Part shown: one piece after another, positions 1-64,000 of the stretch | Layout of the letters: every line of letters begins with the position of its first letter | Numbering within the stretch: position 1 is the first letter of the stretch | Source of the DNA: an uncultured Anaerolineae bacterium | GTDB taxonomy: Bacteria; Chloroflexota; Anaerolineae; VGOG01 | Assembly (NCBI GenBank): GCA_964390805.1 | Contig: CAYMKL010000010.1 | Coordinates: forward strand, 12,158-76,157 | Direction of reading: 5' to 3' | Length of the DNA stretch: 64,000 bases | The notes under the pieces: model-generated | What the model saw: only the letters and a program-made list of their open reading frames with translations | The model's database searches: none | What the model was told of the DNA's origin: nothing | Made by a program: the position numbers and the translations under genes

Positions 1-402
1 GACGAGAGCTACCTTCGTCAGGTGCTTGAAGGAGGTGGGTCTGGTTACGTTCTGAAGAGAGCTGCTGACACCGAGTTGCTGTCCGCCATACGGGCTGTAC
101 ACGGAGGCGGAACGTATCTGCATCCCGCCCATGCTCAAATGCTTTTGGAGGGAACTGGGGAGAGTAGAAAGACCGAGGATGCAAATAGGGGTGGGTACGA
201 TCTCTTGAGCAATCGTGAAAAACAGGTGCTCAAGCTGGTAGTTCTTGGCTATACCAATAGGCAAATTGCCGATAAGCTCTTCATCAGTGTGAAGACGGCC
301 GAGACATACAGAGCGCGTATGCAAAACAAGCTTGGAATCAGGAGTCGAGCTGCCCTGGTACGCTATGCCTTGAGCCAAGAACTGCTCCTCGAAGACGAGT
401 AG
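1..402 (+). CDS. NarL/FixJ (LuxR-type) response regulator, C-terminal part (5' end outside window)
   Basis: Frame 1 is open from base 1. The C-terminal LuxR HTH region is present: 'NREKQVLKLVVLGYTNRQIADKLFISVKTAETYRARMQNKLGI'. Confidence 0.8.
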   Translation, partial: DESYLRQVLEGGGSGYVLKRAADTELLSAIRAVHGGGTYLHPAHAQMLLEGTGESRKTEDANRGGYDLLSNREKQVLKLVVLGYTNRQIADKLFISVKTAETYRARMQNKLGIRSRAALVRYALSQELLLEDE

Positions 403-475
403 ACCCTCCTTAACAATCATTCTGGGGCGAGTCAAAACAGTGGGCATCTCACTGATGCCGTCATAACACAAAAGG

Positions 476-507
476 GCAAGGGCTGGCTGTATTAGCCAGC
501 CTTTTTG
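476..507 (+). terminator. rho-independent terminator after the LuxR regulator gene
   Basis: Stem ggctggct / agccagcc (8 bp) with loop gtatt, followed by TTTTT (502-506). Confidence 0.7.
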
Positions 508-660
508 CGTCTTTCACAGAAAACAAGGGTTTTACCTGACAGGAAAAGGAAAATCATAGGGTTTTCCCCGCTAGACGAAAGCCGTCGGCAATTGTATAAT
601 AGTCTCGTCGCGACACACCTAAAAAACTAGTCCTATAGTGTTCATACCCGGTGGTCTGTT

Positions 661-1017
661 ATGGATTCGACTGCGAAGCCAGACGCCTATCAACCGAAAG
701 AAGGGGAATTTGCCAAGCGGGCTGAAGAGCAGCGCTCCGATGATGCCACCCTGCCCAATGCTGAAGTTGAGAGACGGGCCAAAGTTTTCAGCGCGTTGGG
801 CAACGAAACGCGGTTGAAGATCCTGAGATTGCTTTTGAGCGGAGACCTGTGTGTGTCTGGCATTGTGGAGAGTGTTGCTGGGGCTGCCTCGACGGTGGCC
901 CACCACTTGCGCATGTTGGAGGATGCTGGGCTTGTCACTAGTCGTCGCGATGGCAGATCTACCTACTACACTATCCAGAAAGAAGAACTGTCCAAGTATC
1001 ACATCTTTGAGTCATGA
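661..1017 (+). CDS. ArsR/SmtB-family metalloregulatory transcription factor
   Basis: HTH_5 signature: 'LGNETRLKILRLLLSGDLCVSGIVESVAGAASTVAHHLRMLEDAGLVTSRRDGRSTYYTI'. Its stop overlaps the downstream start (ATGA at 1014-1017), indicating translational coupling. Confidence 0.85.
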   Translation: MDSTAKPDAYQPKEGEFAKRAEEQRSDDATLPNAEVERRAKVFSALGNETRLKILRLLLSGDLCVSGIVESVAGAASTVAHHLRMLEDAGLVTSRRDGRSTYYTIQKEELSKYHIFES

Positions 1018-3332
1018 AGATTAGCAGGCGTGAGTTCATCAAACTGGCTGGCGTCAGCGCGGCCGCCGCAGCCCTGTACGAGTCCAGCGGCTCCATCCTA
1101 CAAGCCTTGAGCTTGATCAACCAGGCGACCCCTCCCGGCCAGGAGGTGTGGGCACCCAGCGTGTGCCAACTGTGTCCAGCTCAGTGTGGCCTGCGGGTAC
1201 GAGTAGTGAGGGGGCTGGCGGTCAAGATCGAGGGCAACCCCCGCCATCCTCTCAACCAGGGCAAGCCCTGCCCGCGAGCCCAGGCCGCCCTCCAGGTTCT
1301 CTACGACCCCGACCGGATACAGCATCCCCTCCGTCGCGTGGGAGAGCGGGGAGAGGACCGCTGGGAATCTATCTCCTGGGAGGAAGCCATCGCCCAGGTG
1401 GCAGACCACCTGAGAGGGCTGCACCACCAGGGGCAGGCCCACACGCTCCTTTTCCTGCACGACGCGCTCTCCGGCCAGATGCGCGAACTGATCGAGCGTT
1501 TCTGCCGGGCTTATGGCTCGCCCAATGTCGTCGCCGCCGACGGACTGGACGCCGAGCGTCTGACCCACCTCCTCACGCAAGGTTGGTTTGACCTGGCCGC
1601 GCACGATTGGGAGGAGACGGCTTACGTCCTGTTCTTCGGCGGCTCCTACTTGGAGGACTGGCAGCCCCAGGTGCACATGCTGCGAGCCTACTCGTACATG
1701 CGGCGCGGCCGGCCTGACCGGCGGACTCGCCTGGTACAAATAGGCTCTCGTTTCTCCGTTTCCGCGGCCAAGTCGGACGAGTGGGTGCCGCTCCTGCCTG
1801 GTCGCCAGGGGGCGCTGGCGCTGGGGATGGCCCACGTCATCATCCGCGAGCGGCTTTACGACCACGCCTTCGTGGCCGACCACACCGAGGGGTTCGACGA
1901 CTTTGCCACTCTGGTGCTGAAGCAGTACACGCCGGACGCGGTGACAGCGCTGAGCGGGGTGCCTGCCGATACGATCAAGCGGCTGGCGCGGGAGTTTGCT
2001 GGCAGCCGCCCTGCTGTAGCCGTCGCCGGACGAGGACTGGGGGAGGGTATCAATGCTCTCTTCAATCACGTCACCATCCACGCTCTCAACGCCCTGGTGG
2101 GCAGCGTGGATGCACCGGGCGGCATCCTGAGACCTCGACAGCCTCCTTTCACCCCCTGGCAGTCCGACCTGCCCGAAGAGTCCTCTCAGCCCAGACTGGA
2201 CGGGGCCGGCACTGCACCTTATCCGCTGGCCGCCAACGCCCTTCACACTCTGCCGGAGCGCATCGTGCTTGGCGCACCTTATGCCCCCCAGGCCCTGTTC
2301 TTCCACGAGACCAACCCTCTCTTTGAGGGGGCCGGGGCGAGCCGCTGGCGCGCTGCTTTCGAGCACATTCCCTTTGTAGTCAGCTTCTCTCCCTTCATGG
2401 ACGAGAGCACGCGCTACGCCGACCTGGTGCTGCCCAACCACACCTTTCTGGAGCGATGGGTAGACGGGACGCCGCCGGGCGGGCTGGGTGTGCCCACCAT
2501 TGGAGTAGGGCAGCCTGCCGTCGAGCCACTCTACGACACCCGAAACACCGGCGACGTGCTACTAGCCCTGGCTCGCGCCTTTGACGACGGCTTGGCCGAT
2601 CTCTTCCCCTGGTCGGATTACGAGCAATTGCTCCGCTTCCGAACACAGAGGCTCCTCGAGGCGGGAGGGTCCATCCAGGCTGACACCTTCGACCAGTTCT
2701 GGGGTGAGCTTGTGAAGCGAGGGGTCTGGGTAGGCTCCCCCTACACCTTCGGCCAATGGGAGGAAGTGCTGACTACACCTTCAGGTCGCTTCCAGTTCCG
2801 CCTGGCTCAGTTGGAAGAGGCATTGAGCAGGATCGGGGAAGAAAACGTCGGCTTTCTGGGACTGGAAGGCGAAGGAGATGTACTGTCGTTGCCCCACTAC
2901 GAGCCACCGCGCTATGCGGGCGATGTGGCAGAATATCCCCTCCACCTGATTCCCTACCAGGTGATCGCCGACGCTGGCTGTCGGGCTCCCAACGCCCCGC
3001 TCCTGTGGGAGATGTACGGCCTGCACCTCAAGGAGATGTGGCAGAGCTGGGTGGAGATCCACCCGGAGACGGCTCACCGGCTGGGCATTTATGATGGAGA
3101 CCAGGTGTGGATCGAATCGCCCCAGGGCCGCATCCGGCTCAAGGCCCGTCTCTACGAGGGGGCGATGCCTGACGCTGTCAACATCCCCCTGGGGGGAGGG
3201 CACACTGCCGGCGGACGCTGGGCCAGTCAGGTGGGAGGGGGGAACGTGGCCGAAATCGTCGTTCCGCAGACCGACCCGCTGGCCGGCACCGCTGCCTGGT
3301 GCAGCACGCGCGTCCGCGTTTACAAGGCTTGA
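1014..3332 (+). CDS. Tat-exported molybdopterin (bis-MGD) oxidoreductase catalytic subunit, PsrA/PhsA/TtrA-like CISM family
   Basis: Twin-arginine signal 'SRREFIKLAGVSAAAAALY'. N-terminal FS0 4Fe-4S motif 'CQLCPAQCGL...C'. Length 772 aa, and followed by FeS and NrfD subunit genes. Confidence 0.85.
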   Translation: MKISRREFIKLAGVSAAAAALYESSGSILQALSLINQATPPGQEVWAPSVCQLCPAQCGLRVRVVRGLAVKIEGNPRHPLNQGKPCPRAQAALQVLYDPDRIQHPLRRVGERGEDRWESISWEEAIAQVADHLRGLHHQGQAHTLLFLHDALSGQMRELIERFCRAYGSPNVVAADGLDAERLTHLLTQGWFDLAAHDWEETAYVLFFGGSYLEDWQPQVHMLRAYSYMRRGRPDRRTRLVQIGSRFSVSAAKSDEWVPLLPGRQGALALGMAHVIIRERLYDHAFVADHTEGFDDFATLVLKQYTPDAVTALSGVPADTIKRLAREFAGSRPAVAVAGRGLGEGINALFNHVTIHALNALVGSVDAPGGILRPRQPPFTPWQSDLPEESSQPRLDGAGTAPYPLAANALHTLPERIVLGAPYAPQALFFHETNPLFEGAGASRWRAAFEHIPFVVSFSPFMDESTRYADLVLPNHTFLERWVDGTPPGGLGVPTIGVGQPAVEPLYDTRNTGDVLLALARAFDDGLADLFPWSDYEQLLRFRTQRLLEAGGSIQADTFDQFWGELVKRGVWVGSPYTFGQWEEVLTTPSGRFQFRLAQLEEALSRIGEENVGFLGLEGEGDVLSLPHYEPPRYAGDVAEYPLHLIPYQVIADAGCRAPNAPLLWEMYGLHLKEMWQSWVEIHPETAHRLGIYDGDQVWIESPQGRIRLKARLYEGAMPDAVNIPLGGGHTAGGRWASQVGGGNVAEIVVPQTDPLAGTAAWCSTRVRVYKA

Positions 3333-3354
3333 AGGTTAGCGCAAGGAGTGAGAG

Positions 3355-4044
3355 ATGCCCCATTGGGGTATGGTGATTGATCTGGATAAATGCACCGCTT
3401 GCCAGTCCTGCTCAGCGGCCTGCCGGGCCGAGAACAGCGTTCCCTTCGCCGGGCCTGAACAGGCAGCCATGGGCCGACCGATTTTCTGGCAAGAGGTGCT
3501 TGAGCGGGAAGTGCGCGGCCACTACCCCTTCCTGGAGATGCAGTTCGTTCCTCGCCCCTGCATGCATTGCGAGAAGCCGCCGTGCGTCAAGGTCTGCCCG
3601 GTGGGCGCAACCTTTCGGACAGAGGATGGCCTGGTGGCGATGGACTACGACATCTGCGTCGGCTGCCGCATGTGCACCACTGCCTGTCCCTACGGCGTGC
3701 GCTACTTCAACTGGTACGCCCCGCAGTTCCCGGTGCCGCTGGACCGCACGCTGAACCCTGATGTACCGGTGCGTGACAAGGGAGTAGTGGAAAAGTGCAC
3801 CTTCTGTGTCCATCGGTTGCGAGCTGCGGAAGCCCAGGCGGAAGAAGAGGGGCGAGAATTGAGTGACGCTGAGGTCGTGCTCCTACCGGCCTGCAACCAG
3901 GCCTGCCCCGCCTCCGCCCGCTACTTCGGTGATCTGGAGGATCCGGAGAGTACCGTCTCACGGCTGGCTCGCAGCCGGCGTGCCTACGTACTGTTCGAGG
4001 AATTGGGCACTGAGCCCAGTGTCTACTATCTGAAGAGCGAGTAG
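3355..4044 (+). CDS. 4Fe-4S cluster electron-transfer subunit (PsrB/NrfC/DmsB-like)
   Basis: Several CxxCxxCxxxCP ferredoxin motifs: 'DKCTACQSCSAACRAEN', 'CMHCEKPPCVKVCP', 'CVGCRMCTTACPYG', 'CTFCVHR'. Confidence 0.9.
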   Translation: MPHWGMVIDLDKCTACQSCSAACRAENSVPFAGPEQAAMGRPIFWQEVLEREVRGHYPFLEMQFVPRPCMHCEKPPCVKVCPVGATFRTEDGLVAMDYDICVGCRMCTTACPYGVRYFNWYAPQFPVPLDRTLNPDVPVRDKGVVEKCTFCVHRLRAAEAQAEEEGRELSDAEVVLLPACNQACPASARYFGDLEDPESTVSRLARSRRAYVLFEELGTEPSVYYLKSE

Positions 4045-4047
4045 CGA

Positions 4048-5340
4048 ATGATGCAACAAGGTGAAGAGGCCCTACTTCTAGCTCCACTAACTCGCACGAG
4101 CCGCGGGTTCGCTGTCTTCGTGGGCCTGTTGCTGGCTGTCGTCGTCGCGGGGGGCGCGGCCTATGCCTATCAGCTTATTAACGGCCTGGGCGTGACCAGC
4201 ATGAACCGTCCTGTCTACTGGGGCGTTTACATCGTCAACTTCGTCTTCTTCATTGGCCTGGCCCACTCCGGCACCTTCATCTCCGCCATCCTGCGGCTGG
4301 TGGGAGCAGAATGGCGCAAGCCGCTGGCCCGCGCTGCCGAAGCCATCACCGTCTTCAGCATTCCTTTCGGTGCTGGCAGCATCCTGATGGATTTGGGCCG
4401 CATTGATCGCATGGTCAACATATTCGCCCGTGGGCGGTTCGAGTCCCCCCTCTTGTGGGACGTGACTTGCGTAAGTCTGTATCTGTTTTCCAGCGTTGTT
4501 TTCTTCTACCTGTCCCTTCTGCCTGACCTTGCTCGCTGCCGGGACCAGTTGACCGACGTACCTCGCTGGCAGCACCAGATGTACCGCATCCTGTCCCTGG
4601 GCTGGAAAGACCGCCCTGAGCAGTACCGTCGCCTGGAGAGGGTGCTGGGTGGGATGACAGTCTTTATGGCCATGCTCGTCGTCATCGTCCACACCGTCGT
4701 CGCCTGGGTGTTCGGCATGACGCTCCAGCCGGGCTGGCACACCGCCATCCTGGGCCCGTTCTTTCTCATAGGGGCTGTCTTCTCCGGCTCCGGTGCCGTC
4801 GTCGTGGCTATGGCGGTGTTGCGGCGCGCCTTTCACCTGGAAGAGGTGCTGACCCTCAAGCACTTCGACTACATGCGCAAACTGCTCATCAGCCTCACCC
4901 TGGTCTGGCTCTACTTCATGGTGACCGAATACCTGACCACCTTCTACGGCCAGGAAGTGGAGGAGATGCTGGTCTTCTGGCAGAAATTCACCGGCGCCTA
5001 TGCTATCCCTTTCTGGATCATGTTCGCGCTATGCTTCGCCGTGCCTCTGGCGATTTTCATGACCAAGGGAAAGCGAAGCGTCAGTTGGATGGTGGCGGCG
5101 GGATTGATCATCAACGTCGGGATGTGGCTGGAGCGGTACATCGTTATCATTCCCACCCTGACGCGGCCCCGGCTGTTGAGCGAGTTGGCGATGGGTTCCT
5201 ATACACCCTCTGTGATCGAATGGATCATCACCGCCGCCTGCTTCGCCGGCGTGTTGCTCTTTTATGCTCTGTTCACCCGTTTCTTTCCCATCATCCCCAT
5301 CTGGGAGCGATCGGAGGAAGTGGAGGCATACTTGCATTAG
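4048..5340 (+). CDS. NrfD/PsrC-family integral membrane quinol-interacting subunit
   Basis: About 8-10 predicted TM helices over 430 aa. Typical third gene of a PsrABC-type operon. Confidence 0.8.
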   Translation: MMQQGEEALLLAPLTRTSRGFAVFVGLLLAVVVAGGAAYAYQLINGLGVTSMNRPVYWGVYIVNFVFFIGLAHSGTFISAILRLVGAEWRKPLARAAEAITVFSIPFGAGSILMDLGRIDRMVNIFARGRFESPLLWDVTCVSLYLFSSVVFFYLSLLPDLARCRDQLTDVPRWQHQMYRILSLGWKDRPEQYRRLERVLGGMTVFMAMLVVIVHTVVAWVFGMTLQPGWHTAILGPFFLIGAVFSGSGAVVVAMAVLRRAFHLEEVLTLKHFDYMRKLLISLTLVWLYFMVTEYLTTFYGQEVEEMLVFWQKFTGAYAIPFWIMFALCFAVPLAIFMTKGKRSVSWMVAAGLIINVGMWLERYIVIIPTLTRPRLLSELAMGSYTPSVIEWIITAACFAGVLLFYALFTRFFPIIPIWERSEEVEAYLH

Positions 5341-5347
5341 TGGAGGG

Positions 5348-5447
5348 CAGAAACCAGGTTTTTTGGTTGATAAGATGGCTTCTCGCGTCCCAGGAGATCT
5401 CACACGGACAATCTGTTTGCTCAGACGGGGCAAAAACCTGGTTTCTC
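5348..5447. promoter_or_regulatory. 16-bp inverted repeat (CAGAAACCAGGTTTTT ... AAAAACCTGGTTTCTC) flanking a ~67-nt spacer, in the intergenic region
   Basis: The arms at 5348-5363 and 5432-5447 are reverse complements (15/16). A related pair lies at 13385-13477. Confidence 0.5.
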
Positions 5448-5469
5448 TGCCAAGACAAGGAGTGGAGCC

Positions 5470-5913
5470 ATGAAGACTGTCAAAGATCTGTTGAAAGGCA
5501 AAGGGTATGACATCTGGGCTGTGGCGCCGGATGATTCGGTGTATGACGCCCTCAAGCTGATGGCCGACAAGAATGTGGGAGCCGTGCTGGTGATGGACGC
5601 CGACCATCTGGTGGGCATCCTGTCGGAGCGGGATTACGCCAGGAGGGTCCTTTTCAAGGGAAAACTACCGGAAGAAACACCTGTCCGGGAGATCATGACC
5701 GAAAAGGTGTTGTGGGTGCGCCCTGATCAGACCGTCGAGGAGTGCATGGCGCTGATGACCAACAAGCGCGTGCGACACCTGCCCGTCTTCGAAGGCGATC
5801 AGTTGATCGGCGTGATCTCCATTGGGGACGTGGTCAAGGCCATCATCTCTGAGCAGGAGTTCATGATCGAACAGCTCGAACACTACATCACGGGGGGATA
5901 CTTCCGACCCTAA
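5470..5913 (+). CDS. CBS-pair domain protein
   Basis: Two CBS motifs: 'VGAVLVMDADHLVGILSERDY' and 'VRHLPVFEGDQLIGVISIGDV'. Confidence 0.85.
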   Translation: MKTVKDLLKGKGYDIWAVAPDDSVYDALKLMADKNVGAVLVMDADHLVGILSERDYARRVLFKGKLPEETPVREIMTEKVLWVRPDQTVEECMALMTNKRVRHLPVFEGDQLIGVISIGDVVKAIISEQEFMIEQLEHYITGGYFRP

Positions 5914-5927
5914 AGCCGAGGAAGATT

Positions 5928-6092
5928 ATGGACATTTCGTGGATTTTCACCACGCCGGGAATCGGCGGAATCATTGCTGCGACAGTGCTGCTGAGCGCGG
6001 CTGTGATATACATCGGTCTGACCCGTTGGATTCTGCAAGGCGGACGAGAAGAGGCGCCGCCGTGGGAGCAGATGGGCTGGCCATTCAAGTAG
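5928..6092 (+). CDS. small (54 aa) single-TM membrane protein; possible NfeD-like partner of the downstream SPFH protein
   Basis: ATG at 5928 after 'gaggaaga'. Translation 'MDISWIFTTPGIGGIIAATVLLSAAVIYIGLTRWILQGG...'. Absent from the ORF track because it is under 60 aa. Position directly upstream of the SPFH gene. Confidence 0.4.
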   Translation: MDISWIFTTPGIGGIIAATVLLSAAVIYIGLTRWILQGGREEAPPWEQMGWPFK

Positions 6093-6122
6093 AGCCATTT
6101 TTGAATAGTGAGGAGGCAAAAA

Positions 6123-6905
6123 ATGGACAACTTAGGGATTATAGGGGCTGCTGTGGCAGGCGCAATCGCTTTCCTAGTGCTCATCGTCTGGCCGGCAGTC
6201 AAGATCGTCCAGCAGTGGGAGAAGGGGGTCGTGCTGCGCTTTGGCCGGCTGATTGGCATCCGTGAGGCGGGGATCAACTTCATCCTACCCTGGATTGACC
6301 GCATGGTCAAAGTAGACATGCGAGTCGAGACCCTGGTCCTCGAACCTCAAGAGGTGATCACCCGCGACAATGTGACCGTGCACGTGGACGCGGTGGTCTA
6401 CTTCAAGGTGGTTGACGCCAAGAAGGCCGTCATTGAGGTCACGAACTACGTCAAGGCGACCACCCAGATCGCCTTGACCACGCTGCGGAGCGTTCTGGGT
6501 CAGTCTGAGCTGGACGAACTGCTGTCCCACCGCGACAGGATCAACGAGCGGTTGCGGGACATCATTGACGAGCATACCGAGGAGCCGTGGGGTGTGTTGG
6601 TGGTGACTGTCGAGGTCAAGGACGTGCTCCTGCCGGAGGGATTGCAGCGGGCCATGGCCCGCCAGGCCGAGGCCGAGCGGGAGAAGCGGGGCAAGATCAT
6701 CCACGCCGAGGGAGAGTTGGCCGCGGCCGAGCAACTGGTGCAGGCCGGAGACATGATCGCCAGCCAGCCGGTGAGTCTGCAACTGCGCTATCTTCAAACG
6801 TTGGTGGAGATGGCGGGCGAGCGAACCAGCACCATCATCCCTGTCCCCCTGGACATCCTCTCTTCGCTGGCCCCGATGCTGGGTGGAAAGTCCGACGAGG
6901 ACTAG
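6123..6905 (+). CDS. SPFH/band-7 (stomatin/prohibitin-like) membrane protein
   Basis: N-terminal TM helix followed by a band-7 core: 'VVLRFGRLIGIREAGINFILPWIDRMVKVDMRVETL...TRDNVTVHVDAVVYFKV'. AGGAGG RBS lies 6 nt upstream of ATG 6123. Confidence 0.85.
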   Translation: MDNLGIIGAAVAGAIAFLVLIVWPAVKIVQQWEKGVVLRFGRLIGIREAGINFILPWIDRMVKVDMRVETLVLEPQEVITRDNVTVHVDAVVYFKVVDAKKAVIEVTNYVKATTQIALTTLRSVLGQSELDELLSHRDRINERLRDIIDEHTEEPWGVLVVTVEVKDVLLPEGLQRAMARQAEAEREKRGKIIHAEGELAAAEQLVQAGDMIASQPVSLQLRYLQTLVEMAGERTSTIIPVPLDILSSLAPMLGGKSDED

Positions 6906-6932
6906 GCAGACCTTCTGCGAAGGGAGACGGGA

Positions 6933-8042
6933 ATGAAGAACTGGATATTCCATCATCGTTGGCTCCTGGCCGGAGCGCTGCTCCTGGTAGCACTACTGGC
7001 TATCGTGGGGACCATCGCCGCTCAGCCGCCCGTCCCACACGCGGTGATGGAGGGGGAGGACTGTCTGGGTTGTCACCAGGCGGGCGTGGCCGGCGCGCCC
7101 CGCCTGGCCTGGGACCACCTGGGGCGCAACAACGAGGACTGCGCGCGCTGCCACGAAATCAGTGGCGCGCCAGCCGGCGAGATCACCCATCCCGTGGTCG
7201 GTCGAGAGGACTGCTTGTCGTGCCATCGCGAGGGAGTGGGCGCCACGCCCAAGCTGACCGGCAATCACGTGGACTACACCAATGATGAGTGCGATTTGTG
7301 TCACTTTCCGTCAGCGATCGCGGTAGTAGAAGAACCTACTCCTGTGCCAGTGGAGCCTACCCCTGAGCCAGTAGAACCTACTCCGACCCCAGAGACCCCT
7401 CACATACCCACCGGCGAGAACGCCTGTGTGTCCTGCCACCAGCTCATCTTCACCGACGAGGAGCACGCCCTCTTCACCGGCCAGCCTATGGGCGACGCCG
7501 AGGCCGGCGCGATCCTCTACGCCCAGGTGTGCGCGAGCTGCCATGGCGACGACGGCTCCACTCCGGTGGGCGATGAGGATGCCGTCATTGGCGCAGAAGC
7601 TTACTGGAGCACCCATGACGATGCGGCCATCCTGCAAGACATCGGCATCGGGTCACATGGCCAGATGACTGCCTTTGCCCAGGACTACGACGGCCCGCTC
7701 TCCTGGGAGGAAATCCTGGACATAGCGGCCTTTGTGCGCTCGTGGGGACCGCTGGCTCAACCTTCGGAAGTGCCCGCTGTGGAAGGCCCTACCTACAGCG
7801 ACACCATCGGCCCGCTTCTGACCGAGCAGTGCGCACTTTGCCACGCGGCCCCTGCTACCCTGATCGTTACATCCTACGAGTCACTGATGGCCGGATCTGC
7901 TTCCGGGCCAGTGATCGTGCCCGGCGACCCTGACGGGAGCCGCATCGTTGAGGTGCTGCAAGAGGGGCACTTTGCCCAGTTGAGCGAAGCGGAGTTGGAT
8001 CTGTTGATCGAATGGATCGCCAACGGGGCGCCTGAAAAGTAG
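6933..8042 (+). CDS. heptaheme c-type cytochrome with N-terminal signal/anchor and a Pro/Thr/Glu-rich linker
   Basis: 7 CXXCH motifs (CLGCH, CARCH, CLSCH, CDLCH, CVSCH, CASCH, CALCH). N-terminal hydrophobic segment. Linker 'EPTPVPVEPTPEPVEPTPTPETP'. Confidence 0.85.
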   Translation: MKNWIFHHRWLLAGALLLVALLAIVGTIAAQPPVPHAVMEGEDCLGCHQAGVAGAPRLAWDHLGRNNEDCARCHEISGAPAGEITHPVVGREDCLSCHREGVGATPKLTGNHVDYTNDECDLCHFPSAIAVVEEPTPVPVEPTPEPVEPTPTPETPHIPTGENACVSCHQLIFTDEEHALFTGQPMGDAEAGAILYAQVCASCHGDDGSTPVGDEDAVIGAEAYWSTHDDAAILQDIGIGSHGQMTAFAQDYDGPLSWEEILDIAAFVRSWGPLAQPSEVPAVEGPTYSDTIGPLLTEQCALCHAAPATLIVTSYESLMAGSASGPVIVPGDPDGSRIVEVLQEGHFAQLSEAELDLLIEWIANGAPEK

Positions 8043-8073
8043 TATACCAGGGAAGAATGGACTTGATCATTCT

Positions 8074-10383
8074 ATGAAAGAAATCAGCCGACGAACCTTT
8101 CTTAAATTGGCCGGAGTAAGCGCTGCTGCTGCGGCCCTATATCAGTCAACTGGCTCCATCTTGGCCGCGCTGAACATTATTGACCAGGAAACCTCTCCTG
8201 GCGCAGAGAGGTGGGTGCCCAGCGTTTGTCAACTTTGCCCGGCCGAGTGTGGCCTTCGGGTACGAGTGGTGGGAGACGTGGCGGTCAAGATCAAGGGTAA
8301 CCACCAAAACCCCTGTAACCAGGGTCGAACCTGCCCGAAGGGACAGGTCGGCTTGCACCTTTTGTACAATCCCGACCGGGTGAAGACACCGCTCAAGCGG
8401 GTGGGGGAACGGGGAGAGGGCCGCTGGCAGGCCATATCTTGGGACGAAGCCATTGGCGCTGTGGGTTCCCGGCTGTTGGCTTTGCGTCTGGCCGGCACGC
8501 CGGAGCGCATGGCTTTCCTCTATGAGCGGCCGGCTGGGCTGCTAGAGGAAACCCTCACCTACTTTTGCCAGGCCATGGGCACGCCGAATGTGATGGATAT
8601 GCGCCCAGATGCGCTCAGTAAAGCCGTCCTTCTAACTCAGGGCTGGGATGCCCAACCTGGCTACAATCTGGAGCTCACGCGCCACCTTTTGAGCTTCAAC
8701 TATGCGCTCCTGGAATCGGCCCAGCCCACGGTGCGTCTGCTGGCTGCGTACAGCTTCATGCGCCGCGGACGGCCCGGCGACCGAACGTATATGGTGCAAA
8801 TCGAGCCGCGCCTGTCGGTGACGGGCGCCAAGGCCGATGAGTGGGTGCCTATCAAGCCGGGCACCGAGGGTTTGTTGGCTCTCGGTCTGGCCTGGGTGAT
8901 TGTTTTCGAGCACCTCTACGACAAAACCTTCGTTTCCCAGCACTGCCACGGATTTGAGGAGTGGAGCCAAGCCGTGCTGCAAGACTATACTCCAGAGCGA
9001 GTCTCGCAGCTCACTGGCGTCAGTGAAAGGACGATAACACGGCTGGCGCGCGAGTTCGCCGACACGTCGCCAGCCCTGGCCATAGGCGGCGACGCAGTGG
9101 GGCAGCAGACTAACGGCCTCGCCAGCCAACTAGCTATCCACTCGCTGAACGCGCTAGTCGGCTCCATAGACGTGCCGGGTGGCGTGATGATGCAGCGTCC
9201 AGTGCCCCTCACGCCCTGGCCCGATGTATTCATGGACGACGTAACGATCGAGGGGCTGGCCCGACCCCGTATTGATGGGCCTGAGCGCTATCTCCTGGCG
9301 CGCTCAGCAATCCACCACCTGCCAAAGGCGATTCTGACCGAAGATCCCTATCCGCTGGAGGCGCTGCTGCTCTATCGCGCCAACCCCATTCACGAACTAC
9401 CTGACCCGGAAGCGTGGCGGGAGGCCCTGAAACGGGTGCCGCTCATTGTCAGCTTTGATTCCTTTGTTGAAGAAACATCGGCCTACGCCGATTACATCCT
9501 TCCTGACCACACTTTCCTGGAGCGGTGGATCGCCGCGCCGCTGATGCCTTCGCTGGGCTACCCGGTGTTGGCGTTTGGGCAGCCCGTCGTGGCGCCGCTC
9601 TACGATACGCGGGCCTTCGGCGACGTGCTCATCCAGCTTGCCAATCAGGTTGGGGGGGCGCCCAAAGCGAACTTCCCCTGGAACGACCACCGCGAGTTGT
9701 TGCGCTTCCGGTTCGAAGACCTGGTGGCGGCAGGACATGGCACGATTCGAGCTGACACAATGGATGGCTTCTGGCAGGAGTTGGAGGAGCGCGGCACGTG
9801 GTTCAGCACACCTTACCACTTCGCGGGGGGAAATGGGAGGAACCCGGAGGGATGGGGGACGGTATTGGCCACGCCTTCCGGAAAGTTCGAGTTCACACCC
9901 CAGGTGTTCCAAAAGCAGCTCTCGTTGTCGCCGCCCTACTACAGAGTTCCGCGCTATGTGGGTGAGGAAGATGAGTTTCCCTTCCACCTGCAGTTCTATA
10001 CCCTGATGAACCAGGGAAGTGGGCCGGGAGCGGCAAATCTGCCCCATTTGCACGAACTCTACGGCCTACACATCAAGCAGATATGGGGAAACTGGGTGGA
10101 AATCAATCCTGAGACAGCTCACGAACTGGGTATTGAGGAATGGGATGAAGTGTGGGTCGAGTCGCTGGTCGGTAAGATCCGGCTCCCGGCGAGGCTCTAC
10201 CCGGGCATACCACCTGAGACGTTGTGTATACCCACGGGACTGGGCCACACTGCGGGCGGCCAGTGGACAAAGGGCATTGGCGTCAACCCGGAAACTCTGG
10301 TTAGTAGCAGCTACGTGGACGAGCTGAGCGGACTGGTCGCCCGGCAGGGCGTACGGGTCAAGATATACAAAGTGGAAGGATAG
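8074..10383 (+). CDS. Tat-exported molybdopterin oxidoreductase catalytic subunit (paralog of 1014..3332)
   Basis: Tat signal 'SRRTFLKLAGVSAAAAALY'. FS0 motif 'CQLCPAECGL'. Collinear similarity to the first copy along the whole length. Confidence 0.85.
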   Translation: MKEISRRTFLKLAGVSAAAAALYQSTGSILAALNIIDQETSPGAERWVPSVCQLCPAECGLRVRVVGDVAVKIKGNHQNPCNQGRTCPKGQVGLHLLYNPDRVKTPLKRVGERGEGRWQAISWDEAIGAVGSRLLALRLAGTPERMAFLYERPAGLLEETLTYFCQAMGTPNVMDMRPDALSKAVLLTQGWDAQPGYNLELTRHLLSFNYALLESAQPTVRLLAAYSFMRRGRPGDRTYMVQIEPRLSVTGAKADEWVPIKPGTEGLLALGLAWVIVFEHLYDKTFVSQHCHGFEEWSQAVLQDYTPERVSQLTGVSERTITRLAREFADTSPALAIGGDAVGQQTNGLASQLAIHSLNALVGSIDVPGGVMMQRPVPLTPWPDVFMDDVTIEGLARPRIDGPERYLLARSAIHHLPKAILTEDPYPLEALLLYRANPIHELPDPEAWREALKRVPLIVSFDSFVEETSAYADYILPDHTFLERWIAAPLMPSLGYPVLAFGQPVVAPLYDTRAFGDVLIQLANQVGGAPKANFPWNDHRELLRFRFEDLVAAGHGTIRADTMDGFWQELEERGTWFSTPYHFAGGNGRNPEGWGTVLATPSGKFEFTPQVFQKQLSLSPPYYRVPRYVGEEDEFPFHLQFYTLMNQGSGPGAANLPHLHELYGLHIKQIWGNWVEINPETAHELGIEEWDEVWVESLVGKIRLPARLYPGIPPETLCIPTGLGHTAGGQWTKGIGVNPETLVSSSYVDELSGLVARQGVRVKIYKVEG

Positions 10384-10390
10384 GTTACGT

Positions 10391-11080
10391 ATGCCGAGAT
10401 GGGGCATGGTCATTGACCTCGACAAGTGTACCGGCTGTCAGGCATGTAGCGTGGCTTGCCGGATGGAGAACAACATTCCCTTCGCTGGGCCAGAGGAAGC
10501 GGATTTGAGCCGTGTCAAATGGTGGCACAAGGTGTTGCGCTTTGTGGAAGGAGAATACCCCAATGTTCACATCACGTTCATGCCCCGGCCTTGCCAGCAC
10601 TGCGACAAACCGCCTTGCGTGAACGTCTGTCCGGTAGGAGCCACCTACAAGGACGAGGAAGGCGCCGTGCGGATGAACTATGACCGCTGTGTCGGCTGTC
10701 GCTTCTGCGCCTCAACCTGCCCGTATGGGGCGCGCCACTTCAACTGGTACGACCCAATCTACCCCGAGGAGATGCGGGCTGCCCTCAATCCAGACGTGCC
10801 CGTTCGCCCCCGCGGAGTGGTGGAGAAGTGTACCTTCTGCATTCATCGCCTGGAGAAGGCCAAGCGTAAGGCGGCTGAGGAGGGGCGTGAACTGGTGAAC
10901 GCCGAATTGGTCAACCTGCCGGCCTGCAACGAGGTCTGTCCGGCCTCCGCCCGTTATTTCGGCGATCTGGATGATCCGGAAAGCACCGTCTCACGCCTAG
11001 CCCACAGCTCGCGGGCCTTCATACTATTAGAGGAGCTGGGCACCTTTCCCAAGGTGTTTTATCTGAAAGCGGCAAGCTAA
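10391..11080 (+). CDS. 4Fe-4S electron-transfer subunit (paralog of 3355..4044)
   Basis: 'MPRWGMVIDLDKCTGCQACSVACRMEN' and three further Cys clusters. Same length as the first copy (229 aa). Confidence 0.9.
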   Translation: MPRWGMVIDLDKCTGCQACSVACRMENNIPFAGPEEADLSRVKWWHKVLRFVEGEYPNVHITFMPRPCQHCDKPPCVNVCPVGATYKDEEGAVRMNYDRCVGCRFCASTCPYGARHFNWYDPIYPEEMRAALNPDVPVRPRGVVEKCTFCIHRLEKAKRKAAEEGRELVNAELVNLPACNEVCPASARYFGDLDDPESTVSRLAHSSRAFILLEELGTFPKVFYLKAAS

Positions 11081-11101
11081 CGGAAGAGAAAGAGACGATA
11101 T

Positions 11102-12439
11102 ATGTCATTTGAGGGTTATAGCATTCAGGAAAGACGTACTCTGGCAAGACCGGTGGATGAGGACGCCATCCTGTTCGAGCCGCTCCAGCGCACTGGATGG
11201 AAGTTCTGGGCTATCGTGGCCATCCTAGTGTACGTCATCATCTTTGGGGTGTCGGCCTACTACCGCCAGCTTACCAAAGGGTTGGGCATCACCGGCCTGA
11301 ACTACCCGGTCTACTGGGGAATGTACATCATCAACACCATCTTTTTCATCGCCATCAGCTACGGTGGCACGCTCACCTCCGCCATTCTGCGAATCTTCGG
11401 TATCCGGTGGCGGACGCCGATCACCCGCGCCGCCGAGGTGATGACCGCTTGCGCCCTCTCCATCGGGGCGCTGAACATCGTCCTGGACATGGGGCGGCCC
11501 GACCGGGTGTTGAACTTGATCCTGTACGGCCGATGGCAGTCGCCCATTCTGTGGGACTTCTACGCCGTTAGCCTGTACATGGCCTGTAGCCTACTCTACC
11601 TCTACTTGCCGCTGATACCGGACATCGCCGAGTTGAAAGAGCGGTTCCCTCGCCGCCGATGGCTCTACGGTCCCCTGTCGCTGGGCTGGACAGGCACCCC
11701 ACAGCAAAAGAGGCGGCTGGACAGGATCATAGACATCATGGCCTATGCTATGGTTCCCATCGCGGTGATGGTACATACTGTTCTCTCCTACCTGTTTGCT
11801 CTGACCACACAGCCGATGTGGCACAGCACGCTCATGGGGCCCTACTTTGTCATGGGGGCCGTCTACAGCGGCATGGCTGGGTTAGTCATCGTCATGGCGC
11901 TTCTCCGGCGGTTCCTCCACCTGGAGCGCTACCTTGAGCCCAAGCACTTCAAATACATGGGACTGATGATCCTGGGTATGACGTCCGTCTGGCTCTACTT
12001 CACTTTCTCAGAGTATATCACCACCTACTACGGCCAGGACCCGTCTCACCTAGAGGTGTTCCATGCTAAGTTCTTCGGCGAGTTCGCGCCTTATTTCTGG
12101 ATTCAGGTCGTATTGTGCCTGGTGGTTCCTGTGCTGGTGTTGAGCTTCCGGCGGACACGCACCATCGCGGGCACGGTCTTTGCCAGCGTGTTGATTCTCG
12201 TTGGCATGTGGTTGGAGCGGTTCCTGATCATCGTTCCCACTCTCACCCATCCTCGCCTGCCACTTGACCTGCCCTTCACCATAGGCAAATACCAGGCCAC
12301 CAGCGCTGAGTGGGCCATCATGGCTGCCAGTGCAGCGGCCATTGCGTTACTCTACTTGATGTTCATCAAACTGTTTCCCATCGTACCCGTCTGGGAGATT
12401 CGCGAGGAGCGGGAAACCCATAAACCCGTAAATCCGTAG
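11102..12439 (+). CDS. NrfD/PsrC-family membrane subunit (paralog of 4048..5340)
   Basis: Polytopic membrane protein of 445 aa. Similar to the first copy, e.g. 'WLERFLIIVPTLTHPRL' vs 'WLERYIVIIPTLTRPRL'. Confidence 0.8.
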   Translation: MSFEGYSIQERRTLARPVDEDAILFEPLQRTGWKFWAIVAILVYVIIFGVSAYYRQLTKGLGITGLNYPVYWGMYIINTIFFIAISYGGTLTSAILRIFGIRWRTPITRAAEVMTACALSIGALNIVLDMGRPDRVLNLILYGRWQSPILWDFYAVSLYMACSLLYLYLPLIPDIAELKERFPRRRWLYGPLSLGWTGTPQQKRRLDRIIDIMAYAMVPIAVMVHTVLSYLFALTTQPMWHSTLMGPYFVMGAVYSGMAGLVIVMALLRRFLHLERYLEPKHFKYMGLMILGMTSVWLYFTFSEYITTYYGQDPSHLEVFHAKFFGEFAPYFWIQVVLCLVVPVLVLSFRRTRTIAGTVFASVLILVGMWLERFLIIVPTLTHPRLPLDLPFTIGKYQATSAEWAIMAASAAAIALLYLMFIKLFPIVPVWEIREERETHKPVNP

Positions 12440-12520
12440 GTTCGTAAATTCGGGGGCACGAATCTACGAGTTCCGAATGTACGAATCTACCAACTCACAA
12501 ATTAGAGGAGGAAAAAGCAA

Positions 12521-13303
12521 ATGGATCAACTAGTAAGTCTGCTACCAATTATCTTTCCTGTCGCGATCTTGGTGGGCCTCATCGTCGTCCCTGCCGTCAA
12601 GATCGTCTATCAGTACGAGCGCGGTGTACTGTTCCGCTTCGGTAGGTTCATAGGCCTCCGCAAGCCGGGCATCAACCTGATCTTGCCCTGGATTGACAGG
12701 CTGGTCAAGGTTGACCTGCGAACCAGAACGGTGATCCTGACACCCCAGGAGGTCATCACCCGCGACAACGTGACTGTCCACGTGGACGCGGTGGTGTACT
12801 TCAACGTCTTTGACCCAGAGCGCGCTGTCATCCAGGTTGAAGAATACGCCATGGCCACCGAGCAGTTGGCCCTGACCACTCTGCGGAGTGTGCTGGGCCA
12901 GTCCGATCTCGACGAGCTCCTGGCCCATCGTGACCGCATCAACGAGCGCCTGCGGGACATCATTGACGATCATACCGAAGATCCGTGGGGCGTGATGGTC
13001 ACGCTGGTCGAGGTGCGGGACGTGTTGTTGCCAGAAGGGATGCAGCGGGCCATGGCCCGCCAGGCTGAGGCCGAGCGAGAAAAGCGAGCCAAGATCATCC
13101 ACGCCGAGGGTGAGGAAGCGGCGGCGCAAGCCCTGGCCAATGCAGCCAGGACCATCGGTGCCGCACCGCCAGCGATACAACTGCGCTACTTGCAGACGCT
13201 GGTCGAGATGGCTGGTGAAAGAAACAGCACCATTATCCCCTTGCCGGTGGACATTGTCTCTTTTTTGGGCGAAGGGCTACGGCAGGGGAGCGACTCAAAG
13301 TAG
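12521..13303 (+). CDS. SPFH/band-7 protein (paralog of 6123..6905)
   Basis: The band-7 core is nearly identical to the first copy ('TRDNVTVHVDAVVYF', 'AMARQAEAEREKR'). Confidence 0.85.
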   Translation: MDQLVSLLPIIFPVAILVGLIVVPAVKIVYQYERGVLFRFGRFIGLRKPGINLILPWIDRLVKVDLRTRTVILTPQEVITRDNVTVHVDAVVYFNVFDPERAVIQVEEYAMATEQLALTTLRSVLGQSDLDELLAHRDRINERLRDIIDDHTEDPWGVMVTLVEVRDVLLPEGMQRAMARQAEAEREKRAKIIHAEGEEAAAQALANAARTIGAAPPAIQLRYLQTLVEMAGERNSTIIPLPVDIVSFLGEGLRQGSDSK

Positions 13304-13384
13304 CCATTGATCATCAACCTGGGAGTATGGCTGGAGCGTTCCCGCCATGACGCAGCCACGCCTGGGTAAGACATCTGGAAATCA

Positions 13385-13477
13385 GGGTTTTCGCTAGCGG
13401 GTAGATTCTGGTTAGCGAGCAGACTGGAGCTATCACATCTCCTCGCTTTTGGACGCAAAAACCTGGTTTCCAGTTGA
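13385..13477. promoter_or_regulatory. second copy of the CTGGAAAYCAGGTTTT ... AAAAACCTGGTTTCCAG inverted-repeat element
   Basis: The arms at 13385-13401 and 13461-13477 are reverse complements with 2 mismatches. The arm sequence is the same as at 5348-5447. Confidence 0.45.
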
Positions 13478-13501
13478 ATCAGATTACGGAAGGAACCAAG
13501 A

Positions 13502-14593
13502 ATGAGATATTGGATATCTCGTCACTATTGGCTAGTAGTCATTGTGCTGATCCTGGCGGCTCTGCTGCTTACTGTAGGGCCAACCTCGGCTCAGCCCCCC
13601 GTACCCCACGGTGTAATAGAGGGGGATGACTGCCTCAGTTGCCACGAGGCGGGTGTAGCTGATGCGCTTCGCCTGTCGCGAGACCACATGGGGCGCAACA
13701 ACGAAGACTGCGCCATCTGCCACGAACCCAGCGGTGCATTCGCAGACGACACACCCCACCCGATAGCCGGTCGAGAGGATTGTCTCTCGTGCCATAGCGT
13801 GGGGATAGGCACTATATTGGCCAGGAGTCACCTGGAACGCACGAACGACCAGTGCGAACTATGCCACCTGCCCTCGCCTGCTGTAGAGGAGCCTACTCCG
13901 ACCCCGGCCACAGCGAAACCTACTCCCACCCCAACCCCCCACGCCACTCCAGAGGCAGGCCCTCCCCCTTCTGGGGCAGAGACCTGCGCGGCGTGTCATC
14001 AGCGTACGGCCGTTGATGAAGGACATGCTACGTTCACCAGCCAGCCCCTCGGTGACCAAGAGGCCGGTGCAACGCTCTTCACTCAGCAGTGCGCGACCTG
14101 CCACGGCGAGGATGGCGCCACGCCGGTGGGCGAAGATGGGAACATCATCAACTCAGAGGAGTACTTGAGCGCTCACGACGACGCTGACATTCTGAAGGAC
14201 ATCGGCATCAACCCTCACGGCGCGACGCCTGCCTTTGTCGAGGACTACGGCGGTCCCCTCTCGTGGGAGGAGGTGTTGGATCTGGCAGCCTTCGTTCGCT
14301 TGTGGGGACCGATGGCTGCGCCACACGCAATGCCTGGGCCAACCTATGCCAGTACCATTGGTTCACTGCTGACCGAGCGGTGTGGAGCCTGTCATGGATC
14401 TGCTGGCGGTCTGAGTGTGGCGGACTATGATGCACTGATGGCTGGGGGCTCTTCAGGCCCTGTGGTGGTGCCCGGCGATCCGGAGGGAAGCAGCCTCGTT
14501 GAGTTGCTGCGGGGGGGACACTTTGCTCAGTTGAGCGAGGCGGAACTAGACCTGTTGATCGAATGGATCGCCAATGGAGCACCAGGGGAGTAA
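13502..14593 (+). CDS. heptaheme c-type cytochrome (paralog of 6933..8042)
   Basis: 7 CXXCH motifs. Pro/Thr-rich linker 'EEPTPTPATAKPTPTPTPHATPEAGPPP'. The C-terminal 'LDLLIEWIANGAP' is conserved with the first copy. Confidence 0.85.
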   Translation: MRYWISRHYWLVVIVLILAALLLTVGPTSAQPPVPHGVIEGDDCLSCHEAGVADALRLSRDHMGRNNEDCAICHEPSGAFADDTPHPIAGREDCLSCHSVGIGTILARSHLERTNDQCELCHLPSPAVEEPTPTPATAKPTPTPTPHATPEAGPPPSGAETCAACHQRTAVDEGHATFTSQPLGDQEAGATLFTQQCATCHGEDGATPVGEDGNIINSEEYLSAHDDADILKDIGINPHGATPAFVEDYGGPLSWEEVLDLAAFVRLWGPMAAPHAMPGPTYASTIGSLLTERCGACHGSAGGLSVADYDALMAGGSSGPVVVPGDPEGSSLVELLRGGHFAQLSEAELDLLIEWIANGAPGE

Positions 14594-14599
14594 GGCAAG

Positions 14600-16362
14600 A
14601 TGAGGCGTGTGTTTAGTACCAAGAACTGGTCTTCAGAGGCCAAACCCATCCTGCGATGGGCTGGCCTTATGCTGCTGGCGGCCGGTCTGTTAGTGGCCTG
14701 TGCCCAGCAGTCAACAGAGACTACCACTGTGAAGTCTGGCCAACAGCGCCGCCCGTTACTATTCTAATCGAGGCCACGCCCGCACCACCGGTCGAGCCGG
14801 TGGCAATGACGTGGCGCGAGTCGGTGGATGCCTTGTTGGTCGAAGCGGACATCGGCGCGGAGTCGCAAGGGTGTGTCAACTGCCACCTGGCCACGACGCC
14901 TAAGATGGTGGAACAATGGGTCTCGTCGGAGCACGCAGCAGAGAGTGTTGATTGCCTGGAGTGCCACACAGCCCAGGAGGGGGACTGGGACTACACGGAA
15001 CACCATGGCAACGTGGCTGTCGCCACCAATCCAACGGCCGGTGACTGCGCCAACTGCCACGAGCAGGAGTACGAGGAATTCAGCCGGAGCAAGCACTCAG
15101 CCCTGGCGATGATCTTCTTCTCCGCCTCGTTCGACCGAAACGTCCTCGAGCCGACCATCGCCACCAAGCACGGCTGTCAGGAGTGCCACAACATTGGCCA
15201 CTTCTGGCCCGACCAAAGCGTGGGCGAGTGTGACGCCTGCCACCCCAAACACTCCTTTGACGTGGCCGTGGCCCGCAATCCCTACACTTGCGGCGAGTGT
15301 CACATCGGCCCAGATCACCCGCACATCGAAATCTGGGAAGAGTCCAAACACGGCAACGTGTTCATGAGCAACCCCGAAAACTGGGAGGAGCTGGGCTACG
15401 AGGCCGTGAAGGGGGAGCCGCCACCCTTCGACGCGCCGACCTGCACCACTTGTCACATGGACGCCACGGTTAACCTGCCGGCCACGCACGATGTCGGCTC
15501 TCGAATGGCCTGGGAGACCCAGTCGCCGTGGACGATCCGCGCTACCGAAGCCTGGGGAGGCGGGCTGACCTGGGAGGAGAAGCGGGCGAACATGACCGCG
15601 ACCTGTCTCCAATGCCACGCCCAGCCTTTTGTTGACCGCTACTTGCTGGAAGGCGATATGGCCGCGCTCCAGTACAGCGAGATCTTCCGCGAGGGCAAGC
15701 GCTGGTTGAACGAGATGAACGAGGCTGGCATCATCTTGACGGCCGGTTTCGAGGGCCTGGCTCCCTTTGGCACAGCCGGCTACGACGAAGTTCCCGAGGA
15801 GATCTCATATCACATCTGGCACCACGAAGGCCGACGCTACCGCCACGGCGCGCTGATGATGGCAGCCGACTACACCCAGTGGCACGGCATCTGGGACTTG
15901 CAGCATGATCTGATAGAGATTATCCGCTACGGGGCCGAGCACGGCCTGCCCGAAGCTGAGGCTTGGATGGCGTCGGACGATCCGGCCAAGTTCTGGCTCT
16001 ATCCGTTCTACGATGTGCCCGGTTCGGTCTGGGGCATTGACACCATCGCCTACCGCATGGGAGACGATTGGACGACCAAGATCTGGATGAACCGCAACGG
16101 CCAGGAAGGTCTCGACGCCTACTGGGAAGCCGCCTATGCCAACGTCCAGGCGGCATACGAGGCGGGCCTTTTCTCCGATGAGCAGTGGTCGCTTTATCGG
16201 CAGCTCTTCGAGAACCGCGAAGTCGAGAACGGCAACACCTATCCGCTGCCGGATCTCTTCCAGGTGCACCTGGACGGGAAGGCGGCCGATGGCGCAGCGG
16301 CCAGTGAATACGGGGCGGGGTTGCAATTGCCCGGTGCAGATGGCTGGGACTACTCTCCGTGA
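14600..16362 (+). CDS. octaheme c-type cytochrome (HAO/OTR-like lipoprotein) with an apparent single-base frameshift separating the lipoprotein signal (14600..14767) from the mature domain (frame of 14656..16362)
   Basis: Frame 2 reads 'MRRVFSTKNWSSEAKPILRWAGLMLLAAGLLVACAQQ...' (lipobox LVAC) and stops at 14767. Frame 1 continues 'PPVTILIEATPAPPVEPV...' with 8 CXXCH motifs. One extra C in the run near 14748-14756 would fuse the two. Confidence 0.6.
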
Positions 16363-16422
16363 GATGGGTGGTCCTCGAGCGAACGTGATGCGGGATTGAC
16401 GGTGATCAATGAAAGACCTGCC

Positions 16423-17895
16423 ATGGATTCTAAGATACGATCTCGCTTGAGACCCCTTAGAACAAGCCTGCGCGTCAGAGTCGCCTTGGGCGTCGCGTTG
16501 CCGATCGTGTTGGTGCTGTTCTCGCTGTCCTTGATACACTACTGGCGCGAGCGTCAACTGCTGGAATACCAGATTGGGCTGACCGCGTTGCAGTTGGGCG
16601 ACATGATGGTAGGCAACCTGCGCCATGCCATGATGGCCAACGACCGCGAGATGCTCGACCAGATCCTCGCTGACGTGGGCAGAATGGAAAACGTTCATCA
16701 GGTGCAGATTCTGGACCTCGAAGGCCGGGTGAAAGTAGACAGTCGTGGTGAGGAGGAAGGGGAAACTATCTGGCAGCGCGACGATCTTGGATGCATCGAA
16801 TGTCACCAGTCGCCAGTCGAGCCCTGGCCCCGCGTGGCGGAGTTGCCCACCTCGACTGGCGTGGTGCAGATTTCCATACCGATCGAGAACGAGCCAAGTT
16901 GCACCGGTTGTCACACAGAGGACACTCCTCATTTAGGAGAGTTACTCTTTGAAGTGTCTCTCATTGATGTCGGAGAGCATCTCCTCCACAACCTTCAGGT
17001 CGACTTGGCTGTCTTGGTCGGAAGCACGGTGTTGGTGACATTGGGCCTGTATTCGCTGGTGCATTTGCTGGTGGTGCAGAGGGTAGAGGCATTTCGTCGC
17101 CCTCTAGCGGAGTTCGCCGCTGGCGATTTCACCTCCCGATTGCCATCCCCCTTGGTTCCAGCCGATGAGCTGGATGAGTTGGCCAATACCTTCAACCAGA
17201 TGGCGCACGAACTCGAGCGCCGTGGTCGCGAGCAAGAGGAGCGCAGCGAACTGCGGCAGCGGGCCATCGTGGAGGAGCGCGAACGCATTGCCCGTGAACT
17301 GCACGATGGGCTGGCTCAACTGCTTGGGTACGTCAACACCAAGACGATGGCTGTGCGGCTGATGCTGAAGAATCAGCAGGTGGAGGCTGCTGATCGGCAC
17401 CTCCTTCAACTCGATGAAGCCACCCGTGAGCTGTCCGTTGATGTGCGCCAGGCAGTGCTCGGGTTGAGGACAGCGGGGCAAATCGGTGACGGACTGACCG
17501 CCATGCTCGGGGACTTCGCCGCTCAGTTTAGCCGCTTCGGCGGTGTCCCGGTCGAGGTCGTAATCGCGCCGGAGATCCAGGGCCTTGCACTGACTCCCGA
17601 GGCTGAACTGCAATTGCTTCGCATCGTCCAGGAAGCGTTGACCAACGTCCGAAAGCATGCTTCGGCTACCCGGGCGTGGGTGAGCTTGGAGGTCAACGGC
17701 AACATTCTTGAACTAACAATCGGCGACAACGGCAATGGATTCGATGTGGAAGGTCATCGTCTCAATGATCGGTCACGCTTTGGATTGAGCACGATGCGAG
17801 AGCGGGCTGAGGCCATTGAGGCCGAGTTCAACCTGGACTCCGTGCCAGGTGCCGGAACCCGGGTCACGGTACGGCTAGCTGAGAGAGAGGGGTAG
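16423..17895 (+). CDS. sensor histidine kinase (HisKA_3/NarX-LiaS type) with a periplasmic domain carrying two CXXCH c-type haem motifs
   Basis: TM1 at ~residues 28-50. Periplasmic segment with 'CIECH' (nt ~16792) and 'CTGCH'. TM2 at ~200. HAMP-like region. HisKA_3 H-box 'RIARELHDGLAQLL'. HATPase_c 'ITIGDNGNGFD...GLSTMRERAEAI'. Confidence 0.85.
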   Translation: MDSKIRSRLRPLRTSLRVRVALGVALPIVLVLFSLSLIHYWRERQLLEYQIGLTALQLGDMMVGNLRHAMMANDREMLDQILADVGRMENVHQVQILDLEGRVKVDSRGEEEGETIWQRDDLGCIECHQSPVEPWPRVAELPTSTGVVQISIPIENEPSCTGCHTEDTPHLGELLFEVSLIDVGEHLLHNLQVDLAVLVGSTVLVTLGLYSLVHLLVVQRVEAFRRPLAEFAAGDFTSRLPSPLVPADELDELANTFNQMAHELERRGREQEERSELRQRAIVEERERIARELHDGLAQLLGYVNTKTMAVRLMLKNQQVEAADRHLLQLDEATRELSVDVRQAVLGLRTAGQIGDGLTAMLGDFAAQFSRFGGVPVEVVIAPEIQGLALTPEAELQLLRIVQEALTNVRKHASATRAWVSLEVNGNILELTIGDNGNGFDVEGHRLNDRSRFGLSTMRERAEAIEAEFNLDSVPGAGTRVTVRLAEREG

Positions 17896-17899
17896 GTAT

Positions 17900-18547
17900 A
17901 TGCGCGTCCTGGTAGCTGACGACCACCCTTTGTTTCGCGATGGCATAGTTAGCCTGCTTGAGGCGGCTGGCTTTGATGTCGTTGGACAGGCCGGCAACGG
18001 TCGGGTAGCTGTCGAGATGGCGCTGGGCCTGCGCCCCGACCTGGTACTGATGGACATCACCATGCCGCAGATGACGGGCCTAGAAGCATTGCGCTTGATC
18101 AAGGCTGAGTTGCATGAGACACAAGTGGTGATGCTAACTGTCTCCGACGACAACGCCGATTTGATTGAAGCTGTCAAGGCAGGGGCGCAGGGCTACCTAC
18201 TCAAAAACCTGAACGCCAGCGAGTTTCTGGAGATGCTTGCGGGACTGGAGCACGGCGAGGCTGCCATCACCCGTAAGACTGCCACCCGCTTGATCGAGGG
18301 CTTTGCTGACCGGTCTCGCCCGCACTCCGAGCCGTTGGAAAGCCTTACCCAACGGGAGATAGAAATCCTTCGCTTGGTGGCCGAAGGCCTCCCGAACAGG
18401 GCCATTGCCCAGGCGTTATTCGTCAGCGAGAATACCATTAAATATCACATGAAGAACGTCCTGCAAAAATTGGGCGTTCAGAACCGGACCGAAGCCGCCA
18501 CTTCCGCCCTCCGCGCTGGGCTTCTCAAGTCTGACTCTCCCCGCTAG
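17900..18547 (+). CDS. NarL/FixJ-family response regulator (REC + LuxR HTH)
   Basis: 'MRVLVADDHPLFRDGIVSLL...LVLMDITMP' (REC). C-terminal 'LTQREIEILRLVAEGLPNRAIAQALFVSENTIKYHMKNVLQKLGV' (LuxR HTH). Confidence 0.9.
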   Translation: MRVLVADDHPLFRDGIVSLLEAAGFDVVGQAGNGRVAVEMALGLRPDLVLMDITMPQMTGLEALRLIKAELHETQVVMLTVSDDNADLIEAVKAGAQGYLLKNLNASEFLEMLAGLEHGEAAITRKTATRLIEGFADRSRPHSEPLESLTQREIEILRLVAEGLPNRAIAQALFVSENTIKYHMKNVLQKLGVQNRTEAATSALRAGLLKSDSPR

Positions 18548-18659
18548 TTTCTTCGCCGCCCCACCCTACCTATTAGGGTAGGATGGACCTACCCCTCAGA
18601 GTTGATTCCTTCTCTATCCTGACTACCCCTATTTGCGCTCGGATTCATACCGATGGGTC

Positions 18660-18689
18660 TTGCCAGATGCGATCATTTTGTGTTATAAT
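18660..18689 (+). promoter_or_regulatory. sigma70-like promoter with extended -10 (TTGCCA - 18 nt - TGtTATAAT)
   Basis: -35 TTGCCA at 18660-18665; TGn extended -10 with TATAAT at 18684-18689. Lies upstream of the ORF at 18751. Confidence 0.55.
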
Positions 18690-18750
18690 TGCCGAAGGGA
18701 AGCTCTGAAAGGTTCAATGATGTCAAGCCGTGTGGTGGGAGGTGTGCCCG

Positions 18751-19083
18751 GTGCGGAGGCGCGTCGTCATCCTATCAGGCCATTCGCTCTTTGCTGAGGG
18801 CGTTGCTAGCCAGCTCCGACAGCACCCACAGGAGTTGGAGGTTGAGGTTGTGGATATCCGGCAGCCGGATGCGATGGCCCAAATCATCGCTGTCCGGCCG
18901 TCCGCCGTGATCCTGGACACCACCGACTCTGAGGTCGCCCGGCTTGGCCTTATGAGCAGACTGCCACTTGTGCTTCCGGAGCTCAAGATTGTCTGCCTGG
19001 ACTCACAGCAGGAACACATCCAGGTGGTGACAAGCGAGCAGCTTCCAGCGGATCAGGTGCGTGATCTGCTCGATGTGATTTAG
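18751..19083 (+). CDS. stand-alone receiver-like (pseudo-receiver) domain protein
   Basis: REC-like fold signature ('VVILSGHSLF...AVILDTTD...LKIVCLD') but lacking the N-terminal acidic DD pair. GTG start at 18751 follows a GGGAGG RBS. Confidence 0.45.
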   Translation: MRRRVVILSGHSLFAEGVASQLRQHPQELEVEVVDIRQPDAMAQIIAVRPSAVILDTTDSEVARLGLMSRLPLVLPELKIVCLDSQQEHIQVVTSEQLPADQVRDLLDVI

Positions 19084-19177
19084 CACTTCCCACAGTCAAT
19101 GGGATGAAAAGAAAGGAGGGTGATAACCAAAGAAGATAGTTCGGAAGACGTTTGAACAGAGAATCAGAGGAGGATAT

Positions 19178-22100
19178 ATGAGAGACATCAGAAAGTTAGT
19201 GGTTCTATGTGTTGTTCTGACGGCCGTGGTGCTCGTTGTCGGCGGCTGTACGACTCCCACACCTGAGACCATCGAAAAGGAAGTGACCAGGGAAGTGCCG
19301 GTCGAAGTCACCCGAGAGGTGGTGGTGGAAAAGGAAGTCACCGTGGAGGTGGAGAAAGAAGTGCCGGTCGAAGTCACCCGCGAGGTAGAGGTAGAGGTCA
19401 CGCGAGAGGTGGAGGTAGAGGTCACGCGGGAGGTGGAGGTAGAGGTGCCGGTGGAGGGAGAGCCAGGCGTGGAGGCGCCCTTCGAGGCGCTCTGGGCTGG
19501 CTCCGGGCACGCCGATGCGGAGGCCGAGGCTTTCAGACACTGGGACGAGGACGATCCAGTAGAGGTATCCACTAGTTGCGCCAAGTGCCATAGCTCCTAT
19601 GGGTATCTGGACTTCCTGGGCGCAGATGGCACCGAAGCCGGTGTGGTGGATAATGCTGCGGCTGTGGACTCGGTGATTGACTGCACCACGTGCCACAACG
19701 AAGCAGCCGCCAGCCTGACCAGCGTGGTCATGCCCTCTGGCGTCGAACTCACCGGTCTCGGCGCAGAGGCCCGCTGTATGCAGTGTCACCAGGGACGCCA
19801 GTCCACCGTCAGTGTCAACGATCACGTCGCTGCGGCAGGTGTCGCCGACGACGACACAGTCAGTGAGGATCTTGCTTTCCGTAACGTCCACTACTTCGCG
19901 GCCGGCGCCACGCTCTATGGCGGGCAGGCCATGGGCGGCTATCAGTACGATGGCAAGACCTACGACGCCAGGTTCGCGCACGTCGAGGGGATAGACACCT
20001 GCATAGACTGTCACGATCCCCACACTTTGGAAGTCAGGGTGGAGATGTGCAGCGCGTGTCACGTGGATGTGTCCAGCAAAGAAGACCTGGCGGACATCCG
20101 ACTGCTGGGCTCTGGAGTGGATTTCGATGGCGATGGCGAAGTCAGTGAAGGCATCGCTGTCGAAATCGAGCACCTTCAGGAGGTCCTCTATGAGGCTATC
20201 CAGGCTTATGCCAGTGATGCTGGAACTCCCGTCGTGTACGACTCCCACGCTTACCCCTACTTCTTCATAGACACCAATGCCAACAGCGAAGCCGATGCTG
20301 ACGAGGCCAACTACGGCAACAGGTACAATGCCTGGACCGGACGTCTGCTCAAGGCAGCCTACAACTACCAGTACTCCAAGAAGGATCCTGGCGCGTTCGC
20401 TCACGGCGGCAAGTATGTCATCCAGCTCCTCTACGATTCCATTGAGGACTTGGACGCTGGCCTTGTAGCGGGTCTGCATCGCGACGACGCAGGGCACTTC
20501 GCCGGATCAACAGAGGCATGGAGGCACTGGGATGAGGATGGCGAAGTTCGCAGTTCCTGCGCCAGGTGTCATAGTGCCACTGGCCTGCCGTTCTACCTGG
20601 AAACGGGTGTCAATGTAGCCGAGCCTCTGGCCAACGGGATGCTGTGTTCCACCTGCCATGACCCCGAGACGTACGCTCCGTACGCTGTGGATGAGGTGGA
20701 GTTCCCCAGCGGCGCGACCGCCAGCTTTGGCGAGGGGGCGACTTCGAACCTGTGTCTGAACTGTCACCAGGGACGCCAGTCCACCGTCAGCGTCAACTCC
20801 AGAATTGGCGACAACGAGGACGACGCTGTGGTGGAGGGGTTGGGCTTTGCCAACGTCCACTACTTCGCGGCCGGCGCCACCATGTTCGGCGGGGAGGTCA
20901 TGGGCGGGTATCAGTACGATGGCAAGACCTACGACGTCAAGTTCGCCCACGTCGAGGGGATAGATGCTTGCGTGGATTGCCACGACGCTCACACCTTGGA
21001 AGTCAAGGTGGAGGTCTGCAGCGCGTGCCACGCGGGCGTGTCCAGTGCAGAAGACCTGGCGGACATCCGCTTGCTAGGCTCCATTGCGGATTACGATGGT
21101 GATGGTGAAGCCACCGAAGGCATTGCCCACGAGATTGAGCACCTGACGGAGGTTCTCTACGGGGCTATCCAGGCCTATGCCGCAGACGTGGCTGGCACCC
21201 CCATCGTGTACAACTCGCACCGCTACCCCTACTGGTTCACCGATGCCGAAGAAAGATACGGCACCTGGACGCCTCGTCTGCTCAGAGCGGCCTACAACTA
21301 TCAGTACGCCAAGAAGGATCCCGGCGCGTTCGCTCACGGCGGCAAGTACCTCATCCAGCTCCTCTACGATTCCATTGAGGACCTGGATGCTGGCCTGGTG
21401 GCGGACATGCACCGCGACGATCCAGGGCACTTTGCTGGGTCTACGGAGGCATGGCGGCACTGGGATGAGGATGGCGAGGTCAGTGCTTCGTGCGCCAAGT
21501 GCCACAGTGCCACTGGCCTGCCCACCTACCTGGCAACGGGAGAAAATGTAGCCGAGCCCTTGGCCAATGGGATGCTGTGCACCACCTGCCACGATGATCC
21601 CGTCGCGTACACCCGTTACGCTGTGGACGAGGTGGAGTTCCCCAGCGGAGCCGTGGCAGGCTTTGGCGAGGGGGTGGATTCCAATCTCTGTCTGAACTGT
21701 CACCAGGGACGCCAGTCTACCGTCAGTGTTGATGAGCACATCACTGCGGCGGGCGTCGGTGACGACGAAGTCAGCGGAGATCTTGGTTTCCGTAACGTCC
21801 ACTACTTTGCGGCCGGGGCCACGGTCTTCGGTGCGGAGGCTATGGGGGCGTACCAGTACGAGGGCAAAGAGTACGTCGGAGCGTTCGCTCACGTACCGGG
21901 CTTCGACACTTGCACCCAGTGCCACGACACTCATAATCTCGAAGTCAAGGTAGAAGCCTGTGGCACGTGCCATCCCGGCAAAGAGAGTGTCGAAGACATC
22001 CGCATGAGCACCACGGACTTCGACGGGGACGGCCACGCGGACGAAGGCATCGCCCACGAGATCGACCACTTGCAGGAGACTCTCTACGGAGCCATCCAGG

Positions 22101-22381
22101 CTTACGCCAGCGAGGTTACCACGCCCATCATATACGACTCACACTCCTACCCCTACTTCTTCGTGGACACCGACGGGAACGGTGAGGTTGATGCGGGCGA
22201 GGCTAACTACGGCAACAGGTACAGAGCCTGGACACCGCGTCTGCTCCGGGCTGCCTATAACTATCAGTACGCTGCCAAGGATCCCGGCGGGTTTGCTCAC
22301 AACGGCAAGTATGTCATCCAGGCGCTTTACGATAGTCTGGACGACATCGGCGCCGATACCGCTGGCATGGTTAGGCCTTAG
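19178..22381 (+). CDS. large lipoprotein multiheme c-type cytochrome: 15 CXXCH in three tandem pentaheme domains, preceded by an EVTREV repeat linker
   Basis: Signal plus lipobox 'LVVGGC'. Repeat linker 'EVTREVPVEVTREVVVEKEVTVEVEKEVPVEVTREVEVEVTREVEVEVTREVEVEVPVE'. Three ~320-aa repeats each with CA(K/R)CHS, C(T/S)TCH(N/D), C(M/L)(Q/N)CHQ, C(I/V/T)(D/Q)CHD and C(S/G)(A/T)CH. Confidence 0.9.
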   Translation: MRDIRKLVVLCVVLTAVVLVVGGCTTPTPETIEKEVTREVPVEVTREVVVEKEVTVEVEKEVPVEVTREVEVEVTREVEVEVTREVEVEVPVEGEPGVEAPFEALWAGSGHADAEAEAFRHWDEDDPVEVSTSCAKCHSSYGYLDFLGADGTEAGVVDNAAAVDSVIDCTTCHNEAAASLTSVVMPSGVELTGLGAEARCMQCHQGRQSTVSVNDHVAAAGVADDDTVSEDLAFRNVHYFAAGATLYGGQAMGGYQYDGKTYDARFAHVEGIDTCIDCHDPHTLEVRVEMCSACHVDVSSKEDLADIRLLGSGVDFDGDGEVSEGIAVEIEHLQEVLYEAIQAYASDAGTPVVYDSHAYPYFFIDTNANSEADADEANYGNRYNAWTGRLLKAAYNYQYSKKDPGAFAHGGKYVIQLLYDSIEDLDAGLVAGLHRDDAGHFAGSTEAWRHWDEDGEVRSSCARCHSATGLPFYLETGVNVAEPLANGMLCSTCHDPETYAPYAVDEVEFPSGATASFGEGATSNLCLNCHQGRQSTVSVNSRIGDNEDDAVVEGLGFANVHYFAAGATMFGGEVMGGYQYDGKTYDVKFAHVEGIDACVDCHDAHTLEVKVEVCSACHAGVSSAEDLADIRLLGSIADYDGDGEATEGIAHEIEHLTEVLYGAIQAYAADVAGTPIVYNSHRYPYWFTDAEERYGTWTPRLLRAAYNYQYAKKDPGAFAHGGKYLIQLLYDSIEDLDAGLVADMHRDDPGHFAGSTEAWRHWDEDGEVSASCAKCHSATGLPTYLATGENVAEPLANGMLCTTCHDDPVAYTRYAVDEVEFPSGAVAGFGEGVDSNLCLNCHQGRQSTVSVDEHITAAGVGDDEVSGDLGFRNVHYFAAGATVFGAEAMGAYQYEGKEYVGAFAHVPGFDTCTQCHDTHNLEVKVEACGTCHPGKESVEDIRMSTTDFDGDGHADEGIAHEIDHLQETLYGAIQAYASEVTTPIIYDSHSYPYFFVDTDGNGEVDAGEANYGNRYRAWTPRLLRAAYNYQYAAKDPGGFAHNGKYVIQALYDSLDDIGADTAGMVRP
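19290..19470 (+). repeat. in-frame tandem nucleotide repeats encoding the (EVTREV/EVEV) linker
   Basis: 'gaggtagaggtcacgcgagaggtggaggta' is reiterated about 3 times, with degenerate flanking copies. Confidence 0.8.
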
Positions 22382-22435
22382 AGCGGGAGACCGTGCTCTC
22401 TCCGGGGAGCACCATAGCCTAACTTCAGTAACGAT

Positions 22436-22467
22436 AGGGGGGCAGGCCGTCTACCGGTCTGCCCCCC
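22436..22467. terminator. GC-rich hairpin between convergent genes; possible bidirectional terminator
   Basis: gggggcaggccg / cggtctgccccc stem with loop tctac. Lies between the ends of the 19178 (+) and 22593 (-) genes. No clear U-tract. Confidence 0.45.
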
Positions 22468-22592
22468 TGCATCTTAGACGAACGACGCCAACCCGTATAG
22501 CGTGCACACGGTAGTTGGCCATGACGCGGAGAAATAGAAAAAGCAGGTCGCCCTGACAACCGACCTGCCTTATAATCTTACCACCTGTCGTT

Positions 22593-24113
22593 TTACGACG
22601 CCAGAAGTTGGTCAAAGGCGTAGCGCTTGGCCACGTTCTGCAGTTCGGGAGCCAGTTGGCGCAGCGTCCGCTCGAAGGATTGGCGAGCATTCTCCCGCCC
22701 GAAACGGTGACTGACTACGTCCAGTTGCGTCAGCAGGAAACGGCGGTACATCTCCACCAGGTCATCGGTCCTCAGTTGGGGATCGGCCTGATCCTCGATC
22801 CTTCCCCGATTGAGGCGTAAGGGCAGATGGGCACATAGCTGGTTGACCTCCTCCTCGCAGGCGCGGTCTTCAGGTGAGGCTCGCCAGGCTATGGTGCTAC
22901 TGCACATCAGCTCGGCGATCTCGCGGAAGACGCGGCGCAGGCGGATCTTGTCCAGGTCGGCAGTGCGCACGACTCCCACTGCGACCAGGCAGTAAAAGCC
23001 CCGGCTGACTTCGAAGACGGTCAGGCCCAGCTCACGGGCGATGGTTGCCACGTCCTTGACACCGTCAACGGCAGCCACGATCTGCTCCTCGGCTGGCGTC
23101 AGGGACAGACCATCCATGCGCTCGTAAGCGGGGCCCAGCTCAAAGATGGCGTCGGCCGAGGGGACCAGCCGCTGGATGATGGTCCAGTTGTCCACCCAAC
23201 GGCAGCCGCACAGGATTAGGTCCTCGGCGCTGAGAGCCAGGGGGACACACCAGTCCTCGCAGCCCGTCTCCTGATCGAAGGTGAATTGCCCTTCCTGCCA
23301 GCGAAAGAGATCGCATAGCCCTTCCAATACTTGTTCGGGAGGCGGTGGGGGAGGGACCGGCTCGTCCTGGCGCAGGCAGGCGGCACAGACAGGTCTCCCC
23401 CCTTCAAAGCTGAGGGTGCGGATCACAACCCCATCGGTGATGGTGAGTGTGCCGCTGTGCCGACCAGAGACGATGAGGCGAATGAGATCGGGCAAATGAT
23501 AATGGCGCAGGTTACCGCTGAGGATCATCAGTCCTCGCCGGGTGCCTGCTTCGGCATGGTGTGCCTCTCCCTCACCTTGAATATCACGGATGACGTCGGC
23601 CAGCCAGTCATGCTCCATCTCCAGGAAACGACACGTATGATCGAGGATGGCCAGCTTGAGGGGCGATTGTCCGTCATCCTGTTCCGCAGCCAGGGCCGCC
23701 TGGACTTTTTGGGTCTCCTCGGCCAGGAACGCCTGGCGCTGTTCCAGCAAGGGGATGGCACGCTGCAAGGGGAGCTTGTTCAACAAGTGGATGACCAGGT
23801 CATAGGCGAGATAGGTCTTCTCCTGGCTGGCTGCCTGGATCTCCATGGCCGCAAAGAAGGCGCTCCGGCCTTCCTCAGTGAGACGGTAAGTGGACTTGCG
23901 AGCACTGCGGGCTCCTCGCTGACGCGACTCGGCCACCAGGCCCTGATCGCGCAGCTTGCCCAGCGAATAGTAGACGCCGGCCATACTGACGTTGAACCAG
24001 GCATCAATGCCCTCGGCCTGGATCTGCTGGTAGAGCTCGTAGCCGTGCATGGGCCGGTCCAGCAGCAAGCCTAGAAGCAGTAGGTCCGTTTTGGTCGCGA
24101 CTGGCTTAGTCAT
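22593..24113 (-). CDS. PadR-family transcriptional regulator with a long C-terminal extension (~400 aa)
   Basis: N-terminal PadR wHTH 'LLLLGLLLDRPMHGYELYQQIQAEGIDAWFNVSMAGVYYSLGKLRDQGLV...STYRLTEEGR'. Start chosen at MTKPV (GGGAGG RBS); an alternative start is at 24140. Confidence 0.7.
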   Translation of the reverse strand: MTKPVATKTDLLLLGLLLDRPMHGYELYQQIQAEGIDAWFNVSMAGVYYSLGKLRDQGLVAESRQRGARSARKSTYRLTEEGRSAFFAAMEIQAASQEKTYLAYDLVIHLLNKLPLQRAIPLLEQRQAFLAEETQKVQAALAAEQDDGQSPLKLAILDHTCRFLEMEHDWLADVIRDIQGEGEAHHAEAGTRRGLMILSGNLRHYHLPDLIRLIVSGRHSGTLTITDGVVIRTLSFEGGRPVCAACLRQDEPVPPPPPPEQVLEGLCDLFRWQEGQFTFDQETGCEDWCVPLALSAEDLILCGCRWVDNWTIIQRLVPSADAIFELGPAYERMDGLSLTPAEEQIVAAVDGVKDVATIARELGLTVFEVSRGFYCLVAVGVVRTADLDKIRLRRVFREIAELMCSSTIAWRASPEDRACEEEVNQLCAHLPLRLNRGRIEDQADPQLRTDDLVEMYRRFLLTQLDVVSHRFGRENARQSFERTLRQLAPELQNVAKRYAFDQLLAS

Positions 24114-24180
24114 CGGTCCGCCTCCCTGTCTGCTGCTCATAGTATACCAGAAAACCTGGGAAAAATCAACTCAAACATTC

Positions 24181-24209
24181 TTGACAAAAGGCGAAAAACG
24201 TGTTATAAT
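24181..24209 (+). promoter_or_regulatory. consensus sigma70 promoter (TTGACA - 17 nt - TATAAT, extended -10 TGtTATAAT)
   Basis: TTGACA at 24181-24186; TATAAT at 24204-24209. Nearly identical to the promoter at 30766-30794. Confidence 0.7.
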
Positions 24210-24230
24210 CCACGCTAAGGTATGAATACT

Positions 24231-24252
24231 AAAATACTCAGTCCTGAGTATT
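24231..24252. promoter_or_regulatory. 9-bp inverted repeat AAATACTCA-gtcc-TGAGTATTT downstream of the -10 (candidate operator or 5'-UTR hairpin)
   Basis: Perfect palindrome immediately after the promoter and ahead of the RBS of the 24287 gene. Confidence 0.5.
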
Positions 24253-24286
24253 TACATCCAGGCTTGTCTCGCTGAGGAGAGAAGAA

Positions 24287-24934
24287 ATGAGTGCAAAATC
24301 GGTTTCACGGCGCACCTTCCTTAAATCGGCTCTGGCCGGAGGTGCGCTGGTTGCTGTGGGCGGTGGGGCAGCCCTGGCCAGTCCGAAACAGGCCGATAAG
24401 ACGGCAGATTATGCCCTGATCATTGACACCACCAAATGCGTGGGCTGCGGCGCATGCGAGACAGCCTGCAACCTGCGCAACCACCTGCACGAAGGCCACA
24501 GTTACATCCACATCCTGCACCGGGGCGAGGGAGAAGACGAGCGTTTTCTGCCTGTCCAATGCCAGCACTGTGCCGATCCCCCGTGTGCCCACGTCTGCCC
24601 TACCAACGCCACCTACATCCGCGACGACGGGGTGGTGCTCATCAATGAAAAGGTCTGCGTCGGCTGCCACTACTGCGAAGTGGCCTGCCCCTATCAGGCT
24701 CGCATCTTCGATGAGGGGCGGGGCGTGGCCGACAAGTGCTGGCTGTGTCTGGACTACGTTTTAGGCGGCGGCGAGCCGGCCTGTGTCCATGCCTGTGTGC
24801 TGGGGGCCCGACTGTTCGGTCGCACCGACGATCCGGGCAGTGAAGTGGCTCAACTAATCGCCTCGGGACAGGCCAAGCCGCTCCGTCCCGAATTTGGCAC
24901 CGAACCGACGGTGCTCCGCTACATCATCGAGTGA
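24287..24934 (+). CDS. Tat-exported 4Fe-4S ferredoxin-type subunit (HybA/NrfC/DmsB-like)
   Basis: Tat signal 'SRRTFLKSALAGGALVAVGGGAALA'. Cys clusters 'CVGCGACETACNLRN', 'CQHCADPPCAHVCP', 'CVGCHYCEVACPY', 'CWLCLD...CVHAC'. Confidence 0.9.
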   Translation: MSAKSVSRRTFLKSALAGGALVAVGGGAALASPKQADKTADYALIIDTTKCVGCGACETACNLRNHLHEGHSYIHILHRGEGEDERFLPVQCQHCADPPCAHVCPTNATYIRDDGVVLINEKVCVGCHYCEVACPYQARIFDEGRGVADKCWLCLDYVLGGGEPACVHACVLGARLFGRTDDPGSEVAQLIASGQAKPLRPEFGTEPTVLRYIIE

Positions 24935-24937
24935 GGT

Positions 24938-25906
24938 GTGACCATGCAAACTGCCTGGGGTTGGTTGCCATCCATTTACCTGTTTTTGGGCGGTCTGGGA
25001 GCCGGGGCGTTTTTAGTGGCCGCTATCATGGAGTGGACAGGTGAGCAATACAAACACGACTTTTGCCCCACCTCTATGGTAGGCGCCACCGTTGGCGGGC
25101 CACTGTTGCTTTTGGGCACAGTGTTGCTGATTTTCGACCTGGGGGCTGGCCTGAGACAACCCTGGCGTATCCTCCACATGTTCACCCACTTCAGCTCGGT
25201 GATGACCTGGGGCATCTGGATCCTGAGCATCTTCATCCCCTTGTGTTTCCTGTACGGCTTTCTGGAGCTGATGGAGGTCTACCCCAGAGTGTGGCAGGGA
25301 CTGTTTGTTCGCCGCTTTTCCCCGCTGGGCCGGCTGCAGTTACGACGGATCAAACACTGGGTGGCCGGAATAGGTAGTCTGTTCGCCGTGGGCACGGCTG
25401 TCTACACCGGGGTGTTACTGTCAGCGGTGGGGCCGTCTATCCCCTTCTGGTCCACTCCTATTGCTTCCGGTCTGCCCATTCCCATGCTGCCGGTGTTGTT
25501 CTTGGTATCGGCCATCTCCACCGGCCTGGGCTTGACCATTGACCTGTCGGCCACCGTGTCCCTACCGGAGGTGTTGCGCCGCTTCCACTACATGCCTATG
25601 ATCCACCTGGTGCTCATCGGGTTGGAAGCTGTGCTCATCGGAGCGCTGTTGCTGGTGGCTCTGGGTCAAGGTGGAGAAGCAGCTCAATCGGCCACTTATA
25701 TCCTTAGTGGCCAACTGAGTGTGGTCTTTTGGATCGGGGTGGTGGCGCCAGGTTTGGTCTTTCCTTTTGTGGTACACGCCTACGCCATCGGTGCTGGTAG
25801 TCACTCCCTGGCTTCGGGGCTGATTTCCGGAGTGGGTATCGTCGTAGCTGGCCTGTTTCTGCGCTACATCATCGTCGCTAGCGGCGTACCGGCCGCCCTA
25901 TGGTGA
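24938..25906 (+). CDS. NrfD/PsrC-like polytopic membrane protein
   Basis: 322 aa with ~8 TM helices. Sits between the HybA-like and multiheme cytochrome genes. Confidence 0.75.
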   Translation: MTMQTAWGWLPSIYLFLGGLGAGAFLVAAIMEWTGEQYKHDFCPTSMVGATVGGPLLLLGTVLLIFDLGAGLRQPWRILHMFTHFSSVMTWGIWILSIFIPLCFLYGFLELMEVYPRVWQGLFVRRFSPLGRLQLRRIKHWVAGIGSLFAVGTAVYTGVLLSAVGPSIPFWSTPIASGLPIPMLPVLFLVSAISTGLGLTIDLSATVSLPEVLRRFHYMPMIHLVLIGLEAVLIGALLLVALGQGGEAAQSATYILSGQLSVVFWIGVVAPGLVFPFVVHAYAIGAGSHSLASGLISGVGIVVAGLFLRYIIVASGVPAALW

Positions 25907-25922
25907 TTGGAGGAGATGCAAC

Positions 25923-27476
25923 ATGATCCCATCTACGTGGCCTCGTTGGACAGTGATCGTGATTGGGTTGATCCTGGCTGTGCTCACAATTGCCATCGCC
26001 TTGCTACTGGAGCCAGTGGGCCAGGCCTTCGCCCCAGCGATTACACCCACACCGACGCTTCCCTCTATCAATTACGCTCGTCCCGTCTCTGGCGAGTGCG
26101 AGCAGTGCCACTTCGACAGACAGGCCCTCATTGCCAGTGCAGACTCCTCTGAGAACGTGGAAGACTTCTACTTCTACATCGAGCCGGCCTCTCTGAACAC
26201 TCCTCATGGACACCTGGGATGTATCACCTGCCACGGCGGCACGGCGAACGTGGCTGACGAAGAGGCTGCTCATCAGGGCTTGATTGAGGACCTCAGTGAG
26301 ACCCATCCTGAGGATTGCCTGCTTTGTCATCGCAACCTCCCAGACCAGCTCCCTGAGGACCATCTGCGCACCCCCCACGGCCAGGTATCCAACGCTGTCT
26401 GGGAAGGCTCAGCGTGTGGGGTGTTGTGCAGTGATTGCCATGGACAGGTGGGCCACGGGTTCGACCCCGTCACGGGTGAGATCATCTGTCCCATGACCGT
26501 GTGCCTGGATTGCCACATTGAGCGCGGGCTGGGAGAAAAGCTCACCGATTGTAACACCTGTCACGTTGGCCCCCACGATGTGGCTGTGGCCATGACCTGC
26601 AAGGACTGCCATACCTCCACGGACACGTGGAAAGAGACGGCGCTGTCGGTGCATCCAGTGGAGATCATGGGCCAGCACGCCACAGCAGATTGCTTTTCCT
26701 GCCACGGGTGGCCCGATTTCAAGGGATTGGACTATGTCTGCAGCGACTGCCACAAGCAGTCTCACGACTTCGGCGGCGACAACTGTGCACTGTGTCACAC
26801 CTCGGTCGGCTGGGCTGAGTCAGCCGATGCACTGGTGGCCGGTGCCACGGGCATCCCCCATCCAGTAGTCGGGCGCGAAGACTGCCGATCCTGCCACGGA
26901 TTAGAGGGCCAGCCACCTATCCCGGTTGATCACAAGGGGCGCATCAACGATACCTGTCAGATCTGTCACGTCCTGGAACCGGCGCCGGCCATCCTGCACC
27001 CGGTGGAGGGGCACGAGCGTTGCCTGAGCTGCCACGGCGAGGGCCAGGTTGCCCAGTTCCCGCTCTCTACGCACAGAGACCGTGATGAGGCGAGTTGCCG
27101 CGCCTGCCACGACCCAGCCGGTGTGGTGCCGCTGCCCATCTCACATCCGCTGGAGGGGAGGGAGGACTGTCTCATGTGCCATGCAGCCGAGGCTTTCATG
27201 CCCTATCCAGACAGCCACGAGGGCTGGGGGAATGAGCTCTGTCAGCTTTGTCACGAGGCTGGAGCACTGCCGAGCGAGGGGGAACATCCCTTCCCGCAGG
27301 ATCACGACGGGGCGGCCAAGGTTTGTGTCCTCTGCCACTCTGGCAATGACTTCACGGCCTATCAGTGTGACACTTGCCATGCCGCGGATGGAATGCAGCA
27401 AGTGCACAGTGCGCGAGGAATCAGCGGGATAGAGAATACCTGTGCGCTCTGCCACCCGCAGGGACAAAAGCCATAG
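25923..27476 (+). CDS. 19-heme c-type cytochrome with N-terminal signal peptide
   Basis: 19 CXXCH motifs counted across 517 aa. Signal 'VIVIGLILAVLTIAIALLLEPVGQAFA'. Confidence 0.9.
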   Translation: MIPSTWPRWTVIVIGLILAVLTIAIALLLEPVGQAFAPAITPTPTLPSINYARPVSGECEQCHFDRQALIASADSSENVEDFYFYIEPASLNTPHGHLGCITCHGGTANVADEEAAHQGLIEDLSETHPEDCLLCHRNLPDQLPEDHLRTPHGQVSNAVWEGSACGVLCSDCHGQVGHGFDPVTGEIICPMTVCLDCHIERGLGEKLTDCNTCHVGPHDVAVAMTCKDCHTSTDTWKETALSVHPVEIMGQHATADCFSCHGWPDFKGLDYVCSDCHKQSHDFGGDNCALCHTSVGWAESADALVAGATGIPHPVVGREDCRSCHGLEGQPPIPVDHKGRINDTCQICHVLEPAPAILHPVEGHERCLSCHGEGQVAQFPLSTHRDRDEASCRACHDPAGVVPLPISHPLEGREDCLMCHAAEAFMPYPDSHEGWGNELCQLCHEAGALPSEGEHPFPQDHDGAAKVCVLCHSGNDFTAYQCDTCHAADGMQQVHSARGISGIENTCALCHPQGQKP

Positions 27477-27590
27477 CAAGGAGGTGAGAGCCGGAGAGAA
27501 AAACGAAGACAGATCAGGCCAGATTCTTCCTGGCCAGCAAACCCGTTCAACACACACAACATCTACTTAAGGAGGAAAACAACAAGAACA

Positions 27591-28724
27591 ATGAAGAAGC
27601 TTACATTTCTCACCCTAGCCCTGGTCATCGTTCTGACCATGGCCACCAGTGTCTGGGCCGACGATCCCACTGGCGAATTTGCTGTCATCCAGCAGGCTGC
27701 CGACGACTATCTCAGCAGTGGCAAATCGCCGGTCATCAAAGCCGACGCCCTGTTCGAGAATCTGAACGACGGCGACGCCTCCAATGATCCCTTCATTCTC
27801 AGTGTGCGCAGCCCGGATCACTATGCCATCGGCCACATTGCGGGGGCCATCAACATCCCCTGGCGAGAGGTCGCCAAGCCGGAGAACCTGGCCAAGCTCC
27901 CTACAGACAGACAGATCGTGGATTACTGCTACACCGGTCACACTGGTCAGGTGGCAGCGACCATTTTCAACTTGCTGGGTTACGACGCCCTCAACCTCAA
28001 GTTCGGGATCATGGGATGGACCAAGGACGACACCGTTTTCGGTCACACTGATCGCTTCTACCCGGAGACCCAACCGGACTACAGAGTGGAGACCGACCCC
28101 CATGAGGCCACGACCACTTATCCTTATCCTGTGGTCAGCACCGGCAAGGCCGAAGCTATGGACATCATCGCCACTGCCGCCGACGAGTATCTCAGCAGCG
28201 GCAAACCGCCGGTCATTAAGGCCGATGCCCTGTTCGAGAACCTAAACGACGGTGATGCCTCCAATGATCCCTTCGTCGTCAGTGTTCGCAGCCCGGACCA
28301 CTATGCCATCGGCCACGTTCCAGGGGCCATCAACATCCCCTGGCGGGAGATCGCCAAGCCGGAGAACTTGGCTAAGCTCCCTACTGACAGACAGATCGTG
28401 GTCTATTGCTACACGGGTCACACTGGCCAGGTGGCAGCGACCATTCTCAACTTGTTGGGTTACGATGCCCTCAACCTCAAGTTTGGGATCATGGGATGGA
28501 CCAAGGACGACACCGTTTTCGGTCACACTGATCGCTTCAACCCGGCCACCCAGCCAGACTACAGAGTGGAGACCGCTCCGGTAGCTGTTACTTTGCCCAC
28601 CACCGGTGGAGCCTTGCCTGCCGAAGCTGCGTCCCTGGGCCTGGTGGTCTTTGGTGCCGTCTCTCTAACCGCCGGCGTGGCCAGCTATGCCTGGCGCCGC
28701 CGCAACCTGCGCAAGGCTGCCTGA
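27591..28724 (+). CDS. secreted tandem-rhodanese (sulfurtransferase) protein with a C-terminal LPXTG sortase sorting signal
   Basis: Signal peptide. Two repeated rhodanese modules, each with 'YCYTGHTGQVAATI' containing the active-site Cys. C-terminal 'LPTTGG' + hydrophobic 'LGLVVFGAVSLTAGVASYA' + 'WRRRNLRKAA'. Confidence 0.85.
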   Translation: MKKLTFLTLALVIVLTMATSVWADDPTGEFAVIQQAADDYLSSGKSPVIKADALFENLNDGDASNDPFILSVRSPDHYAIGHIAGAINIPWREVAKPENLAKLPTDRQIVDYCYTGHTGQVAATIFNLLGYDALNLKFGIMGWTKDDTVFGHTDRFYPETQPDYRVETDPHEATTTYPYPVVSTGKAEAMDIIATAADEYLSSGKPPVIKADALFENLNDGDASNDPFVVSVRSPDHYAIGHVPGAINIPWREIAKPENLAKLPTDRQIVVYCYTGHTGQVAATILNLLGYDALNLKFGIMGWTKDDTVFGHTDRFNPATQPDYRVETAPVAVTLPTTGGALPAEAASLGLVVFGAVSLTAGVASYAWRRRNLRKAA

Positions 28725-28969
28725 TCGCTTAAGTTCACTAAGAAGACTCAGTAGATCCAATTCTGCTCGGCCTGGATCGCCAGATCCAGGCCAAAGGCGG
28801 GGAAGGCAACCGTAGGTTGCACGCAATCCCCTTGGAGCAATTCTGGATCTACTGAGACTCTGGGGATGAGAGGTCGAAGACGACCTCTCATCCCCAAGAC
28901 CATGTCTGCAAGTCATCCGGCAGGTGAGCCTGATAGCGGCTTGCCGATTCTAATTTCAGGAGACTGGCT
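28725..28969. other. intergenic region with nested perfect hairpins
   Basis: ggcctggatc-gcca-gatccaggcc; ggggatgagaggtcg-aaga-cgacctctcatcccc (15-bp stem). Flanking imperfect inverted repeat 'ctcagtagatccaattc' ... 'gaattctggatctactgag'. Confidence 0.5.
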
Positions 28970-29515
28970 ATGAACAATTCTACACTGCGCGGATTGGTAA
29001 CCCTGACCGCGTTGCTGCTGGTCGTCTTATTGGCGGCTTGCGGGCCTCAGCCGACGCCGGTCACACCGGTGCCGCCGACGACCGTAGTGGCTGCACAGCC
29101 CACTGATACCCCGGTGCCGCCTACGGACACGCCGGTGCCGCCGACTGACACTCCTGTCCCGCCAACCGCTACGCCGATACCCCCAACCGATACTCCTATC
29201 CCACCCACTGCCACGCCGGTACCTCCGACCGATACCCCGGTGCCGCCCACCGCTACGCCAGTACCCCCAACCGATACTCCCATCCCACCCACCGCTACGC
29301 CAGTGTCCCCAACCGATACTCCTATCCCACCCACCGCCACGCCGATGCCCCCAACCGACACGCCGGCACTGCCTACCGATACCCCGGAGCCTCCAACAGC
29401 CACACCGGTGCGCAGCGCGGACAATTGCGTCGCCTGCCACACCGATGAGGCGACGCTGCAGGCCCTGGCTGTGGAGAAGGAGGTCAAGTCGGCCGAGACG
29501 TCGGGTGAGGGCTGA
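28970..29515 (+). CDS. lipoprotein with a Pro/Thr-rich repeat linker and one CXXCH; probably the N-terminal part of the downstream decaheme cytochrome (separated by an in-frame TGA)
   Basis: Lipobox 'LLAACG'. ([12 protein letters not shown])n repeats. 'CVACHT' near the end. Same reading frame as the 29534 ORF; stop TGA at 29513-29515. Confidence 0.7.
29090..29400 (+). repeat. in-frame tandem repeats encoding the PT(D/A)TP(V/I)PP linker
   Basis: Reiterated 'cccaccgatactcctatcccacccaccgctacgccagtaccc'-type units. Confidence 0.8.
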
Positions 29516-29533
29516 GGAGGAGCGTTACCTCCG

Positions 29534-30622
29534 TTGGAGGTATGGGAGAAAGTCTTCGTCAGTGATGCGGACTTCATGACCTCAGTTCACAACACGCCCA
29601 ACTGTATCGGCTGCCACAGTGGCATCGGCGGCACGGACGACAAGGACGCCGCCCACCAGGGAGTGGTCGGCGACCCGACCCTGGATCCGGTGCCTGCTTG
29701 CGGCACCTGCCACAACGACATCGTGAGGACGGCCGAGACCAGCTTGCACTTCGCCATCAACGGCTACAACACCATCCTGACTGACCGAGGCGCTGATTTC
29801 AGCAATCCGGCCATGGCCGAGGCCTTCGACAACCACTGCACCGAGTGCCACACCACCTGCGGCCAGTGTCACGTCAGCAGGCCCGCCTACGCGGACGGTG
29901 GTCTGATCAAAGGCCACCAGTTCAAGAAGGTGGCCTCCATCAGCCTCACCTGCCTGGGCTGCCACGGCGGGCGCGTCGGGCCTGAGTACCAGGGCAAGAA
30001 CGAAGGGATACCAGGCGACGTCCACTGGTTCAAGGGTGGCATGCCCTGTATCGAGTGCCACGACGTGACGCAGTACCACGGAGACGGCACAGAGTATGCC
30101 CATCGCTACGACGGGCCAGTGTCGCCCAATTGCGTGGACTGCCATCCAGATGTGGAGGGCGGCCAGGACGGCGTGCCCCAGCACATCATGCACGGCGAGA
30201 AGGTGGCCTGCCAGGTCTGCCACAGCGCCGGAGCTTACAAGACGTGCTACGGATGCCACGTGGGCAAGGACGACCAGGGCCTGACCTACCGCAAGACCGA
30301 TCCCACCCGTTTTGAGTTCAAGATCGGCTTGAACCCACAGCAGAGCGAGGAGCGGCCCTGGGAGTACGTCCTGCTCCGCCACGCGCCGGTGGCCCGCGAC
30401 ACCTTTGCTTACTACGGCGAGAACCTGTTGCCCAACTTCGATGCCGTGCCGACCTGGAAATACACCACCCCGCACAACATCCAGCGGATCACGGCGCAGA
30501 ACCAGGAGTGCAACAACTGTCACGGCCAGGCCGACCTGTTCCTGACCGCCGACGACGTGCTGCCCGACGAGCTGGAAGCCAACGCAGCCGTCATCGTGAC
30601 CGAGATACCGGCAGGCAAATAG
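29534..30622 (+). CDS. decaheme c-type cytochrome domain (no signal peptide of its own; TTG start only if independent)
   Basis: 10 CXXCH motifs. No hydrophobic N-terminus. In frame with the upstream lipoprotein ORF across a single TGA. Confidence 0.75.
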   Translation: MEVWEKVFVSDADFMTSVHNTPNCIGCHSGIGGTDDKDAAHQGVVGDPTLDPVPACGTCHNDIVRTAETSLHFAINGYNTILTDRGADFSNPAMAEAFDNHCTECHTTCGQCHVSRPAYADGGLIKGHQFKKVASISLTCLGCHGGRVGPEYQGKNEGIPGDVHWFKGGMPCIECHDVTQYHGDGTEYAHRYDGPVSPNCVDCHPDVEGGQDGVPQHIMHGEKVACQVCHSAGAYKTCYGCHVGKDDQGLTYRKTDPTRFEFKIGLNPQQSEERPWEYVLLRHAPVARDTFAYYGENLLPNFDAVPTWKYTTPHNIQRITAQNQECNNCHGQADLFLTADDVLPDELEANAAVIVTEIPAGK

Positions 30623-30648
30623 AAAGCTCGCTCTTGGGCAAAACCACT

Positions 30649-30683
30649 GAGCCATCCTTGTGAAACAGGATGGCTCTTTTGTT
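30649..30683 (+). terminator. rho-independent terminator
   Basis: gagccatcc / ggatggctc 9-bp stem with loop ttgtgaaacag, followed by TTTTGTT. Confidence 0.7.
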
Positions 30684-30765
30684 CCCAGGTCCGATGTCCC
30701 CTAGACGAGAGAGACCTAGCACTATTCGGGTCTCTTTGCGCTTTGAGTTTTTAATGTTCCAACTC

Positions 30766-30794
30766 TTGACAAAATGCCAAAAAGGTGATATAAT
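30766..30794 (+). promoter_or_regulatory. consensus sigma70 promoter (TTGACA - 17 nt - TGaTATAAT), near-identical to the promoter at 24181
   Basis: cTTGACAAAAtGCcAAAAAgGTGaTATAATc vs cTTGACAAAAgGCgAAAAAcGTGtTATAATc. Confidence 0.7.
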
Positions 30795-30848
30795 CTATAT
30801 GTGTAAATTGTCACTATAGGCAGATTGACGTTATTGTTGGGAGGTGAA

Positions 30849-31258
30849 TTATGCCACGCGGTCGTCGTCGGAGGGGAAGGGGGGGCAGAGGTGGTGGCCC
30901 CTGCCCCACGCGAATATATCGTTTCGTGGAACCGTGTCTGCTCCTGCTGCTTCATCGCGGTGCATCCCACGGCTATAGCCTGGTGGAGGAGTTGAAGGAG
31001 TTCGGGTTTGCGGAGACTCCCATTGATCCCAGCATGGTCTATCGCGCCTTGAGGGAGATGGAGGCCCTGGGTCTCGTGACCTCAGCCTGGGATACCGAGG
31101 GCTCAGGGCCGCCACGGCGGGTCTATCAAATAACCGCCGAGGGCGACCAACACCTGGCCCTATGCGTGGCCGACCTGCGGGAAATGGACCGGGTGCTGCA
31201 CAGCTTCTTTGTCGCTTATGATAGCCACATGGAGGAGGGCGAGGGTGAGCATCATTGA
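30849..31258 (+). CDS. PadR-family transcriptional regulator
   Basis: 'HGYSLVEELKEFGF...SMVYRALREMEALGLVTSAWDTEG...RRVYQITAEGDQHL'. Arg/Gly-rich N-terminus. Confidence 0.85.
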
Positions 31259-32003
31259 TGATCTGATCGCCTCTCTGAGAGGCGATGCTCCCGTGCGCGA
31301 AGTACGGGTCTGCGCCTTCTGGACGGCAGTGGTGCTTGATGACGGACGCTGCGGACTGGCTTCCACTCTGCGTCCCGATGAGCCTCAGTGTGCTGGCCCC
31401 GCTCCCCTGGTGCCGCGGGCAGGCCACCTGTTGGATTGCAGCGCGATGGAGCTATCTCAATACGCCAGATCCGAGAGCCTCCTGGAGGCCTCCATCGGGA
31501 TGGCGGCTGTGAACTCCCTGATGGAGATTGACGAGAGCCGGTATGTGGAGCTAAACGCGGGGGATGTCATCCTGAAGGAGGGAACGGGCAGGAAAGTGGC
31601 CATCGTGGGGCACTTTCCCTTCACCCCCAGGGTGAGGGAGGCGGCCGAGAAGCTGTGGGTGCTGGAAAAGAGGCCATTGGAGGGAGACCTGCCTGCGGAG
31701 ATGGCGGCCGAGGTGCTCCCCCAGGCAGACGTGGCGGCCATCACCGGCACCTCGCTCATCAACCACACCTTTGAGGGATTGATGAAGCTGTGCCGCCCCG
31801 ACACTCTGGTCATCGTCCTGGGCCCCACGGCGCCCCTCTCGCCCCTGCTCTTCGACTACGGCGTGGACATCATCTGCGGAACCCTGGTCGCCGACGCGGA
31901 AAACGTGCTGCGACTCATCGGCCAGGGAGCCAACTTCGGGCAGGTGAAGCGCGGCAGGGGCGTGCGCTTGCTGACCATGGCCCAGACGCGAGATTCTAGT
32001 TAA
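31245..32003 (+). CDS. DUF364-like (Rossmann-like domain; putative metal or cofactor-binding) protein
   Basis: 'GKVAIVGHFPFTP...ADVAAITGTSLINHTFEGLMKLC...LVIVLGPTAP...GVDIICGTLV'. GTG start at 31245 chosen so as not to overlap the PadR gene. Confidence 0.55.
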   Translation: MSIIDDLIASLRGDAPVREVRVCAFWTAVVLDDGRCGLASTLRPDEPQCAGPAPLVPRAGHLLDCSAMELSQYARSESLLEASIGMAAVNSLMEIDESRYVELNAGDVILKEGTGRKVAIVGHFPFTPRVREAAEKLWVLEKRPLEGDLPAEMAAEVLPQADVAAITGTSLINHTFEGLMKLCRPDTLVIVLGPTAPLSPLLFDYGVDIICGTLVADAENVLRLIGQGANFGQVKRGRGVRLLTMAQTRDSS

Positions 32004-32093
32004 AGAACATATCCTACCAGGACGCAGATGAACGCAGACAAACGCTGATTTTTTGATCTCATCTACGTGTAAGCAAAGCGGCATCTGCGTTCG

Positions 32094-33185
32094 ATGAAGA
32101 ACGATTTCATGAGAAAGGAGCAAGAGTTGGTTGACGAACAGCAGGTACATCAAGCGTTACGAGAGGTAAAACATCCAGAGTCAGGCGGTAGTTTGATGGA
32201 ACTGGGCATGATCAGGGACATAAGGGTGGACGACAGGCAGGTGAGATTCACCGTCGTCCTGCCCTTCATGGACGTGCCCATCAAGGATCAGGTCGTGAGC
32301 GAAGCGCGGGCGGCGGTGGAGAAGCTGCCAGAGGTCAAGAGGGTAGCCATCGAGCTGGCCGAGATGACTCAGAAGGAGAGAGCCCACTTCATGTCGTTCG
32401 GCAGAGAGACCGGTTCGGCTGAGGGAGTGAACCGTGTCAAGCACGTCATCGCTGTGTTGAGCGGCAAGGGTGGAGTAGGCAAATCTACAGTGGCAGCACT
32501 TCTGACTGTTGCTTTGAGGAGGGAAGGCCATAGAGTGGGCCTGCTCGACGCCGACATCACCGGCCCCAGCATCCCCAAGATGTTCTTCCCCACGCAGAGG
32601 CATCCAGATAACAGCCCCCTGGGCATCCTGCCGGTGGAAAGCGAAACAGGCATTGAGGTCATGTCCATCAATCTGCTTCTCCCCAGCGAGGACCAGGCGG
32701 TCATCTGGCGGGGGCCGCTCATTGGCAAGGCCATTCAGCAGTTTTGGGGTGACGTATACTGGGGCGATCTGGATTACCTGGTCGTGGACCTTCCCCCCGG
32801 TACGGCCGATGCCGCGCTGACCGTCATGCAATCTATTCCTCTGGATGGTGTAGTTCTGGTCACCTCGCCCCAGGGGCTGGCGGGAATGGTAGTGCGTAAG
32901 GCGGCGCAGATGACTCAACACATGGGTACGCCCATCTTAGGGTTGGTGGAAAACATGAGCTACACCATTTGCCCCAAATGCGGGGAGCGCATCGAGATCT
33001 TCGGTCCCAGCAAGGCGGCAACTACAGCAGAGAAGTTCAACATGCCGTTTTTGGGCCGGCTGCCCCTCGATCCCGAGATCTCTAAACTCTGTGATGCCGG
33101 GATGGTTGAGAAATACCCAGCCGATACTTTCGCCCCCATTGCTCAAAAGGTAGTGGCTAACAGGGAAGCGAGAGCCGATAGATGA
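32094..33185 (+). CDS. apbC: Mrp/NBP35/ApbC-family Fe-S cluster carrier ATPase with N-terminal DUF59 domain
   Basis: N-terminal DUF59 'HPESGGSLMELGMIRDIRVD'. Deviant Walker A 'IAVLSGKGGVGKSTVAALL'. C-terminal 'CPKCGERIE'. Confidence 0.9.
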   Translation: MKNDFMRKEQELVDEQQVHQALREVKHPESGGSLMELGMIRDIRVDDRQVRFTVVLPFMDVPIKDQVVSEARAAVEKLPEVKRVAIELAEMTQKERAHFMSFGRETGSAEGVNRVKHVIAVLSGKGGVGKSTVAALLTVALRREGHRVGLLDADITGPSIPKMFFPTQRHPDNSPLGILPVESETGIEVMSINLLLPSEDQAVIWRGPLIGKAIQQFWGDVYWGDLDYLVVDLPPGTADAALTVMQSIPLDGVVLVTSPQGLAGMVVRKAAQMTQHMGTPILGLVENMSYTICPKCGERIEIFGPSKAATTAEKFNMPFLGRLPLDPEISKLCDAGMVEKYPADTFAPIAQKVVANREARADR

Positions 33186-33223
33186 AGATCTGCTGAAGGT
33201 AAAAAGCAAAGAAAACAGAGGAG

Positions 33224-33451
33224 ATGAAAGCGATGTTTCAACGATTATTCGGTCGTGGAGGCGGTCGTGGTGGAGGCCGCGGCCTGGGACACGGCGGAGG
33301 GCGGGGCCGCATGGGCGGCACCAAGGCTGGTGCGGGGCCCGACGGCTACTGCATCTGCCCCAACTGCGGACATAAGGCGCCACATCAGGTGGGTGTGCCC
33401 TGCTACCAAATGGACTGCCCCAAGTGTGGCACCAAGATGGTGAGGGGGTAA
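33224..33451 (+). CDS. small Gly/Arg-rich zinc-ribbon protein (paralog at 49206..49442)
   Basis: 'FGRGGGRGGGRGLGHGGGRGRMGG' followed by 'CICPNCGHKAPHQ...CPKCGTKM' (two CxxC). Confidence 0.6.
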   Translation: MKAMFQRLFGRGGGRGGGRGLGHGGGRGRMGGTKAGAGPDGYCICPNCGHKAPHQVGVPCYQMDCPKCGTKMVRG

Positions 33452-33454
33452 GCC

Positions 33455-34357
33455 ATGATCATCACTGTGGCTAGCGGTAAGGGAGGTACAGGAAAGACCA
33501 TGGTTGCGGTCAATCTGGCATTGGCTGTAGCATCTGGCCAGACAGCAAGCGAGATTGCTGAGAAGCCAGGCCGCTATGATGCCAGGATACTGTTACTGGA
33601 CTGCGACGTGGAGGCCCCCAATGATCATCTGTTCCTGAAACCGACATTCAAAGGGCAGGAGGAGGTGACGCTCCTGGCACCTGAGATCGTCTTGGACAAG
33701 TGCACTTACTGCGGGCGCTGTGCCGAGGCCTGCAACTATAACGCCCTCGCCGTGGTGAGAGGCCAGGTGCTCTTTTTCTCCGAGCTGTGTCACGGCTGTG
33801 GGGCCTGCGCGTTGGTGTGCCCTGAGGGGGCCATCCACGAGGTGCCGGAGGTGATTGGCCTCATCGAAGAGGGTGTAGTGTCCACCCCGCTGGCTGACCT
33901 CGACTTCGCCCATGGTATGCTGGAGATAGGTCGAGCTATCGCCCCGCCAGTTATCCGGCAGTTGAAGCGGCGCATCAACTCCGACCGGCTGGTGATCCTT
34001 GACGCCTCACCTGGCACCTCCTGCCCGGTGGTGGAGGCCATGAAGGGGGCCGACTTCGTGCTGCTGGTCACCGAGCCCACCCCCTTCGGCCTGCACGACC
34101 TGCGGCTGACGGTGGAGGTGGCCCGCGATGAGCTGGGCCTACCGGTGGGCGTGGTGATTAACCGCGACGGCATAGGCGATGAGAAGGTGGAGGAGTACTG
34201 CCAGTCGGAGGGGATCCCTATCCTGATGCGAATTCCCTTCGACCGTCGCATCGCCGAGGTCTACTCCGAGGGAGGGCTGGTCATCGAGGCCCTGCCTGAA
34301 TACAGGGAACGGTTCCGGGAACTCTATCGAAGGATTCGAGAAGAGGTGGACAAGTGA
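33455..34357 (+). CDS. MinD/ParA-superfamily P-loop ATPase with an inserted 2x[4Fe-4S] ferredoxin domain (COG1149-type)
   Basis: 'IITVASGKGGTGKTMVAVNLA'. Inserted 'CTYCGRCAEACNYNAL...CHGCGACALVCPEGAI'. Confidence 0.85.
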   Translation: MIITVASGKGGTGKTMVAVNLALAVASGQTASEIAEKPGRYDARILLLDCDVEAPNDHLFLKPTFKGQEEVTLLAPEIVLDKCTYCGRCAEACNYNALAVVRGQVLFFSELCHGCGACALVCPEGAIHEVPEVIGLIEEGVVSTPLADLDFAHGMLEIGRAIAPPVIRQLKRRINSDRLVILDASPGTSCPVVEAMKGADFVLLVTEPTPFGLHDLRLTVEVARDELGLPVGVVINRDGIGDEKVEEYCQSEGIPILMRIPFDRRIAEVYSEGGLVIEALPEYRERFRELYRRIREEVDK

Positions 34358-35232
34358 GACAAATCGTGATCCTGAGTGGTAAAGGAGGCACAGGCAAAAC
34401 GACAGTGACTGCGGCGCTGGCCCATCTGGCCTCGCAGGAAGCCTCCATCGTGCTGGCCGACGCCGACGTGGATGCGGCCAACCTGGAACTGGTGCTCTCG
34501 CCCCAGGTCCAGGAGGAGGGTGAGTTCATCGGTGGTGGGGTGGCGGTGATTGATGTGGAGCTGTGCACTGCCTGCGGGATCTGCCATGATGTCTGCCGCT
34601 TCGAGGCCATCGTCCCCGGCGACGAGGTGTACGCTGTGGATGACCTCGGCTGTGAGGGTTGCGGCGCTTGCGTATACGCCTGCCCGGTGGAGGCGATTGA
34701 GATGCAGGAGCAGTTGGACGGGAAGTGGTTCCGCTCCCAGGCCCGCTACGGTCCGTTGTTCCACGCCCATCTCTTCGCCGCGCGGGAGAACTCGGGCAAG
34801 CTGGTGACGCTGATCAAAAACGAGGCCCGTGATCTGGCCCCGGAACGGGGGGCTGACTACCTGCTGGTGGATGGCCCGCCGGGCATCGGCTGCCCGGTCA
34901 TCGCCGCCATCTCCGGCACGGACCTGACCCTCCTGGTCACCGAACCTACAGTGTCCGGGGCGCACGACCTGGAACGTATCGTAGGCGTGGCCCAGCACTT
35001 CGGAGTTCCAGCCGCGGTCTGCATCAACAAGTATGACCTGAACCTCGCCAAAACCGAGGAGATCGCCGCCTGGTGTGCTGCACAAGGGGTGCCGATCGTG
35101 GGAAGGATCCCTTTTGACCACGAGGTTACGCGGGCCATGGTGCAGGGAAAACCCATCACCGAACACGCCGATGGAGCGGTAGCTGAGGAGCTTCGACGGG
35201 TTTGGGCTTGGCTCAAGGCGAGGTTTGACTAA
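34354..35232 (+). CDS. second MinD-ferredoxin ATPase (COG1149-type), translationally coupled
   Basis: 'IVILSGKGGTGKTTVTAALA'. 'CTACGICHDVCRFEAI...CEGCGACVYACPVEAI'. Start overlaps the previous stop. Confidence 0.85.
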   Translation: MRQIVILSGKGGTGKTTVTAALAHLASQEASIVLADADVDAANLELVLSPQVQEEGEFIGGGVAVIDVELCTACGICHDVCRFEAIVPGDEVYAVDDLGCEGCGACVYACPVEAIEMQEQLDGKWFRSQARYGPLFHAHLFAARENSGKLVTLIKNEARDLAPERGADYLLVDGPPGIGCPVIAAISGTDLTLLVTEPTVSGAHDLERIVGVAQHFGVPAAVCINKYDLNLAKTEEIAAWCAAQGVPIVGRIPFDHEVTRAMVQGKPITEHADGAVAEELRRVWAWLKARFD

Positions 35233-35241
35233 GGGGAGCAA

Positions 35242-35898
35242 ATGGCGATCAAAGAGAAGGTGAACACGCTTCTTGAGGAGTTGCCCGATGGAGTAGAGTT
35301 AGTTGGCGCTGCTAAGGGCCGAACTGCCCGCGAGATCGAGGAGGCGATAGATGCCGGCTTGGAGATCGTTGGGGAGAACTATATCCAGGAGACCCTGCCA
35401 GTTCAAAACCGTGTGAGCAGAGATGTGGAATGGCATTTCATCGGGCATCTGCAGAGGAACAAGGTGAAGCAGGCGGTGGGGATATTCGATATGATAGAGA
35501 GCCTGGACTCCCTCCGGCTGGCGGAGGAGATAGACAGGAGATGCGAGAGGATCGACAAGGTGATGCCCGTGCTAGTAGAGGTAAACAGTGGCAGAGAGGA
35601 GCAGAAATTCGGGGTGTTGCCGGAAGATGTCGAAGAGCTTGTCAGGAAAGCCTCGACTCTTCCAAACATCAAGATAATGGGGCTGATGACCATGGGCCCT
35701 CGCTTCGGCAACCCTGAGGACTCGCGTCCCTATTTTATCAAGACAAGAGAGATTTTCGAAAAGATTAAGCGACTTAACTTGCCAAACGTTGAAATGAGGT
35801 ATCTTTCTATGGGTATGACAAATTCCTACCGCGTTGCCCTGGAGGAAGGGGCTAACATGTTACGGATAGGAACCAAGGTATTCGGAGAGAGGAGGTGA
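35242..35898 (+). CDS. yggS: YggS/PLPHP-family pyridoxal-phosphate-binding protein
   Basis: 'LVGAAKGRTAREIEEAIDAGLEIVGENYIQE...WHFIGHLQRNKVKQAV...MGLMTMGP'. Confidence 0.85.
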   Translation: MAIKEKVNTLLEELPDGVELVGAAKGRTAREIEEAIDAGLEIVGENYIQETLPVQNRVSRDVEWHFIGHLQRNKVKQAVGIFDMIESLDSLRLAEEIDRRCERIDKVMPVLVEVNSGREEQKFGVLPEDVEELVRKASTLPNIKIMGLMTMGPRFGNPEDSRPYFIKTREIFEKIKRLNLPNVEMRYLSMGMTNSYRVALEEGANMLRIGTKVFGERR

Positions 35899-35903
35899 GC
35901 GAT

Positions 35904-36191
35904 ATGCCAGCTTTTGATGGAACCGGGCCTCGGGGCCTCGGCCCCATGACCGGCCACGGGGAGGGGTACTGCGCCATCGCGTTCCCCCCGCCCGGAACGG
36001 GGAAGGCGCCCTACGGATACGCGGGACTGGCGGGCACGCCGGTGCAGCCTGCCCTGGCGGGCAGTCCAGAGACGGGGGTTCCCTACGCTACGCCACCCGT
36101 TACCGCAACACCCTTTGTGCCTTTGTCTGCCCCACGGTTTGGCCGGGGATTGGGACGGCGCCGGGGTAGAGGTAGAGGAAGATGGCGATAG
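35904..36191 (+). CDS. DUF5320-like Gly/Pro-rich small protein (N-terminal MPxFDGTGP motif)
   Basis: 'MPAFDGTGPRGLGPMTGHGEGYCAIAF...RFGRGLGRRRGRGRGRWR'. RBS GAGGAGG upstream. Confidence 0.6.
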   Translation: MPAFDGTGPRGLGPMTGHGEGYCAIAFPPPGTGKAPYGYAGLAGTPVQPALAGSPETGVPYATPPVTATPFVPLSAPRFGRGLGRRRGRGRGRWR

Positions 36192-36244
36192 TGTGAAGTC
36201 GCCCACAATTATCTAAACTGATGTATTGGAAGGAGGTGAACAAG

Positions 36245-36566
36245 ATGCCAGGCTTTGATGGAACAGGACCGGGTGGTATGGGCCCCATGACTGGTGGCGG
36301 ACGGGGAAGGTGCAATCCGTACAGCCCCTTCTATCTATGCCGGATATGGCCCTTACCCCGCTTCCTATCCCTATCAGCCCTACACTCCGACGGGTACAGG
36401 CTACGCTCCTGTGGCTGGATGGCCAACTGGGGGCTATGGCTTCCAACCCTACGGAGGCTATCCCGGGCCTTACGGCTTTGGGCGTCCCCGATGGGGCATG
36501 CGAGGCTTCGGGGGCCGGGGCATGGGCTGGGGAGAGCGAGGTCGCGGCCGGGGACGTTGGTGGTAG
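36245..36566 (+). pseudogene. second DUF5320-like gene, apparently frameshifted near 36300-36310
   Basis: Frame 2 gives 'MPGFDGTGPGGMGPMTGGGRG' then nonsense. Frame 0 (GTG at 36294) gives the homologous remainder 'GEGAIRTAPSIYAGYGPYP...GFGGRGMGWGERGRGRGRWW'. The shift lies in the G-rich run 'ggcggacggggaagg'. Confidence 0.5.
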
Positions 36567-36628
36567 CAACTATTGACCACCTGACCAAGGACCAACTGAC
36601 TAACTGACCAAGAAGGAGGTGAATTTTA

Positions 36629-36991
36629 ATGGGAGGACACGGGCATCGCTGGATGTACTATGCCACCGGGCTTCCGGGCTGGATGCGCTTTGGCTATAGC
36701 CCAGGCTGGGTGGGCCGCAGTCCTACGGGGCTAGGCCCCTGCGCCGAGTACCTCACGACGGGACAGTGGCCCACGCCACAGATGGCCGCCGCCTGGGGGG
36801 GCGAACCATGGGCTTACGGCGCGCCGGCGCCCGGCGCCTGGCAGGCCGGACCCTGGGCTTATGGCGCTCCAGCGCCCGGCGCGATGCCGCGCGAGCAGGA
36901 GCTGCAGATGCTGAGGGATAACGCCGAAGCACTGAAGGCTCAGCTCGATCAGATCAGCGCGCGCATCGAGGAACTGGAAAAGGAGACATAG
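36629..36991 (+). CDS. Gly/Pro/Trp-rich protein with a C-terminal coiled-coil motif shared with the NifX-like proteins downstream (DUF5320 C-terminal-like)
   Basis: '...PREQELQMLRDNAEALKAQLDQISARIEELEKET'. Compare the tails of the 37138 and 37782 genes. Confidence 0.5.
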   Translation: MGGHGHRWMYYATGLPGWMRFGYSPGWVGRSPTGLGPCAEYLTTGQWPTPQMAAAWGGEPWAYGAPAPGAWQAGPWAYGAPAPGAMPREQELQMLRDNAEALKAQLDQISARIEELEKET

Positions 36992-37137
36992 CGATGGATA
37001 GCAGGGGGATAAAATTCGGGGCGGGTGAACAGAATCGGAAGACTCGCCACCCGCCCCGAGCCCCCAACCTGCACGGTGGTCTGACAACCGGCAGGAGAGG
37101 TACACCTAATCATACCGTCAATAAGGAGGAATTGCAA

Positions 37138-37779
37138 ATGAAGATCGTCGTCACATCCGATGGCGCGGACCTGGACGCGCCGGCCAGCCCAATCTTTGGG
37201 CGGTGCTCCACCTACATCTTCGTTAATACGGAGACCATGGAATTTGAGGTCGTTTCCAACCCGGCCATGTCCGCTCCTGGTGGGGCGGGAATCCAGGCGG
37301 CCCAATTTGTCATCGAGCAAGGCGCACAGGCAGTACTGACCGGCAACATGGGCCCCAATGCCTACAACGTTTTCCAGGCTGCCGGCGTACCCATCTACCT
37401 GCTCACGGGCGGGACAGTGAGAGAGGCAGTGGAGGCGTACAAGGCGGGAAGGCTGCAATCCGCCGCTGACGCCAGCGTCCAGGCGCACGCCGGGATGGGT
37501 ATGGGTCTTGGCATGGGCCGAGGGATGGGCATGGGCCGTGGCATGGGCCGGGGTATGGGCCGTGGCATGGGCATGGGCCAAGGCGCTTACGGAACAACGC
37601 CTCCGCCGCAGCCCGCGCCACCCGCTTCCCGCCCTTCGACAAGCCCTTCGTCAGGCTCAGGACCCAGCTCAGGACAGCGCGAGGAGGAGGTCATGGCCTT
37701 GAAGCAAACGGCCAGTGACTTGCGTCAGCAGTTGGCTCAGATCATGGAACGGCTCGATAAGCTGGAAAAGGAGAGCTAA
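37138..37779 (+). CDS. NifX/NafY/NifB-C-terminal-like (dinitrogenase FeMo-cofactor-binding fold, PF02579-like) protein with Gly/Met-rich repeat and coiled-coil tail
   Basis: 'MKIVVTSDGADLDAPASPIFGRCSTYIFVNTE...GAGIQAAQFVIEQGAQAVLTGNMGPNAYNVFQAAGVPIY'. Then '(GMGxGR)n' and '...LRQQLAQIMERLDKLEKES'. Confidence 0.7.
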   Translation: MKIVVTSDGADLDAPASPIFGRCSTYIFVNTETMEFEVVSNPAMSAPGGAGIQAAQFVIEQGAQAVLTGNMGPNAYNVFQAAGVPIYLLTGGTVREAVEAYKAGRLQSAADASVQAHAGMGMGLGMGRGMGMGRGMGRGMGRGMGMGQGAYGTTPPPQPAPPASRPSTSPSSGSGPSSGQREEEVMALKQTASDLRQQLAQIMERLDKLEKES

Positions 37780-37781
37780 TA

Positions 37782-38288
37782 ATGCGCATTGCGATATCAG
37801 CCGATGACAACAATGGCCTCGATAGCGTGGTTAGCCCTCACTTCGGTCGCTGCCCGCACTACATCCTGGCGGACCTGGACGGTCAGGAGATCCAGGCCGT
37901 CCAGGCTGTGGATAATCCCTACCACGGCCGGCACGCGCCGGGGCAGGTGCCGGGCTTCATCCACAGCCAGGGAGTGCACGTGATGCTCACTGGCGGGATG
38001 GGAGGGCGAGCCATCGGCTTCTTTGAGCAGTATGGCATCGAGGCCGTGACCGGCGCGTCGGGCACGGTGCGCTATGCCCTGGAACGCTACCTGGGCGGCC
38101 AACTGAAGGGTGTCGAACCCTGTCACGAGAGCATTGAGCACGGCCACGGAGAGCTTGACCTGAGCGCCGCTTCGCTTGCGGTCGAAGGGTACGAGCAGGA
38201 CGAAGTAGGCCGCCTGCGCGAGGAAGCCGAGATGCTGCGTCGCCAACTGGGCGAGGTGACGGCTCGGCTGGATAAGCTAGGGAAATAG
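37782..38288 (+). CDS. second NifX/NafY-like (PF02579-like) protein with coiled-coil tail
   Basis: 'MRIAISADDNNGLDSVVSPHFGRCPHYILADLDG...HVMLTGGMGGRAIGFFEQYGIEAV'. C-terminal 'LREEAEMLRRQLGEVTARLDKLGK'. Confidence 0.7.
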   Translation: MRIAISADDNNGLDSVVSPHFGRCPHYILADLDGQEIQAVQAVDNPYHGRHAPGQVPGFIHSQGVHVMLTGGMGGRAIGFFEQYGIEAVTGASGTVRYALERYLGGQLKGVEPCHESIEHGHGELDLSAASLAVEGYEQDEVGRLREEAEMLRRQLGEVTARLDKLGK

Positions 38289-38412
38289 CGCAAGGCAGGA
38301 TGTACCGCATCGCCGATCTGAAAATTACTCACCTGCTCCCGCTAGACCCTAGTCCAGCGGCCTCCTGTTGCCCGAGGAATATCGAAGGGTCTATAGCCAG
38401 AAGGAAATTGAT

Positions 38413-38985
38413 ATGTCTGGAAAAGGAATTGATGTCAGGACGATAGCCATCACCGGCATCATGATCGCAGTGGTGGCTGTATTCACCCGATCTATCATAG
38501 TCCCCATCGGCACCGGGTTTTTCAACTTCTCCGATGTGGCTATCTACTTCGCCGCCTTCGCCTTCGGGCCCTGGATCGGGTTTGTAGCGGGAGGGGTAGG
38601 GGCTGCTCTGGCGGACATCAGCCTGGGTTACAGCCAGTTCGCTCTCCTGACCTTCTTCGCTCATGGCCTGGAGGGCTTGGTAGCCGGTTACCTGGGCTGG
38701 GAGGGGAGCCGGATCGCCCGCTTCGTGGGCAAGGGAGATGTCCGTTTGCGGATGTTTCTGGGCTGGCTGGCGGGAACGGTGGTGATGGTGGGACTCTATT
38801 TCGTGGGGGAGGCTGCCGTGCCGGCCATGTGGGGAGGTCTGCCCCAGGCTCTCACCGAGTGGCCTTTCAACTTGCTGCAGAACGTGGCTGGCGGCATCGT
38901 TGGGATTCCTCTGGTGCTGGCTGTGCGCAGGGCCTATCCCCCCATCACTCGGATGGGCTTGGGGGCAACCTGGAAGGAGCGCTAG
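38413..38985 (+). CDS. ECF-transporter S-component-like polytopic membrane protein
   Basis: About 190 aa with 5-6 TM helices. 'FNFSDVAIYFAAFAFGPWIGFVAGGVGAALADI'. Confidence 0.5.
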   Translation: MSGKGIDVRTIAITGIMIAVVAVFTRSIIVPIGTGFFNFSDVAIYFAAFAFGPWIGFVAGGVGAALADISLGYSQFALLTFFAHGLEGLVAGYLGWEGSRIARFVGKGDVRLRMFLGWLAGTVVMVGLYFVGEAAVPAMWGGLPQALTEWPFNLLQNVAGGIVGIPLVLAVRRAYPPITRMGLGATWKER

Positions 38986-38998
38986 AGGTGATAAACCA

Positions 38999-39418
38999 AT
39001 GCTGACCATCGAGTTGAACCGCTGCGACGGCTGCAGCGCCTGCGTGGAGGTCTGTCCTGAAGGAGCCATCTCTTTGGTCAATGGAGTGGCGAGGATAGAT
39101 TCAGGCTCCTGCACCGAGTGTGAGGCCTGCGTCCAGGCTTGCCCCACCGGGGCGATCCGGGTGGCTAGGCCGATCGCCGTCAGGGAGGAGGCGACGACTG
39201 CTGTGGCAGAGAGGCTCCGGCCCAGCACACTGGCAACGCTGGCCGGCGCGGCCCTCAGCTTCATAGGAAGCCAGCTCTTGCCCCGCGCAGCCGATGCCAT
39301 CGTCAACGCCCTGGACAAGCGACTCAGCGAAGAGCCTGCAGCCGAATCCCGCGAAGCAGTGCCGAGCACAGGGAAGCAGGGTAGTCGTCGCCACCGAAGA
39401 CGTGGAGGGCGAGGATGA
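38999..39418 (+). CDS. 2x[4Fe-4S] ferredoxin-domain protein with a disordered Arg-rich C-terminal tail (paralog at 45176..45727)
   Basis: 'CDGCSACVEVCPEGAI...CTECEACVQACPTGAI'. '...AADAIVNALDKRL...RRHRRRGGRG'. Confidence 0.75.
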   Translation: MLTIELNRCDGCSACVEVCPEGAISLVNGVARIDSGSCTECEACVQACPTGAIRVARPIAVREEATTAVAERLRPSTLATLAGAALSFIGSQLLPRAADAIVNALDKRLSEEPAAESREAVPSTGKQGSRRHRRRGGRG

Positions 39419-40164
39419 TCGTTCTCAAATCCTCCCGCGAGTTGGCGCTCATGCGCCAGGCGGGCCGCATCGTGGCCCAGGTCCACGAGCGCTTCCGGGA
39501 GGTGGTGCGCCCAGGGATCACCACCGCAGATCTGGAGAAAGTCGCCTCCCGTATCATCGAGCAAGAGGGGGCGATTCCCTCTTTCAAGGGATACCGAGGC
39601 TTTCCAGCCGCCATCTGCGCCTCGATCAACGAGGAGATAGTGCACGGCATCCCCAGCCCCGAGCGGGTGCTGAAGGAAGGCGACATCATCAGCCTCGATG
39701 TGGGCACTATCTACAAAGGTTATCAGGGGGACGCGGCTATCACCCTGCCGGTGGGCGAGGTGGATGAGGAGGTTCGACGCCTTTTGCAGGTGACCCAAGG
39801 CGCGCTGAAGGTGGGCATCGCCCAATCCCGCGCCGGCAAGCGGCTGGGCGATATCTCCGCAGCTATCCAGCGCTATGCAGAGGTCAATGGCTTCAACGTG
39901 GTGCGGGAGTACACGGGCCACGGCATCGGTCAGGAGATGCACGAGGATCCGCAGATTCCCAACTTCGGGCGACCCAATCGGGGGCCGCGCTTGCGGCCGG
40001 GCATGACCTTCGCCCTGGAGCCGATGGTCATGACAGGGGACTGGCGGACGAGGACGCTGTCCAATAACTGGACGGTGGTCACCGCCGACGGCTCGCTTTC
40101 CGCTCACTTCGAACACACCATAGCCGTTACCAACGGCGAGCCGGAGATCCTCACGCAATTGTAA
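39415..40164 (+). CDS. map: type I methionine aminopeptidase
   Basis: 'IVLKSSRELALMRQAGRIVAQVH...ICASINEEIVHGIP...ISLDVGTIYKGYQGD...EYTGHGIGQEMHEDPQIPN'. Confidence 0.95.
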   Translation: MIVLKSSRELALMRQAGRIVAQVHERFREVVRPGITTADLEKVASRIIEQEGAIPSFKGYRGFPAAICASINEEIVHGIPSPERVLKEGDIISLDVGTIYKGYQGDAAITLPVGEVDEEVRRLLQVTQGALKVGIAQSRAGKRLGDISAAIQRYAEVNGFNVVREYTGHGIGQEMHEDPQIPNFGRPNRGPRLRPGMTFALEPMVMTGDWRTRTLSNNWTVVTADGSLSAHFEHTIAVTNGEPEILTQL

Positions 40165-40176
40165 GGAGGAAAGGAT

Positions 40177-40887
40177 TTGAGAACGGTTGGCATCGTAGGA
40201 TACAAGGACAGCGGCAAGACCACGTTGACCCACGCCCTGGTCCGCGAGTTGACCCGGCGGGGCCACGAGGTGGCCGTGATCAAGCACACGTCCCACCGCC
40301 TGGACCTCCCAGGGAAGGACACCGCTACGCTGGGAGAAGCCGTCAGCCGGGTGGGGTTCATCTCGCCTCAGGAGTCGGGGGTCTTCTGGAAGAAGCCGCT
40401 GAGCCTGGAGAACATCATCCCCTATCTGGAGGCGGACATCCTCCTCATTGAGGGCTTCAAGGCGGAGAAGACCTTCCCCAAAATCATCTGCCTACGGGGA
40501 GAGCTGGATGATCAGGATCTCTTCGACGGCCTGGCCATCTGCGCCGTGGGCCCCGCTTCTGAGGCGTGCGAACTCGACGTCCCCCACTTGAGCCTGGACG
40601 AGATAGGCAAAATCGCCGACCTGGTAGAGGAGAAAGCGTTCAAGCTGCCCAATCTCGACTGTGGAAGCTGCGGGTTCGAGACTTGTTACGAGTTAGCTCG
40701 CGAGATTGTCAAGGGTAACAGGGATGTGGAGGACTGCGTCTCCCTGCAGCCGATGACGGAGGTGAGAATAGATGGGGAGCTGATGCCCATGAATCCCTTT
40801 ATCTCCGACATTGTGAGAGGCACTATCCTGGGGATGCTGTCACCGCTCAAAGGATTTAAGAAGGGAAAGATCGAGATCAGGATCTGA
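40177..40887 (+). CDS. mobB: molybdopterin-guanine dinucleotide biosynthesis protein MobB with a C-terminal Cys-containing extension
   Basis: P-loop 'VGIVGYKDSGKTTL', '...VAVIKHTSH'. C-terminal 'LDCGSCGFETCYELA'. Confidence 0.8.
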   Translation: MRTVGIVGYKDSGKTTLTHALVRELTRRGHEVAVIKHTSHRLDLPGKDTATLGEAVSRVGFISPQESGVFWKKPLSLENIIPYLEADILLIEGFKAEKTFPKIICLRGELDDQDLFDGLAICAVGPASEACELDVPHLSLDEIGKIADLVEEKAFKLPNLDCGSCGFETCYELAREIVKGNRDVEDCVSLQPMTEVRIDGELMPMNPFISDIVRGTILGMLSPLKGFKKGKIEIRI

Positions 40888-41336
40888 TGGAGCACCAGGA
40901 AGAGACAACTGACTTCGACCGCATGGTGGCGGAGCTGCAGAGAGAGATCATCGAACAGGCGCGGGCGATTTATTCGGCCAAGGTCATTGAGGAGTTCTAC
41001 AATCCCAAGAACCTGGGCCGTATGTCTGTGCCTGATGCTTGTGGAATCGTACATGGCTGGTGCGGCGACACGATGGAGATCTACCTGCAGTTGAACGGGG
41101 ATAGGATCAGAGAGGCCACTTTCATGACCGATGGCTGCGGACCGTCGGTGGCTTGTGGAAGTATGCTCACCACGATGGCACGGGGGATGTCGCTGGAGGA
41201 AGCGAGCGAGATCACGCCGCAAGACCTGCTCGCTGCCTTGGGTGGCCTGCCTGAGGAAAGCGTCCACTGCGCCGAACTGGCGGTGAGCACGCTGCGAGAG
41301 GCCATCGCCAATTGGCATGTAGAAGACAGGGCGTGA
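40887..41336 (+). CDS. NifU/IscU N-terminal-domain-like Fe-S cluster scaffold protein
   Basis: 'YNPKNLGRMSVPDACGIVHGWCGDTMEIYLQ...ATFMTDGCGPSVACGS...VHCAELAVSTLREAI'. Confidence 0.8.
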   Translation: MEHQEETTDFDRMVAELQREIIEQARAIYSAKVIEEFYNPKNLGRMSVPDACGIVHGWCGDTMEIYLQLNGDRIREATFMTDGCGPSVACGSMLTTMARGMSLEEASEITPQDLLAALGGLPEESVHCAELAVSTLREAIANWHVEDRA

Positions 41337-41351
41337 AACAAGGAGGTTAGC

Positions 41352-41840
41352 TTGGCCGTGAGTGGAATGTCGGACTACTTCGTTCGCCTGCGGAACTGCA
41401 TAGGGCACGATCCACTGTTGCATCCCGCTGCTGCTGCCTGTATCCGCGACGAGCAGGGTCGTATCCTGCTCCTGCGGCGCAGCGACGGCATCAATCTGTG
41501 GAGCTTTCCCGGCGGAGCGATGGAGCTGGGCGAGCGTGCCGGCGAGGCGGTGATACGCGAAGTGCACGAGGAGACAGGGTTGGAAGTGGAGCCGGTGGCG
41601 CTCATCGGCGTCTACTCCAACCCCGATTATGCCATCACGTATCCCAACGGCGACCAGGTCCAGCCGGTGATACTCTTCTTCGAGTGTCGGGTGGTGGGCG
41701 GCACGCTCCAGCCGGACATGGAGGAGATCGTGGGGGCGCGTTACTTTGGCCCGCACGATGAGCTGCCGCCGATGTTCCCCTGCTGCGTCGCCAAGGCCCG
41801 CGATGCGTTCATTTTCAACGGGCGGGCTTTCTTCCGCTAA
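41352..41840 (+). CDS. NUDIX hydrolase
   Basis: Nudix box 'GGAMELGERAGEAVIREVHEETGLEV'. Confidence 0.85.
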   Translation: MAVSGMSDYFVRLRNCIGHDPLLHPAAAACIRDEQGRILLLRRSDGINLWSFPGGAMELGERAGEAVIREVHEETGLEVEPVALIGVYSNPDYAITYPNGDQVQPVILFFECRVVGGTLQPDMEEIVGARYFGPHDELPPMFPCCVAKARDAFIFNGRAFFR

Positions 41841-41916
41841 CATCACACTTTTTGCCAATATGCACACTTTGCCCATAATACACTAACTCAAGATTAAGGA
41901 AAGGACTACAAACAAA

Positions 41917-43266
41917 ATGAAGCAAGCTGATATCGTCGTCATCGGAGGAAGTGCTGCCGGTCTGACCGCTGCGATTACGGCACGGCGGCACTATCCAGAC
42001 AAAAGGATCCTCATGGTGCGCAAGGAGAAGCAGGTTCTGATACCGTGCGGTATTCCTTACATCTTTGGCACCGTGGAGAGCCCTCAGAAGAACCTCATCG
42101 GTGATGCAGTGCTCGAAAAGAACAACATTGAGCTACTCCTCGCCGAGGCCACGGACATGGACCGAGAAAGGAAAGTGCTTCACACCACTGAAGGCGATGT
42201 GGGCTACGAACGGCTCATCGTCGCCACCGGCTCAAGGCCCGCCATGCCGCCGATACCGGGGTTTGACCTGGACGGCGTGTACGCGGTGGTCAAGGATGTT
42301 GAATATCTGAGCGGACTTCAGCAGCGACTCGAACCGGTCGAGGACGTGGTCATCATCGGGGGCGGCTTCATCGGCATTGAGCTTGGGGACGAGATCAACA
42401 AGGCGGGTGACAAGAACGTCACCATCGTTGAGATGTTGCCGCATTGCCTGGCTCTGGCCTATGATGAAGAACTTTGCATCGAGATGGAAAAAGTGCTCGA
42501 ATCGCGGGGGATCAACATCCGCACCTCTTCCAGAGTGGAGAAGATCGCCGGCGATGGCAAGGTGGAAAAGGTCGTTCTTTCCGATGGCAACGAGATCAAG
42601 GCCGATGTCGTGATCCTGGGCATCGGAGCCGTGGCCAACGTGGATATGGCCCGAAAAGCCGGGCTGCGCATCGGCCTGACGGGCAGCATCGCGGTGGATC
42701 GGACGATGCAGACGTCCGATGCCAACATCTACGCTTGCGGGGACTGCGCCGAAAAGATCTCGTTCTTCGGTGGAAGGCCCTCGCCGCTCAAGCTGGCCTC
42801 CATCGCTACGTTGGAGGCGCGCATCGCCGGAGCTAACCTATTTGGCATCAGGCGTGAGAACATCGGCACGGTAGGTGTCTGGTCAACGGCGGTGGGGAAT
42901 CACGCGCTGGCCACCGCCGGATTGACCGAGGGAATGGCCAGGAAGCGTGGTTACGATGTGGTTGCCGTCACCATTCAAGGTCCCAATCGTCACCCTGGCC
43001 TCATGCCGGGCGCGGTGAACACCAGGCTAAAATTAGTGTTCGAGCGGAACTCCGGCGTAATTCTGGGCGGGCAAGTTATGGGCGGCGCGGCGGCGGGCGA
43101 GGTCATCAATGCCATCTCCGCCTGCGTGCAGAACCGCATGACCGCCGAGGACATTGCCATGTTCCAGGCGGGCACTCACCCTGCGTTGACCGCCTCACCT
43201 ATCGCCTATCACATGGTGAATGCCGCCGAGATGGCCATACAGCAGATGCACGAGCAGGGAGGGTAG
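41917..43266 (+). CDS. FAD-dependent pyridine nucleotide-disulfide oxidoreductase (CoA-disulfide reductase / NADH oxidase family)
   Basis: 'IVVIGGSAAGLTAA', redox Cys in 'LIPCGIPY', second Rossmann 'VVIIGGGFIGIELG'. 449 aa. Confidence 0.85.
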   Translation: MKQADIVVIGGSAAGLTAAITARRHYPDKRILMVRKEKQVLIPCGIPYIFGTVESPQKNLIGDAVLEKNNIELLLAEATDMDRERKVLHTTEGDVGYERLIVATGSRPAMPPIPGFDLDGVYAVVKDVEYLSGLQQRLEPVEDVVIIGGGFIGIELGDEINKAGDKNVTIVEMLPHCLALAYDEELCIEMEKVLESRGINIRTSSRVEKIAGDGKVEKVVLSDGNEIKADVVILGIGAVANVDMARKAGLRIGLTGSIAVDRTMQTSDANIYACGDCAEKISFFGGRPSPLKLASIATLEARIAGANLFGIRRENIGTVGVWSTAVGNHALATAGLTEGMARKRGYDVVAVTIQGPNRHPGLMPGAVNTRLKLVFERNSGVILGGQVMGGAAAGEVINAISACVQNRMTAEDIAMFQAGTHPALTASPIAYHMVNAAEMAIQQMHEQGG

Positions 43267-43268
43267 TT

Positions 43269-43679
43269 ATGTCAAAGATATTGATCATAGACGATGACCC
43301 GGATTTCAACTACGTCTTTCAGATGGTGCTCGAAGCCAACGACTTCGAGGTAGATACGGCGACGACACCAGAGGAAGGGATCAATAAGGTCTTGAGCATC
43401 GAACCGGACCTGGTGGTCCTGGATGTCATGATGCCGACAGGCTACGAGGGGTTCGATGTGGCCCGTGAAATCAGGGAGGAACACGGTCTGACCGAGTTGC
43501 CCATCGTTATCCTCACCAACGTGCACAACGTCAGAGAAGTGCCCTACCGCTTCGCTCCCGATGAAGACTACCTGCCGGTGGACGTGTTCCTGGACAAACC
43601 GGTTGAACCAGAGGCGCTGGTAGACATCATCAAAGAGATGCTGGGAGAGCGCCGAGAAGAACTTGAGTATCCTCTATAG
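43269..43679 (+). CDS. single-domain response regulator (CheY-like receiver)
   Basis: 'ILIIDDDPDF...LVVLDVMMP...PIVILT'. Confidence 0.85.
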   Translation: MSKILIIDDDPDFNYVFQMVLEANDFEVDTATTPEEGINKVLSIEPDLVVLDVMMPTGYEGFDVAREIREEHGLTELPIVILTNVHNVREVPYRFAPDEDYLPVDVFLDKPVEPEALVDIIKEMLGERREELEYPL

Positions 43680-43689
43680 GACTCGCTTG

Positions 43690-43975
43690 TACTATACTTT
43701 CCGCTAACTTGGAAAGTAGGTGAATCTGGCTTTTACTATATATAGTGGCATTGCGTGAAACTGACACTAGATGTAGTAGTTTCAGGCAAGACAAGCCCGT
43801 TGCGTTAGGGGGAACTGCCGAGTATCAACTTTGGGTAATGGCTGGTCTCTCTGAGTGTTACTACTATATATAGGAGCTTGCTAACGCATACCCACAACAT
43901 ATAGTGCAATATTCCTTTGGCGTTACGAGACTTTCCACGTCAATTTAGCGGAAAGTAAAGTTGTAGCGATTAAGA
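43690..43975. other. AT-rich (~40% GC) non-coding element bounded by 11-bp inverted repeats (ctttccgctaa ... ttagcggaaag), with internal 'tactatatata' direct repeats
   Basis: Sharp GC drop against a ~62% background. Terminal inverted repeat at ~43700 and ~43950. No ORF. Confidence 0.5.
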
Positions 43976-43984
43976 AAAAGGTCA

Positions 43985-44686
43985 GTGATGAGGATAGCGG
44001 TGGTTTACGACAACAGGTCGCTTCGTGGCGAGCTTTCCCCCGCCTGGGGGTTCTCCTGCCTGGTGGGCGACGACCTTCTCTTCGATACCGGCGGAGACGG
44101 ACCGAGGTTGCTCTCCAACATGGGGCAGATGGGGCTCGACGTTGGGAGGATTAGGTCAGTGGTCCTCTCGCACGCGCACGGAGACCACACAGGTGGCCTT
44201 GCGGGTCTCCTAGCCGTCAGCAGGGGAATCACCGTCTACTTGCCCTGCTCCTTTCCCAGTCGGTTCAAGGCCCAGGTGCGCAGCCACGCCCGCGTGGTAG
44301 AGGTCCACGAGCCGATGGAGATAGCCGAGGGCATCTACACCACCGGCGAGATGGGGAGAGGCCTGGTCGAGCAGGCACTTGCTTTGGTCACAAACCAAGG
44401 TCTGGTTATCGTCACCGGCTGCGCCCATCCGGGAATCGTGGGCATGATACGCCGTGCCAAGCAAATTGGCGGAAACGGAATTTACCTGGCAATCGGCGGC
44501 TTCCACCTGAGTGTGGCAAGTCGGGGAGCGGTCAAAGATATCATCGCCGAATTCCGGCTGCTGGGAGTGCAGAAAGTAGCCCCCTGCCATTGTACCGGAA
44601 AACAGGCGATGGGGATGTTCGCCGCCGAGTACGGGGAGGATTTCATCAAGGCCGGCGTGGGAAAGGTCCTGGATATTGGGCCATAA
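43985..44686 (+). CDS. MBL-fold metallo-hydrolase
   Basis: 'SVVLSHAHGDHTGGLAGLL'. Paralogous to the 49446..50333 gene. Confidence 0.8.
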   Translation: MMRIAVVYDNRSLRGELSPAWGFSCLVGDDLLFDTGGDGPRLLSNMGQMGLDVGRIRSVVLSHAHGDHTGGLAGLLAVSRGITVYLPCSFPSRFKAQVRSHARVVEVHEPMEIAEGIYTTGEMGRGLVEQALALVTNQGLVIVTGCAHPGIVGMIRRAKQIGGNGIYLAIGGFHLSVASRGAVKDIIAEFRLLGVQKVAPCHCTGKQAMGMFAAEYGEDFIKAGVGKVLDIGP

Positions 44687-44771
44687 CGGCTTGCATAAAG
44701 CCGGAGTCCCGAACTTGTTCGGGCTGTAGCGAGGCAAGTTTCACACTCCAATAAAACGCAGAGGGAAACAA

Positions 44772-45161
44772 ATGGAAAAACTGATCCAGGAATTCATCAG
44801 CCAGCGTGTCTGGGCAGTGGTGGGGGCCTCGACGAACCCAGAGAAGTATGGCCACAAGATATTCCGCGACCTGCGGGCAGCAGGCTACATCGTCTACGGC
44901 GTCAATCCCGACGAGGGCGAGATTGAGGGCCAGAGGCTATACCCCAGTTTGGCCGACCTGCCGGAGAAGCCGGCGGTGGTGGACATCGTCGTCCCGCCGA
45001 AGATCACCGGGGAGATAGTCCGCCAGTGCGCGGAACTGGGGCTAGAGAGAGTCTGGATGCAGCCCGGTTCGGAGTCGGAGGAGACCATTCGCTTCTGCCA
45101 GGGGGAGGGCATCAAGGTCATCCACAGCGCCTGTGCTATGATCCGAAAACGGGAGTGGTGA
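44772..45161 (+). CDS. CoA-binding domain protein (YccU-like)
   Basis: 'VWAVVGASTNPEKYGHKIFRDLRAAGYIVYGVNP...VVDIVVPP'. Confidence 0.8.
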   Translation: MEKLIQEFISQRVWAVVGASTNPEKYGHKIFRDLRAAGYIVYGVNPDEGEIEGQRLYPSLADLPEKPAVVDIVVPPKITGEIVRQCAELGLERVWMQPGSESEETIRFCQGEGIKVIHSACAMIRKREW

Positions 45162-45175
45162 GGAGGTGATGGAAG

Positions 45176-45727
45176 ATGGTTTACATTGATCTCGAGAAGT
45201 GCGCCGGCTGCGGGGTCTGTGCTGAAGCCTGCCCTGTAGGGGCCATAAGCTTGGTCGGAGGCACAGCCCAAGTTGACCAGGAGAGGTGCACAGACCACGT
45301 CCTGAGCTTGTCGAAGGGCTGCGAGGCTTGTATAGAGGTCTGCCCCAATAGGGCCATGCTGGCCGTGAGGGAGCCGGTCGCAGAGCGGGCGGCGGTCCCC
45401 AGCGTGCGCCCGGCGCCTGAGGTCATCCGGGTCAGGCCGCAGCCGGCACCCGTTTCCCTGCCAACCAGGGGCTTGCCGGCCGTAGGAGCAGCACTGACCT
45501 ATCTGGGCCGTAACGTCGCCCCCCGTCTGGCAGACCATTTGCTCAATGCCCTGGATCGCAGGCTGGGTCAGGGGCAAGCTAGCCCTGCTGTGAGAGCATC
45601 TAGGCCCGTATCCCCGGCTTCTGGTGTGGGAGGACGAAGCCCTTCGACAGCCCTTCGACGGAGCCCAGGACAAGGCTCAGGACGGGGCCTTCGTCGAAGG
45701 AGGAGGCGGGGCAGGGGCAGAAGATAA
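45176..45727 (+). CDS. ferredoxin-domain protein with Arg-rich C-terminal tail (paralog of 38999..39418)
   Basis: 'CAGCGVCAEACPVGAI...CEACIEVCPNRAM'. '...LADHLLNALDRRL...RRRRRRGRGRR'. Confidence 0.75.
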   Translation: MVYIDLEKCAGCGVCAEACPVGAISLVGGTAQVDQERCTDHVLSLSKGCEACIEVCPNRAMLAVREPVAERAAVPSVRPAPEVIRVRPQPAPVSLPTRGLPAVGAALTYLGRNVAPRLADHLLNALDRRLGQGQASPAVRASRPVSPASGVGGRSPSTALRRSPGQGSGRGLRRRRRRGRGRR

Positions 45728-45906
45728 ACCCAAAACGCTCTTAGCCAGCTTTGTGTGGGAACGCAGTCTAGATCGCCTGAAACGGCCGCGGACAGGTGTT
45801 TCACATGAAAGCGGTGAAGAGAGGAACTAAGATTTGAAAGATGGCTATTCCTACACTTGAACGCTGTGAGCAGAAGGCGGGTCGCCTTCGGGGAGGTTTG
45901 ACGAAC

Positions 45907-46089
45907 ATGAGCAACGAGCGGATCAAGGAGCTGGAGAGTCAGATAGCGGAGTTGAAGAGCCGATGGCCGGCCCATTCGGTGCCGCCGACGATGCTTCAGC
46001 AGTTGGAAGAGCTGGAGGAAGAACTGGAGAAGGGGCTGAAGAAAACAGACGAGGGTAGGACCGATGCCAAAGCAGATGGCCATGATTGA
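45907..46089 (+). CDS. hypothetical small coiled-coil protein
   Basis: 'MSNERIKELESQIAELKSRWPAHSVPPTMLQQLEELEEELEKGLKK'. No family recognised. Confidence 0.35.
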   Translation: MSNERIKELESQIAELKSRWPAHSVPPTMLQQLEELEEELEKGLKKTDEGRTDAKADGHD

Positions 46090-46270
46090 TTATAGAAAGT
46101 GCCAGCCTGAGAAATGCGACCAGGGCATCTGCCTCGCTGTGCTTGCGTGTCCAAACAAAGTCCTCAAGCAAGAGGCTCCTTATGAGATGCCCGATCCTCC
46201 TCTGACCATGTGTGTCGGCTGTAGTCTGTGTACTCAGGCTTGCCTGTTGAAGGCAGTTCAAATGATATAA
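46082..46270 (+). CDS. small Cys-rich ferredoxin-like protein
   Basis: 'CQPEKCDQGICLAVLACP...CVGCSLCTQACLLKA'. A 27-codon copy of its 3' end recurs at 48864..48947. Confidence 0.5.
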   Translation: MIDYRKCQPEKCDQGICLAVLACPNKVLKQEAPYEMPDPPLTMCVGCSLCTQACLLKAVQMI

Positions 46271-46331
46271 AGCTGCGCAAGGTGGGGAGTCTTTCGAGGT
46301 AGCCGTATCAAGTCGAAGTCAGGTCGAGAGG

Positions 46332-47027
46332 ATGAGACCGATGACCGAAATCACTCAACCCACATTTAAAGACCGCTGTGTCATATCCTGCGGGATGCTG
46401 CACCCGGAGATAACCCATCTGATGGAGAGCGGTTTTCTGAATCCACGCCGCGTCTTTTTTACGCCACCGGGTCTGCACGCCTTGCCGGCCAAGCTGGAGA
46501 AGTATCTTCTCAAGAGACTGGCCCAGGCCCAGGAGTGGTGCCCCGACCATGGGCGGCTGCCTAACATTGTCGTCGTGTATGGGAAGAAGTGCCACATCAG
46601 CGTTGATGAGCCGTTCAAACGGGTGGACTCGATCCTACAGGCAGCGGGACAGGGGATCGTCAGGGTGCAGGGGGACTACGGCTACGACATGCTAGCCGGC
46701 TTTGAGGATCGGCAGCGGATCAGCGGGGGCAGGGAGGGCAAGACCCTTTGGTTCACACCGGGCTGGCTCAAGAGCTGGAGGGCGGTCTACCAGAAGTATT
46801 TCGGCTGGGATGAGGCGGATGCTAATGCAAACTTTCCAGGATTCTACGACAAGATCATCGTCCTGGACGGCCTTGGCCTAGCCGAAGAGTATATGGCGCA
46901 GCACGCCGAGGAGATCCTGGAACTGTTCGACTGGACAGGCCTGGAGGTGGAGTTTCACCCCATCACCCTGGACCGTTTCAAGGGACTGCTGATGGACAGC
47001 CTGTCGCCAGGAGATACTTCGGGATAA
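46332..47027 (+). CDS. hypothetical protein (DUF1638-like?)
   Basis: 231 aa with no clear motif. The family assignment is tentative. Confidence 0.35.
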   Translation: MRPMTEITQPTFKDRCVISCGMLHPEITHLMESGFLNPRRVFFTPPGLHALPAKLEKYLLKRLAQAQEWCPDHGRLPNIVVVYGKKCHISVDEPFKRVDSILQAAGQGIVRVQGDYGYDMLAGFEDRQRISGGREGKTLWFTPGWLKSWRAVYQKYFGWDEADANANFPGFYDKIIVLDGLGLAEEYMAQHAEEILELFDWTGLEVEFHPITLDRFKGLLMDSLSPGDTSG

Positions 47028-47091
47028 TACCAATGTTTCGACAAGCTCAACACAAGTTGCTCTACACGGGAACCGTTTTGGAGTTTGGAGT

Positions 47092-47358
47092 ATGGTGAGG
47101 CCGTTGTGGCAGCTCTTGTTGGAGGATCCATCGGATCTGACCTGTGACGAGTGTTTCTCCGTGATGGAGTATTACGCTGAGCTTTTGGCTAAGGGTAGCA
47201 CCGATCGCCTCCCTGAAGTCATCGAGCGTCTAAAGGAATGTCTTCCTTGTGAGGTTCAGCATCGTGAGGAGCTGCGCCACCTCATAGCAAGCCAGTCAGA
47301 GACGAGCACCGCGTTACCGCCTGATTTGACAAAACCGATTGATGCTGAAGCCAGATGA
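47092..47358 (+). CDS. hypothetical small protein with CxxC ... CxC
   Basis: 'LTCDECFSVMEYY...LKECLPCEVQH'. Confidence 0.35.
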   Translation: MVRPLWQLLLEDPSDLTCDECFSVMEYYAELLAKGSTDRLPEVIERLKECLPCEVQHREELRHLIASQSETSTALPPDLTKPIDAEAR

Positions 47359-48008
47359 ACCGGTTGCTTGCTAACCCCTTCACCAACCCGACCCTCGTGG
47401 CCGGCTACGAAGCCTGGTACGAAACCTCCGGGCTCCGGGCCGACCGCCTGGAGAAGCCCCTGTTGAAGCGGCTGCTGGCTGGCTTTTCGCGGGCACGCAC
47501 CCTCCTGGAGGTAGGTTGCGGCACCGGCCGTTTCACCCGCTGGTTCGGCGAGCAAGGTCTACAGGTGATGGGGTTGGACCAGTCGTCGCCCATGCTGGCC
47601 GAGGCTGTCCGGCTGGGCGGTCCACCGTGCGTCCTCGGCGACGCGCTGGCCTTGCCCTTCCTGGACGGGGCCTTCGACCTGGTGGCCCTGATCACGACGC
47701 TGGAGTTCGTAACCGATCCCGCCCAGGTCCTGGCCGAGGCAGTCTGCGTGGCCCGGCACGGATTGATCCTGGGAGTGTTGAATCGGCAGAGTCTGCTGGC
47801 GTGGCGGCGGGAACGTTCGGGGGAAGCGTTGTGGCAGATGGCCCGCTTCTTCACGCCGGCAGAATTGGTCCGTCTGCTGCAGCAGGCTGCCGTAGGGAAG
47901 CGATTGAAGATCGTGTGGCGAACGACCTTGTGGCCGGGCTGGCCCGGAGAGCTACCGCTGCCGTGGGGTGGGTTCATTGGTATGGCGGTAAGCATGGTTG
48001 AACCGTGA
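47355..48008 (+). CDS. class I SAM-dependent methyltransferase
   Basis: Motif I 'LLEVGCGTGRF'. 'LPFLDGAFDLVALITTLEFVTDP'. Confidence 0.85.
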   Translation: MNRLLANPFTNPTLVAGYEAWYETSGLRADRLEKPLLKRLLAGFSRARTLLEVGCGTGRFTRWFGEQGLQVMGLDQSSPMLAEAVRLGGPPCVLGDALALPFLDGAFDLVALITTLEFVTDPAQVLAEAVCVARHGLILGVLNRQSLLAWRRERSGEALWQMARFFTPAELVRLLQQAAVGKRLKIVWRTTLWPGWPGELPLPWGGFIGMAVSMVEP

Positions 48009-48285
48009 AAAGCGGAGGAGGAAAGTGATCGGTATCGCCGCTCAGGTTAGCTTGTATCCTTTGCGACAAGCGTCTTTGTCACCAGCGATTGGCCAGGCAC
48101 TCCAGATCTTTCGAGAGCACGGTCTGGGCGTGGAACCGGGCGCCATGAGCACCCTGATCACCGGCAACGATGCGACGGTGTTTGCCGCTCTGCAAGAGGC
48201 CTTTCGTCGCGTTGCCGAGCAGGGCCAGGTGGTGATGGTGGTGACCCTCTCGAACGCATGCCCTGTGCCGGAGAACTTGTCCTGA
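47998..48285 (+). CDS. MTH1187/YkoF-family (UPF0045) small protein
   Basis: 'VIGIAAQVSLYPL...PAIGQALQIFREHGLGVEPGAMSTLITGN...QGQVVMVVTLSN'. Confidence 0.6.
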   Translation: MNREKRRRKVIGIAAQVSLYPLRQASLSPAIGQALQIFREHGLGVEPGAMSTLITGNDATVFAALQEAFRRVAEQGQVVMVVTLSNACPVPENLS

Positions 48286-48344
48286 GCCTGTCGAAGGGAA
48301 CGACGGGGGAGCCCATTGTCTAAGGATACGTAGGGGGAAGTCAG

Positions 48345-48848
48345 ATGATAGAGTTCAGTCGCATTTTGGTCCCATTGGATGGCTCGTCTCTGTCGGAGAG
48401 GGCGCTGCCGGTGGTTCGTGCGCTGGCACGGAAATTCGAAAGCCAGATCATTCTGTTACGTGTGTTGGATATCCCCACTCCTACAGTGCCCACCTCGCAC
48501 CTGGAGGAGGCAATAGGTTGGGTACGAGAAGCGCGCCAACAGGCCCTTCAGGAAGCCCAAAGCTATCTGGAAGCCATCCAGCGCGAACTTCATGGGGAAG
48601 GGTTTGAGACCCGAATCCTATTGCGAGATAGGTCGCCGGCCGAGGACATCCTCGATGTCGCCTGTGCCGAGAATATAGACCTGATCGTCATGTCTAGCCA
48701 CGGAAAGGGCGGCGGTTTGGCTCGCTGGACTTTCGGCAGCGTCGCTGAGAGAGTGGCGCGTCACAGCCTTTGTCCCGTGCTGCTGGTTCGACAGGAGCCG
48801 GAGACCGAGAGCGAATCACAGTCGGCAGCCATGTCCAAACCGACGTGA
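48345..48848 (+). CDS. universal stress protein (UspA family)
   Basis: 'ILVPLDGSSLSERAL...DLIVMSSHGKGGGLARWTFGSVAERVARHSLCPVLLVR'. Confidence 0.9.
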   Translation: MIEFSRILVPLDGSSLSERALPVVRALARKFESQIILLRVLDIPTPTVPTSHLEEAIGWVREARQQALQEAQSYLEAIQRELHGEGFETRILLRDRSPAEDILDVACAENIDLIVMSSHGKGGGLARWTFGSVAERVARHSLCPVLLVRQEPETESESQSAAMSKPT

Positions 48849-48863
48849 ACCGACGCACGAGAG

Positions 48864-48947
48864 ATGCCCGATCTTCCTATGACCTTATGTGTCGGCTGTA
48901 GTCTGTGTACTGAGGCCTGCCGGTTGCAGGCAATCCGAATGATGTGA
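48864..48947 (+). pseudogene. 27-codon remnant duplicating the 3' end of the 46082..46270 ferredoxin-like gene
   Basis: 'MPDLPMTLCVGCSLCTEACRLQAIRMM' vs 'MPDPPLTMCVGCSLCTQACLLKAVQMI'. About 80% nucleotide identity over ~84 bp. Confidence 0.5.
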
Positions 48948-48959
48948 GGGAGGGTAGTT

Positions 48960-49199
48960 GTGCCCGTCTACGAATATCGCTGTAAGAACTGCGGGGAGCA
49001 GGTGGAGGTGTTGGTTCGTTCTAGGACGAGCGCCTCGCCCACCTGCCCCAACTGCGGCAGCTCCCTGCTAGAGAAGCTCCTCTCCGTTCCTTACGTGATG
49101 GGTGGGGAGAAGCGCCCGGCGGGGCAGACCTGCTGTGGGCGAGAGGAGCGCTGCGAAGCCCCACCCTGTTCCACGGATGACGTTTGCAGAAGGAGGTGA
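48960..49199 (+). CDS. FmdB-family zinc-ribbon protein
   Basis: 'MPVYEYRCKNCGEQVEVLVRSRTSASPTCPNCGSSLLEKLLS'. Confidence 0.85.
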   Translation: MPVYEYRCKNCGEQVEVLVRSRTSASPTCPNCGSSLLEKLLSVPYVMGGEKRPAGQTCCGREERCEAPPCSTDDVCRRR

Positions 49200-49205
49200 T
49201 GAGAG

Positions 49206-49442
49206 ATGTTCCAGAGGCTTCTTACGCTTTTTGGCCGAGGTGGTGGCCGAGGTGGAGGCCGTGGCGGCGGTGCCGGACGCGGTGGCGGTCGTGGGCCGGG
49301 TCGTATGGGCGGCACCAAAGCGGCCGGGCCAGGCGGCAACTGCGTGTGCCCCAGTTGCGGTCACAAAGCGCCCCACCAGGTGGGACAAGCATGCTATCAG
49401 ATGACTTGTCCCAAGTGTGGCACCAAAATGACCCGCGAGTGA
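49206..49442 (+). CDS. small Gly/Arg-rich zinc-ribbon protein (paralog of 33224..33451)
   Basis: 'FGRGGGRGGGRGGGAGRGGGRGPGRMGG...CVCPSCGHKAPHQ...CPKCGTKM'. Confidence 0.6.
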   Translation: MFQRLLTLFGRGGGRGGGRGGGAGRGGGRGPGRMGGTKAAGPGGNCVCPSCGHKAPHQVGQACYQMTCPKCGTKMTRE

Positions 49443-49445
49443 GCC

Positions 49446-50333
49446 ATGAAAGTAACCTGCGTAGTAGACGACGCGGTTCGCGATCACTCGCCGTTCTGGG
49501 GTGAGCATGGGTTGGCCTTTCTGATCGAGACGGAGAGTGGGCGTGTCCTTTTCGACACCGGCCAGAGCGGCACCGTGCTGCTGCACAATCTGGAGCTGCT
49601 GGACATCGAGCCAAAGGCGACCAGTGCTCTAGCCATCAGCCACGCCCACTACGATCACACCGGCGGGTTGCCGGCTCTGCTGGATCGGGTTGACGGAATC
49701 TCTCTTCATGCTCACCCCGACCTCTTCCGTGAGCGCTTCTCGCGGCGGGAGGGAACGCCCAAGTTTGTGGGCCTACCTGTGGAAAGGGAGGCGTTGGAGC
49801 AACTACTGGCGCTCCAACTGAGCACGGAGCCGACGGAGATTCTGCCCGGCGTGTGGACGACGGGCGAGATCGCAGACCGCACAGAGCCAGAGGGGCGCAG
49901 CACCCATCACCTGATCCGTAGCCCAGAGGGCTGGGAACCTGATCCCTACTGTGACGACATGGCTCTGGTCCTGGAGACCGATGGAGGACTGGTGGTGCTC
50001 TGCGGCTGCTGTCACGCTGGCCTGCTCAACACCCTGGCCCATGTGCGCCGCACTTTTGGCACAGACATTGCCGCTGTGGCTGGGGGGACCCATCTGCTCC
50101 ACGCTGACGCAGCTCATCTGCGGCGTGTCATGGAGGTGTTGAGGGAGCTTGGCGTGCCCCGGCTCTATCTCAACCACTGCACCGGGCAACAGGCCTATGT
50201 CATCCTGGCCCAGGCTTTCGGCGAGGCGGTAGCCCCCTGTCCGGCAGGCACGGCGTTGAGCTTCTCGGAAAGGATGATGAAGTTGGGCACGGTTATTGAT
50301 CCGGAGACCGGGAAGGTCGACCATGGCCGTTAG
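49446..50333 (+). CDS. MBL-fold metallo-hydrolase
   Basis: 'LAISHAHYDHTGGLPALL'. 295 aa. Confidence 0.85.
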   Translation: MKVTCVVDDAVRDHSPFWGEHGLAFLIETESGRVLFDTGQSGTVLLHNLELLDIEPKATSALAISHAHYDHTGGLPALLDRVDGISLHAHPDLFRERFSRREGTPKFVGLPVEREALEQLLALQLSTEPTEILPGVWTTGEIADRTEPEGRSTHHLIRSPEGWEPDPYCDDMALVLETDGGLVVLCGCCHAGLLNTLAHVRRTFGTDIAAVAGGTHLLHADAAHLRRVMEVLRELGVPRLYLNHCTGQQAYVILAQAFGEAVAPCPAGTALSFSERMMKLGTVIDPETGKVDHGR

Positions 50334-50336
50334 AGA

Positions 50337-50576
50337 CATCTTAACGTTCACATCAATTTCTACTCCCACCGTTCCCGGGGTTTTCACTTGCTTCAGCATC
50401 CCCAGGACGACAGGAGCCGTCCCCGACGCGGGGTCTTTGCTCTGCGCAGCCCGCGTCGTCCCAACCCCATCGGCGTCACTGTGGTGGACCTAATGGCCAC
50501 GGAAGGAAATGTGCTACGAGTGCGGGGACTGGATGCAATCAACGGCACACCGGTGCTGGACCTCAAGCCGGCGTGA
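50337..50576 (+). pseudogene. trmO: 5'-truncated trmO (YaeB/TsaA-family tRNA methyltransferase) remnant; only the C-terminal ~80 codons
   Basis: '...GVFALRSPRRPNPIGVTVVDLMATEGNVLRVRGLDAINGTPVLDLKPA*' matches the conserved TrmO C-terminus. No N-terminal domain; an upstream stop is in frame. Confidence 0.55.
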
Positions 50577-50628
50577 TGATCACATCCCAAGACGCCGTCG
50601 AGTAGTGAGAGTTGCTCAAGCAGTAAGG

Positions 50629-51372
50629 ATGGTACGAATGCTCACCAACACGTTCGCAGCAGTAATGCTAGCCAGCTTCCTGGCGTGTGCGGTTACGACA
50701 ATTGGCATAACCGTCATCGGCAAATTCGAGAAATGGGGCCAGGAGTATTCCGTCTATTTCATGAGCTTTGCAGCCGGGGTGCTCATCTCCGTCTCATTCA
50801 TGCACATCATACCCGAGTCTTTCCAGATGAACAGCGCGGCCCCAGTGTTCTTGCTGGTGGGGTTCCTGGCCATCCATCTATCCAATCGTCTCCTTAACCT
50901 ATACGCCTGTCACGAGCACCAGTATGCCGATTACGCTATGGGCATCATCCCCATGCTGGGAATTGGCTTTCACTCCTTTATTGATGGCCTCATCTATTCA
51001 GTGACCTTTAACGTCAGCATCCTCACGGGGGCGTTGGCCGCCATCGGGATGATATTCCACGAATTCCCTGAGGGGATTGTCACCTTTGTGCTCCTGAAGC
51101 AAGCGGGCTTCAGCCGAAAGAAGTCGGCCTTATATGCCTTTCTGGCGGCGGCCGTCTCCACCCCGTTGGGCACGTTGGTATCGTATCCCTTTATCAACAA
51201 CATTGATCAGTCCCTTTTAGGCATATTGCTGGCCATCTCTGCCGGAGCATTAGTTTACGTGGGGGCTTCTCACCTGCTTCCCGCAGTCGAAAGAGAGAAC
51301 AAAAGGTATAGCATCCTCGCGTTGGCCGCTGGGGTGTTGGTTGCCGTCATCATCATCTTGTCGAAAGGCTAA
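50629..51372 (+). CDS. ZIP-family divalent metal (zinc) transporter
   Basis: 'HEFPEGIVTFVLL'. Polytopic, 8 TM helices. 'HSFIDGLIY'. Confidence 0.8.
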   Translation: MVRMLTNTFAAVMLASFLACAVTTIGITVIGKFEKWGQEYSVYFMSFAAGVLISVSFMHIIPESFQMNSAAPVFLLVGFLAIHLSNRLLNLYACHEHQYADYAMGIIPMLGIGFHSFIDGLIYSVTFNVSILTGALAAIGMIFHEFPEGIVTFVLLKQAGFSRKKSALYAFLAAAVSTPLGTLVSYPFINNIDQSLLGILLAISAGALVYVGASHLLPAVERENKRYSILALAAGVLVAVIIILSKG

Positions 51373-51380
51373 TCGGTTTC

Positions 51381-52646
51381 GTGCATTTGCAACGGCTTTA
51401 TCAGCGCACCGTTGGCTTTGTGCAACGTCAGAGGCACGATTTCAAACTCATGCTGTTGCGTCGGGCACTACATGGGGTGGCCGCCGGTCTCTCTACGCAG
51501 TATAACTCTATCTACGCGACGCTGCTGGGGGCTGATCCGGTACAACTGGGGTCGCTGCAAAGCGTGGGCAACGCCATTGGCGCTCTGGCAGCATTGCCTG
51601 CTGGTTGGTTCATTGACTATTATAGCCTGAGGAAGGTCTTTCTCTTAGGCACGGCGATGCTGGCGGCTTCCAGATTGCTCTACTTCGTGGCTCCCCATTG
51701 GGTCTGGCTTTATGCAGCCATCATCCTCTACTACCTGGGAATACGCATGACTTGTACTGCGTGCACTGTGACTTGCGCGGGGGAATTGCCTAACGAGGAA
51801 CGGGCTACCGGACGCGGGCTCTGTCGGACGATATCGTCTCCGGTGGCCATCGTCACGCCCTTGCTGGCGGCCTGGCTTATCTCTCAATCTGGCGGTATGA
51901 GCGTTCGCGGCATCCGTCCGCTTTATATGATCCAGGTGGTCATTTTTGCTGGGATCTTCGTCCTCCTGTTGACTCAGTTATCTGGCTCCCAAGTCAGCAG
52001 CGCGTCAAGCGATGGGCGTCACGTTCTCTCAGGCTTTCTTCAAATCTTCAAGCAGGGCCCCGATGTGGCTCGTCTGATGCTTGTGATGGGCTTCATGGAG
52101 TTGCCCTGGACGTTAGCACAGCCATTCATGCCTGTGTATGCTCATGAGTTCAAAGGAGCCAATGAGTTCATGCTGGGTGGCATCTCCATGGCCATCACCA
52201 TCGTGCCCATGCTGACCTCCCTCGCGCTAGGACGTCTGGCCGATCGGTATGGCCGCAAGAAGCTGCTCTTTGCCATCGCTCCTCTGGCCTACGCGGGCAA
52301 TCTGTGTTTGGTCTTCGCGCCGGTCTCAGGAGCGGGGGCGTGGGTGTTTCTATTGCTCTACGGCATCCTCTTCGGCTTCAACAGCATCAGCATGGCCTTG
52401 GCCTCTTCGATGACGGCCGAGATCGTGCCCAGGGAGCAGATGGGGCGCTGGATCGGCATGGTCAGCCTTTTCCGTGGCTTGCTTGGCATCCCTGCCCCAC
52501 TGATAGGGGGGCTGATCTGGGAGCACATTGGTCCTCAGTACGTGTTCTTCGCTGCCATCGCCATTGATGCATTGTTCCGCCTGCCACTTCTAGCTTCGGT
52601 CAGGGAGACGTTGCATCTTTCTCCCGTCGAGCACTGCGAAAGGTGA
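51381..52646 (+). CDS. MFS transporter
   Basis: About 12 TM helices. 'GRLADRYGRKKLL' MFS loop motif. Confidence 0.75.
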   Translation: MHLQRLYQRTVGFVQRQRHDFKLMLLRRALHGVAAGLSTQYNSIYATLLGADPVQLGSLQSVGNAIGALAALPAGWFIDYYSLRKVFLLGTAMLAASRLLYFVAPHWVWLYAAIILYYLGIRMTCTACTVTCAGELPNEERATGRGLCRTISSPVAIVTPLLAAWLISQSGGMSVRGIRPLYMIQVVIFAGIFVLLLTQLSGSQVSSASSDGRHVLSGFLQIFKQGPDVARLMLVMGFMELPWTLAQPFMPVYAHEFKGANEFMLGGISMAITIVPMLTSLALGRLADRYGRKKLLFAIAPLAYAGNLCLVFAPVSGAGAWVFLLLYGILFGFNSISMALASSMTAEIVPREQMGRWIGMVSLFRGLLGIPAPLIGGLIWEHIGPQYVFFAAIAIDALFRLPLLASVRETLHLSPVEHCER

Positions 52647-52656
52647 AGGGATCACC

Positions 52657-53673
52657 ATGTCCTCGAATCGCAGTAAAGCCATCGAGGTATCCAACCTCAC
52701 CAAATACTATCGCGACTTGCTGGCGGTGGACCACATCAGCTTCGAGGTGTACCAGGGCGAGGTCTTCGGTTTCCTGGGGCCCAACGGGGCGGGCAAGACG
52801 ACCACCCAACGCATGCTCACCACACTTCTGGAGCCGACCGAGGGTCGCATCGTCATCAACGGCCACGACCTGGCCCACGACGCCTACCCGGTCAAGCGGA
52901 AAATGGGACTGGTGCCAGAAGAATCCAATGTCTACACCGAACTGACCGCCTGGGACAACCTGATGTTCACTGCCCGACTCTACCGAGTGCCCAGGGCCGA
53001 GCGGGCGACGCGAGTGCGCGAACTGCTGGAGACCTTCGGCCTGTGGGAGAAGCGGGACGTGAAGGTGGAGGACTTCTCCAAAGGGATGCGCCGACGCTTG
53101 AGCATTGCTATGGCCATCATTCATAAGCCAACGCTTCTCTTCTTGGACGAGCCGACGCCGGGGCTAGATGCTCAGAGCGCCCGGGCCATCCGGGGCTTGA
53201 TTCGTCAATTGCACGCCGCAGGGACGACCGTTTTTCTGACCACGCACCAGATCGAAGAGGCCAACCAGTTGTGCGACCGGGTGGCCATCATCAACCACGG
53301 GCAGATCGCGGCCATTGATACCCCGGAGCGGCTGAAGCGAGCCTTCCAGCGGGTGCAGTCAGTGGAAGTGGCACTGGAGCCGGATGGACAATTGCATGGA
53401 GATGCTTTGGCTGGGTTGCCAGGTGTGACCACGTCAGTCAAAAGGGGCGACAAGTGGCGGCTGTACACGGAGGATCCCGCGGCCTTGCTGCCCCGGGTGA
53501 TGGACTATGCCCGCTCGCACGGGCTGAAGGTGGTCAGCCTGAGCACCCTGGGTCCCAGCCTGGAGGATGTCTTCCTGGAAATCACGGGGCAACAGGTGGG
53601 CACCGTGCGTCATGAAACGCAAGAGGCGGGAAGCCGGAGGAAAGGGGCTGGGGGCAAGAGGGGAGTTTGGTGA
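52657..53673 (+). CDS. ABC transporter ATP-binding protein (ABC-2 / DrrA-like)
   Basis: Walker A 'GPNGAGKTT'. Signature 'FSKGMRRRLSIAMA'. Walker B 'LLFLDEPTPGLD'. Confidence 0.9.
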   Translation: MSSNRSKAIEVSNLTKYYRDLLAVDHISFEVYQGEVFGFLGPNGAGKTTTQRMLTTLLEPTEGRIVINGHDLAHDAYPVKRKMGLVPEESNVYTELTAWDNLMFTARLYRVPRAERATRVRELLETFGLWEKRDVKVEDFSKGMRRRLSIAMAIIHKPTLLFLDEPTPGLDAQSARAIRGLIRQLHAAGTTVFLTTHQIEEANQLCDRVAIINHGQIAAIDTPERLKRAFQRVQSVEVALEPDGQLHGDALAGLPGVTTSVKRGDKWRLYTEDPAALLPRVMDYARSHGLKVVSLSTLGPSLEDVFLEITGQQVGTVRHETQEAGSRRKGAGGKRGVW

Positions 53674-54437
53674 TGAGAGATAGAGGGTTGGGACGACTAC
53701 GCGATGAACTGGCCCAGGCTTGGAATGTAGCTGTCAAAGACATCAAGGTCTACTATCTGACGCCGCCGATGGTTATGTTCGGCCTGATGATGCCATTCTT
53801 CATGTTCTTCTCCTTCTCAGTGCGGCGGGAGATGGCGGCAGCGCAGAGCGTCGCCCGGTTGCTGGCCCTGACCACTTTCTTCACTGCCTCGTCGGCTGGA
53901 CCGGTGATTATCCCTCTGGAGCGGCGGATGGGCACCTACGACCGGTTGCTGGCGGCGCCGATGTTGCTCGTTACCCTGTTGCTGGGCAAGTCTCTAGTGG
54001 GAACCTTCTTCGCCGTGGCGGTGTCGGCAATACCGTTGTTGGTAGGACTACTATGGCTGCGTGTGACCGTGGCCAACGTCGAGCTACTGGCGCTGGGGTT
54101 GGTGGTGGCAAGCATGGCCTTCTCGGCCTTTGGTTTGGCTTTTGCTTCGATCCCCACTCGGTCGGTGGGCAGCATTATGATGCCCAGCACGCTGATCCGC
54201 TGGCCGCTGCTGTTCGTCAGCGGTGTCTTCATCCCTCTGGAGGAGATGGCGACCTGGATGCGCGCCCTGGCCTACGTCTCGCCGCTGACCTATGCCCAGG
54301 ACTTGATGAACCACCTTGTGTCCGGGAAGGGCTTGCTCAATCCATGGCTGGACCTGGTTGCTCTGTTGCTGAGTGGGGTTTTGTTTTTGCTGATAGCCGT
54401 GTATATGCACCGACGGTCCCGCAGATTGGGGTATTGA
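53667..54437 (+). CDS. ABC-2 type transporter permease
   Basis: 6 TM helices. Translationally coupled to the ATPase. Confidence 0.8.
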   Translation: MVMRDRGLGRLRDELAQAWNVAVKDIKVYYLTPPMVMFGLMMPFFMFFSFSVRREMAAAQSVARLLALTTFFTASSAGPVIIPLERRMGTYDRLLAAPMLLVTLLLGKSLVGTFFAVAVSAIPLLVGLLWLRVTVANVELLALGLVVASMAFSAFGLAFASIPTRSVGSIMMPSTLIRWPLLFVSGVFIPLEEMATWMRALAYVSPLTYAQDLMNHLVSGKGLLNPWLDLVALLLSGVLFLLIAVYMHRRSRRLGY

Positions 54438-54487
54438 TCGGTGGAGAGTGAAATGACTGATGATATGTTGGCGGAAAAACATGCCTA

Positions 54488-54570
54488 CATGCTATCAGAT
54501 GACTTGCCCAAGTGTGGCACCAAAATAGCCCGTGAGTGAGCGATGAAAGCCACTTGCGTGGTAGACAAAG
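54488..54570 (+). pseudogene. remnant duplicating the junction of the Zn-ribbon gene 3' end and the MBL gene 5' end (copy of ~49389..49470)
   Basis: 'atgctatcagatgacttgcccaagtgtggcaccaaaatagcccgtgagtgagcgatgaaagccacttgcgtggtagac' vs 49389-49470. Encodes '...CPKCGTKIARE*' then 'MKATCVVD'. Confidence 0.5.
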
Positions 54571-54579
54571 GAGGTTTCA

Positions 54580-55218
54580 TTGGAAAAGCTTCGCTGTGCT
54601 ATGTGTGGAGTACGGGTGTGCAGTGCCGAGCCCGGCACCGAGAAATATCCGCCTTTCTGCCCCATGCCTACGGAAACAGCCGTCCTCTCCAGAGCAGAGG
54701 AGGCATATCTGGGCCAGGACGATCTGCGAGAATTCGCCCTGGCTGCGGCTCGCACCGAGGCGGCAGGATATTGCAAGGAGCCCCGGGTGGAAGAGATCAT
54801 GAACTTCGCCCGGCGCATCGGAGCCCAGCGGTTGGGCATCGCCAGTTGCGTCGGCCTCCTCCGAGAGGCCCGCATCTTGCAGCAGATCCTGGAGGCCAAT
54901 GGGTTCGAGGTGGACAGCGTCTGCTGTAAAGTGGGCTCCATTGACAAGGAGAAAATCGGTCTGAGAGACGAAGAGAAGATCCGTCCTGGGCAGTATGAAT
55001 CCCTCTGCAACCCTGTGGGACAGGCCATGTTACTGAACAAAGCCGGCACAGAGTTGAATATCGTCGTGGGGCTATGTGTCGGCCACGACAGTCTCTTCTT
55101 CAAACACTCCGATGCGCCGGTCACAGTGCTGGTGGCCAAGGACCGCGTTACGGGCCACAACCCCGTGGCTGCTCTTTACACCAGCCATTCCTACTACAAG
55201 CGGCTGCGAGGGCAGTGA
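54580..55218 (+). CDS. DUF1847-family Cys-rich protein
   Basis: 'MEKLRCAMCGVRVC...YPPFCPMP ... CVGLL ... CVGHDSLFFKHSD'. Confidence 0.55.
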   Translation: MEKLRCAMCGVRVCSAEPGTEKYPPFCPMPTETAVLSRAEEAYLGQDDLREFALAAARTEAAGYCKEPRVEEIMNFARRIGAQRLGIASCVGLLREARILQQILEANGFEVDSVCCKVGSIDKEKIGLRDEEKIRPGQYESLCNPVGQAMLLNKAGTELNIVVGLCVGHDSLFFKHSDAPVTVLVAKDRVTGHNPVAALYTSHSYYKRLRGQ

Positions 55219-55260
55219 TGATTCCAAGGCAACACCACGAATTGCTGAGGGAGGCATAAG

Positions 55261-55464
55261 ATGTGTCAGGCAACAGTGTATCTGGCCGGCGACGGCCAGG
55301 AAGAGGAAATCATGCGGGACGTAATCCTGCTGGAGCCAGTGGCGAACGGCGTTCGGCTGGCTACCTTTTTTGAGGAGCCGCAGACGGTACGGGCGCGCAT
55401 CCAGCGGATTGATTTTCTGAAGCATACCGTCACCTTGGTGCCAGAGGTGGAGGGGGAGGGGTAA
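55261..55464 (+). CDS. cooT: CooT-family small nickel-binding protein
   Basis: Starts 'MC' (Cys2). 'MCQATVYLAGDGQEEEIMRDVILLEPVANGVRLATFFEEPQTVRARIQRIDFLKHTVTL'. 67 aa. Confidence 0.6.
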   Translation: MCQATVYLAGDGQEEEIMRDVILLEPVANGVRLATFFEEPQTVRARIQRIDFLKHTVTLVPEVEGEG

Positions 55465-55465
55465 G

Positions 55466-55681
55466 ATGGCGGACATGACCGATCTACAAAAACTGCGGAT
55501 ACTATTGCCACACTGGATAGAGCACAACGCCGAGCACGCAGCCGAGTTCCGGGAGTGGGCAGAGCGAGCCCGCGCTGCGGGACGGGAAGGCGTGGCTTCG
55601 GACATCGGCCTGGCCGCTGAAGAGATGGAATGGGTCAACGGGGAACTGGCGGCGGCTCTAGAGAAGCTGGGCCAGGAATGA
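55466..55681 (+). CDS. hypothetical small protein
   Basis: 'LPHWIEHNAEHAAEFREWAERA'. No family recognised. Confidence 0.3.
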   Translation: MADMTDLQKLRILLPHWIEHNAEHAAEFREWAERARAAGREGVASDIGLAAEEMEWVNGELAAALEKLGQE

Positions 55682-56673
55682 CGAAATACGTTTACGGCCC
55701 GGTCCCTTCGCGGCGGCTGGGTCAGTCACTTGGAGTGGATCCCATCCCCTTCAAGACCTGCAACTACAACTGCGTCTATTGCCAGTTGGGTCGCACCACG
55801 CCCCTCACCAACGAACGCAGAGACTTCTTTCCTCGAGAGGAGATTCTGGCCCAGGTGCAGGACGCGCTGGAAATCCACCAGCCCGGCGAGGTGGACTACG
55901 TGACCTTCGTCGGCCAGGGGGAGCCCACGCTGTGCGCCGGCCTGGGGTGGCTCATTTGCCAGGTCAAGGCCCTCACCCACATCCCGGTGGCCGTCCTCAC
56001 CAACGGCGCACTCCTCTTCCAGCCAGAGGTGCGGGAGGAACTGGCTGCTGCCGACCTGGTGATGCCCACCCTCGACGCGGCCAACCAGGAGGCTTTCCGC
56101 AGGATCAACCGCCCCTGGCCCCGCTTCCGCATAGCCGAGATCATCGAGGGGATGGCGGCCTTCCGGACGATGTTCACAGGCCAGCTCTGGATAGAGGTGA
56201 TGCTGGTCAGGGGGCTGAACGACGACGAGGCGACGCTTTTGGGCATCCGCGATGCCCTGGTCCGCATCCGCCCTGACCGAGTGCAGATCAATGTGCCCGT
56301 CCGTCCGCCGGCCGAGCCCTGGGTGGAGATCCCCAACGACGAGGCCGTCGAGCGTGCCACGGCCATCCTGGGCGAGGCGGCCGAAGTCGTCGCTCCCTAC
56401 GAGGGGCACTTCGGCCTCTCCGGCTTCGCGGACGTGGCCGAGGCGATACTGGCCATCATCCGTCGCCACCCGATGCGCCAGCGGCGGCTGGTAGAGACGC
56501 TGGACAGGTGGGCGCCGGGCGAGGTGGAGGGGACGCTGGCCCGGTTGGAGTCTGGCGGCCAGGCCCGAAAGCATCTTTACCGGAGTGAAGTTTTCTGGGA
56601 ATACGCTGGCAGAGTTTTCGGCGAACAGCGTCCTGAGCCCGCCGAAGGAAGGAGAGTGCACCGTGAACGTTGA
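55678..56673 (+). CDS. radical SAM domain protein
   Basis: CX3CX2C 'CNYNCVYC'. 'GEPTL' glycine-rich motif. Confidence 0.85.
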   Translation: MTKYVYGPVPSRRLGQSLGVDPIPFKTCNYNCVYCQLGRTTPLTNERRDFFPREEILAQVQDALEIHQPGEVDYVTFVGQGEPTLCAGLGWLICQVKALTHIPVAVLTNGALLFQPEVREELAAADLVMPTLDAANQEAFRRINRPWPRFRIAEIIEGMAAFRTMFTGQLWIEVMLVRGLNDDEATLLGIRDALVRIRPDRVQINVPVRPPAEPWVEIPNDEAVERATAILGEAAEVVAPYEGHFGLSGFADVAEAILAIIRRHPMRQRRLVETLDRWAPGEVEGTLARLESGGQARKHLYRSEVFWEYAGRVFGEQRPEPAEGRRVHRER

Positions 56674-57853
56674 ACGCTGGGGTTGGTATTCTATAATGGT
56701 CAACGTCGCTCTGGGGCTGATCAACCTGGTCATCGCCAGAGCCTCCGGCAGCCTGGCTGTGGAGGCAGAGATGGTCCACAACCTGGTGGACCTGCTGACG
56801 GCGGTGGCGGTGCTCATCGGGCTGAGACTCTCGACGCGCAAGTCCAAGGATTTTCCCTACGGCCTGTACAAACTGGAGAACGTGGTGGCCGTGGTGCTGG
56901 CGGTGATGATCTTCTTCACCGCTTACGAGATCGCCCGGGATGCCCTCTTCACGCCGGCGCGCCAGGCCACGGTGGATCCCTGGATGCTGGTGGGGCTGGT
57001 GGTGGCGACGGTCATCCCGCTGGTTTTCAGTCACTTCGAGTTGCGCGCTGGGAAGGCGGCCAATTCCCCCTCCCTCATCGCCGACGCCAAGGAGTACCGC
57101 GCCCACGTCTTCACCACGGGCATCGTCTTTGCCGCGCTGTTGGCCCAGCGGTTCAATCTCCCGCTGGACCGCATCGCGGCGTTGGTCATTGTGGTTGCCA
57201 TCGCCAAGACGGGCTGGGAGTTGCTCTCTGATGGGATGCGCGTGCTGCTCGATGCCTCGCTGGACGCCGATACCGTCCTCCAAATCCGGGACATCATCAC
57301 TGCCGAGCCGACGGTGGCCGAGCTCAAGTGGGCCACCGGGCGCAATGCTGGCCGCTTTCGCTTCGTGGAGGCCGAGGTCGCCCTGCGAGTTCGCGAGCTG
57401 GAGCAGGCGGAGGCCACCACCCGGCGCATTGAGGAGCGAATCCGAGAGGCCGTGCCCTATGTGGACCGGGTGCTGATCCACGCCGAACCGATGGAGCGGA
57501 CGCACCTGCGCTACGCCGCCCCGTTGAGCGACACAGCGGGCACGCTGAGCGAGCATTTGGGCGAGGCTCCCTACTTCGCCCTGGTCACAGTGCGCCTGAC
57601 CGATGACACCATCGAGGAACAGCAAATCGTGGCCAATCCCCACCAGGCAGTGGAGAAAGCCAAGGGCATCCGGGTGGCCGAGTGGCTGGTGGGTCAGAAC
57701 GTGGATGTAGTACTGCTGAAGGAGAGCCTGCGTGGCAAAGGACCGGTCTACGTCTTCGGCGACGCCGGGGTGGAGATGCAGGAAACCACCGCGACGACGC
57801 TGGAGGAGGCGCTGACGGAAACGACCCAGAGCCGAGAAAGGATCAAGAGGTAG
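56663..57853 (+). CDS. cation diffusion facilitator (CDF) transporter fused to a C-terminal NifX/NafY-like (PF02579-like) domain
   Basis: CDF TM core 'SLAVEAEMVHNLVDLLTAVAVLIGLRLS...'. C-terminal 'SDTAGTLSEHLGEAPYFALVTV...IRVAEWLVGQNVDVVLL...VFGDAGV' resembles the 37138 and 37782 proteins. Confidence 0.7.
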   Translation: MNVERWGWYSIMVNVALGLINLVIARASGSLAVEAEMVHNLVDLLTAVAVLIGLRLSTRKSKDFPYGLYKLENVVAVVLAVMIFFTAYEIARDALFTPARQATVDPWMLVGLVVATVIPLVFSHFELRAGKAANSPSLIADAKEYRAHVFTTGIVFAALLAQRFNLPLDRIAALVIVVAIAKTGWELLSDGMRVLLDASLDADTVLQIRDIITAEPTVAELKWATGRNAGRFRFVEAEVALRVRELEQAEATTRRIEERIREAVPYVDRVLIHAEPMERTHLRYAAPLSDTAGTLSEHLGEAPYFALVTVRLTDDTIEEQQIVANPHQAVEKAKGIRVAEWLVGQNVDVVLLKESLRGKGPVYVFGDAGVEMQETTATTLEEALTETTQSRERIKR

Positions 57854-58047
57854 ATACCATAAAGCGAAACGCCACTGGACAACATCCTGGCGCCGTACAC
57901 GACGCTCCGGGGCACCCGATTCCAAATTGACAGCCCCCTCCGGATACGATATAATGGGAGGGGGTGTTTCATTACCAGTTGGGGGGAATCCTTGCGAAGG
58001 TTTGGGCAACGATTCCAATCCATGAGAAAACCGTTGGAGTGAAGGGC

Positions 58048-58737
58048 ATGGGGGAGGGAAGGATACTGGTCGTTGAGGACGAGCCGAGCATCCGTGAGGT
58101 GGTTAGCCTCTACCTGCGGCGCGCCGGCTACCAGGTCACCGCCGTCGAAGACGGGCAGGCGGCGCTGGAGAGCCTCGCCCGCCAGACGCCCGACCTGATC
58201 GTGCTGGACCTGATGCTGCCCAAGGTGGACGGGCTGGAGATCACCCGTTGGCTGAGGGAGCGGGGCGATACGCCGATCATCATGCTCACCGCCCGCCGCG
58301 AGGAGCACGACCGCATCGCCGGACTGGAGATGGGCGCCGATGACTATGTCGTCAAGCCCTTCAGTCCCCAGGAACTGGTCAGCCGGGTGCGGGCCGTGCT
58401 GCGCCGGGCCCAGAGAGGCGGGATGACCAGCACCGAGCAGCCGCTGGTCTATGGTGACCTGGGCATAGACCCCCAGACCCGCCTGGTGACGGTCGGCGGT
58501 GAGGAAAAAACGCTCACCGCCAAAGAGTTCGACCTGCTGTGGACGTTGGCCCGCCACCCACGCCAGGTGTTCACCCGCGATCAACTGCTCGACCTGGTGT
58601 GGGGCCTGGCCGAGTACATTGACCCCAGCACCGTGACGGTGCACGTGCGCCGCCTTCGGGAGAAGATCGAGGCCGACCCCAGCAACCCGGTCCACATCCA
58701 GACGGTGTGGGGCGTTGGCTACAAGTTTGAGCCGTGA
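58048..58737 (+). CDS. OmpR-family response regulator
   Basis: 'RILVVEDEPSIRE...LIVLDLMLPKVDG...PIIMLTAR'. Winged helix '...VHVRRLREKIE...IQTVWGVGYKF'. Confidence 0.9.
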   Translation: MGEGRILVVEDEPSIREVVSLYLRRAGYQVTAVEDGQAALESLARQTPDLIVLDLMLPKVDGLEITRWLRERGDTPIIMLTARREEHDRIAGLEMGADDYVVKPFSPQELVSRVRAVLRRAQRGGMTSTEQPLVYGDLGIDPQTRLVTVGGEEKTLTAKEFDLLWTLARHPRQVFTRDQLLDLVWGLAEYIDPSTVTVHVRRLREKIEADPSNPVHIQTVWGVGYKFEP

Positions 58738-58757
58738 GCGGTGGGAGGAGGGTTGTG

Positions 58758-60002
58758 ATGGAAGTTCAGCGTTCGTTCGGTCCGCACCTGCGCTTTGTTG
58801 GCGCCGTGGCCCTGACGATGGCGACGGCGCTGGGTTTCTTTTTCCTGCTCATGCGTCCGCCGATGCGGGACGTGGGCCTCGTGGCTCTCTTTCTAACGGT
58901 CACGGCGGCCATCTCGATAGCCGCTGGCTACGGGGCCTACCGCCTGGGCTGGGTTCATCGCTCGCCGCACATCAGTTGGACACTGCTGGGGGGCTATGCA
59001 CTGGCCAGCCTGTTGACCTTCCTCAACGTCTGGATCACGGCACGGCTGATGTTCGTCAGCGAGCACGACCTGCTCCTGGCGACGGTGCTGCTGCTTTTTG
59101 CCGGGGGAATCGCCATGTCGGTGGGCTACTTCCTGTCGCTGGCCCTGATTGACCGCATCGTCATACTCGACCGGGTGGCGAAAAAGGTCGCCCAGGGGGA
59201 TCTGGGTGTGCGCGTGCCGGTCATCGGCAACGACGAGATGGCCAGCCTAGCCCGCACCTTCAACGAGATGGCCGCCCGGCTCCAGGCCGCCGACGAGAGG
59301 CAGCGCGAACTGGACCGGCTGCGCCGCAACCTTATCGCCTGGGCTGGGCACGACCTGCGCACGCCGCTGGCCTCGATCCACGCCATCGTCGAGGCCCTGG
59401 CCGACGGCGTGGTGGACGATCCCGAGACTGTGGACCGCTACCTGGGCACCGCCAGCCGCGAGATTGACTCGCTCTCGCGGCTGATAGACGACCTGTTCGA
59501 GCTGGCCCAACTGGAGGCGGGCGGCCTGCGGCTGGAATTGCGACCCAATTCGCTCTCCGACCTGCTGTCGGACACGCTGGAGAGCTTTTCCGAGCTGGCG
59601 GTACAGCAGGGGATCACGCTGGGGGGGCGTGCCGACTCCGATGTGGACCCGGTGATGATGGATGCCCGGCAAATCGGGCGGGTGCTGTCGAACCTGCTGG
59701 GCAATGCGCTGCGGCACACGCCCTCTGGCGGGGCCGTGTACGCCCAGGCGACCAGGACAGCGGAGGGGGTGCAGGTAGAGGTCCGCGACACTGGCGAGGG
59801 CATTGATGCCGCAGACCTGCCCTACGTCTTTGAGCACTTTTATCGGGGCGACAAGTCGCGCAGCCGGGCCACCGGCGGTGCGGGCCTGGGCCTGGCCATC
59901 GCCAAGGGGATCGTCGAGGCCCACGACGGTTGGATCGGTCTGGAAAGCCCGCCCGGCGGGGGAACGCGGTTCTTTTTCACCCTGCCAGGGACAGCGACGT
60001 AA
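58758..60002 (+). CDS. sensor histidine kinase (TM-HAMP-HisKA-HATPase)
   Basis: H-box 'IAWAGHDLRTPLASI'. N-box 'LSNLLGNALRHT'. G-boxes 'DTGEGI' and 'GGAGLGLAI'. Confidence 0.9.
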   Translation: MEVQRSFGPHLRFVGAVALTMATALGFFFLLMRPPMRDVGLVALFLTVTAAISIAAGYGAYRLGWVHRSPHISWTLLGGYALASLLTFLNVWITARLMFVSEHDLLLATVLLLFAGGIAMSVGYFLSLALIDRIVILDRVAKKVAQGDLGVRVPVIGNDEMASLARTFNEMAARLQAADERQRELDRLRRNLIAWAGHDLRTPLASIHAIVEALADGVVDDPETVDRYLGTASREIDSLSRLIDDLFELAQLEAGGLRLELRPNSLSDLLSDTLESFSELAVQQGITLGGRADSDVDPVMMDARQIGRVLSNLLGNALRHTPSGGAVYAQATRTAEGVQVEVRDTGEGIDAADLPYVFEHFYRGDKSRSRATGGAGLGLAIAKGIVEAHDGWIGLESPPGGGTRFFFTLPGTAT

Positions 60003-60084
60003 TCATCTTGTAAGGATTGGATAATCTATTCTTAAGGATTGGGTGGTATCATAGAGACCAGATTTGGCGTGTGAGTAAAAGGAG

Positions 60085-61350
60085 ATGATAGATATGGCGG
60101 ATAGTCGCATCTTGATTATCGGAGGACTCGTTGTCCTCCTGATCGGTGGCGCGTTGGTTTGGACTCTTTTCAAGCCCGCGCCAGGGAGCAGTACGATGGA
60201 ATGTGAAGAGACAGGCGGAGGCGAGGTTTGCGCGAGTTCCTCCGGTGGGGACAACGGGCCCCGGATGGACTTTCAAAAGCCACCCCAGAGCGAATTGAGG
60301 ACAATGCTCACTCCCTTGCAGTACCATGTCACGCAGGAAAACGGGACGGAGCGCCCCTTCCAGAACGAGTACTGGGACAACCACCGGGAAGGCATCTACG
60401 TTGATGTGGTCTCGGGAGAGCCTCTCTTCAGTTCCCTGGACAAGTTCGACTCTGGCACTGGCTGGCCCAGTTTCACCACGCCGCTGGAGCCGGGGAACAT
60501 CGTGGAGGTGGCGGACAGGGCGCTGGGCATGGTCAGGATAGAGGTGAGAAGCCATCACGGGGACTCCCACCTGGGGCACGTCTTCCGCGACGGCCCGCCG
60601 CCCACCGGCTTGCGCTACTGCATCAACTCCGCGGCCCTGCGCTTCATCCCCAAGGAGGATTTGGAGAAAGAGGGCTACGGTGAATACCTGTCACCTCTCG
60701 CAATCCTCCCCACAGACACCGCCGCGCCCACCAACACGGCGACGGCGACGTTCGCGATGGGCTGATTCTGGGGACCCGACTCCCAGTTTGGGAGTCTCCC
60801 CGGTGTGGTACGGACCCGCGTCGGGTACGCTGGTGGCACCACCGAGAACCCTACGTATCACAATCTGGGCGGCCACTCCGAGACGATTCAGATCGAGTAC
60901 GATCCGACCCGGATTTCGTACCAGGAGTTGCTGGACGTCTTTTGGGCCGGTCACGCCCCGACCCGACCGGCTTGGTCGCGGCAATACGCCTCCCTCATCT
61001 TTTACCACGACGAGGAGCAGCGGCGGCTGGCCCAGGCATCGAAGGAGCGGTATGAAGCCCAGTGTGATTGTCAGGTTTATACCGAGATCATCCCGGCCAC
61101 CGCGTTCTACCTGGCCGAGGACTATCACCAAAAGTACCGGTTGCGACAGTCGTCCACCTTTATGAGCGAGTTTGCGACCATGTACCCCGACTCGGCCGAT
61201 TTCGTCAACTCGACGGCGGCGGCGCGGGTGAACGGCTACCTGGGCGGGCATGGCACGCTCGCCGACCTGCAGGCCGAGATTGAGGACCTGGGATTGTCTC
61301 CCGCGGTGCGAGAAAAGCTGCTGGACATCGTCCGAGGACGCCAGCGGTGA
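60085..61350 (+). CDS. msrBA: bifunctional peptide-methionine sulfoxide reductase MsrB-MsrA fusion; MsrA active-site residue encoded by in-frame TGA (candidate selenocysteine)
   Basis: MsrB 'GTGWPSF...RYCINSAAL'. Then '[18 protein letters not shown]...[11 protein letters not shown]' where MsrA has GCFWG. Both ORFs are in frame 1; TGA at 60763-60765. Confidence 0.75.
60770..60801 (+). ncRNA. candidate bacterial SECIS hairpin starting 5 nt after the TGA
   Basis: ggggaCCCgactccc-agttt-gggagtctcccc: a 7-bp perfect apical stem plus a 5-bp lower stem with a 3-nt bulge. Confidence 0.55.
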
Positions 61351-61391
61351 ATCTGCGAGGAGCGATTCAAGTGGAAAAACCGTTGCTGGCC

Positions 61392-61434
61392 CAGCTCCGT
61401 AGCCGTGGCATGAATCGCCACGGCTACGGAGCTG
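61392..61434. terminator. 17-bp perfect stem-loop downstream of msrBA (cagctccgtagccgtgg-catgaatcg-ccacggctacggagctg)
   Basis: Perfect inverted repeat. No U-tract, so it could be a terminator-like or REP-like RNA structure. Confidence 0.5.
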
Positions 61435-61694
61435 CCATCCCGTAAACGGGGTTCCTGAGCCCGACTTTATCGGGCGGAAGCTCCGCAGCACGGCGACTTC
61501 ATCGTCGTGCGATCTTTGGGCCTGGTGAGCCGCCCTCATAGTCAACCTCGGTCTATCGCAAACCCCCAAACATCTCACCCTCGGATTTGGACGTTCCAAC
61601 CCCCAATTTTGACGGTCCAATCGAAAAACATTGATTTTCGGTCTATTTTGTGCTATCATAGGAGCAGTGAGCTTCAAATGGAGGGCATTAGGCA

Positions 61695-62636
61695 ATGGAT
61701 GAACCTATCGTCGCGGTAGAAGGATTGGTGAAGCGCTACGGGGATGTGGTTGCCGTGGATGACATCAGCTTCGAGATTCAAGAGGGGGAGATCTTCGGGC
61801 TGCTGGGGCCCAACGGGGCGGGCAAGACGACGACCATCAACGTGCTCTGCACCTACACCGAGCCGACGGCGGGGCAAGTTGCCGTCGGCGGCCACAGCGT
61901 CACCGCCGAGCCGGAGGAGGTCAAGCGGGCCATCGGCGTGGTGCCTCAGGACATCTCCCTCTACCCCGACCTGAACGCGGTGGAGAACCTGCGCTTCTTC
62001 GGACGGATGTACGACGTCCCCAAGGCCAGGCTGGAGACGCGCATCGGCGAACTGCTCCAACTGGTGGGGCTGGAGGAACACGCCCGCCGGCGGGTGGAGC
62101 ACTACTCCGGCGGGATGAAGCGACGGCTCAACCTGGCGGTGGGCTTGCTGAGCGAGCCTCGCTTCCTGATGCTGGACGAGCCGACGGTGGGGGTGGACCC
62201 ACAGTCCCGCAACGCCATCTTCGAGAACATCCAGGCCCTCAACCGCCAGGGGCTGAGCATCCTCTATACCACCCACTACATGGAGGAGGCGGAGCTGCTG
62301 TGCCATCGGGTGGCCATCATGGACGAGGGGCGGATCATCGCCCTCGATACCCCGCAGAACCTGATCAACACCCTGGGCACGGGGATCATCCACATCGGGG
62401 TCAAGGACGTAGATGAGGAGATGCTGGCCCGCCTGCGAGCCCTGCCCCAGGTCAAGGCTGTCGCCCGTCGCGACGACACCCTGGCGTTTGAGACCGTGGA
62501 CGCGCAGCGAGCCTTGCTGGACATCATTGGCCTCTTCAACGAGACGGACACGCCCATGACCTCGCTGGAGATCCTGGAGCCGAATCTGGAGAGCGTGTTC
62601 ATCCAGTTGACGGGGAAGCTGTTGCGGGATGCGTGA
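61695..62636 (+). CDS. ABC transporter ATP-binding protein (ABC-2 type)
   Basis: 'GPNGAGKTTT'. 'YSGGMKRRLNLAVG'. 'FLMLDEPTVGVD'. Confidence 0.9.
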   Translation: MDEPIVAVEGLVKRYGDVVAVDDISFEIQEGEIFGLLGPNGAGKTTTINVLCTYTEPTAGQVAVGGHSVTAEPEEVKRAIGVVPQDISLYPDLNAVENLRFFGRMYDVPKARLETRIGELLQLVGLEEHARRRVEHYSGGMKRRLNLAVGLLSEPRFLMLDEPTVGVDPQSRNAIFENIQALNRQGLSILYTTHYMEEAELLCHRVAIMDEGRIIALDTPQNLINTLGTGIIHIGVKDVDEEMLARLRALPQVKAVARRDDTLAFETVDAQRALLDIIGLFNETDTPMTSLEILEPNLESVFIQLTGKLLRDA

Positions 62637-62663
62637 AACGTGAAGCGTGAATAGGAGGGTGAA

Positions 62664-63875
62664 ATGAAGAAGTTGCTGCACATTGCTCTGAACGAGTTGC
62701 TGTTGCTGCGCAAGGACAGGATGGCTGCTGTTTGGATGATCATCCTACCGCTGGCGATGACGGCCATCATGGGGTTGGTTTTCGGTGGCTTCGGCGGAGA
62801 GAGTGAAGCGGTGGTGATTGACCTGCCGGTGGTGGACCACGACGGGGGCGAGATGGCCGCTGTGGTGCTGGACATCTTGTCGCAGACGGAGAACCTGCAC
62901 CTGGAGACGGCGTACGACGAGGAGACGGCTCGCCAACTGGTGACTGATGGCAAACGGGCCGGCGCAGTGGTCATCCCTTCGGATTTCAGCACTGCTATCA
63001 CCTCTGACAAGTCCACCGCCCTGGAGTTGATCGTCGTCCCCGGCGGGCAGACCGCTCCGCTGTTGGAGGGGATGGTGCGGGGTGTCACCAGCGGCTTCTC
63101 CAACGTGCAGACGACGGTGGAAGTGGCCATCAGCGAAGTGCAGCGGGCCACCAGGAGCTACGATCTTGACTATGAAGGCATCGCCAGCCGGGTGGCAACT
63201 ACGGCTTTGGAGCGGCTGGAGGATCCGCCGGTCCAGGCCCAGATTACGACGGTTGGGAGCGCAGAGGAGGAAGAGTTCGACATCTTCGATCAGGTGGTGC
63301 CAGGTTACGCGGTGATGTTTGCCATGTTCACCGTGCTCTCGGCGGCCGGGGGCATCCTGGAGGAGAAGGAGCGGGGTACCTTCAAGCGGCTGCTCATCGC
63401 TCCCATCCCTCAGTGGTCGCTGCTGGGTGGCAAGCTCCTGGCCCAGTTCCTCATGGGCGTGGGTCAGATCGCGCTGATGTTCTTTTTCGGGGCACTCATC
63501 TTCCGCGTTCAATTGGGGAATTCGCTTTTGGGAGTGTCCTTGATCACCCTGGCCACCTGCTGGGCTACTACCAGCCTGGGCATCCTGCTGGTGGCGGTGA
63601 TCCGCTCGCGCAAGCAGATCCACCCCATCACCACACTGGTCATCCTGGGCTCCTCGGCCATTGGCGGCTCCTGGTTCCCGCTGTTCATGATGCCCAAGGC
63701 GGTACAGCAGGTGGCTCGCGTCACCCTCGTCGCCTGGGCGATGGAAGGCTACAATCGGCTAATGATCCTGGGCGGGAGCCTGGCTGACGTATGGGTGGAC
63801 ATCGGGGTTTTAGTTCTCTACGGCGCGGTCTGCTTCGGAGTGGGACTGAAATTGTTTCGGTTCAAGGAGGCGTGA
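62664..63875 (+). CDS. ABC-2 family transporter permease
   Basis: N-terminal TM, large extracytoplasmic domain, then 5 TM helices. Confidence 0.8.
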   Translation: MKKLLHIALNELLLLRKDRMAAVWMIILPLAMTAIMGLVFGGFGGESEAVVIDLPVVDHDGGEMAAVVLDILSQTENLHLETAYDEETARQLVTDGKRAGAVVIPSDFSTAITSDKSTALELIVVPGGQTAPLLEGMVRGVTSGFSNVQTTVEVAISEVQRATRSYDLDYEGIASRVATTALERLEDPPVQAQITTVGSAEEEEFDIFDQVVPGYAVMFAMFTVLSAAGGILEEKERGTFKRLLIAPIPQWSLLGGKLLAQFLMGVGQIALMFFFGALIFRVQLGNSLLGVSLITLATCWATTSLGILLVAVIRSRKQIHPITTLVILGSSAIGGSWFPLFMMPKAVQQVARVTLVAWAMEGYNRLMILGGSLADVWVDIGVLVLYGAVCFGVGLKLFRFKEA

Positions 63876-63886
63876 AGATGAAGAAA

Positions 63887-64000
63887 CCCGATAGAATCAC
63901 TATTACCACCTATTGGTTGGATTGGCTGCTTTTGCCGATCATGTTGGGTGCAGGCTGGCTGACATTCCGTTGGGCGATGGCAGATTTCAACCTGGCGTCG
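63887..64000 (+). CDS. hypothetical membrane protein, 5' part (continues beyond window)
   Basis: 'MKKPDRITITTYWLDWLLLPIMLGAGWLTFRW...' is open to the window end. Confidence 0.4.

Follow-up and report, generated by a model that had tools for sequence, protein, structure and literature searches.

A conserved NrfCD-type quinone module with a 19-haem cytochrome and a neighbouring candidate selenocytochrome in uncultured Anaerolineae

Genes and features of the locus

The locus lies in a 64 kb stretch of DNA from an uncultured Anaerolineae bacterium, referred to as the window. The Tat-exported FeS protein, the NrfD-type membrane protein and the 517-amino acid cytochrome with 19 CXXCH motifs that had been described in the original prediction were all recovered as open reading frames with matching domains. 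This trio is followed on the same strand by genes for a rhodanese and a candidate selenocysteine-containing cytochrome (selenocytochrome), and is preceded by a divergently oriented regulator and a second multihaem cytochrome:

19178..22381, + strand: 15-haem lipoprotein cytochrome, three pentahaem repeats behind a Glu/Val-rich linker
22593..24140, - strand: divergent regulator with PadR and PatA_N (DUF4388) domains (Pfam)
24181..24209, + strand: promoter-like site 5' of the FeS gene (TTGACA, 17 nt, TATAAT, preceded by TG)
24287..24934, + strand: FeS subunit, 215 aa, Tat-exported, ferredoxin-like with four [4Fe-4S] clusters, NrfC/PsrB/DsrO type
24938..25906, + strand: NrfD-family integral membrane subunit, 322 aa, PF03916
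25923..27476, + strand: 19-haem c-type cytochrome, predicted to be membrane-anchored, 517 aa
27591..28724, + strand: exported tandem rhodanese with two CYTGHTG active-site loops and a C-terminal LPTTG sorting signal
28970..30622, + strand: candidate selenocysteine-containing 11-haem lipoprotein cytochrome, 550 aa including Sec-182
29513..29515, + strand: in-frame TGA, read as selenocysteine (motif SGEG-U-GG)
29526..29542, + strand: SECIS-like hairpin (7-bp stem, GUU loop), starting 14 nt from the U of the UGA
30649..30676, + strand: terminator-like site, a 10-bp hairpin with a T run behind it, 27 nt past the selenocytochrome stop codon (pattern match alone)

Only 3 nt separate the FeS and NrfD genes and 16 nt the NrfD and cytochrome genes. 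The promoter-like site agrees with the consensus at 12 of 12 positions, as a pattern match alone. A weak terminator-like site is located between the rhodanese and selenocytochrome genes (28923-28945), and co-transcription of the downstream genes is putative. Two Psr/Phs-like operons with MopB subunits are found elsewhere in the window, upstream of the trio; their FeS subunits lack a Tat signal of their own, unlike the FeS protein of the trio.

The FeS and NrfD proteins

The FeS protein carries the twin-arginine signal SRRTFLK (Pfam TAT_signal, E 3.7e-5) and a Fer4_11 domain (Pfam, E 3.3e-23), and its 16 cysteines are arranged as four cluster motifs. Its best solved relative is PsrB (2vpw_B, E 1.4e-36, residues 42-209). 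The protein had been called HybA-like; however, the HybA model of NCBIfam reaches only 106 bits compared to 165 for DsrO, 158 for TtrB and 154 for NrfC, and all matches to NCBIfam equivalogs stay under their cut-offs. The NrfD protein matches PF03916 with an E-value of 2e-35 (123 bits versus a cut-off of 25.8 bits), contains eight hydrophobic segments that are predicted to form membrane helices and possesses a Lys/Arg-rich loop at residues 112-141. It presumably harbors the quinol/quinone site; no solved relatives were found by sequence. A molybdopterin subunit does not accompany the two proteins. Judged by their domain matches and the relationship to PsrB, they appear to make up an NrfCD/PsrBC-type module that interacts with quinones, in line with what had been predicted.

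The 19-haem cytochrome

From the cysteine and histidine content of the cytochrome, about 0.24 CXXCH motifs would be expected by chance, compared to the 19 that are present; CXXCK and CX3-4CH motifs are absent. All 19 motifs are invariant across 17 orthologues (52-80% identity), and so are 18 non-motif histidines and Met-191, which would suffice to hexacoordinate the haem left over from the 18 invariant histidines. The free Cys-189 and Met-191 are near-invariant over 70 family members, where they form the motif C-P/S-M-x-x-CXXCH; the highly conserved segment around them reads WEGSxCGVxCSDCHGxVGHGFDPVTGxxxC-P/S-M-x-V-CLDCH. Residues 11-29 are predicted to be an uncleaved N-terminal signal anchor, in which a proline directly follows the A-x-A site. 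Natural fusions of NrfD and the cytochrome exist, and the anchor helix is retained in them. The two AlphaFold predictions made for proteins of the locus were of low quality (pLDDT 62.6 and 56.9).

The protein is built from a 10-haem core, which extends to about residue 299, and a 9-haem C-terminal extension (residues 298-517), which includes six H-X7-CXXCH units. The extension differs by lineage, leading to stepwise totals of 10, 13, 15, 17 or 19 haems. The C-terminal 9-haem module also occurs fused to cytochrome b (71% identity), and giant cytochromes of 1000-3900 aa contain up to 30 copies of the same haem modules. The cytochrome had been regarded as unusually haem-dense; however, with 27 residues per haem over the whole protein and 25 in its soluble portion, it resembles PpcA (4hc3) and the related c3-type protein 3bxu, which carry three haems each on 71 residues, or about 24 residues per haem.

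In the PDB, the profile of the 19-haem cytochrome matches only MtrA (6r2q_A, E 7e-9; 1.8e-4 with the single sequence) and HmcA (2e84, E 1.6e-7; also 1h29 and 1gws). No match to HAO, OTR or NrfA families, PF13447 and PF02335 included, was found in Pfam and NCBIfam. An enzyme of the HAO, OTR, NrfA or MccA type was considered and appears to be rejected by this lack of family matches, by the uniform CXXCH motifs and by the set of 18 histidines plus Met-191 for 19 haems. The known enzyme families that would have spoken against a conduit thus do not apply, because the protein matches wire cytochromes and no catalytic family. Based on these features, it looks like an electron-transfer wire rather than an enzyme.

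The rhodanese and the candidate selenocytochrome

The only two cysteines of the rhodanese sit in its two CYTGHTG loops, and the C-terminal LPTTG sorting signal is followed by a hydrophobic stretch and a basic tail. Orthologues retain both loops and a (L/M)P(E/T/A)TG signal, by which the protein is predicted to be anchored to the cell wall.

The selenocytochrome possesses the lipobox LAAC and a Pro/Thr-rich linker of about 125 aa. Naive annotation divides it into open reading frames of 181 and 362 aa, the second of which contains no signal peptide when taken alone. Several observations suggest that the in-frame TGA at position 29513 can be interpreted as selenocysteine. TGA is found in the same alignment column at 11 distinct loci (12 matches, as L001 and L002 are identical), the protein sequence is conserved on both flanks, and cysteine replaces it in the homologues P0205 and P0235 (...G(V/A)G-C-SVRL...). 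The consensus stem of the SECIS-like hairpin is kept in six of seven sequences, with one compensatory change from G-C to A-U, and the hairpin is the centroid structure (z = -1.9); it matches no Rfam family. At a related locus, a TGA is also present at the Ni-ligand cysteine of a hydrogenase. Genes for selA, selB, selD and tRNA-Sec were not found within the 64 kb window. Sec-182 is located in the GEG-U-GG loop, 25 residues after haem motif 1, and only 10 invariant non-motif histidines are available for the 11 haem sites.

The family is large, with about 1900 database clusters, mainly in Anaerolineae (Chloroflexota), and it has probably not been described before. Because every gene caller splits the gene into two open reading frames, the selenocytochrome is invisible in annotations. 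Fragments of it are labelled 'thiosulfate sulfurtransferase' by JGI.

Conservation of the gene neighbourhood

All relatives of the module stem from metagenome assemblies. The trio represents a conserved Anaerolineae module, and its genes are syntenic in all orthologous loci that were examined. The order FeS-NrfD-cytochrome-rhodanese-selenocytochrome on one strand is found in the window and in L005, L012 and L013, with wires of 13 haems in L005 and 15 haems in L012, and the same genes lie close by in L001, L021 and L006. The divergent regulator adjoins the module in L001, L005, L006, L015 and L021 (60-76% identity). In the sister-lineage loci L023, L024 and L025, rhodanese and selenocytochrome are fused, and the fusion gene is directly followed by an FeS gene, behind which a cytochrome b gene is located in two of the three (L023 and L025); DsrE, DsrH and TusA genes are found nearby in L023. 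The fused selenocytochrome thereby occupies the position of a catalytic subunit. The original prediction of a conduit without a catalytic subunit holds for the three genes; however, it is not supported for the locus, in which the rhodanese and selenocytochrome genes follow downstream on the same strand and in conserved order.

The wire is not dedicated to the selenocytochrome, since the trio stands alone in L008-L011, with no further cytochrome within 10 kb, and is followed by other large cytochromes instead of the selenocytochrome in L022 and L003. An orthologue of the upstream 15-haem lipoprotein (75% identity) is encoded directly after the trio in L003/L007, and this lipoprotein is a possible alternative partner of the wire.

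Comparison with known systems

The core of the Desulfovibrio Hmc complex (HmcABC) and its relatives Nhc, Ohc and Tmc resemble the trio, as they combine a large multihaem cytochrome with a periplasmic four-cluster FeS protein and an NrfD protein and lack a molybdopterin subunit. HmcA itself is soluble, with 16 haems in c3-like domains, and HmcDEF link Hmc to the cytoplasm. Unlike HmcA, the cytochrome of the trio is anchored at its N-terminus according to prediction and has 19 haems. HmcDEF genes do not adjoin the trio, whose neighbours are the rhodanese, the cytochrome and regulators; the HmcB score is 103.6 bits versus the required 420 bits, and the 19-haem protein matches no HmcA equivalog.

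NrfB and NetB are pentahaem cytochromes. They are small, soluble and found in diderm hosts, whereas the cytochrome of the trio has 19 haems, is anchored and belongs to a probably monoderm member of the Anaerolineae. The trio shares its layout of a cytochrome, an NrfC-like FeS protein and NrfD with NrfBCD and with NetBCD of Aeromonas and Vibrio, which act as inner-membrane quinol dehydrogenases feeding a separate terminal protein (PMC8805035, PMC10553843). NrfC and NrfD models are missed (153.7 versus 377.6 and 76.9 versus 347.6 bits), and no NrfB model is matched.

DsrMKJOP comes close to the trio in that DsrO is the best NCBIfam match of the FeS protein. Its DsrJOP part has the architecture of an anchored cytochrome, an FeS protein and an NrfD protein, and DsrJ possesses an uncleaved signal anchor and mixed haem ligation by His, Met and Cys, resembling the anchor and the conserved Met-191 and Cys-189 of the 19-haem cytochrome; DsrJ, however, binds three haems. 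The DsrO score of 165.2 bits falls short of 200 bits, DsrP and DsrJ are not matched and DsrMK are not encoded nearby. MtrA, with which a comparison had been proposed, is the best solved relative of the 19-haem cytochrome by sequence, if with weak similarity, and MtrA/DmsE proteins likewise have haem motifs in close repetitive spacing. However, the score for TIGR03508 is 31 versus 192.2 bits, no gene for a porin partner was seen adjoining the module and, unlike MtrA/DmsE, the 19-haem cytochrome is predicted to be anchored to the cytoplasmic membrane.

The closest parallel to the selenocytochrome is MccSep (ExtKL, GSU2937-2936) of Geobacter sulfurreducens, a selenocysteine-containing multihaem cytochrome that reduces polysulfide and selenite, whose cluster also encodes the rhodanese ExtH and which has mainly been reported from Desulfobacterota and Nitrospirota (PMC13510729). 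Both are extracytoplasmic multihaem proteins with an in-frame UGA read as selenocysteine, are annotated as two open reading frames and have a rhodanese in their cluster. MccSep is a mechanistic precedent for reducing polysulfide and selenite by means of Sec and haem, which the mechanism proposed below would resemble. The MccSep family is defined by five conserved haem motifs, a His/Cys-ligated haem 2 and a C-terminal Ig-like domain whose DG-U-P loop contains the selenocysteine; the selenocytochrome, in contrast, has 11 haems rather than five and a GEG-U-GG loop. The MccSep structures 9wt8 and 9wt9, both part of the searched set, were not matched at E <= 1, either with the single sequence or with an 88-sequence profile. 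Since the selenocytochrome is not homologous to MccSep, the substrate is assigned purely by analogy.

Polysulfide respiration of Wolinella depends on Sud-PsrABC. This system and Thermus PsrABC share with the locus an extracytoplasmic rhodanese-type carrier, a PsrB-like FeS protein and an NrfD/PsrC anchor; the place of the molybdopterin catalytic subunit PsrA is taken here by haem proteins.

Proposed mechanism and alternative explanations

We infer that the trio acts as a quinol:cytochrome c oxidoreductase without an active site of its own. NrfD would exchange electrons with the menaquinone pool at the membrane, and the Tat-exported four-cluster ferredoxin on its outer face would pass them to the 19-haem cytochrome. 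The uncleaved N-terminal helix would hold this cytochrome beside NrfD, with the 10-haem core docking and the 9-haem extension reaching outward from the membrane. Here and in roughly half of the loci related to it, rhodanese and selenocytochrome most likely serve together as the acceptor, and the selenocytochrome may be in contact with the wire. The wall-anchored rhodanese would bind sulfane sulfur (or selenium) in persulfide form, and Sec-182 of the lipid-tethered selenocytochrome, which may lie next to the one haem without a conserved distal histidine, would attack the chalcogen bond and break it by reduction. The whole unit would thus act as a reductase driven by menaquinol via the wire, with polysulfide, elemental sulfur, selenite or a similar compound as its substrate; this is the reading towards which we lean, if by little. 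The intergenic gaps of 114 and 245 nt before the rhodanese and selenocytochrome genes count against it, as do the weak terminator-like site between these two genes, the loci in which the trio stands alone or beside other cytochromes, the missing selenocysteine machinery in the 64 kb window, the lack of homology to MccSep and the near-invariant Cys-189 of the wire. It is tempting to go further and to propose, tentatively and with considerable doubt, that the five genes (24287-30622) encode an undescribed extracytoplasmic chalcogen reductase of single-membrane Chloroflexota, to which the host cell probably belongs. In this scheme, the rhodanese, anchored to peptidoglycan, would pass sulfane sulfur (or selenium) on to the selenocysteine of an 11-haem cytochrome from a new family unrelated to MccSep, and electrons would arrive from menaquinol via NrfCD and a wire whose stepwise length (10 to 19 haems) is tuned to the distance between membrane and wall partner.

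The extracellular electron transfer that had been suggested for the trio would make it a self-sufficient conduit to Fe(III)/Mn(IV) minerals, electrodes or partner cells, possibly via the 15-haem lipoprotein encoded upstream, with the rhodanese and the selenocytochrome being unrelated. The closest solved relatives, MtrA and HmcA, the use of the same haem modules in giant cytochromes and the loci in which the trio stands alone (L008-L011) or beside other large cytochromes (L003, L022) are consistent with this idea. Moreover, Anaerolineae are known to possess many multihaem cytochromes, and an extracellular mode of respiration has been suggested for them (bioRxiv 10.1101/2021.08.23.457424). NetBCD illustrates that conduits of this kind can receive electrons from NrfBCD-like modules (PMC8805035). 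However, the five-gene order is conserved over 13-, 15- and 19-haem versions of the wire, rhodanese and selenocytochrome are fused in sister lineages, and the carriers are uncultured, with all relatives known from metagenome assemblies. The framing is thus unsupported by the locus and we consider it rather unlikely, though a serious rival; it does not exclude a chalcogen reductase because the hub could serve several acceptors.

The menaquinol-driven reductase could also be imagined to run in reverse, with rhodanese and selenocytochrome oxidising sulfide, polysulfide or thiosulfate and electrons passing via the 19-haem protein, the FeS protein and NrfD to quinones, as proposed for TsdA-, Sox- or DsrJOP-type modules. 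The DsrO match, the parallel architecture of DsrJOP and the sulfur-relay genes DsrE, DsrH and TusA adjoining the fused form in L023 point in this direction, as does MccSep, whose mechanism was related by its authors to the reverse of TsdA and SoxAX (PMC13510729). However, the DsrO, DsrP and DsrJ cut-offs are all missed, DsrMK is absent and the window contains two Psr/Phs-like reductase operons, which hint at an organism that lives by reducing sulfur compounds, making an oxidative direction improbable. Catalysis by the 19-haem cytochrome itself, through a special haem near the conserved Cys-189/Met-191 segment, is the least credible proposal and very improbable: it would account for the near-invariance of both residues and for the 18 invariant histidines for 19 haems, and haems with His/Cys ligation are typical of sulfur-converting cytochromes (PMC13510729), but the protein resembles no catalytic multihaem family and Met-191 would be enough to complete the hexacoordination of the remaining haem.

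Biological significance

Sediments, aquifers and digesters harbor Anaerolineae in abundance, and the many multihaem cytochromes of these bacteria have usually been read as metal-reduction machinery without evidence. The locus offers a concrete alternative: a conserved module of quinol dehydrogenase and haem wire, which grows by a defined modular rule and which gene order and fusion tie to a rhodanese and to a new family of selenocysteine-containing multihaem cytochromes. Next to MccSep (2026), the one multihaem selenoenzyme characterised so far, the selenocytochrome would represent a second and independent family. If the proposed chalcogen reductase is true, sulfur or selenium respiration based on haem and selenium would extend to the Chloroflexota. 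Sulfur respiration of this kind would then have arisen on at least two occasions, and many of the abundant uncultured Anaerolineae would live by respiring sulfur or selenium.

The FeS-NrfD-cytochrome operon

The original prediction placed a FeS protein, an NrfD-type membrane protein and a 19-haem cytochrome in one operon, and three ORFs were indeed found at exactly the positions proposed, on the + strand, with intergenic gaps of 3 and 16 nt. The next genes on this strand encode a tandem rhodanese and two same-frame ORFs split by a TGA, which are discussed below as a candidate selenocysteine (Sec)-containing cytochrome, the selenocytochrome. The five genes are bracketed by a promoter match and a terminator-like hairpin, both of which are pattern matches only.

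Features of the five-gene region (window positions)
24181-24209: perfect sigma-70-like promoter match
24287-24934, + strand: FeS protein gene (215 aa)
24938-25906, + strand: NrfD gene (322 aa)
25923-27476, + strand: 19-haem cytochrome gene (517 aa)
27591-28724, + strand: tandem rhodanese with a signal peptide and two CYTGHTG loops
28970-29515, + strand: upstream ORF of the selenocytochrome with a lipobox, a Pro/Thr-rich linker and one haem motif
29534-30622, + strand: downstream ORF of the selenocytochrome with ten haem sites and no signal peptide
30649-30676: strong terminator-like hairpin

In the FeS protein, a canonical twin-arginine signal (SRRTFLK) is combined with a Fer4_11 domain, and four cluster motifs hold 16 cysteines. 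Among solved structures, PsrB of the Thermus polysulfide reductase is the best relative (2vpw_B, E 1.4e-36), and the label "HybA-like" used originally is a loose one, as the DsrO, TtrB and NrfC models outscore HybA. The second protein matches the NrfD family (E 2e-35) and has eight predicted helices; a phmmer search found no PDB relative. All 19 CXXCH motifs of the third protein are invariant across 17 orthologues with 52-80% identity. Since the ORF positions, the domains and the 19 invariant motifs were all confirmed, the trio with its 19-CXXCH cytochrome is real and far beyond chance. The supposedly unusual haem density was not borne out: 25-27 residues per haem are ordinary for c7/c3-type cytochromes, and comparison cytochromes of this type carry three haems in 71 residues. 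The trio proteins score below every NCBIfam equivalog cut-off. The gene order FeS-NrfD-cytochrome is kept in every orthologous locus examined, and a PadR/PatA_N regulator usually adjoins the trio.

The 19-haem cytochrome and its relatives

The cytochrome possesses a single N-terminal hydrophobic helix (residues 11-29), which is followed by A-F-A-P. Signal peptidase I is blocked by a proline immediately after the A-x-A site. Because proline occupies this position, the WPxW... sequence of the helix is conserved and the helix persists in natural fusions of NrfD with the cytochrome (740-789 aa), it is, as judged from the sequence, a membrane anchor; a cleaved signal peptide was rejected for these reasons and for the length of the hydrophobic stretch. 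Outside the motifs, 18 histidines and Met-191 are invariant and Cys-189 is near-invariant in the orthologue alignment, which would suffice to make all 19 haems hexacoordinate. Six H-X7-CXXCH units with a spacing of 22-25 residues hold haems 11-16. An AlphaFold2 model based on a 70-sequence alignment is of low confidence (pLDDT 62.6, pTM 0.36), and a Foldseek search with it against the PDB returned nothing at E < 5.

All relatives of the cytochrome are encoded in Anaerolineae or Chloroflexota genomes assembled from metagenomes. They share the anchor and a 10-haem core (residues 1-299), while a variable C-terminal part gives rise to classes of 10, 13, 15, 17 and 19 haems; a copy of the window's 9-haem C-terminal module (71% identity) is fused to a cytochrome b domain in the homologues P0058 and P0067. 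A search of 1.84 billion representatives gave 258 matching proteins (E <= 1e-30), and giant metagenomic cytochromes of 1000-3900 aa, with haem modules repeated up to 30 times, are numerous among them; those designated P0241-P0286 repeat the modules that make up residues 190-300 and 305-475 of the 19-haem protein. The full 19-haem architecture is essentially one 50%-identity cluster.

A candidate selenocytochrome

The two ORFs downstream of the rhodanese lie in one frame and are separated by a TGA at 29513, and the window peptide at the recoded TGA is ...SGEG-U-GGALPPLEVWEK. Eleven distinct loci, including one of only 43% identity, show the TGA in the context ...SEGEG-U-GGxxPPxExWEK..., and two full-length homologues have a cysteine in this column. 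A 7-bp hairpin with a GUU loop, which shows one compensatory change, begins 14 nt from the UGA; this SECIS-like hairpin has no Rfam match, and tRNA-Sec and sel genes were not found within the 64-kb window. The related locus L005 contains a second recoded gene, in which a TGA replaces a Ni-ligand cysteine (RICGV-U-TTVH):

L005 1560-3275, - strand: [NiFe] hydrogenase large subunit, TGA-split in the N-terminal RxCGxC nickel-binding motif

This suggests that Sec is the N-terminal ligand in this hydrogenase, whereas [NiFeSe] enzymes usually have it at the C-terminal position. Because of the TGA in 11 loci, the Cys homologues, the hairpin, the signal-less downstream ORF and the hydrogenase TGA, 28970-30622 can be read as one candidate 550-aa Sec-containing 11-haem lipoprotein.

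As the selenocytochrome has 11 haem sites and only 10 invariant non-motif histidines, one haem is a candidate special site, beside Sec-182, Trp-192 and Lys-194. The AlphaFold2 model of the Cys-type homologue P0205 is of low confidence (pLDDT 56.9) and has no PDB match. Since this holds for both AlphaFold models, all statements on haem ligation and Sec geometry are based on conservation counts, not on structure. The family is large and comprises 1908 clusters at E <= 1e-5. A literature search on the trio operon or the selenocytochrome family in Chloroflexi, Anaerolineae or Chloroflexota found nothing specific, apart from the general remark that multihaem cytochromes are plentiful in Anaerolineae (bioRxiv 10.1101/2021.08.23.457424).

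Association of the trio, rhodanese and selenocytochrome

The only two cysteines of the rhodanese sit in its CYTGHTG loops, and its C-terminus consists of LPTTG, a hydrophobic stretch and a basic tail, of which orthologues keep (L/M)P(E/T/A)TG. The one-strand order FeS-NrfD-cytochrome-rhodanese-selenocytochrome is also found in the related loci L005 (13-haem cytochrome), L012 (15-haem cytochrome) and L013; the same five genes are arranged divergently in L001 and L021, and L006 lacks only the rhodanese. In three further loci, the selenocytochrome begins with a fused rhodanese domain, whose loop reads CYTGQSA, and carries a membrane anchor at its C-terminus:

L023 69-3255: rhodanese-selenocytochrome fusion
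L024 3-2589: rhodanese-selenocytochrome fusion
L025 3-3385: rhodanese-selenocytochrome fusion

The fusion explains why fragments of the family carry the JGI label "thiosulfate sulfurtransferase". It is followed by a gene for a 298-aa FeS protein in all three loci and then by cytochrome b (PF01292) in L023 and L025, which is how a quinone-coupled enzyme of three subunits is laid out, the selenocytochrome taking the catalytic position. L023 continues with DsrE, DsrH, TusA and DsrE2-like genes.

Other redox genes in the window

Two complete Psr/Phs-type operons (1014-5340 and 8074-12439) bring the number of NrfD-type complexes in the window to three. They encode Tat-signal molybdopterin subunits (772 and 769 aa), FeS proteins (229 aa) and NrfD proteins (430 and 445 aa); PhsA is the best model (334-353 bits, below cut-off), and QrcB/QrcC-like scores are also strong. 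A Band-7/HflK-like gene (6108-6905 and 12521-13303) stands before each of two paralogous 7-haem cytochromes (6933-8042 and 13502-14593), which end in a class-I cytochrome c domain. The first cytochrome of the pair lies directly 5' of the second molybdopterin operon, which results in a Qrc/ACIII-like order cytochrome-MopB-FeS-NrfD. An ACIII or Qrc identity was rejected for the trio, which no MopB-like subunit adjoins; only the two upstream operons have one.

An 8-haem HAO/hydrazine-dehydrogenase-type cytochrome (14656-16362; PF13447 E 5e-24, NCBIfam HDH 77 vs a 900-bit cut-off), possibly an octahaem enzyme of the same island, is followed by a histidine kinase and a LuxR-type regulator (16396-18547). 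A 1067-aa 15-haem lipoprotein cytochrome (19178-22381) consists of a repetitive Glu/Val-rich linker (EVTREVEVEV...) and three pentahaem repeats of about 310 aa; its 75% identical orthologue lies directly 3' of the trio in L003/L007, beside ccm cytochrome-maturation genes. A putative metal-cofactor handling cluster (30851-38288) starts with a small PadR regulator, upstream of which lies another perfect sigma-70-like promoter match (30766-30794); the cluster further comprises DUF364/DUF4213 ("heavy-metal chelation"), an Mrp/ApbC-like ATPase, two MinD-like ATPases with ferredoxin inserts and two Nitro_FeMo-Co domain proteins. A pyridine-nucleotide disulfide oxidoreductase (41917-43266) is closest to CoA-disulfide reductase (256 bits, below cut-off), a class that includes NAD(P)H polysulfide/persulfide reductases (PMC13510729).

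Possible functions of the conduit

For the 19-haem cytochrome, Pfam detects c7, c3 and MtrC-domain signatures only, and NCBIfam only the DmsE/MtrA family (31 bits vs a 192-bit cut-off). The orthologue profile matches MtrA (6r2q, 7e-9) and HmcA (1.6e-7 to 2e-6) in the PDB and, more weakly, the multihaem cytochrome 6qvm (8e-4) and the ACIII subunit ActA (0.02); HAO and OTR gave no match in this search, and eight-haem nitrite reductases reached only noise level (E about 0.03-0.04). As no catalytic multihaem family was matched above noise level in Pfam, NCBIfam and the PDB profile search, the concern raised originally, that the cytochrome belongs to a known enzyme family, did not materialise, and we consider it very improbable that the 19-haem protein is itself catalytic. 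The trio is not exclusive to the selenocytochrome, because L008-L011 have the trio on its own and in L003 and L022 other large cytochromes come after it; a conduit directed to minerals or an electrode is an unlikely, though arguable, alternative. It is rather improbable that the same hardware runs oxidatively and feeds electrons into the quinone pool. We infer the direction of flow, the contact of the haem wire with its partner and the substrate alike.

The architecture is a variant of cytochrome, FeS and NrfD complexes that lack a molybdopterin subunit, namely Hmc/Nhc, NrfBCD/NetBCD and DsrJOP, although the trio remains below all cut-offs of these families. In contrast to them, its cytochrome is anchored and varies stepwise in length, its setting is probably monoderm, and it is regularly paired with a rhodanese and, in addition, with the new selenocytochrome. 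Sec-plus-haem chemistry has a single characterised precedent, MccSep of Geobacter. This enzyme reduces polysulfide and selenite, and a rhodanese, ExtH, is encoded in the same cluster (PMC13510729). The combination of Sec, multihaem cytochrome and rhodanese parallels the window genes; membership of the selenocytochrome in the MccSep family was rejected, since the entries 9wt8 and 9wt9, both present in the PDB library searched, were unmatched by sequence or profile.

In the favoured reading, a reductive conduit, menaquinol would be oxidised by NrfD, and the four FeS clusters would relay the electrons to the anchored haem wire, which would conduct them outward. In the window's organism, the electrons would reach the lipid-tethered selenocytochrome, to whose Sec the wall-anchored rhodanese may supply sulfane sulfur (or selenium) for reductive cleavage.

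Follow-up and report, generated by a model that had tools for sequence, protein, structure and literature searches.

An Anaerolineae gene cluster best explained as belonging to the ORP (orange protein complex) type specific to anaerobes

Do the metallocluster-type genes between 30,851 and 38,288 on the + strand of a 64,000-nt window from an uncultured Anaerolineae bacterium form a functional unit, and if so, of which kind? All genes named in a preliminary description of the window are present and co-directional, with short or overlapping junctions; only the middle 'DUF5320' gene, listed there as one ORF, turned out to be frame-disrupted. The domain assignments were borne out by Pfam/NCBIfam HMM searches, and the domain types are indeed ones that handle metalloclusters. 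Taken as a whole, the region is, with moderate confidence, best explained as the form that the ORP (orange protein complex) gene cluster, a type specific to anaerobes, takes in Anaerolineae (Chloroflexota). Most likely it encodes an ATP-driven system for handling or storing Fe-S (metal-sulfide) clusters. To call it uncharacterised was an overstatement, since its core is the orp cluster type studied in Desulfovibrio vulgaris. This kind of cluster is thus already described, with an unsettled cellular role, and the Anaerolineae copy is a new member.

The centre of the cluster is a pair of paralogous ATPases, ATPa (33,455–34,357, +) and ATPb (34,354–35,232, +), which are 33% identical and overlap by 4 nt. 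Based on Pfam, ATPa is a MinD/Mrp/NifH-class P-loop (CbiA/MinD-type) ATPase of the Orp3/Orp4 type into which a 2x[4Fe-4S] ferredoxin domain is inserted, and ATPb is likewise assigned by Pfam; the insert contains 2x CxxCxxCxxxC in each. Among 81 orthologues of ATPa, all eight ferredoxin cysteines are 100% conserved and Cys190 (D-x2-PG-x2-C-PV) is 99% conserved (99–100% across ATPa/ATPb). This switch-II cysteine is presumably NifH-like, judging by its spacing and not by structure. The AF2 model of ATPa (pLDDT 89.3) has archaeal MinD, ApbC, ATPase-type HypB and NifH as its nearest solved folds, and among the fold neighbours compared no solved structure contains the ferredoxin insert. The two genes are adjacent in 70 of 80 loci, where the gap between them has a median of -4 nt. 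Moreover, 33 of the best 150 ATPase representatives at 50% identity are proteins of at least 560 aa, and the 12 long proteins examined are natural fusions of an ATPa-like N-half and an ATPb-like C-half. Because of this translational coupling and these natural fusions, we infer that ATPa and ATPb form a MinD/NifH-class heterodimer.

The synteny on which the preliminary description had staked its conserved unit is kept in 80 loci seeded on the ATPase alone, from 80 species of about 15 phyla in both bacteria and archaea. Within 5 kb of ATPa, ATPb is found in 72 of these loci, a NifX-like gene in 74 (the modal number of copies being two), Mrp in 33, DUF5320 and the zinc-ribbon protein ZnR in 29 each, and DUF364 in 10. 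Of the 34 well-flanked loci, all 34 have ATPb, 33 NifX, 18 Mrp, 14 DUF5320 and 13 NifU. As a control, homologues of the methionine aminopeptidase, the NUDIX hydrolase and the ECF-transporter S component encoded downstream occur in 1, 0 and 0 of the 80 loci, respectively, against 74 for NifX-like. The arrangement is far beyond chance.

The Mrp/NBP35-type Fe-S cluster carrier (32,094–33,185, +) combines DUF59/FeS_assembly_P with a P-loop (ParA-NUBPL domain, 317 bits; GKGGVGKS and CPKC motifs). Its top NCBIfam family is NF041136 MrpORP with 328.6 bits, followed by ApbC with 248.5 bits, and it matches PDB entries 2ph1 and 3kb1 at about 1e-72. The two NifX-like proteins, an assignment named beforehand as a point on which the reading could fail, hold up in Pfam at an E-value of about 1e-21. 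NifX1 (37,138–37,779, +; Pfam Nitro_FeMo-Co, 79.3 bits) has a PF02579 domain of the ORP/MTH1175 (IssA-clade) type, followed by two linkers, first a cationic one, (GMGR)n, and then one of Pro/Ser, and by a C-terminal helix of the DUF5320 type, which scores 26.8 bits, just below the Pfam cutoff of 27. It aligns over its full length with 1eo1 (MTH1175; 7e-20) and 2wfb (D. gigas ORP; 1.7e-18), and PF02579 and PF17253 occur together in nearly all of its best 120 homologues. NifX2 (37,782–38,288, +; Pfam, 74.4 bits) has a PF02579 domain of the PH0822/TM1816/MrpORP Di-Nase type with HFGRC, HAPGQVP and PCHE motifs and a C-terminal helix, in which a DUF5320 match (19.0 bits, E=0.0033) is of suggestive strength. 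It matches 2yx6 at 1e-25 and positions 265–364 of the MrpORP model with 64.6 bits.

The core found here is also that of the D. vulgaris orp cluster, which encodes a pair of MinD-like ATPases bearing 2x[4Fe-4S] motifs, an Mrp/NBP35 protein and PF02579 proteins of a single domain (PMC6345978, PMC8359166, PMC3897727). By published description, ATPa and ATPb match its Orp3/Orp4, MinD-like paralogues with two [4Fe-4S] motifs each, which receive clusters from MrpORP (PMC6345978). MrpORP (Orp9) corresponds to two proteins in the window, its P-loop half to Mrp and its Di-Nase half to NifX2, as a split MrpORP. The region is therefore read as ORP-type: MrpORP is the top family of Mrp, NifX2 is the Di-Nase half, NifX1 resembles the D. 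gigas ORP and the ATPases fit Orp3/Orp4. As for the role of such clusters, D. vulgaris with reduced orp expression has a single reported phenotype, a defect in cell morphology or of a division-like kind, and its authors still regard the role as unclear (PMC8359166).

Several further proteins belong to a modular DUF5320 family. DUF5320 #1 (35,904–36,191, +; PF17253, 36.1 bits; pI 10.8) joins the N-motif MPAFDGTGPRGLGPMTGHGEGYC to the cationic tail GRGLGRRRGRGRGRWR and has no coiled coil. In DUF5320 #2 (36,245–36,566, +), the N-motif MPGFDGTGPGGMGPMTGGGRGRC lies in the frame of 36,245 and the G/Y/P/R-rich tail ending in GRGRGRWW in the +1 frame (ORF 36,294–36,566), with the shift at AGC-CCC-TTC around 36,324–36,332. 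The same sequence is found in Logan assemblies L089 (SRR24302423) and L090 (SRR8146442), and an intact 84-aa orthologue is present in L008; the reconstructed protein has no Pfam match. DUF5320 #3 (36,629–36,991, +; Pfam, 28.3 bits), with homologues in 1027 clusters, has a segment RWMYYATGLPGWMRFGYSPGW...GLGPC that is conserved, followed by a Pro/Gly linker and, at the C-terminus, an amphipathic helix; confidence in its AF2 model is limited to this helix (residues 88–119, pLDDT 71–77), the remainder being poorly predicted. ZnR (33,224–33,451, +) is a small Gly/Arg-rich protein with a C-terminal CxCPxCG...PC....CPxCG (2xCxxC) ribbon and no Pfam family above cutoff. The window copy is without the DUF5320 N-motif with which its homologues elsewhere begin, and because of these homologues ZnR is assigned, by sequence, to the DUF5320 family. 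In 14 of its 29 loci it lies directly upstream of ATPa. New leads are the common C-terminal helix, the natural ATPase-ATPase fusions and the presence of cationic Gly/Arg modules in as many as six of the cluster's proteins.

Homologues of the PF02579 type bind [S2MoS2CuS2MoS2]3-, a 3Fe-4S cluster, thioferrate or NifB-co non-covalently. In the proposed mechanism, the NifU/IscU-like scaffold and Mrp (DUF59 + P-loop, CxxC) would build and pass on [4Fe-4S] clusters. The ATPa/ATPb heterodimer would carry two ferredoxin-type [4Fe-4S] clusters and the invariant switch-II cysteine in each subunit, features from which a coupling of ATP binding or hydrolysis to electron or cluster transfer would follow. 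NifX1 and NifX2, by their respective ORP/IssA-clade and Di-Nase types, may hold anionic inorganic metal-sulfide species non-covalently. These might be neutralised and wrapped by the cationic segments of Gly/Arg/aromatic composition in NifX1, ZnR and the DUF5320 proteins, as proposed for the IssA tail. The amphipathic C-terminal helix common to DUF5320 #3, NifX1 and NifX2 could join them in one assembly. Overall, the system would store, buffer or deliver iron-sulfur (metal-sulfide) material in an ATP- and redox-dependent manner when conditions are anoxic and sulfidic. IssA stores thioferrate via its IPR003731 domain and a cationic Gly-rich tail (PMC5524996), and M. voltae grown on FeS2 has higher levels of IssA-clade proteins (PMC9431491). 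NifX1 itself fails the published operational criteria for IssA, since its whole-protein pI is 5.5 and Gly makes up 5% of its last 40 residues.

What the orange protein carried when isolated from D. gigas was a Mo-Cu cluster and not an Fe-S species, which counts against the Fe-S reading. The genomic context is that of Fe-S rather than Mo: NifU in 25 of the 80 loci, Fur-family regulators in 8 and DUF59 in 4, versus MobB in 2 and Mo enzymes in none. The Gly/Arg-rich segments on DNA-binding regulators may simply raise DNA affinity, and nucleic-acid binding by such segments occurs in other systems. The PadR-family regulator of the cluster (30,851–31,258, +; PF03551, 61.7 bits) has a cationic Arg/Gly N-terminal extension (MPRGRRRRGRGGRGGGPC), which is kept in the cluster-linked PadR copies of 7 other loci. 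That the cluster might serve the upstream cytochrome and molybdoenzyme island, as had been suggested, is not supported, with a terminator and an own promoter in between and 0 of 80 loci sharing the context (within 10 kb, none has a rhodanese, a multihaem cytochrome or a Mo-oxidoreductase).

The terminator-like hairpin (30,649–30,676, +; 10-bp stem and T run) ends the upstream cytochrome gene and forms the 5' boundary of the cluster. It is followed by a sigma-70 promoter (30,766–30,794, +; TTGACA-17-TATAAT with TG extension, matching at 12/12 positions) that lies 57 nt ahead of PadR and is almost invariant in L004, a 67%-identity relative, while the flanks diverge. Since both stand in between, the cluster is separate from the upstream island; it is an operon of its own from about 30.85 to about 41.8 kb, starting from this conserved promoter. 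Directly 3' of the -10 element lies the conserved CTATATGTGTAAATTGTCACTATAG (30,795–30,819, +), a candidate PadR operator with an outer 5-bp inverted repeat CTATA/TATAG, beyond which no longer repeat was found in it; the promoter is probably under PadR control. The DUF4213+DUF364 gene (31,245–32,003, +; 74.2 and 135.2 bits; PDB 3l5o, E=1e-19) has an ORF opening at 31,209 and a probable start at GTG 31,245, as judged from an RBS there and from an overlap of 14 nt with PadR that recurs in the L004 gene model.

The YggS-family PLP-binding protein (35,242–35,898, +; TIGR00044, 169.8 bits against a cutoff of 106) occurs in just 3 of 80 loci, with a radical SAM/SPASM gene at about its position in L004, and is probably a lineage-specific passenger. 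The same explanation best fits the ECF-transporter S-component-like membrane protein (38,368–38,985, +; PF07155, 107.6 bits), absent from L004 and the 80 loci and so not conserved with the cluster, the methionine aminopeptidase (M24; 39,415–40,164, +; 185.6 bits), common to L004, and the NUDIX hydrolase (41,352–41,840, +; Pfam). Regarding the downstream partners proposed earlier, the NifU_N/IscU-type scaffold (40,887–41,336, +; 105.1 bits), with three cysteines (WCGD, GCGPS, HCAEL), stands, as those 25 loci have a NifU-like gene no more than 5 kb from the ATPase pair. The other two do not: the 2x[4Fe-4S] ferredoxin, which is extended at length beyond its C-terminal end (38,999–39,418, +; Pfam), and the P-loop protein of MobB-like type that carries a fused PF04060 'putative Fe-S cluster' domain (40,177–40,887, +; 81.5 and 46.4 bits) are kept in L004 and occur in 8 and 2 of the 80 loci, respectively. 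The NUDIX gene is the last ahead of a terminator-like site (41,784–41,807), and a second promoter-like site is located at 41,852–41,879.

The genes studied here belong to an unbroken co-directional array on the plus strand (30851-43679), with short or overlapping junctions, and Pfam and NCBIfam searches confirmed all gene assignments of the preliminary description. The array opens with a PadR-family regulator (30851-31258; Pfam and NCBIfam), followed by a DUF4213-DUF364 gene. The ORF of the latter opens at 31209 and its probable start is the GTG at 31245, where a ribosome binding site is present and the resulting 14-nt overlap with PadR equals that in the gene model of L004, a locus from a related genome. 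Next come an Mrp/NBP35 protein with an N-terminal DUF59 domain and the motifs GKGGVGKS and CPKC (32094-33185), a 75-aa Gly/Arg-rich protein with a C-terminal double CxxC zinc ribbon (ZnR, 33224-33451), two CbiA/MinD-type ATPases, each with an inserted 2x CxxCxxCxxxC ferredoxin domain (ATPa, 33455-34357; ATPb, 34354-35232), and YggS (35242-35898; TIGR00044, 169.8 bits against a curated cutoff of 106.25). Three DUF5320 genes had been described after YggS; the first (35904-36191) and third (36629-36991) were borne out, while the middle one is not one intact ORF but frame-disrupted. Two PF02579 (Nitro_FeMo-Co) proteins follow, NifX1 (37138-37779) and NifX2 (37782-38288), and their NifX-like assignment passes the HMM search (NifX1 79.3 bits). 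The same array continues with an ECF S-component-like protein, a 2x[4Fe-4S] ferredoxin, a methionine aminopeptidase-type gene (MetAP) and a MobB-PF04060 fusion, and then with a NifU_N/IscU-type scaffold, a NUDIX protein and a pyridine-nucleotide disulfide oxidoreductase. The fusion (40177-40887) joins a MobB-like P-loop protein to the PF04060 'putative Fe-S cluster' domain and is kept in the L004 operon as well as in loci L036 and L056.

A terminator with a 10-bp stem (30649-30676) lies 3' of the last upstream cytochrome gene, and a sigma-70 promoter with a 12/12 match and a TG extension (30766-30794) precedes PadR. When the window is compared to L004, the DNA is almost invariant from the -35 box to 25 nt past the -10 box, while the flanks diverge. 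The stretch CTATATGTGTAAATTGTCACTATAG (30795-30819) inside this conserved DNA is a plausible candidate for the PadR operator, proposed from its conservation with L004; an inverted-repeat search of the promoter region with a seed of 6 gave no pair. Near 41.8 kb, sequences resembling a terminator and a second promoter suggest that the operon ends after the NUDIX gene. Rfam and tRNA scans over the whole window returned nothing.

Although the cluster had been called uncharacterised, its core matches that of the orp (orange protein complex, ORP) type, which was reportedly first described in 2011, and the best NCBIfam match of its Mrp protein is MrpORP. In Desulfovibrio vulgaris Hildenborough, the genes are arranged as orp3-orp4-orp5 / orpR / orp7-orp8-orp9 (DVU2103-DVU2109) and encode two MinD-like ATPases with two [4Fe-4S] motifs each (Orp3 and Orp4), two single-domain Di-Nase (PF02579) proteins (Orp5 and Orp8) and MrpORP (Orp9), a fusion of an Mrp/NBP35 P-loop with a Di-Nase domain (PMC6345978, PMC8359166). 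The CxxC of MrpORP binds a bridging [4Fe-4S] cluster, clusters are passed to Orp3/Orp4, and the Di-Nase domain binds a 3Fe-4S cluster (PMC6345978). According to work cited in the same paper, the orange protein holds [S2MoS2CuS2MoS2]3- non-covalently (PMC6345978).

The window shares with this system a paralogous pair of MinD-like ATPases with two [4Fe-4S] motifs each (Orp3/4 being compared by description), a single-domain PF02579 protein of the orange-protein (Orp8/ORP) type, namely NifX1, and an Mrp/NBP35 carrier of the MrpORP type with a deviant Walker A (GKGGVGKS) and a CxxC (CPKC). Both are anaerobe-restricted, and the order ATPa-ATPb-NifX is found in many Desulfobacterota loci. However, the window holds one co-directional operon with a sigma-70 promoter and PadR as its first gene, whereas the ORP genes of D. 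vulgaris form two divergent operons dependent on sigma-54, OrpR and IHF. The window also has extra DUF364, YggS, ZnR and three DUF5320 genes, its NifX proteins are fused to DUF5320-type tails, and its MrpORP is split, as the Mrp carries an N-terminal DUF59 and lacks a C-terminal Di-Nase domain.

The split is visible in the model matches. Mrp matches NF041136 MrpORP best, with 328.6 bits over model positions 2-239 (ApbC 248.5), and stays below the 450-bit equivalog cutoff of that model because the Di-Nase half is missing. NifX2 matches positions 265-364 of the MrpORP model, i.e. the Di-Nase half (64.6 bits, E=1e-17), and its motifs HFGRC, HAPGQVP and PCHE resemble CxHFGHCE, PHxPGxxP and CDH of the MrpORP Di-Nase domain (PMC6345978). 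Since NifX2 thus matches the half that Mrp lacks, the two can be read as a split MrpORP; NifX2-Mrp adjacency is common among the other loci. The NifX1 domain (residues 2-110) can be aligned over its full length to 2wfb, the orange protein of D. gigas (E=1.7e-18, ~40% identity), and to MTH1175 (E=7e-20). Based on 2wfb, the NCBIfam MrpORP model and the published descriptions, the cluster is, as far as its sequence tells, a Chloroflexota member of the orp type, in which the regulator differs, MrpORP is split and DUF5320 modules are extra.

The closest named homologues are found in Anaerolineae/Chloroflexota MAGs. A relative at 67% identity (L004-L006) has nearly the same operon, in the order PadR, DUF364, Mrp, ZnR, ATPa, a radical SAM/SPASM gene with a 90-aa ORF, ATPb, two DUF5320 genes, NifX1, NifX2, ferredoxin, MetAP, MobB-FeS, NUDIX and oxidoreductase; YggS, ECF-S and NifU genes are absent from it. 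The radical SAM/SPASM gene and 90-aa ORF (L004:10899-12205) have no counterpart between ATPa and ATPb of the window, which has YggS after ATPb instead.

One genome per GTDB species was scanned with an ATPa/ATPb alignment, giving 80 loci. The bacterial ones belong to Chloroflexota, Desulfobacterota, Planctomycetota, Omnitrophota, Armatimonadota, Bacillota, Acidobacteriota, Aminicenantes, Zixibacteria, WOR-3, Ignavibacteria and Verrucomicrobiota, and the archaeal ones to Methanosarcina, Methanocellaceae, Methanophagales, Bathyarchaeia, Thorarchaeota, Altiarchaeota and Thermoplasmatota. To count neighbours within 5 kb of ATPa, the six-frame ORFs of all 80 loci were searched by phmmer with the window proteins; a second count (in brackets) covers the 34 of the 80 loci with enough flank. 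ATPb is present in 72/80 loci (34/34) and a NifX-like gene in 74/80 (33/34), with a modal copy number of two. Mrp follows with 33/80 (18/34), DUF5320 with 29/80 (14/34), ZnR with 29/80 (11/34), NifU-like with 25/80 (13/34) and DUF364 with 10/80 (9/34). Rarer neighbours are ferredoxin with 8/80 (3/34), PadR with 5/80 (not counted in the well-flanked set), YggS with 3/80 (2/34), MobB with 2/80 (2/34) and MetAP with 1/80 (1/34).

The conserved core thus consists of ATPa, ATPb and a NifX-like protein, with Mrp, DUF5320, ZnR, NifU and DUF364 as frequent accessories, while YggS, MetAP, NUDIX, ECF-S and MobB are local passengers. These counts, from 80 species of bacteria and archaea, dispose of the possibility, raised in the preliminary description, that the synteny is not conserved outside this genome, and they rule out chance juxtaposition of the cluster genes. 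The earlier view of a conserved metallocluster-handling unit without a nitrogenase component stands. As for the downstream genes that had been counted as partners, the NifU-like gene does recur (25/80), but MobB (2/80) and ferredoxin (8/80) do not to any such extent. Regulators beside the ATPase pair are sigma-54 enhancer-binding proteins in 10 loci (mostly Desulfobacterota), DUF134 in 15 and Fur-family proteins in 8; other recurrent neighbours are Zn_ribbon_8 (18 loci), DUF89/ARMT1 (13), CGGC (5), DUF59 (4) and also DUF169. Families adjoining the pair further include radical SAM in 13/80 and metallo-beta-lactamase (MBL) fold proteins in 12/80 loci. The window has a radical SAM gene (55630-56673) and two MBL-fold genes (43985-44686 and 49446-50333) 6-17 kb downstream of the cluster, 46-58% identical to the families adjoining the pair in other phyla, so that the functional neighbourhood may extend beyond the cluster itself.

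Both ATPases carry CbiA/ParA and 2x Fer4 domains (Pfam). They are 33% identical to each other and their genes overlap by 4 nt; across the 80 loci the two are adjacent in 70, where the median gap is -4 nt. The eight ferredoxin cysteines are invariant in 81 ATPa and 73 ATPb orthologues, as is the deviant, signature-lysine Walker A SGKGGTGKT. Both paralogues also keep, at 99-100% conservation, an extra cysteine in D-x2-P-G-x2-C-P-V, 7 residues past the Walker-B Asp, and ATPa has one more cysteine, in LDCDVE, that is 96% conserved. The family counts 734 representatives at 50% identity (E <= 1e-30), and 33 of the best 150 of these 734 are single-chain proteins of at least 560 aa. In the 12 fusions examined, the N-half is ATPa-like (44-51% identity) and the C-half ATPb-like (44-54%); in examples such as P0361-P0387 (P0361 = 622 aa), each half brings a Walker A of its own plus two CxxCxxCxxxC motifs. 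ATPa and ATPb are thus a coupled pair, and the natural fusions are Rosetta-stone evidence for a heterodimer.

In NifH, a cysteine likewise stands 7 residues after the Walker-B Asp (Asp125/Cys132), and Cys132 ligates the subunit-bridging cluster. By analogy, the same spacing suggests nucleotide-coupled cluster chemistry at a putative ATPa/ATPb dimer interface. The confident AF2 model of ATPa (pLDDT 89.3) is nearest to solved folds of archaeal MinD, ApbC, FlhG/FleN, ATPase-type HypB, NifH and BchL; the Foldseek top matches are 1hyq and 1g3q, followed by 4rz2 and 5auq, with a TM-score of only ~0.5 normalised to the query. ATPa shares the SIMIBI fold with MinD, FlhG and ATPase-type HypB. Unlike these three, it has a ferredoxin insertion of ~80 residues (about 64-143), the invariant switch-II cysteine and an obligate paralogue, either paired or fused. 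The insert is absent from every solved structure found for ATPa, and NCBIfam MinD models score far below their cutoffs.

As in nitrogenase maturation, where the PF02579 fold (NifX/NafY/NifB C-terminal domain) binds anionic metal-sulfur clusters non-covalently, and as with NifH, PF02579 proteins are partnered here with SIMIBI-class ATPases bearing Fe-S clusters. Unlike NifH, however, ATPa and ATPb carry the inserted 2x[4Fe-4S] ferredoxin domain, and unlike nitrogenase systems, the cluster occurs mostly in non-diazotrophs. None of nifH/D/K/E/N/B was found among the ~50 window ORFs run against Pfam, a set that leaves out a few ORFs beyond 50 kb, and a nitrogenase role was rejected for want of nif genes. 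The window Mrp resembles Mrp/ApbC/Nbp35-Cfd1 carriers in its deviant Walker A, CxxC motif and DUF59, with PDB relatives 2ph1, 3kb1, 8zkc (ApbC) and 6g2g (Cfd1) at 1e-72 to 1e-56. It differs from ApbC-type carriers in preferring the MrpORP model and in sitting among candidate dedicated clients, ATPa and ATPb.

The remaining small proteins are built from shared modules. DUF5320 #1 (pI 10.8) matches PF17253 with 36.1 bits in its N-part and DUF5320 #3 with 28.3 bits in its C-part, against a Pfam gathering threshold of 27 bits. The NifX1 tail reaches 26.8 bits, just below this cutoff, and NifX2 19.0 bits (E=0.0033), which is suggestive only; nearly all of the best 120 NifX1 homologues are annotated PF02579+PF17253. 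ZnR is a further member of the DUF5320 modular family; its homologues in most other taxa start with the DUF5320 N-motif (MPRGDGTGPxGQGPGTGRG), followed by a Gly/Arg spacer and the ribbon. Across loci, the interchangeable modules are the N-motif MPxxDGTGPxGxGPxTGRGxGxC, a Gly/Arg/aromatic spacer, a YYATGLPGWMRFGYSPGW...GLGPC segment, a zinc ribbon, the NifX domain and a C-terminal amphipathic helix. The last is clearly related in DUF5320 #3 (REQELQMLRDNAEALKAQLDQISARIEELEKET), NifX1 (REEEVMALKQTASDLRQQLAQIMERLDKLEKES) and NifX2 (DEVGRLREEAEMLRRQLGEVTARLDKLGK). A literature search returned no paper on DUF5320 function.

Gly/Arg-rich low-complexity segments occur in six cluster proteins, more weakly in DUF5320 #3. 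They are seen at the N-terminus of PadR (within 30851-30925; MPRGRRRRGRGGRGGGPC), in ZnR (GRGGGRGGGRGLGHGGGRGR), DUF5320 #1 (GRGLGRRRGRGRGRWR), DUF5320 #2 (GRGMGWGERGRGRGRWW) and the (GMGR)n linker of NifX1 (GMGRGMGMGRGMGRGMGRGMG; residues 111-160, pI 11.5, 34% Gly). Cluster-linked PadR proteins with an Arg/Gly N-terminal extension are found in L004, L008, L010, L011, L030, L043 and L073. DUF134 copies near clusters have C-terminal Arg/Gly tails, e.g. GRGRSGRGRRHRGGR, and 5/8 of the Fur copies share an N-terminal PWWHGKFRGCGYR extension (DUF134/Fur loci L014, L017, L035-L037, L040, L054, L056, L070, L075, L079 and L086). PadR, DUF134 and Fur are unrelated families, and their terminal extensions resemble DUF5320 and IssA-type tails.

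The AF2 model of DUF5320 #3 is of low confidence (pLDDT 54.7), its C-terminal helix excepted. Its subfamily (36629-36800; alignment A4) has an almost invariant 55-residue N-terminal segment in bacteria and archaea (Methanocellaceae, Methanophagales), RWMYYATGLPGWMRFGYSPGWxGRSPTGLGPCAxYLxTGxWPTPQ, for which the AF2 monomer gives no confident fold.

In DUF5320 #2 (36245-36566; the ORF described earlier was 36294-36566), a good ribosome binding site precedes ATG 36245 and the canonical N-motif MPGFDGTGPGGMGPMTGGGRGRC. After ...CNPYSP, a G/Y/P/R-rich tail of the kind typical for the family, ending in GRGRGRWW, continues in the +1 frame; the junction is AGC-CCC-TTC, near 36324-36332. The protein reconstructed by hand has no Pfam match at E <= 0.001; it has the family N-motif and scores 43.9 bits (phmmer) against an intact 84-aa orthologue in the Anaerolineales relative L008. 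Two further assemblies (L089:2060-2505, SRR24302423; L090:325-775, SRR8146442) carry this sequence without a single base difference, so the disruption is real in the population and an assembly error was rejected as its cause. Were tRNA-Pro to slip by +1 at the junction, from CCC to CCU, the intact protein would be regained exactly, and the gene may be either a pseudogene or a case of programmed +1 frameshifting.

To our knowledge, a role for PF02579 outside nitrogenase is known from two isolated cases only, the Mo-Cu orange protein and IssA. The domain is among the strongest anaerobe markers of a published anaerobe/aerobe model, with ~65% of anaerobe and ~8% of aerobe genomes (PMC13386939). 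According to published work, IssA of P. furiosus (PF2025) binds thioferrate via its IPR003731 domain, and its cationic Gly/Arg/aromatic tail is proposed to wrap the anionic chain (PMC5524996). IssA-clade proteins are also more abundant in FeS2-grown M. voltae (PMC9431491). NifX1 likewise has a globular IPR003731/PF02579 domain followed by a cationic Gly-rich low-complexity segment, with 1 Cys, and its best solved relative, MTH1175, is called IssA-type by Vaccaro et al. (PMC5524996). In contrast to IssA, NifX1 has its cationic (GMGR)n segment in an internal position, with a Pro/Ser linker and then an acidic coiled-coil helix behind it, and the aromatics are concentrated not in the NifX1 tail but in the free-standing DUF5320 proteins. 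Published criteria are pI >= 9, <5 Cys and >= 20% Gly in the last 40 residues for IssA, and pI >= 8 and >= 10% Gly for IssX. Both NifX1 (pI 5.47, 1 Cys, 5% Gly in the last 40) and NifX2 (pI 5.27, 10% Gly in the last 40) fail these, NifX1 because its cationic segment is internal and its terminal helix acidic. At most, NifX1 may work 'like' IssA, short of being a demonstrated IssA protein.

The physiological function of the orp type is described as 'still unclear' (PMC8359166). The window adds no new kind of system, and the comparison yields leads that bear on this question: the minimal core of ATPa, ATPb and NifX-like protein, the Rosetta-stone fusions, the invariant switch-II cysteine, the split MrpORP, the Fe-S context and a previously undiscussed cationic Gly/Arg family (DUF5320 and ZnR), which ties ORP clusters to the IssA storage model. 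We infer that the Gly/Arg segments bind whichever anionic species is held by the NifX domains, and that the shared C-terminal helix co-assembles the proteins that carry it. Beyond this, we tentatively propose, with considerable doubt, that ORP-type clusters might be an ATP-driven iron-sulfide (thioferrate-like) mineral store, an anaerobic counterpart of ferritin. NifX-like scaffolds would nucleate an anionic metal-sulfide polymer, and the cationic Gly/Arg/aromatic family (DUF5320, ZnR and NifX-DUF5320 fusions) would wrap and neutralise it. Particles would form from these proteins through their common C-terminal coiled coil. Mrp and NifU would load the ATPase heterodimer with its ferredoxin domains, which would deposit or mobilise [4Fe-4S] units, and cognate regulators (PadR, DUF134, some Fur) could sense the same species via their Arg/Gly tails.

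As to the ligand, the recurrent neighbours point to iron-sulfur over Mo/W, the Fe-S context being NifU/IscU-type proteins in 25/80 loci, Mrp in 33/80, Fur in 8 loci, CGGC in 5 and DUF59 in 4. Accordingly rated as rather unlikely is the alternative that the NifX-like proteins bind thiomolybdate/thiotungstate-type clusters and that the cluster buffers or delivers Mo/W or detoxifies thiomolybdate-Cu. The served enzymes could be the upstream Psr-like ones, with two Mo-bisPGD oxidoreductase operons lying there; the orange protein as isolated held a Mo-Cu cluster, NifX1 is ~40% identical to this Mo-Cu-binding protein (2wfb), and the MobB-FeS fusion is within the same operon. DUF364 is tied elsewhere to molybdate/tungstate transporters, and its cofitness partners in M. 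maripaludis include nif and mod genes (PMC2954201; bioRxiv 10.1101/2024.03.05.583561); the sole DUF364 enzyme characterised to date cyclises a SAM derivative (PMC12930334). However, MobB (2/80) and DUF364 (10/80) are infrequent near the ATPase pair, Mo-oxidoreductases within 10 kb were found in 0/80 loci, and the recurrent partners are the Fe-S proteins NifU, Mrp and Fur. Moreover, Pfam finds no mod/tup/wtp transporter or Moco-synthesis gene in the cluster, which its terminator and own promoter set apart from the Mo island.

A positioning or division system of the MinD kind, in which the ATPases act at the membrane or pole and the other proteins are cargo or adaptors, is unlikely. This role was the first proposed for the Desulfovibrio ORP complex, where OrpR inactivation leads to morphological defects and MrpORP is polar in D. 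vulgaris (PMC6345978, PMC8359166). The MinD/ParA-class fold and deviant Walker A would fit it, the best structural matches being archaeal MinD, and the C-terminal helices are strongly amphipathic (muH 0.82 in ATPa and 0.62 in ATPb, top 5% per protein). Yet these helices are highly charged, with a mean hydrophobicity of -0.77 (ATPa) and -0.24 (ATPb), unlike a membrane-targeting sequence. Neither in the window nor among the genes that recur near the pair is it accompanied by minC, minE, ftsZ or par, canonical MinD has neither the 8 invariant ferredoxin cysteines nor the switch-II cysteine of each ATPase, and the pair is conserved with metallocluster proteins across bacteria and archaea with differing division machineries. 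If the iron-sulfide store is real, the Desulfovibrio morphology phenotype would be secondary to Fe-S homeostasis.

Very unlikely is a regulatory or RNA role in which the Gly/Arg DUF5320 proteins and ZnR are nucleic-acid-binding or condensate (RGG-like) proteins with no metal-sulfide binding. Eukaryotic RGG motifs do bind RNA, Arg/Gly tails are found on three kinds of cluster-linked DNA-binding regulators (PadR, DUF134 and Fur), and DUF5320 #3 is predicted with low confidence outside its C-terminal helix. However, the same modules are fused to the metallocluster-binding NifX domain in nearly all of the best 120 NifX1 homologues and co-occur specifically with the Fe-S ATPase pair (29/80), and for the IssA tail, which alone among their analogues has been characterised, thioferrate is the proposed ligand (PMC5524996).

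Upstream of the cluster lie two PsrA-like Mo-bisPGD oxidoreductase, FeS and NrfD sets, SPFH/Band-7 proteins, several multihaem cytochromes, a Fer4_11 and NrfD pair and an exported tandem rhodanese (1014-5340, 8074-12439, 24287-25906 and 27591-28724), which together look like a sulfur/polysulfide-type respiratory island. That the cluster matures this cytochrome and molybdoenzyme island, as tentatively suggested in the preliminary description, is scarcely credible: physical proximity and the Fer4_11 and NrfD pair upstream of PadR in the near relative L004 speak for it, but homologues of the Mo-oxidoreductase, multihaem cytochromes or rhodanese within 10 kb were found in 0/80 loci from other species, so that a service role is not supported, the cluster is a separate transcription unit with its own promoter behind a terminator, and haem attachment and Moco insertion rely on known, unrelated machineries.

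Within the island, the two PsrA-like sets stand in tandem, with an SPFH/Band-7 protein and a multihaem cytochrome after each; the Fer4_11 and NrfD set also comes with a cytochrome. A 181-aa protein (28970-29515) with a signal/lipoprotein-like N-terminus and ~12 near-perfect copies of a 14-residue repeat ends in a CxxCH haem motif and is encoded directly upstream of a 362-aa multihaem cytochrome. The only large minus-strand gene in the first half of the window (22593-24140) encodes a 515-aa protein with an N-terminal PadR domain and a DUF4388 domain, a second PadR-family protein near the cluster.

Follow-up and report, generated by a model that had tools for sequence, protein, structure and literature searches.

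A predicted selenocysteine codon and SECIS-type hairpin in a fused msrBA gene of an Anaerolineae bacterium

Known methionine sulfoxide reductases and the msrBA locus

The nearest characterised homologue of the MsrA described here is CoMsrA, the selenoprotein MsrA of Clostridium (Alkaliphilus) oremlandii (PDB 4LWJ-4LWM, 4U66 and 4W8C; PMC4333827, PMC4479559), a proven selenoprotein whose activity exceeds that of its Cys form 20-fold (PMC4333827). CoMsrA carries Sec in the motif G-U-FWG and is of the 1-Cys type, with no conserved resolving Cys; it is a free-standing protein of 209 residues, devoid of a signal sequence, and is recycled by glutaredoxin. In the window, i.e. the whole stretch of 64 kb that was analysed, a gene on the + strand encodes an MsrA that aligns with CoMsrA over its full length, including the unusual C-terminal helical domain, with Sec predicted in the same motif and, probably, again no conserved resolving Cys. 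Differently from CoMsrA, the window MsrA is fused behind an MsrB domain and an anchor, and it carries a CxC motif (QCDCQ), which is not conserved in relatives.

Fusions of the two reductases have been found in other bacteria. Bifunctional MsrB/A proteins (NF004042; e.g. P0035, P0038 and P0043) share with the window protein the order MsrB-MsrA, a hydrophobic or signal segment at the N terminus and an MsrB that is about 55% identical, but their MsrA is of the classical Cys type (GCFWG...GRTGHAEVV), without the helical domain and without a TGA; against this equivalog the window protein reaches 287.7 bits, below the cut-off of 330, and the match covers only residues 66-355. The streptococcal MsrAB proteins (S. 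pneumoniae SpMsrAB2 and S. gordonii; PMC3914529, PMC7034828) are surface-exposed and membrane-anchored and also combine two Msr domains with one N-terminal transmembrane segment or signal, so that the window protein would resemble them in repairing the envelope, and in S. gordonii the MsrAB gene follows a two-component system within an operon, as the window msrBA gene follows one. Conversely, in these proteins MsrA precedes MsrB and each domain has a catalytic Cys, while the window protein has the order B-A and Sec is predicted in its MsrA; furthermore, the streptococcal operons encode CcdA and a thioredoxin-like lipoprotein, whereas no gene of the thioredoxin, thioredoxin-like or CcdA/DsbD families was found among the 65 window ORFs scanned. 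The best full-length protein matches are the Halanaerobium-type MsrA-MsrB fusions (P0001-P0034), which have a signal peptide and pair an MsrB with the same MsrA subtype, including its helical-domain region, but in the order A-B and with a catalytic Cys (GCFWG). Each of the three elements is already known, the Sec-containing MsrA, the MsrB/A fusion and the anchored Msr enzyme; their combination in the form anchor, MsrB and Sec-MsrA is a modest architectural variant, seen in at least five related sequences, and current understanding is not overturned by these findings.

The msrBA gene and its internal TGA codon

The gene and its domains are the following.

60079-60096, + strand: ribosome-binding site AAGGAG (60079-60084) and start codon ATG (60094-60096), from the sequence and the public 223-aa gene calls
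60094-61350, + strand: msrBA, complete gene as recoded, 418 codons plus stop, with Sec predicted at codon 224
60109-60171, + strand: N-terminal hydrophobic segment of 21 residues, predicted signal anchor (mean Kyte-Doolittle hydropathy 2.93 over 17 residues)
60307-60651, + strand: MsrB (SelR) domain (PF01641, residues 75-189, E 5e-49; TIGR00357, 202 bits, cut-off 113)
60742-61158, + strand: MsrA catalytic domain (PF01625, residues 220-358, E 2e-44; TIGR00401, 133.7 bits, cut-off 108.1)
60763-60765, + strand: in-frame TGA at the MsrA catalytic position (G-U-FWG), predicted Sec codon, from sequence, alignment and homologues
61150-61347, + strand: C-terminal helical domain, typical of the C. oremlandii-type selenoprotein MsrA (PF20939, residues 375-406, 24.7 bits, cut-off 23.7)

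A preliminary description of this DNA had reported an MsrB ORF that stops at a TGA exactly at the catalytic position of MsrA, with the MsrA domain continuing in the same frame, and this layout was confirmed: the ORF for the anchor and MsrB (60094-60762) is closed by the TGA at 60763-60765, in the context G-[TGA]-FWG, and the frame is then open through a complete MsrA to the stop TGA at 61348-61350. The MsrBA fusion proposed there was recovered by Pfam, which finds SelR/MsrB and PMSR/MsrA in one frame, followed by a third domain, the 'selenoprotein MsrA helical domain' PF20939, and the N-terminal membrane anchor corresponds to the hydrophobic 21-mer listed above. The size of 226 aa given for the MsrB ORF holds for its longest reading (60085-60765), whereas ATG 60094 is the likely start, giving 223 aa up to the TGA; this codon is placed 9 nt past the AAGGAG motif and is the start used in the public gene calls, while the alternative ATG 60085 directly abuts the ribosome-binding site. 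In the public annotation the locus is split into two genes, of 223 and 181 aa, and the two halves are separate NCBI proteins.

In the MsrB domain the catalytic Cys codon is TGC 60619-60621, within the motif RYCINS (60613-60630); Thr stands in place of the resolving Cys (GTGWPSF) and the zinc-binding CxxC pairs are absent, thus the domain is of the 1-Cys type. As regards MsrA, the best PDB matches are CoMsrA 4U66 and 4LWJ-M, full length with E 5e-60, the alignment reaching residue 206 of 209. Aligning the window protein with the C. oremlandii enzyme, as the preliminary description had suggested, places the TGA opposite Cys16, which is natively Sec16; the counterparts of CoMsrA Tyr47, Glu55, Gln89, Tyr90, His137 and Tyr140 (PMC4333827) are all present in the window MsrA, and alignment A1 is invariant at Y41, E49, Q83, Y84, H131 and Y134. 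Judging from the fused orthologues, the CxC is probably not essential: it reads RCGCR in one of them (L004) and is lost in another (L084, RGDRR). It was rejected as a general source of the resolving Cys for lack of conservation, and so were the cysteines of the linker, which are absent from both orthologues.

In this organism TGA serves as a normal stop codon, the commonest one, and terminates 23 of the 54 Pfam-supported genes, so that the internal TGA is a special case and not the sign of an altered genetic code; codes 4 and 25 were discarded on this ground. Comparison with L004 and L084 gave dN/dS values of 0.15-0.25 both before and after the TGA. A screen of the window for other selenoprotein genes, as pairs of ORFs separated by an in-frame TGA, yielded 97 pairs, among which only msrBA is convincing; the remaining pairs are adjacent genes or off-frame noise. 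A 655-aa ORF on the minus strand (38329-40296) proved to be spurious, lying antisense to real genes of the plus strand.

Conservation of the TGA and of the downstream hairpin

A TGA at the catalytic codon, followed in frame by a conserved FWGPDS, was found in 105 distinct homologous loci from genomes and metagenomes, belonging to more than ten phyla, while only about 12 members of the same subfamily have a Cys codon (TGT or TGC). Among the best 80 genome loci, which span Chloroflexota, Nitrospirota, Desulfobacterota, Actinomycetota, Planctomycetota, Acidobacteriota, Spirochaetota, Synergistota and Bacillota, 72 rows have TGA and 3 rows TGT or TGC; without the window and its three identical copies the former correspond to 68 distinct TGA loci. 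A cultured organism, Desulforamulus aeronauticus DSM 10349, is included among the TGA loci. The view that Sec-containing MsrA is rare does not apply to this MsrA subfamily, where Sec is the rule among the relatives retrieved. Orthologues or reads with TGC or TGT at this codon had been named as evidence that would count against Sec; the subfamily members with a Cys codon are the few just mentioned, and TGA and its flanks are identical across three independent Logan assemblies of the window sequence.

Just downstream of the TGA lies a hairpin with the following parts.

60768-60803, + strand: SECIS-type hairpin inside the coding sequence, supported by folding, conservation, covariation and a covariance model
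60768-60774 with 60797-60803, + strand: lower stem of 7 bp (folding)
60775-60777, + strand: bulge CCC (folding)
60778-60785 with 60789-60796, + strand: upper stem of 7 G-C/A-U pairs plus a closing A-U (folding)
60786-60788, + strand: apical loop GUU (folding)

A 7-bp stem on a lower stem of 5 bp that begins 5 nt past the TGA had been described earlier; the hairpin is real, and the 5 bp are the inner part of the 7-bp lower stem. Taken alone, it folds with -24 kcal/mol and z = -3.70, a stability equalled by none of 200 shuffles, but within a context of 76 nt z is only -1.35, unexceptional for DNA with 60% G+C; thus thermodynamics by itself is a weak argument, and it is the comparative evidence that lifts the hairpin above chance. 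The constraints published for bacterial SECIS elements (bSECIS) are a loop of 3-9 nt, an upper stem of 4-16 bp, a G within the first two loop positions, a distance of 16-37 nt from the UGA and a minimum free energy of -7.5 kcal/mol or lower (PMC13188914). The hairpin satisfies all four bSECIS constraints: its loop consists of 3 nt, GUU, or of 5 nt, AGUUU, whose ends are able to pair, with G first in the loop and U after it, the upper stem has 7-8 bp, the spacing from the UGA is 19-20 nt and the energy lies well below the limit.

In the 68 TGA sequences compensatory changes occur at the pairs 18-32, 19-31 and 23-27, the covariation score amounts to 0.158, while shuffles give 0.099 and none of 500 attains the observed value, and the loop nucleotides G24-U25-U26 are invariant. 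Wobble positions have an entropy of 0-0.43 bit within the hairpin core and of 1.6-2.0 outside it; in the core, codon choice is almost fixed, with CGG in 50 of 51 Arg codons, GGG in 65 of 68 Gly codons and UCC in all 46 Ser codons. These patterns, read from the alignment, indicate that the hairpin is under selection at the RNA level. It thus offers a clean case of an RNA structure that limits codon choice, and amino-acid choice as well, since within the conserved active-site segment Ser/Ser covaries with Ala/Gln. The core keeps 5.56 of its 6 pairs in TGA forms and 2.5 of 6 in Cys forms, with energies of -10.7 and -3.1 kcal/mol, respectively (p about 1e-8 to 1e-10, by statistics that ignore kinship and with 12 Cys forms). 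The suggestion that the hairpin is a bacterial SECIS is borne out by its fit to the published model and by a conservation with covariation limited to the TGA forms. A covariance-model search had been recommended for 60760-60810; with a model built without the window and L004, the sole match in the window is 60763-60816 (75.2 bits, E 5.7e-15). Rfam scans at gathering and permissive thresholds returned no SECIS family and chance matches only.

Proposed decoding of the UGA and probable role of the product

The region 60094-61350 is, with high probability, one gene for a bifunctional Msr in which the UGA at 60763-60765 is read as Sec by means of the downstream SECIS. The predicted product of 418 residues would be composed of an N-terminal anchor, a 1-Cys MsrB, a short linker and a C. 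oremlandii-type MsrA with its helical domain. In the mRNA, the hairpin at 60768-60803 would lead the ribosome to read the UGA as Sec, with the GUU apical loop, about 20 nt from this codon, recruiting SelB carrying Sec-tRNA(Sec). After such SelB-dependent decoding, catalysis by MsrA would proceed through a selenenic acid intermediate, to be reduced by an external thiol partner, since neither domain appears to have a conserved resolving Cys.

Read-through can in general be favoured by a stable hairpin located immediately 3' of a stop codon, and the UGA might be read as another amino acid (e.g. Trp, Cys or Arg) by a near-cognate or suppressor tRNA or by a species resembling tRNA(Sec) but charged with Cys; in this case the hairpin would do no more than stimulate the process. 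In line with this, neither selA, selB nor selD was found by Pfam and NCBIfam among the 65 window ORFs and in the Logan contigs that add about 2-7 kb at the ends, nor was tRNA-Sec in the window or these extensions, ARAGORN finding no tRNA in the window. Read-through with a residue other than Sec is nevertheless unlikely: the hairpin has specific bSECIS features, namely the apical G-U, the spacing of 16-37 nt and the invariant GUU (PMC13188914), the nearest characterised homologue, CoMsrA, is an established selenoprotein (PMC4333827), and MsrA would lose its activity with Trp or Arg as the catalytic residue. Furthermore, tRNA-Sec and selenium-metabolism genes are found beside the homologous gene in two genomes (L017 and L025), where tRNA-Sec lies less than 10 kb from it and, in L025, adjoins selenium-metabolism genes.

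Still less probable is a true stop at the TGA, with an anchored MsrB followed by a separate, N-terminally truncated MsrA starting from GTG 60805, although gene callers give exactly these products of 223 and 181 aa and msrB and msrA are genuinely separate genes in two related loci (L168 and L169). A protein starting at 60805 would be devoid of the GUFWG active site and of the first strand of the fold, and no ribosome-binding site precedes this codon. The 13 codons from the TGA to this next possible start are conserved in frame across the 105 distinct loci and show no non-synonymous change, being invariant at the protein level, in comparison with L004 and L084; in L168, too, the separate MsrA gene has TGA, in frame, as its catalytic codon. 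A pseudogene or an assembly error, with TGC or TGT mutated or misread to TGA by a single-base change, as the frameshift near the catalytic codon in a related MAG locus (L013) might suggest, is practically negligible in view of the identical sequence in three independent assemblies, the TGA kept in orthologues at dS 0.36-0.64 and far beyond, the purifying selection downstream and the co-occurrence of hairpin and TGA.

With the UGA recognised as a Sec codon, one functional enzyme is restored and the Anaerolineales-like organism is marked as a selenium user. The gene and at least 100 relatives are mis-annotated, either as 'MsrB' plus a truncated, catalytically dead 'MsrA' or with the TGA translated as Trp (GWFWG). 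Among the phyla of anaerobic sediments and groundwater the Sec form of this MsrA subtype is widely distributed, frequently with MsrB and export signals linked or fused to it. About 70% of the TGA-bearing members have a signal-anchor, lipoprotein or Tat leader together with a conserved IPPID motif; anchors similar to the one of the window protein are present in L004, L084 and L166, and other relatives have lipoboxes or Tat motifs (e.g. SRRSFLRR in L088). The flanking charges of the window protein's own anchor are nearly neutral. On the basis of hydropathy and of analogy with these relatives, the enzyme is probably located at the outer face of the cytoplasmic membrane, where it would repair Met-S-O and Met-R-O in envelope proteins.

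Directly upstream of msrBA, on the same strand (58048-60002), lies a two-component system, followed by a pair of repeats.

58048-58737, + strand: OmpR-family response regulator (gene call with Pfam and NCBIfam)
58758-60002, + strand: HAMP/HisKA sensor kinase (gene call with Pfam and NCBIfam)
60000-60020 and 60022-60042, + strand: two 21-nt direct repeats with core TAAGGATTGG, in the gap of 82-91 nt between the histidine-kinase gene and msrBA

The exact 10-mer TAAGGATTGG occurs only at these two sites in 64 kb, 22 bp apart, and the repeats are a putative target of the adjacent OmpR-type response regulator; from the adjacency, this system may perhaps control msrBA. Receiver-domain and kinase genes are loosely associated with the homologues, at 22 of 99 loci, and few of these are response regulator-kinase pairs directly upstream; all-against-all clustering of the neighbours in the 99 loci revealed no conserved redox partner. 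We tentatively propose, as a possibility somewhat short of even, that MsrA of the CoMsrA type with Sec is mainly extracytoplasmic in nature, and that the window protein is a bifunctional selenoenzyme of the cell surface, fused from two separately anchored neighbours and induced by the adjacent two-component system via the TAAGGATTGG repeats. Its reductant would be extracytoplasmic, because neither domain appears to have a resolving Cys and the gene lacks a linked CcdA or thioredoxin partner. The state before the fusion would survive in L168.

Past the end of msrBA one more structure was observed.

61392-61434, + strand: perfect inverted repeat of 18 bp around a 7-nt loop, located 42 nt past the stop codon and without a T-run

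No canonical terminator prediction is listed at 61392-61434, and the repeat is possibly a terminator or an mRNA-stabilising hairpin.

Structure of msrBA and its in-frame TGA

The msrBA gene codes for an MsrB-MsrA protein with a predicted membrane anchor and carries an in-frame TGA at the MsrA catalytic position. As proposed in the preliminary description, an ORF from 60085 ends at this TGA and the frame is then open to 61350. AAGGAG abuts the first ATG, so ATG 60094 is the likely start; public gene calls also begin there, giving a product of 223 aa.

Features of the locus
60079-60084: AAGGAG, abutting the first ATG
60094-61350 (+): msrBA
60763-60765 (+): in-frame TGA
60768-60803 (+): hairpin; lower stem of 7 bp, CCC bulge, upper stem of 8 bp, GUU loop

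When Cys was put in for the TGA, the Pfam search identified a SelR/MsrB domain (E 5e-49), a PMSR/MsrA domain (E 2e-44) and PF20939, "selenoprotein MsrA, helical domain"; the cut-offs of both NCBIfam domain models, MsrB and MsrA, were also passed. Residues 6-26 form a hydrophobic anchor of 21 residues. In the MsrB domain the catalytic cysteine of the RYC motif is present, a Thr stands at the usual resolving-Cys position and zinc CxxC pairs are lacking, thus both domains are probably of 1-Cys/1-Sec types. Two linker cysteines and a QCDCQ motif are not kept in L004 and L084, the closest fused orthologues. At 61392-61434, 42 nt past the msrBA stop, there is an 18-bp inverted repeat that is perfect and encloses a 7-nt loop; it has no T-run, and the terminator scan did not call it.

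The TGA and its surrounding sequence recur unchanged in three independent run assemblies. Since TGA is the commonest ordinary stop in the window, ending 23 of 54 Pfam-supported genes, the standard genetic code is in use and the internal TGA needs a local explanation. Homologous loci were gathered by DNA-level scans of genomes and metagenomes. Among the best 80 genome loci, the catalytic codon is TGA in 72 table rows, which include the window and its identical copies L001-L003 and correspond to 68 distinct loci, and TGT or TGC in 3. Distinct TGA loci become 105 once those from metagenomes join, and in all of them (105/105) FWGPD/E follows directly in frame. They are distributed among Chloroflexota, Nitrospirota, Desulfobacterota, Actinomycetota, Planctomycetota, Acidobacteriota, Spirochaetota, Synergistota and Bacillota, and Desulforamulus aeronauticus DSM 10349, a cultured organism, is among the sources. 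In L013, an Anaerolineae MAG, a frameshift is found right at the TGA region (about 5120-5260, ...LCDGLILGPRDSQFG...); it probably reflects an error, of assembly or an indel, and not another gene structure.

In comparisons of the window with L004 (83% identity) and L084 (79%), dN/dS is 0.15-0.25 on either side of the TGA; the 13 codons from the TGA to the next start codon show zero amino-acid changes, and synonymous change is also lowered across them. The MsrA part aligns full length to CoMsrA, the MsrA of Clostridium oremlandii, in its crystal structures (4U66, 4LWJ-M and 7C13, E 5e-60), with the TGA opposite Cys16 (Sec16 in the native enzyme); this position and the 105 distinct TGA loci bear out the assignment of the TGA to the MsrA catalytic residue.

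Public records reflect this codon. The best full-length protein matches are Cys-containing Halanaerobium-type MsrA-MsrB fusions and classical MsrB-MsrA fusions, while the closest MsrA relatives (60-83% identity) are nearly all ORFs of about 180 aa starting at the same V/M-[VI]RTRVGY, the signature of gene callers stopping at the TGA. Some longer MsrA entries (P0151, P0157, P0165, P0167, P0208) show a GWFWG active site, almost certainly because gene calling under code 4 turned the Sec TGA into Trp; of the other relatives, most are deposited as truncated fragments of about 180 aa. On this reading of the sequence, msrBA is one predicted selenoprotein gene, divided in two by public annotation.

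The SECIS-type hairpin

Folded alone, the hairpin has an energy of -24 kcal/mol (z -3.7); in longer context its z is -1.35, unexceptional for the G+C-rich DNA found here. Its loop, upper stem, distance from the UGA and energy all fall within the published bSECIS consensus: a 3-9 nt loop with G within its first two positions, a 4-16 bp upper stem, a distance of 16-37 nt to the UGA and MFE <= -7.5 kcal/mol (PMC13188914), four constraints in all.

In a gapless alignment of 68 TGA-bearing sequences the loop G24-U25-U26 is invariant, and three pairs show compensatory changes.

Compensatory changes in the hairpin (68 sequences)
Pair 18-32: CG 41, UA 7, UG 7, AU 5
Pair 19-31: UA 43, GC 14
Pair 23-27: GC 52, AU 6

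The covariation score is 0.158 vs 0.099 for shuffled alignments, a value reached by 0/500 shuffles and above every slid control. Third-codon positions are nearly frozen within the core (entropy 0-0.43 bit), against 1.6-2.0 bit outside. Inside the hairpin Arg is encoded by CGG (50/51) and Gly by GGG (65/68), whereas a few codons downstream six and four codons are used, respectively; Ser is UCC in 46/46. The lower stem is less conserved, with 69% of cells paired. The active-site segment alternates between D-S-R-F-G-S (GAC UCC ... AGU) and D-A-R-F-G-Q/L (GAU GCC ... CAG/CUC), leaving pairs 18-32 and 19-31 intact (alignment columns 18-19 and 31-32; window 60780-60781 and 60793-60794); this amino-acid covariation is forced by the putative SECIS stem.

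The hairpin structure is absent from 12 Cys-containing members of the subfamily, which have a mean of 2.5/6 core pairs and -3.1 kcal/mol, against 5.56/6 and -10.7 kcal/mol in 99 TGA forms (Mann-Whitney p about 1e-8 to 1e-10, kinship ignored). A covariance model trained on 66 sequences, with the window and L004 left out, gave a single match in the window, exactly at 60763-60816 (75.2 bits, E 5.7e-15, 15/15 pairs standard). The bacterial SECIS originally suspected is therefore supported by consensus, by covariation in TGA forms and by its absence in Cys forms.

Sec machinery was found neither in the window nor in short extensions beyond its ends. Indirect support comes from relatives: a tRNA-Sec is located 5.5 kb from the homologous Sec-MsrA gene in locus L017 (15423-15520) and 8 kb from that in L025 (region 847-2799), where its flanking genes encode a "selenium metabolism-associated LysR regulator" (303 bits, cut-off 250) and YedF (180, cut-off 110). 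In addition, Chloroflexota are known Sec users (PMC1794560, PMC13326102).

Relationship to known enzymes, fusion and location

CoMsrA is a 1-Cys-type selenoprotein, 20-fold more active than its Cys form; its C-terminal helical domain is required for an intact active site, and it is recycled by glutaredoxin, not thioredoxin (PMC4333827). All the active-site residues named in that study are also present in msrBA. Sec-MsrA has been on lists of bacterial selenoprotein families since 2006 (PMC1794560) and also figures in current reviews (PMC13188914, PMC9312934). Each element is known already: Sec-MsrA with its SECIS-type decoding, the MsrB/A fusion, and the anchoring of Msr enzymes. Their combination in msrBA is a modest architectural variant.

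The in-frame MsrB-(TGA)-MsrA fusion occurs in five distinct sequences: the window, L004 (an Anaerolineales MAG), L084, L166 (NCBI MAG GCA_964573415.1) and the more distant L088, whose leader is twin-arginine and whose MsrB is of the zinc type. In a sixth contig, P0144, the same 39-nt gap separates the two called genes. In L168 (9125-10546) and L169, MsrB and Sec-MsrA are encoded side by side by two unfused genes, and each protein has an anchor of its own: msrB closes at a genuine TGA stop, and Sec-msrA comes next without a change of frame and carries a further, internal TGA at the catalytic codon. An unfused msrB lies just upstream in 15 TGA loci and downstream in 5. Because such unfused neighbours occur, the fusion seems to have come about recently, through the joining of the genes of an msrB-msrA(Sec) operon, and it arose at least twice. 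Just downstream of Sec-msrA, L168 encodes a 699-aa Thioredox_DsbH/Thioredoxin_7 protein.

A strongly hydrophobic N-terminal segment precedes the catalytic Sec in 67/96 TGA-bearing members (about 70%; L004-L118), often followed by a lipobox-like Cys; an RR motif is found in 16, e.g. NRRSFMKLLG, and a conserved (I/V)PPID motif lies ahead of the active site. The frequency of these leaders, many with lipobox-like or Tat motifs, points to an extracytoplasmic site of action for most of the family; by contrast, the C. oremlandii enzyme is cytosolic. Such a location would resemble that of S. pneumoniae MsrAB2, which is anchored, and S. gordonii MsrAB, which is secreted; besides a two-component system, the operons of these two encode CcdA and lipoproteins of thioredoxin-like type (PMC3914529, PMC7034828). 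Directly upstream of msrBA are an OmpR-type regulator and its kinase, a linkage that the nearest relatives do not share; the window yielded no thioredoxin-like or CcdA gene, and 99 loci no conserved partner gene. Between the sensor-kinase stop and msrBA, two 21-nt direct repeats with 22-bp spacing (60000-60042; TAATCATCTTGTAAGGATTGG and TAATCTATTCTTAAGGATTGG) share a core 10-mer, TAAGGATTGG, with exact matches at only these two sites in the 64-kb window; they could be a response-regulator box.

Other gene clusters in the window

A module of about 7 kb is tandemly duplicated (1014-8042 and 8074-14593); its genes encode, in copy 1/copy 2, a molybdopterin oxidoreductase (772/769 aa), a 4Fe-4S protein (229/229), NrfD (430/445), a Band-7/SPFH protein (265/260) and a multihaem or c-type cytochrome (369/363). 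The region 14656-30622 contains further multihaem cytochromes together with a third pair of FeS and NrfD genes. A cluster of genes for Fe-S and metallocluster handling (32094-38288 and 54580-57853) includes those for a NUBPL/ParA-type P-loop protein, two CbiA-ferredoxin fusions, three DUF5320 proteins, two NifX/NifB-like Nitro_FeMo-Co proteins, DUF1847, CooT, a radical SAM protein and a cation-efflux protein fused to a Nitro_FeMo-Co domain.
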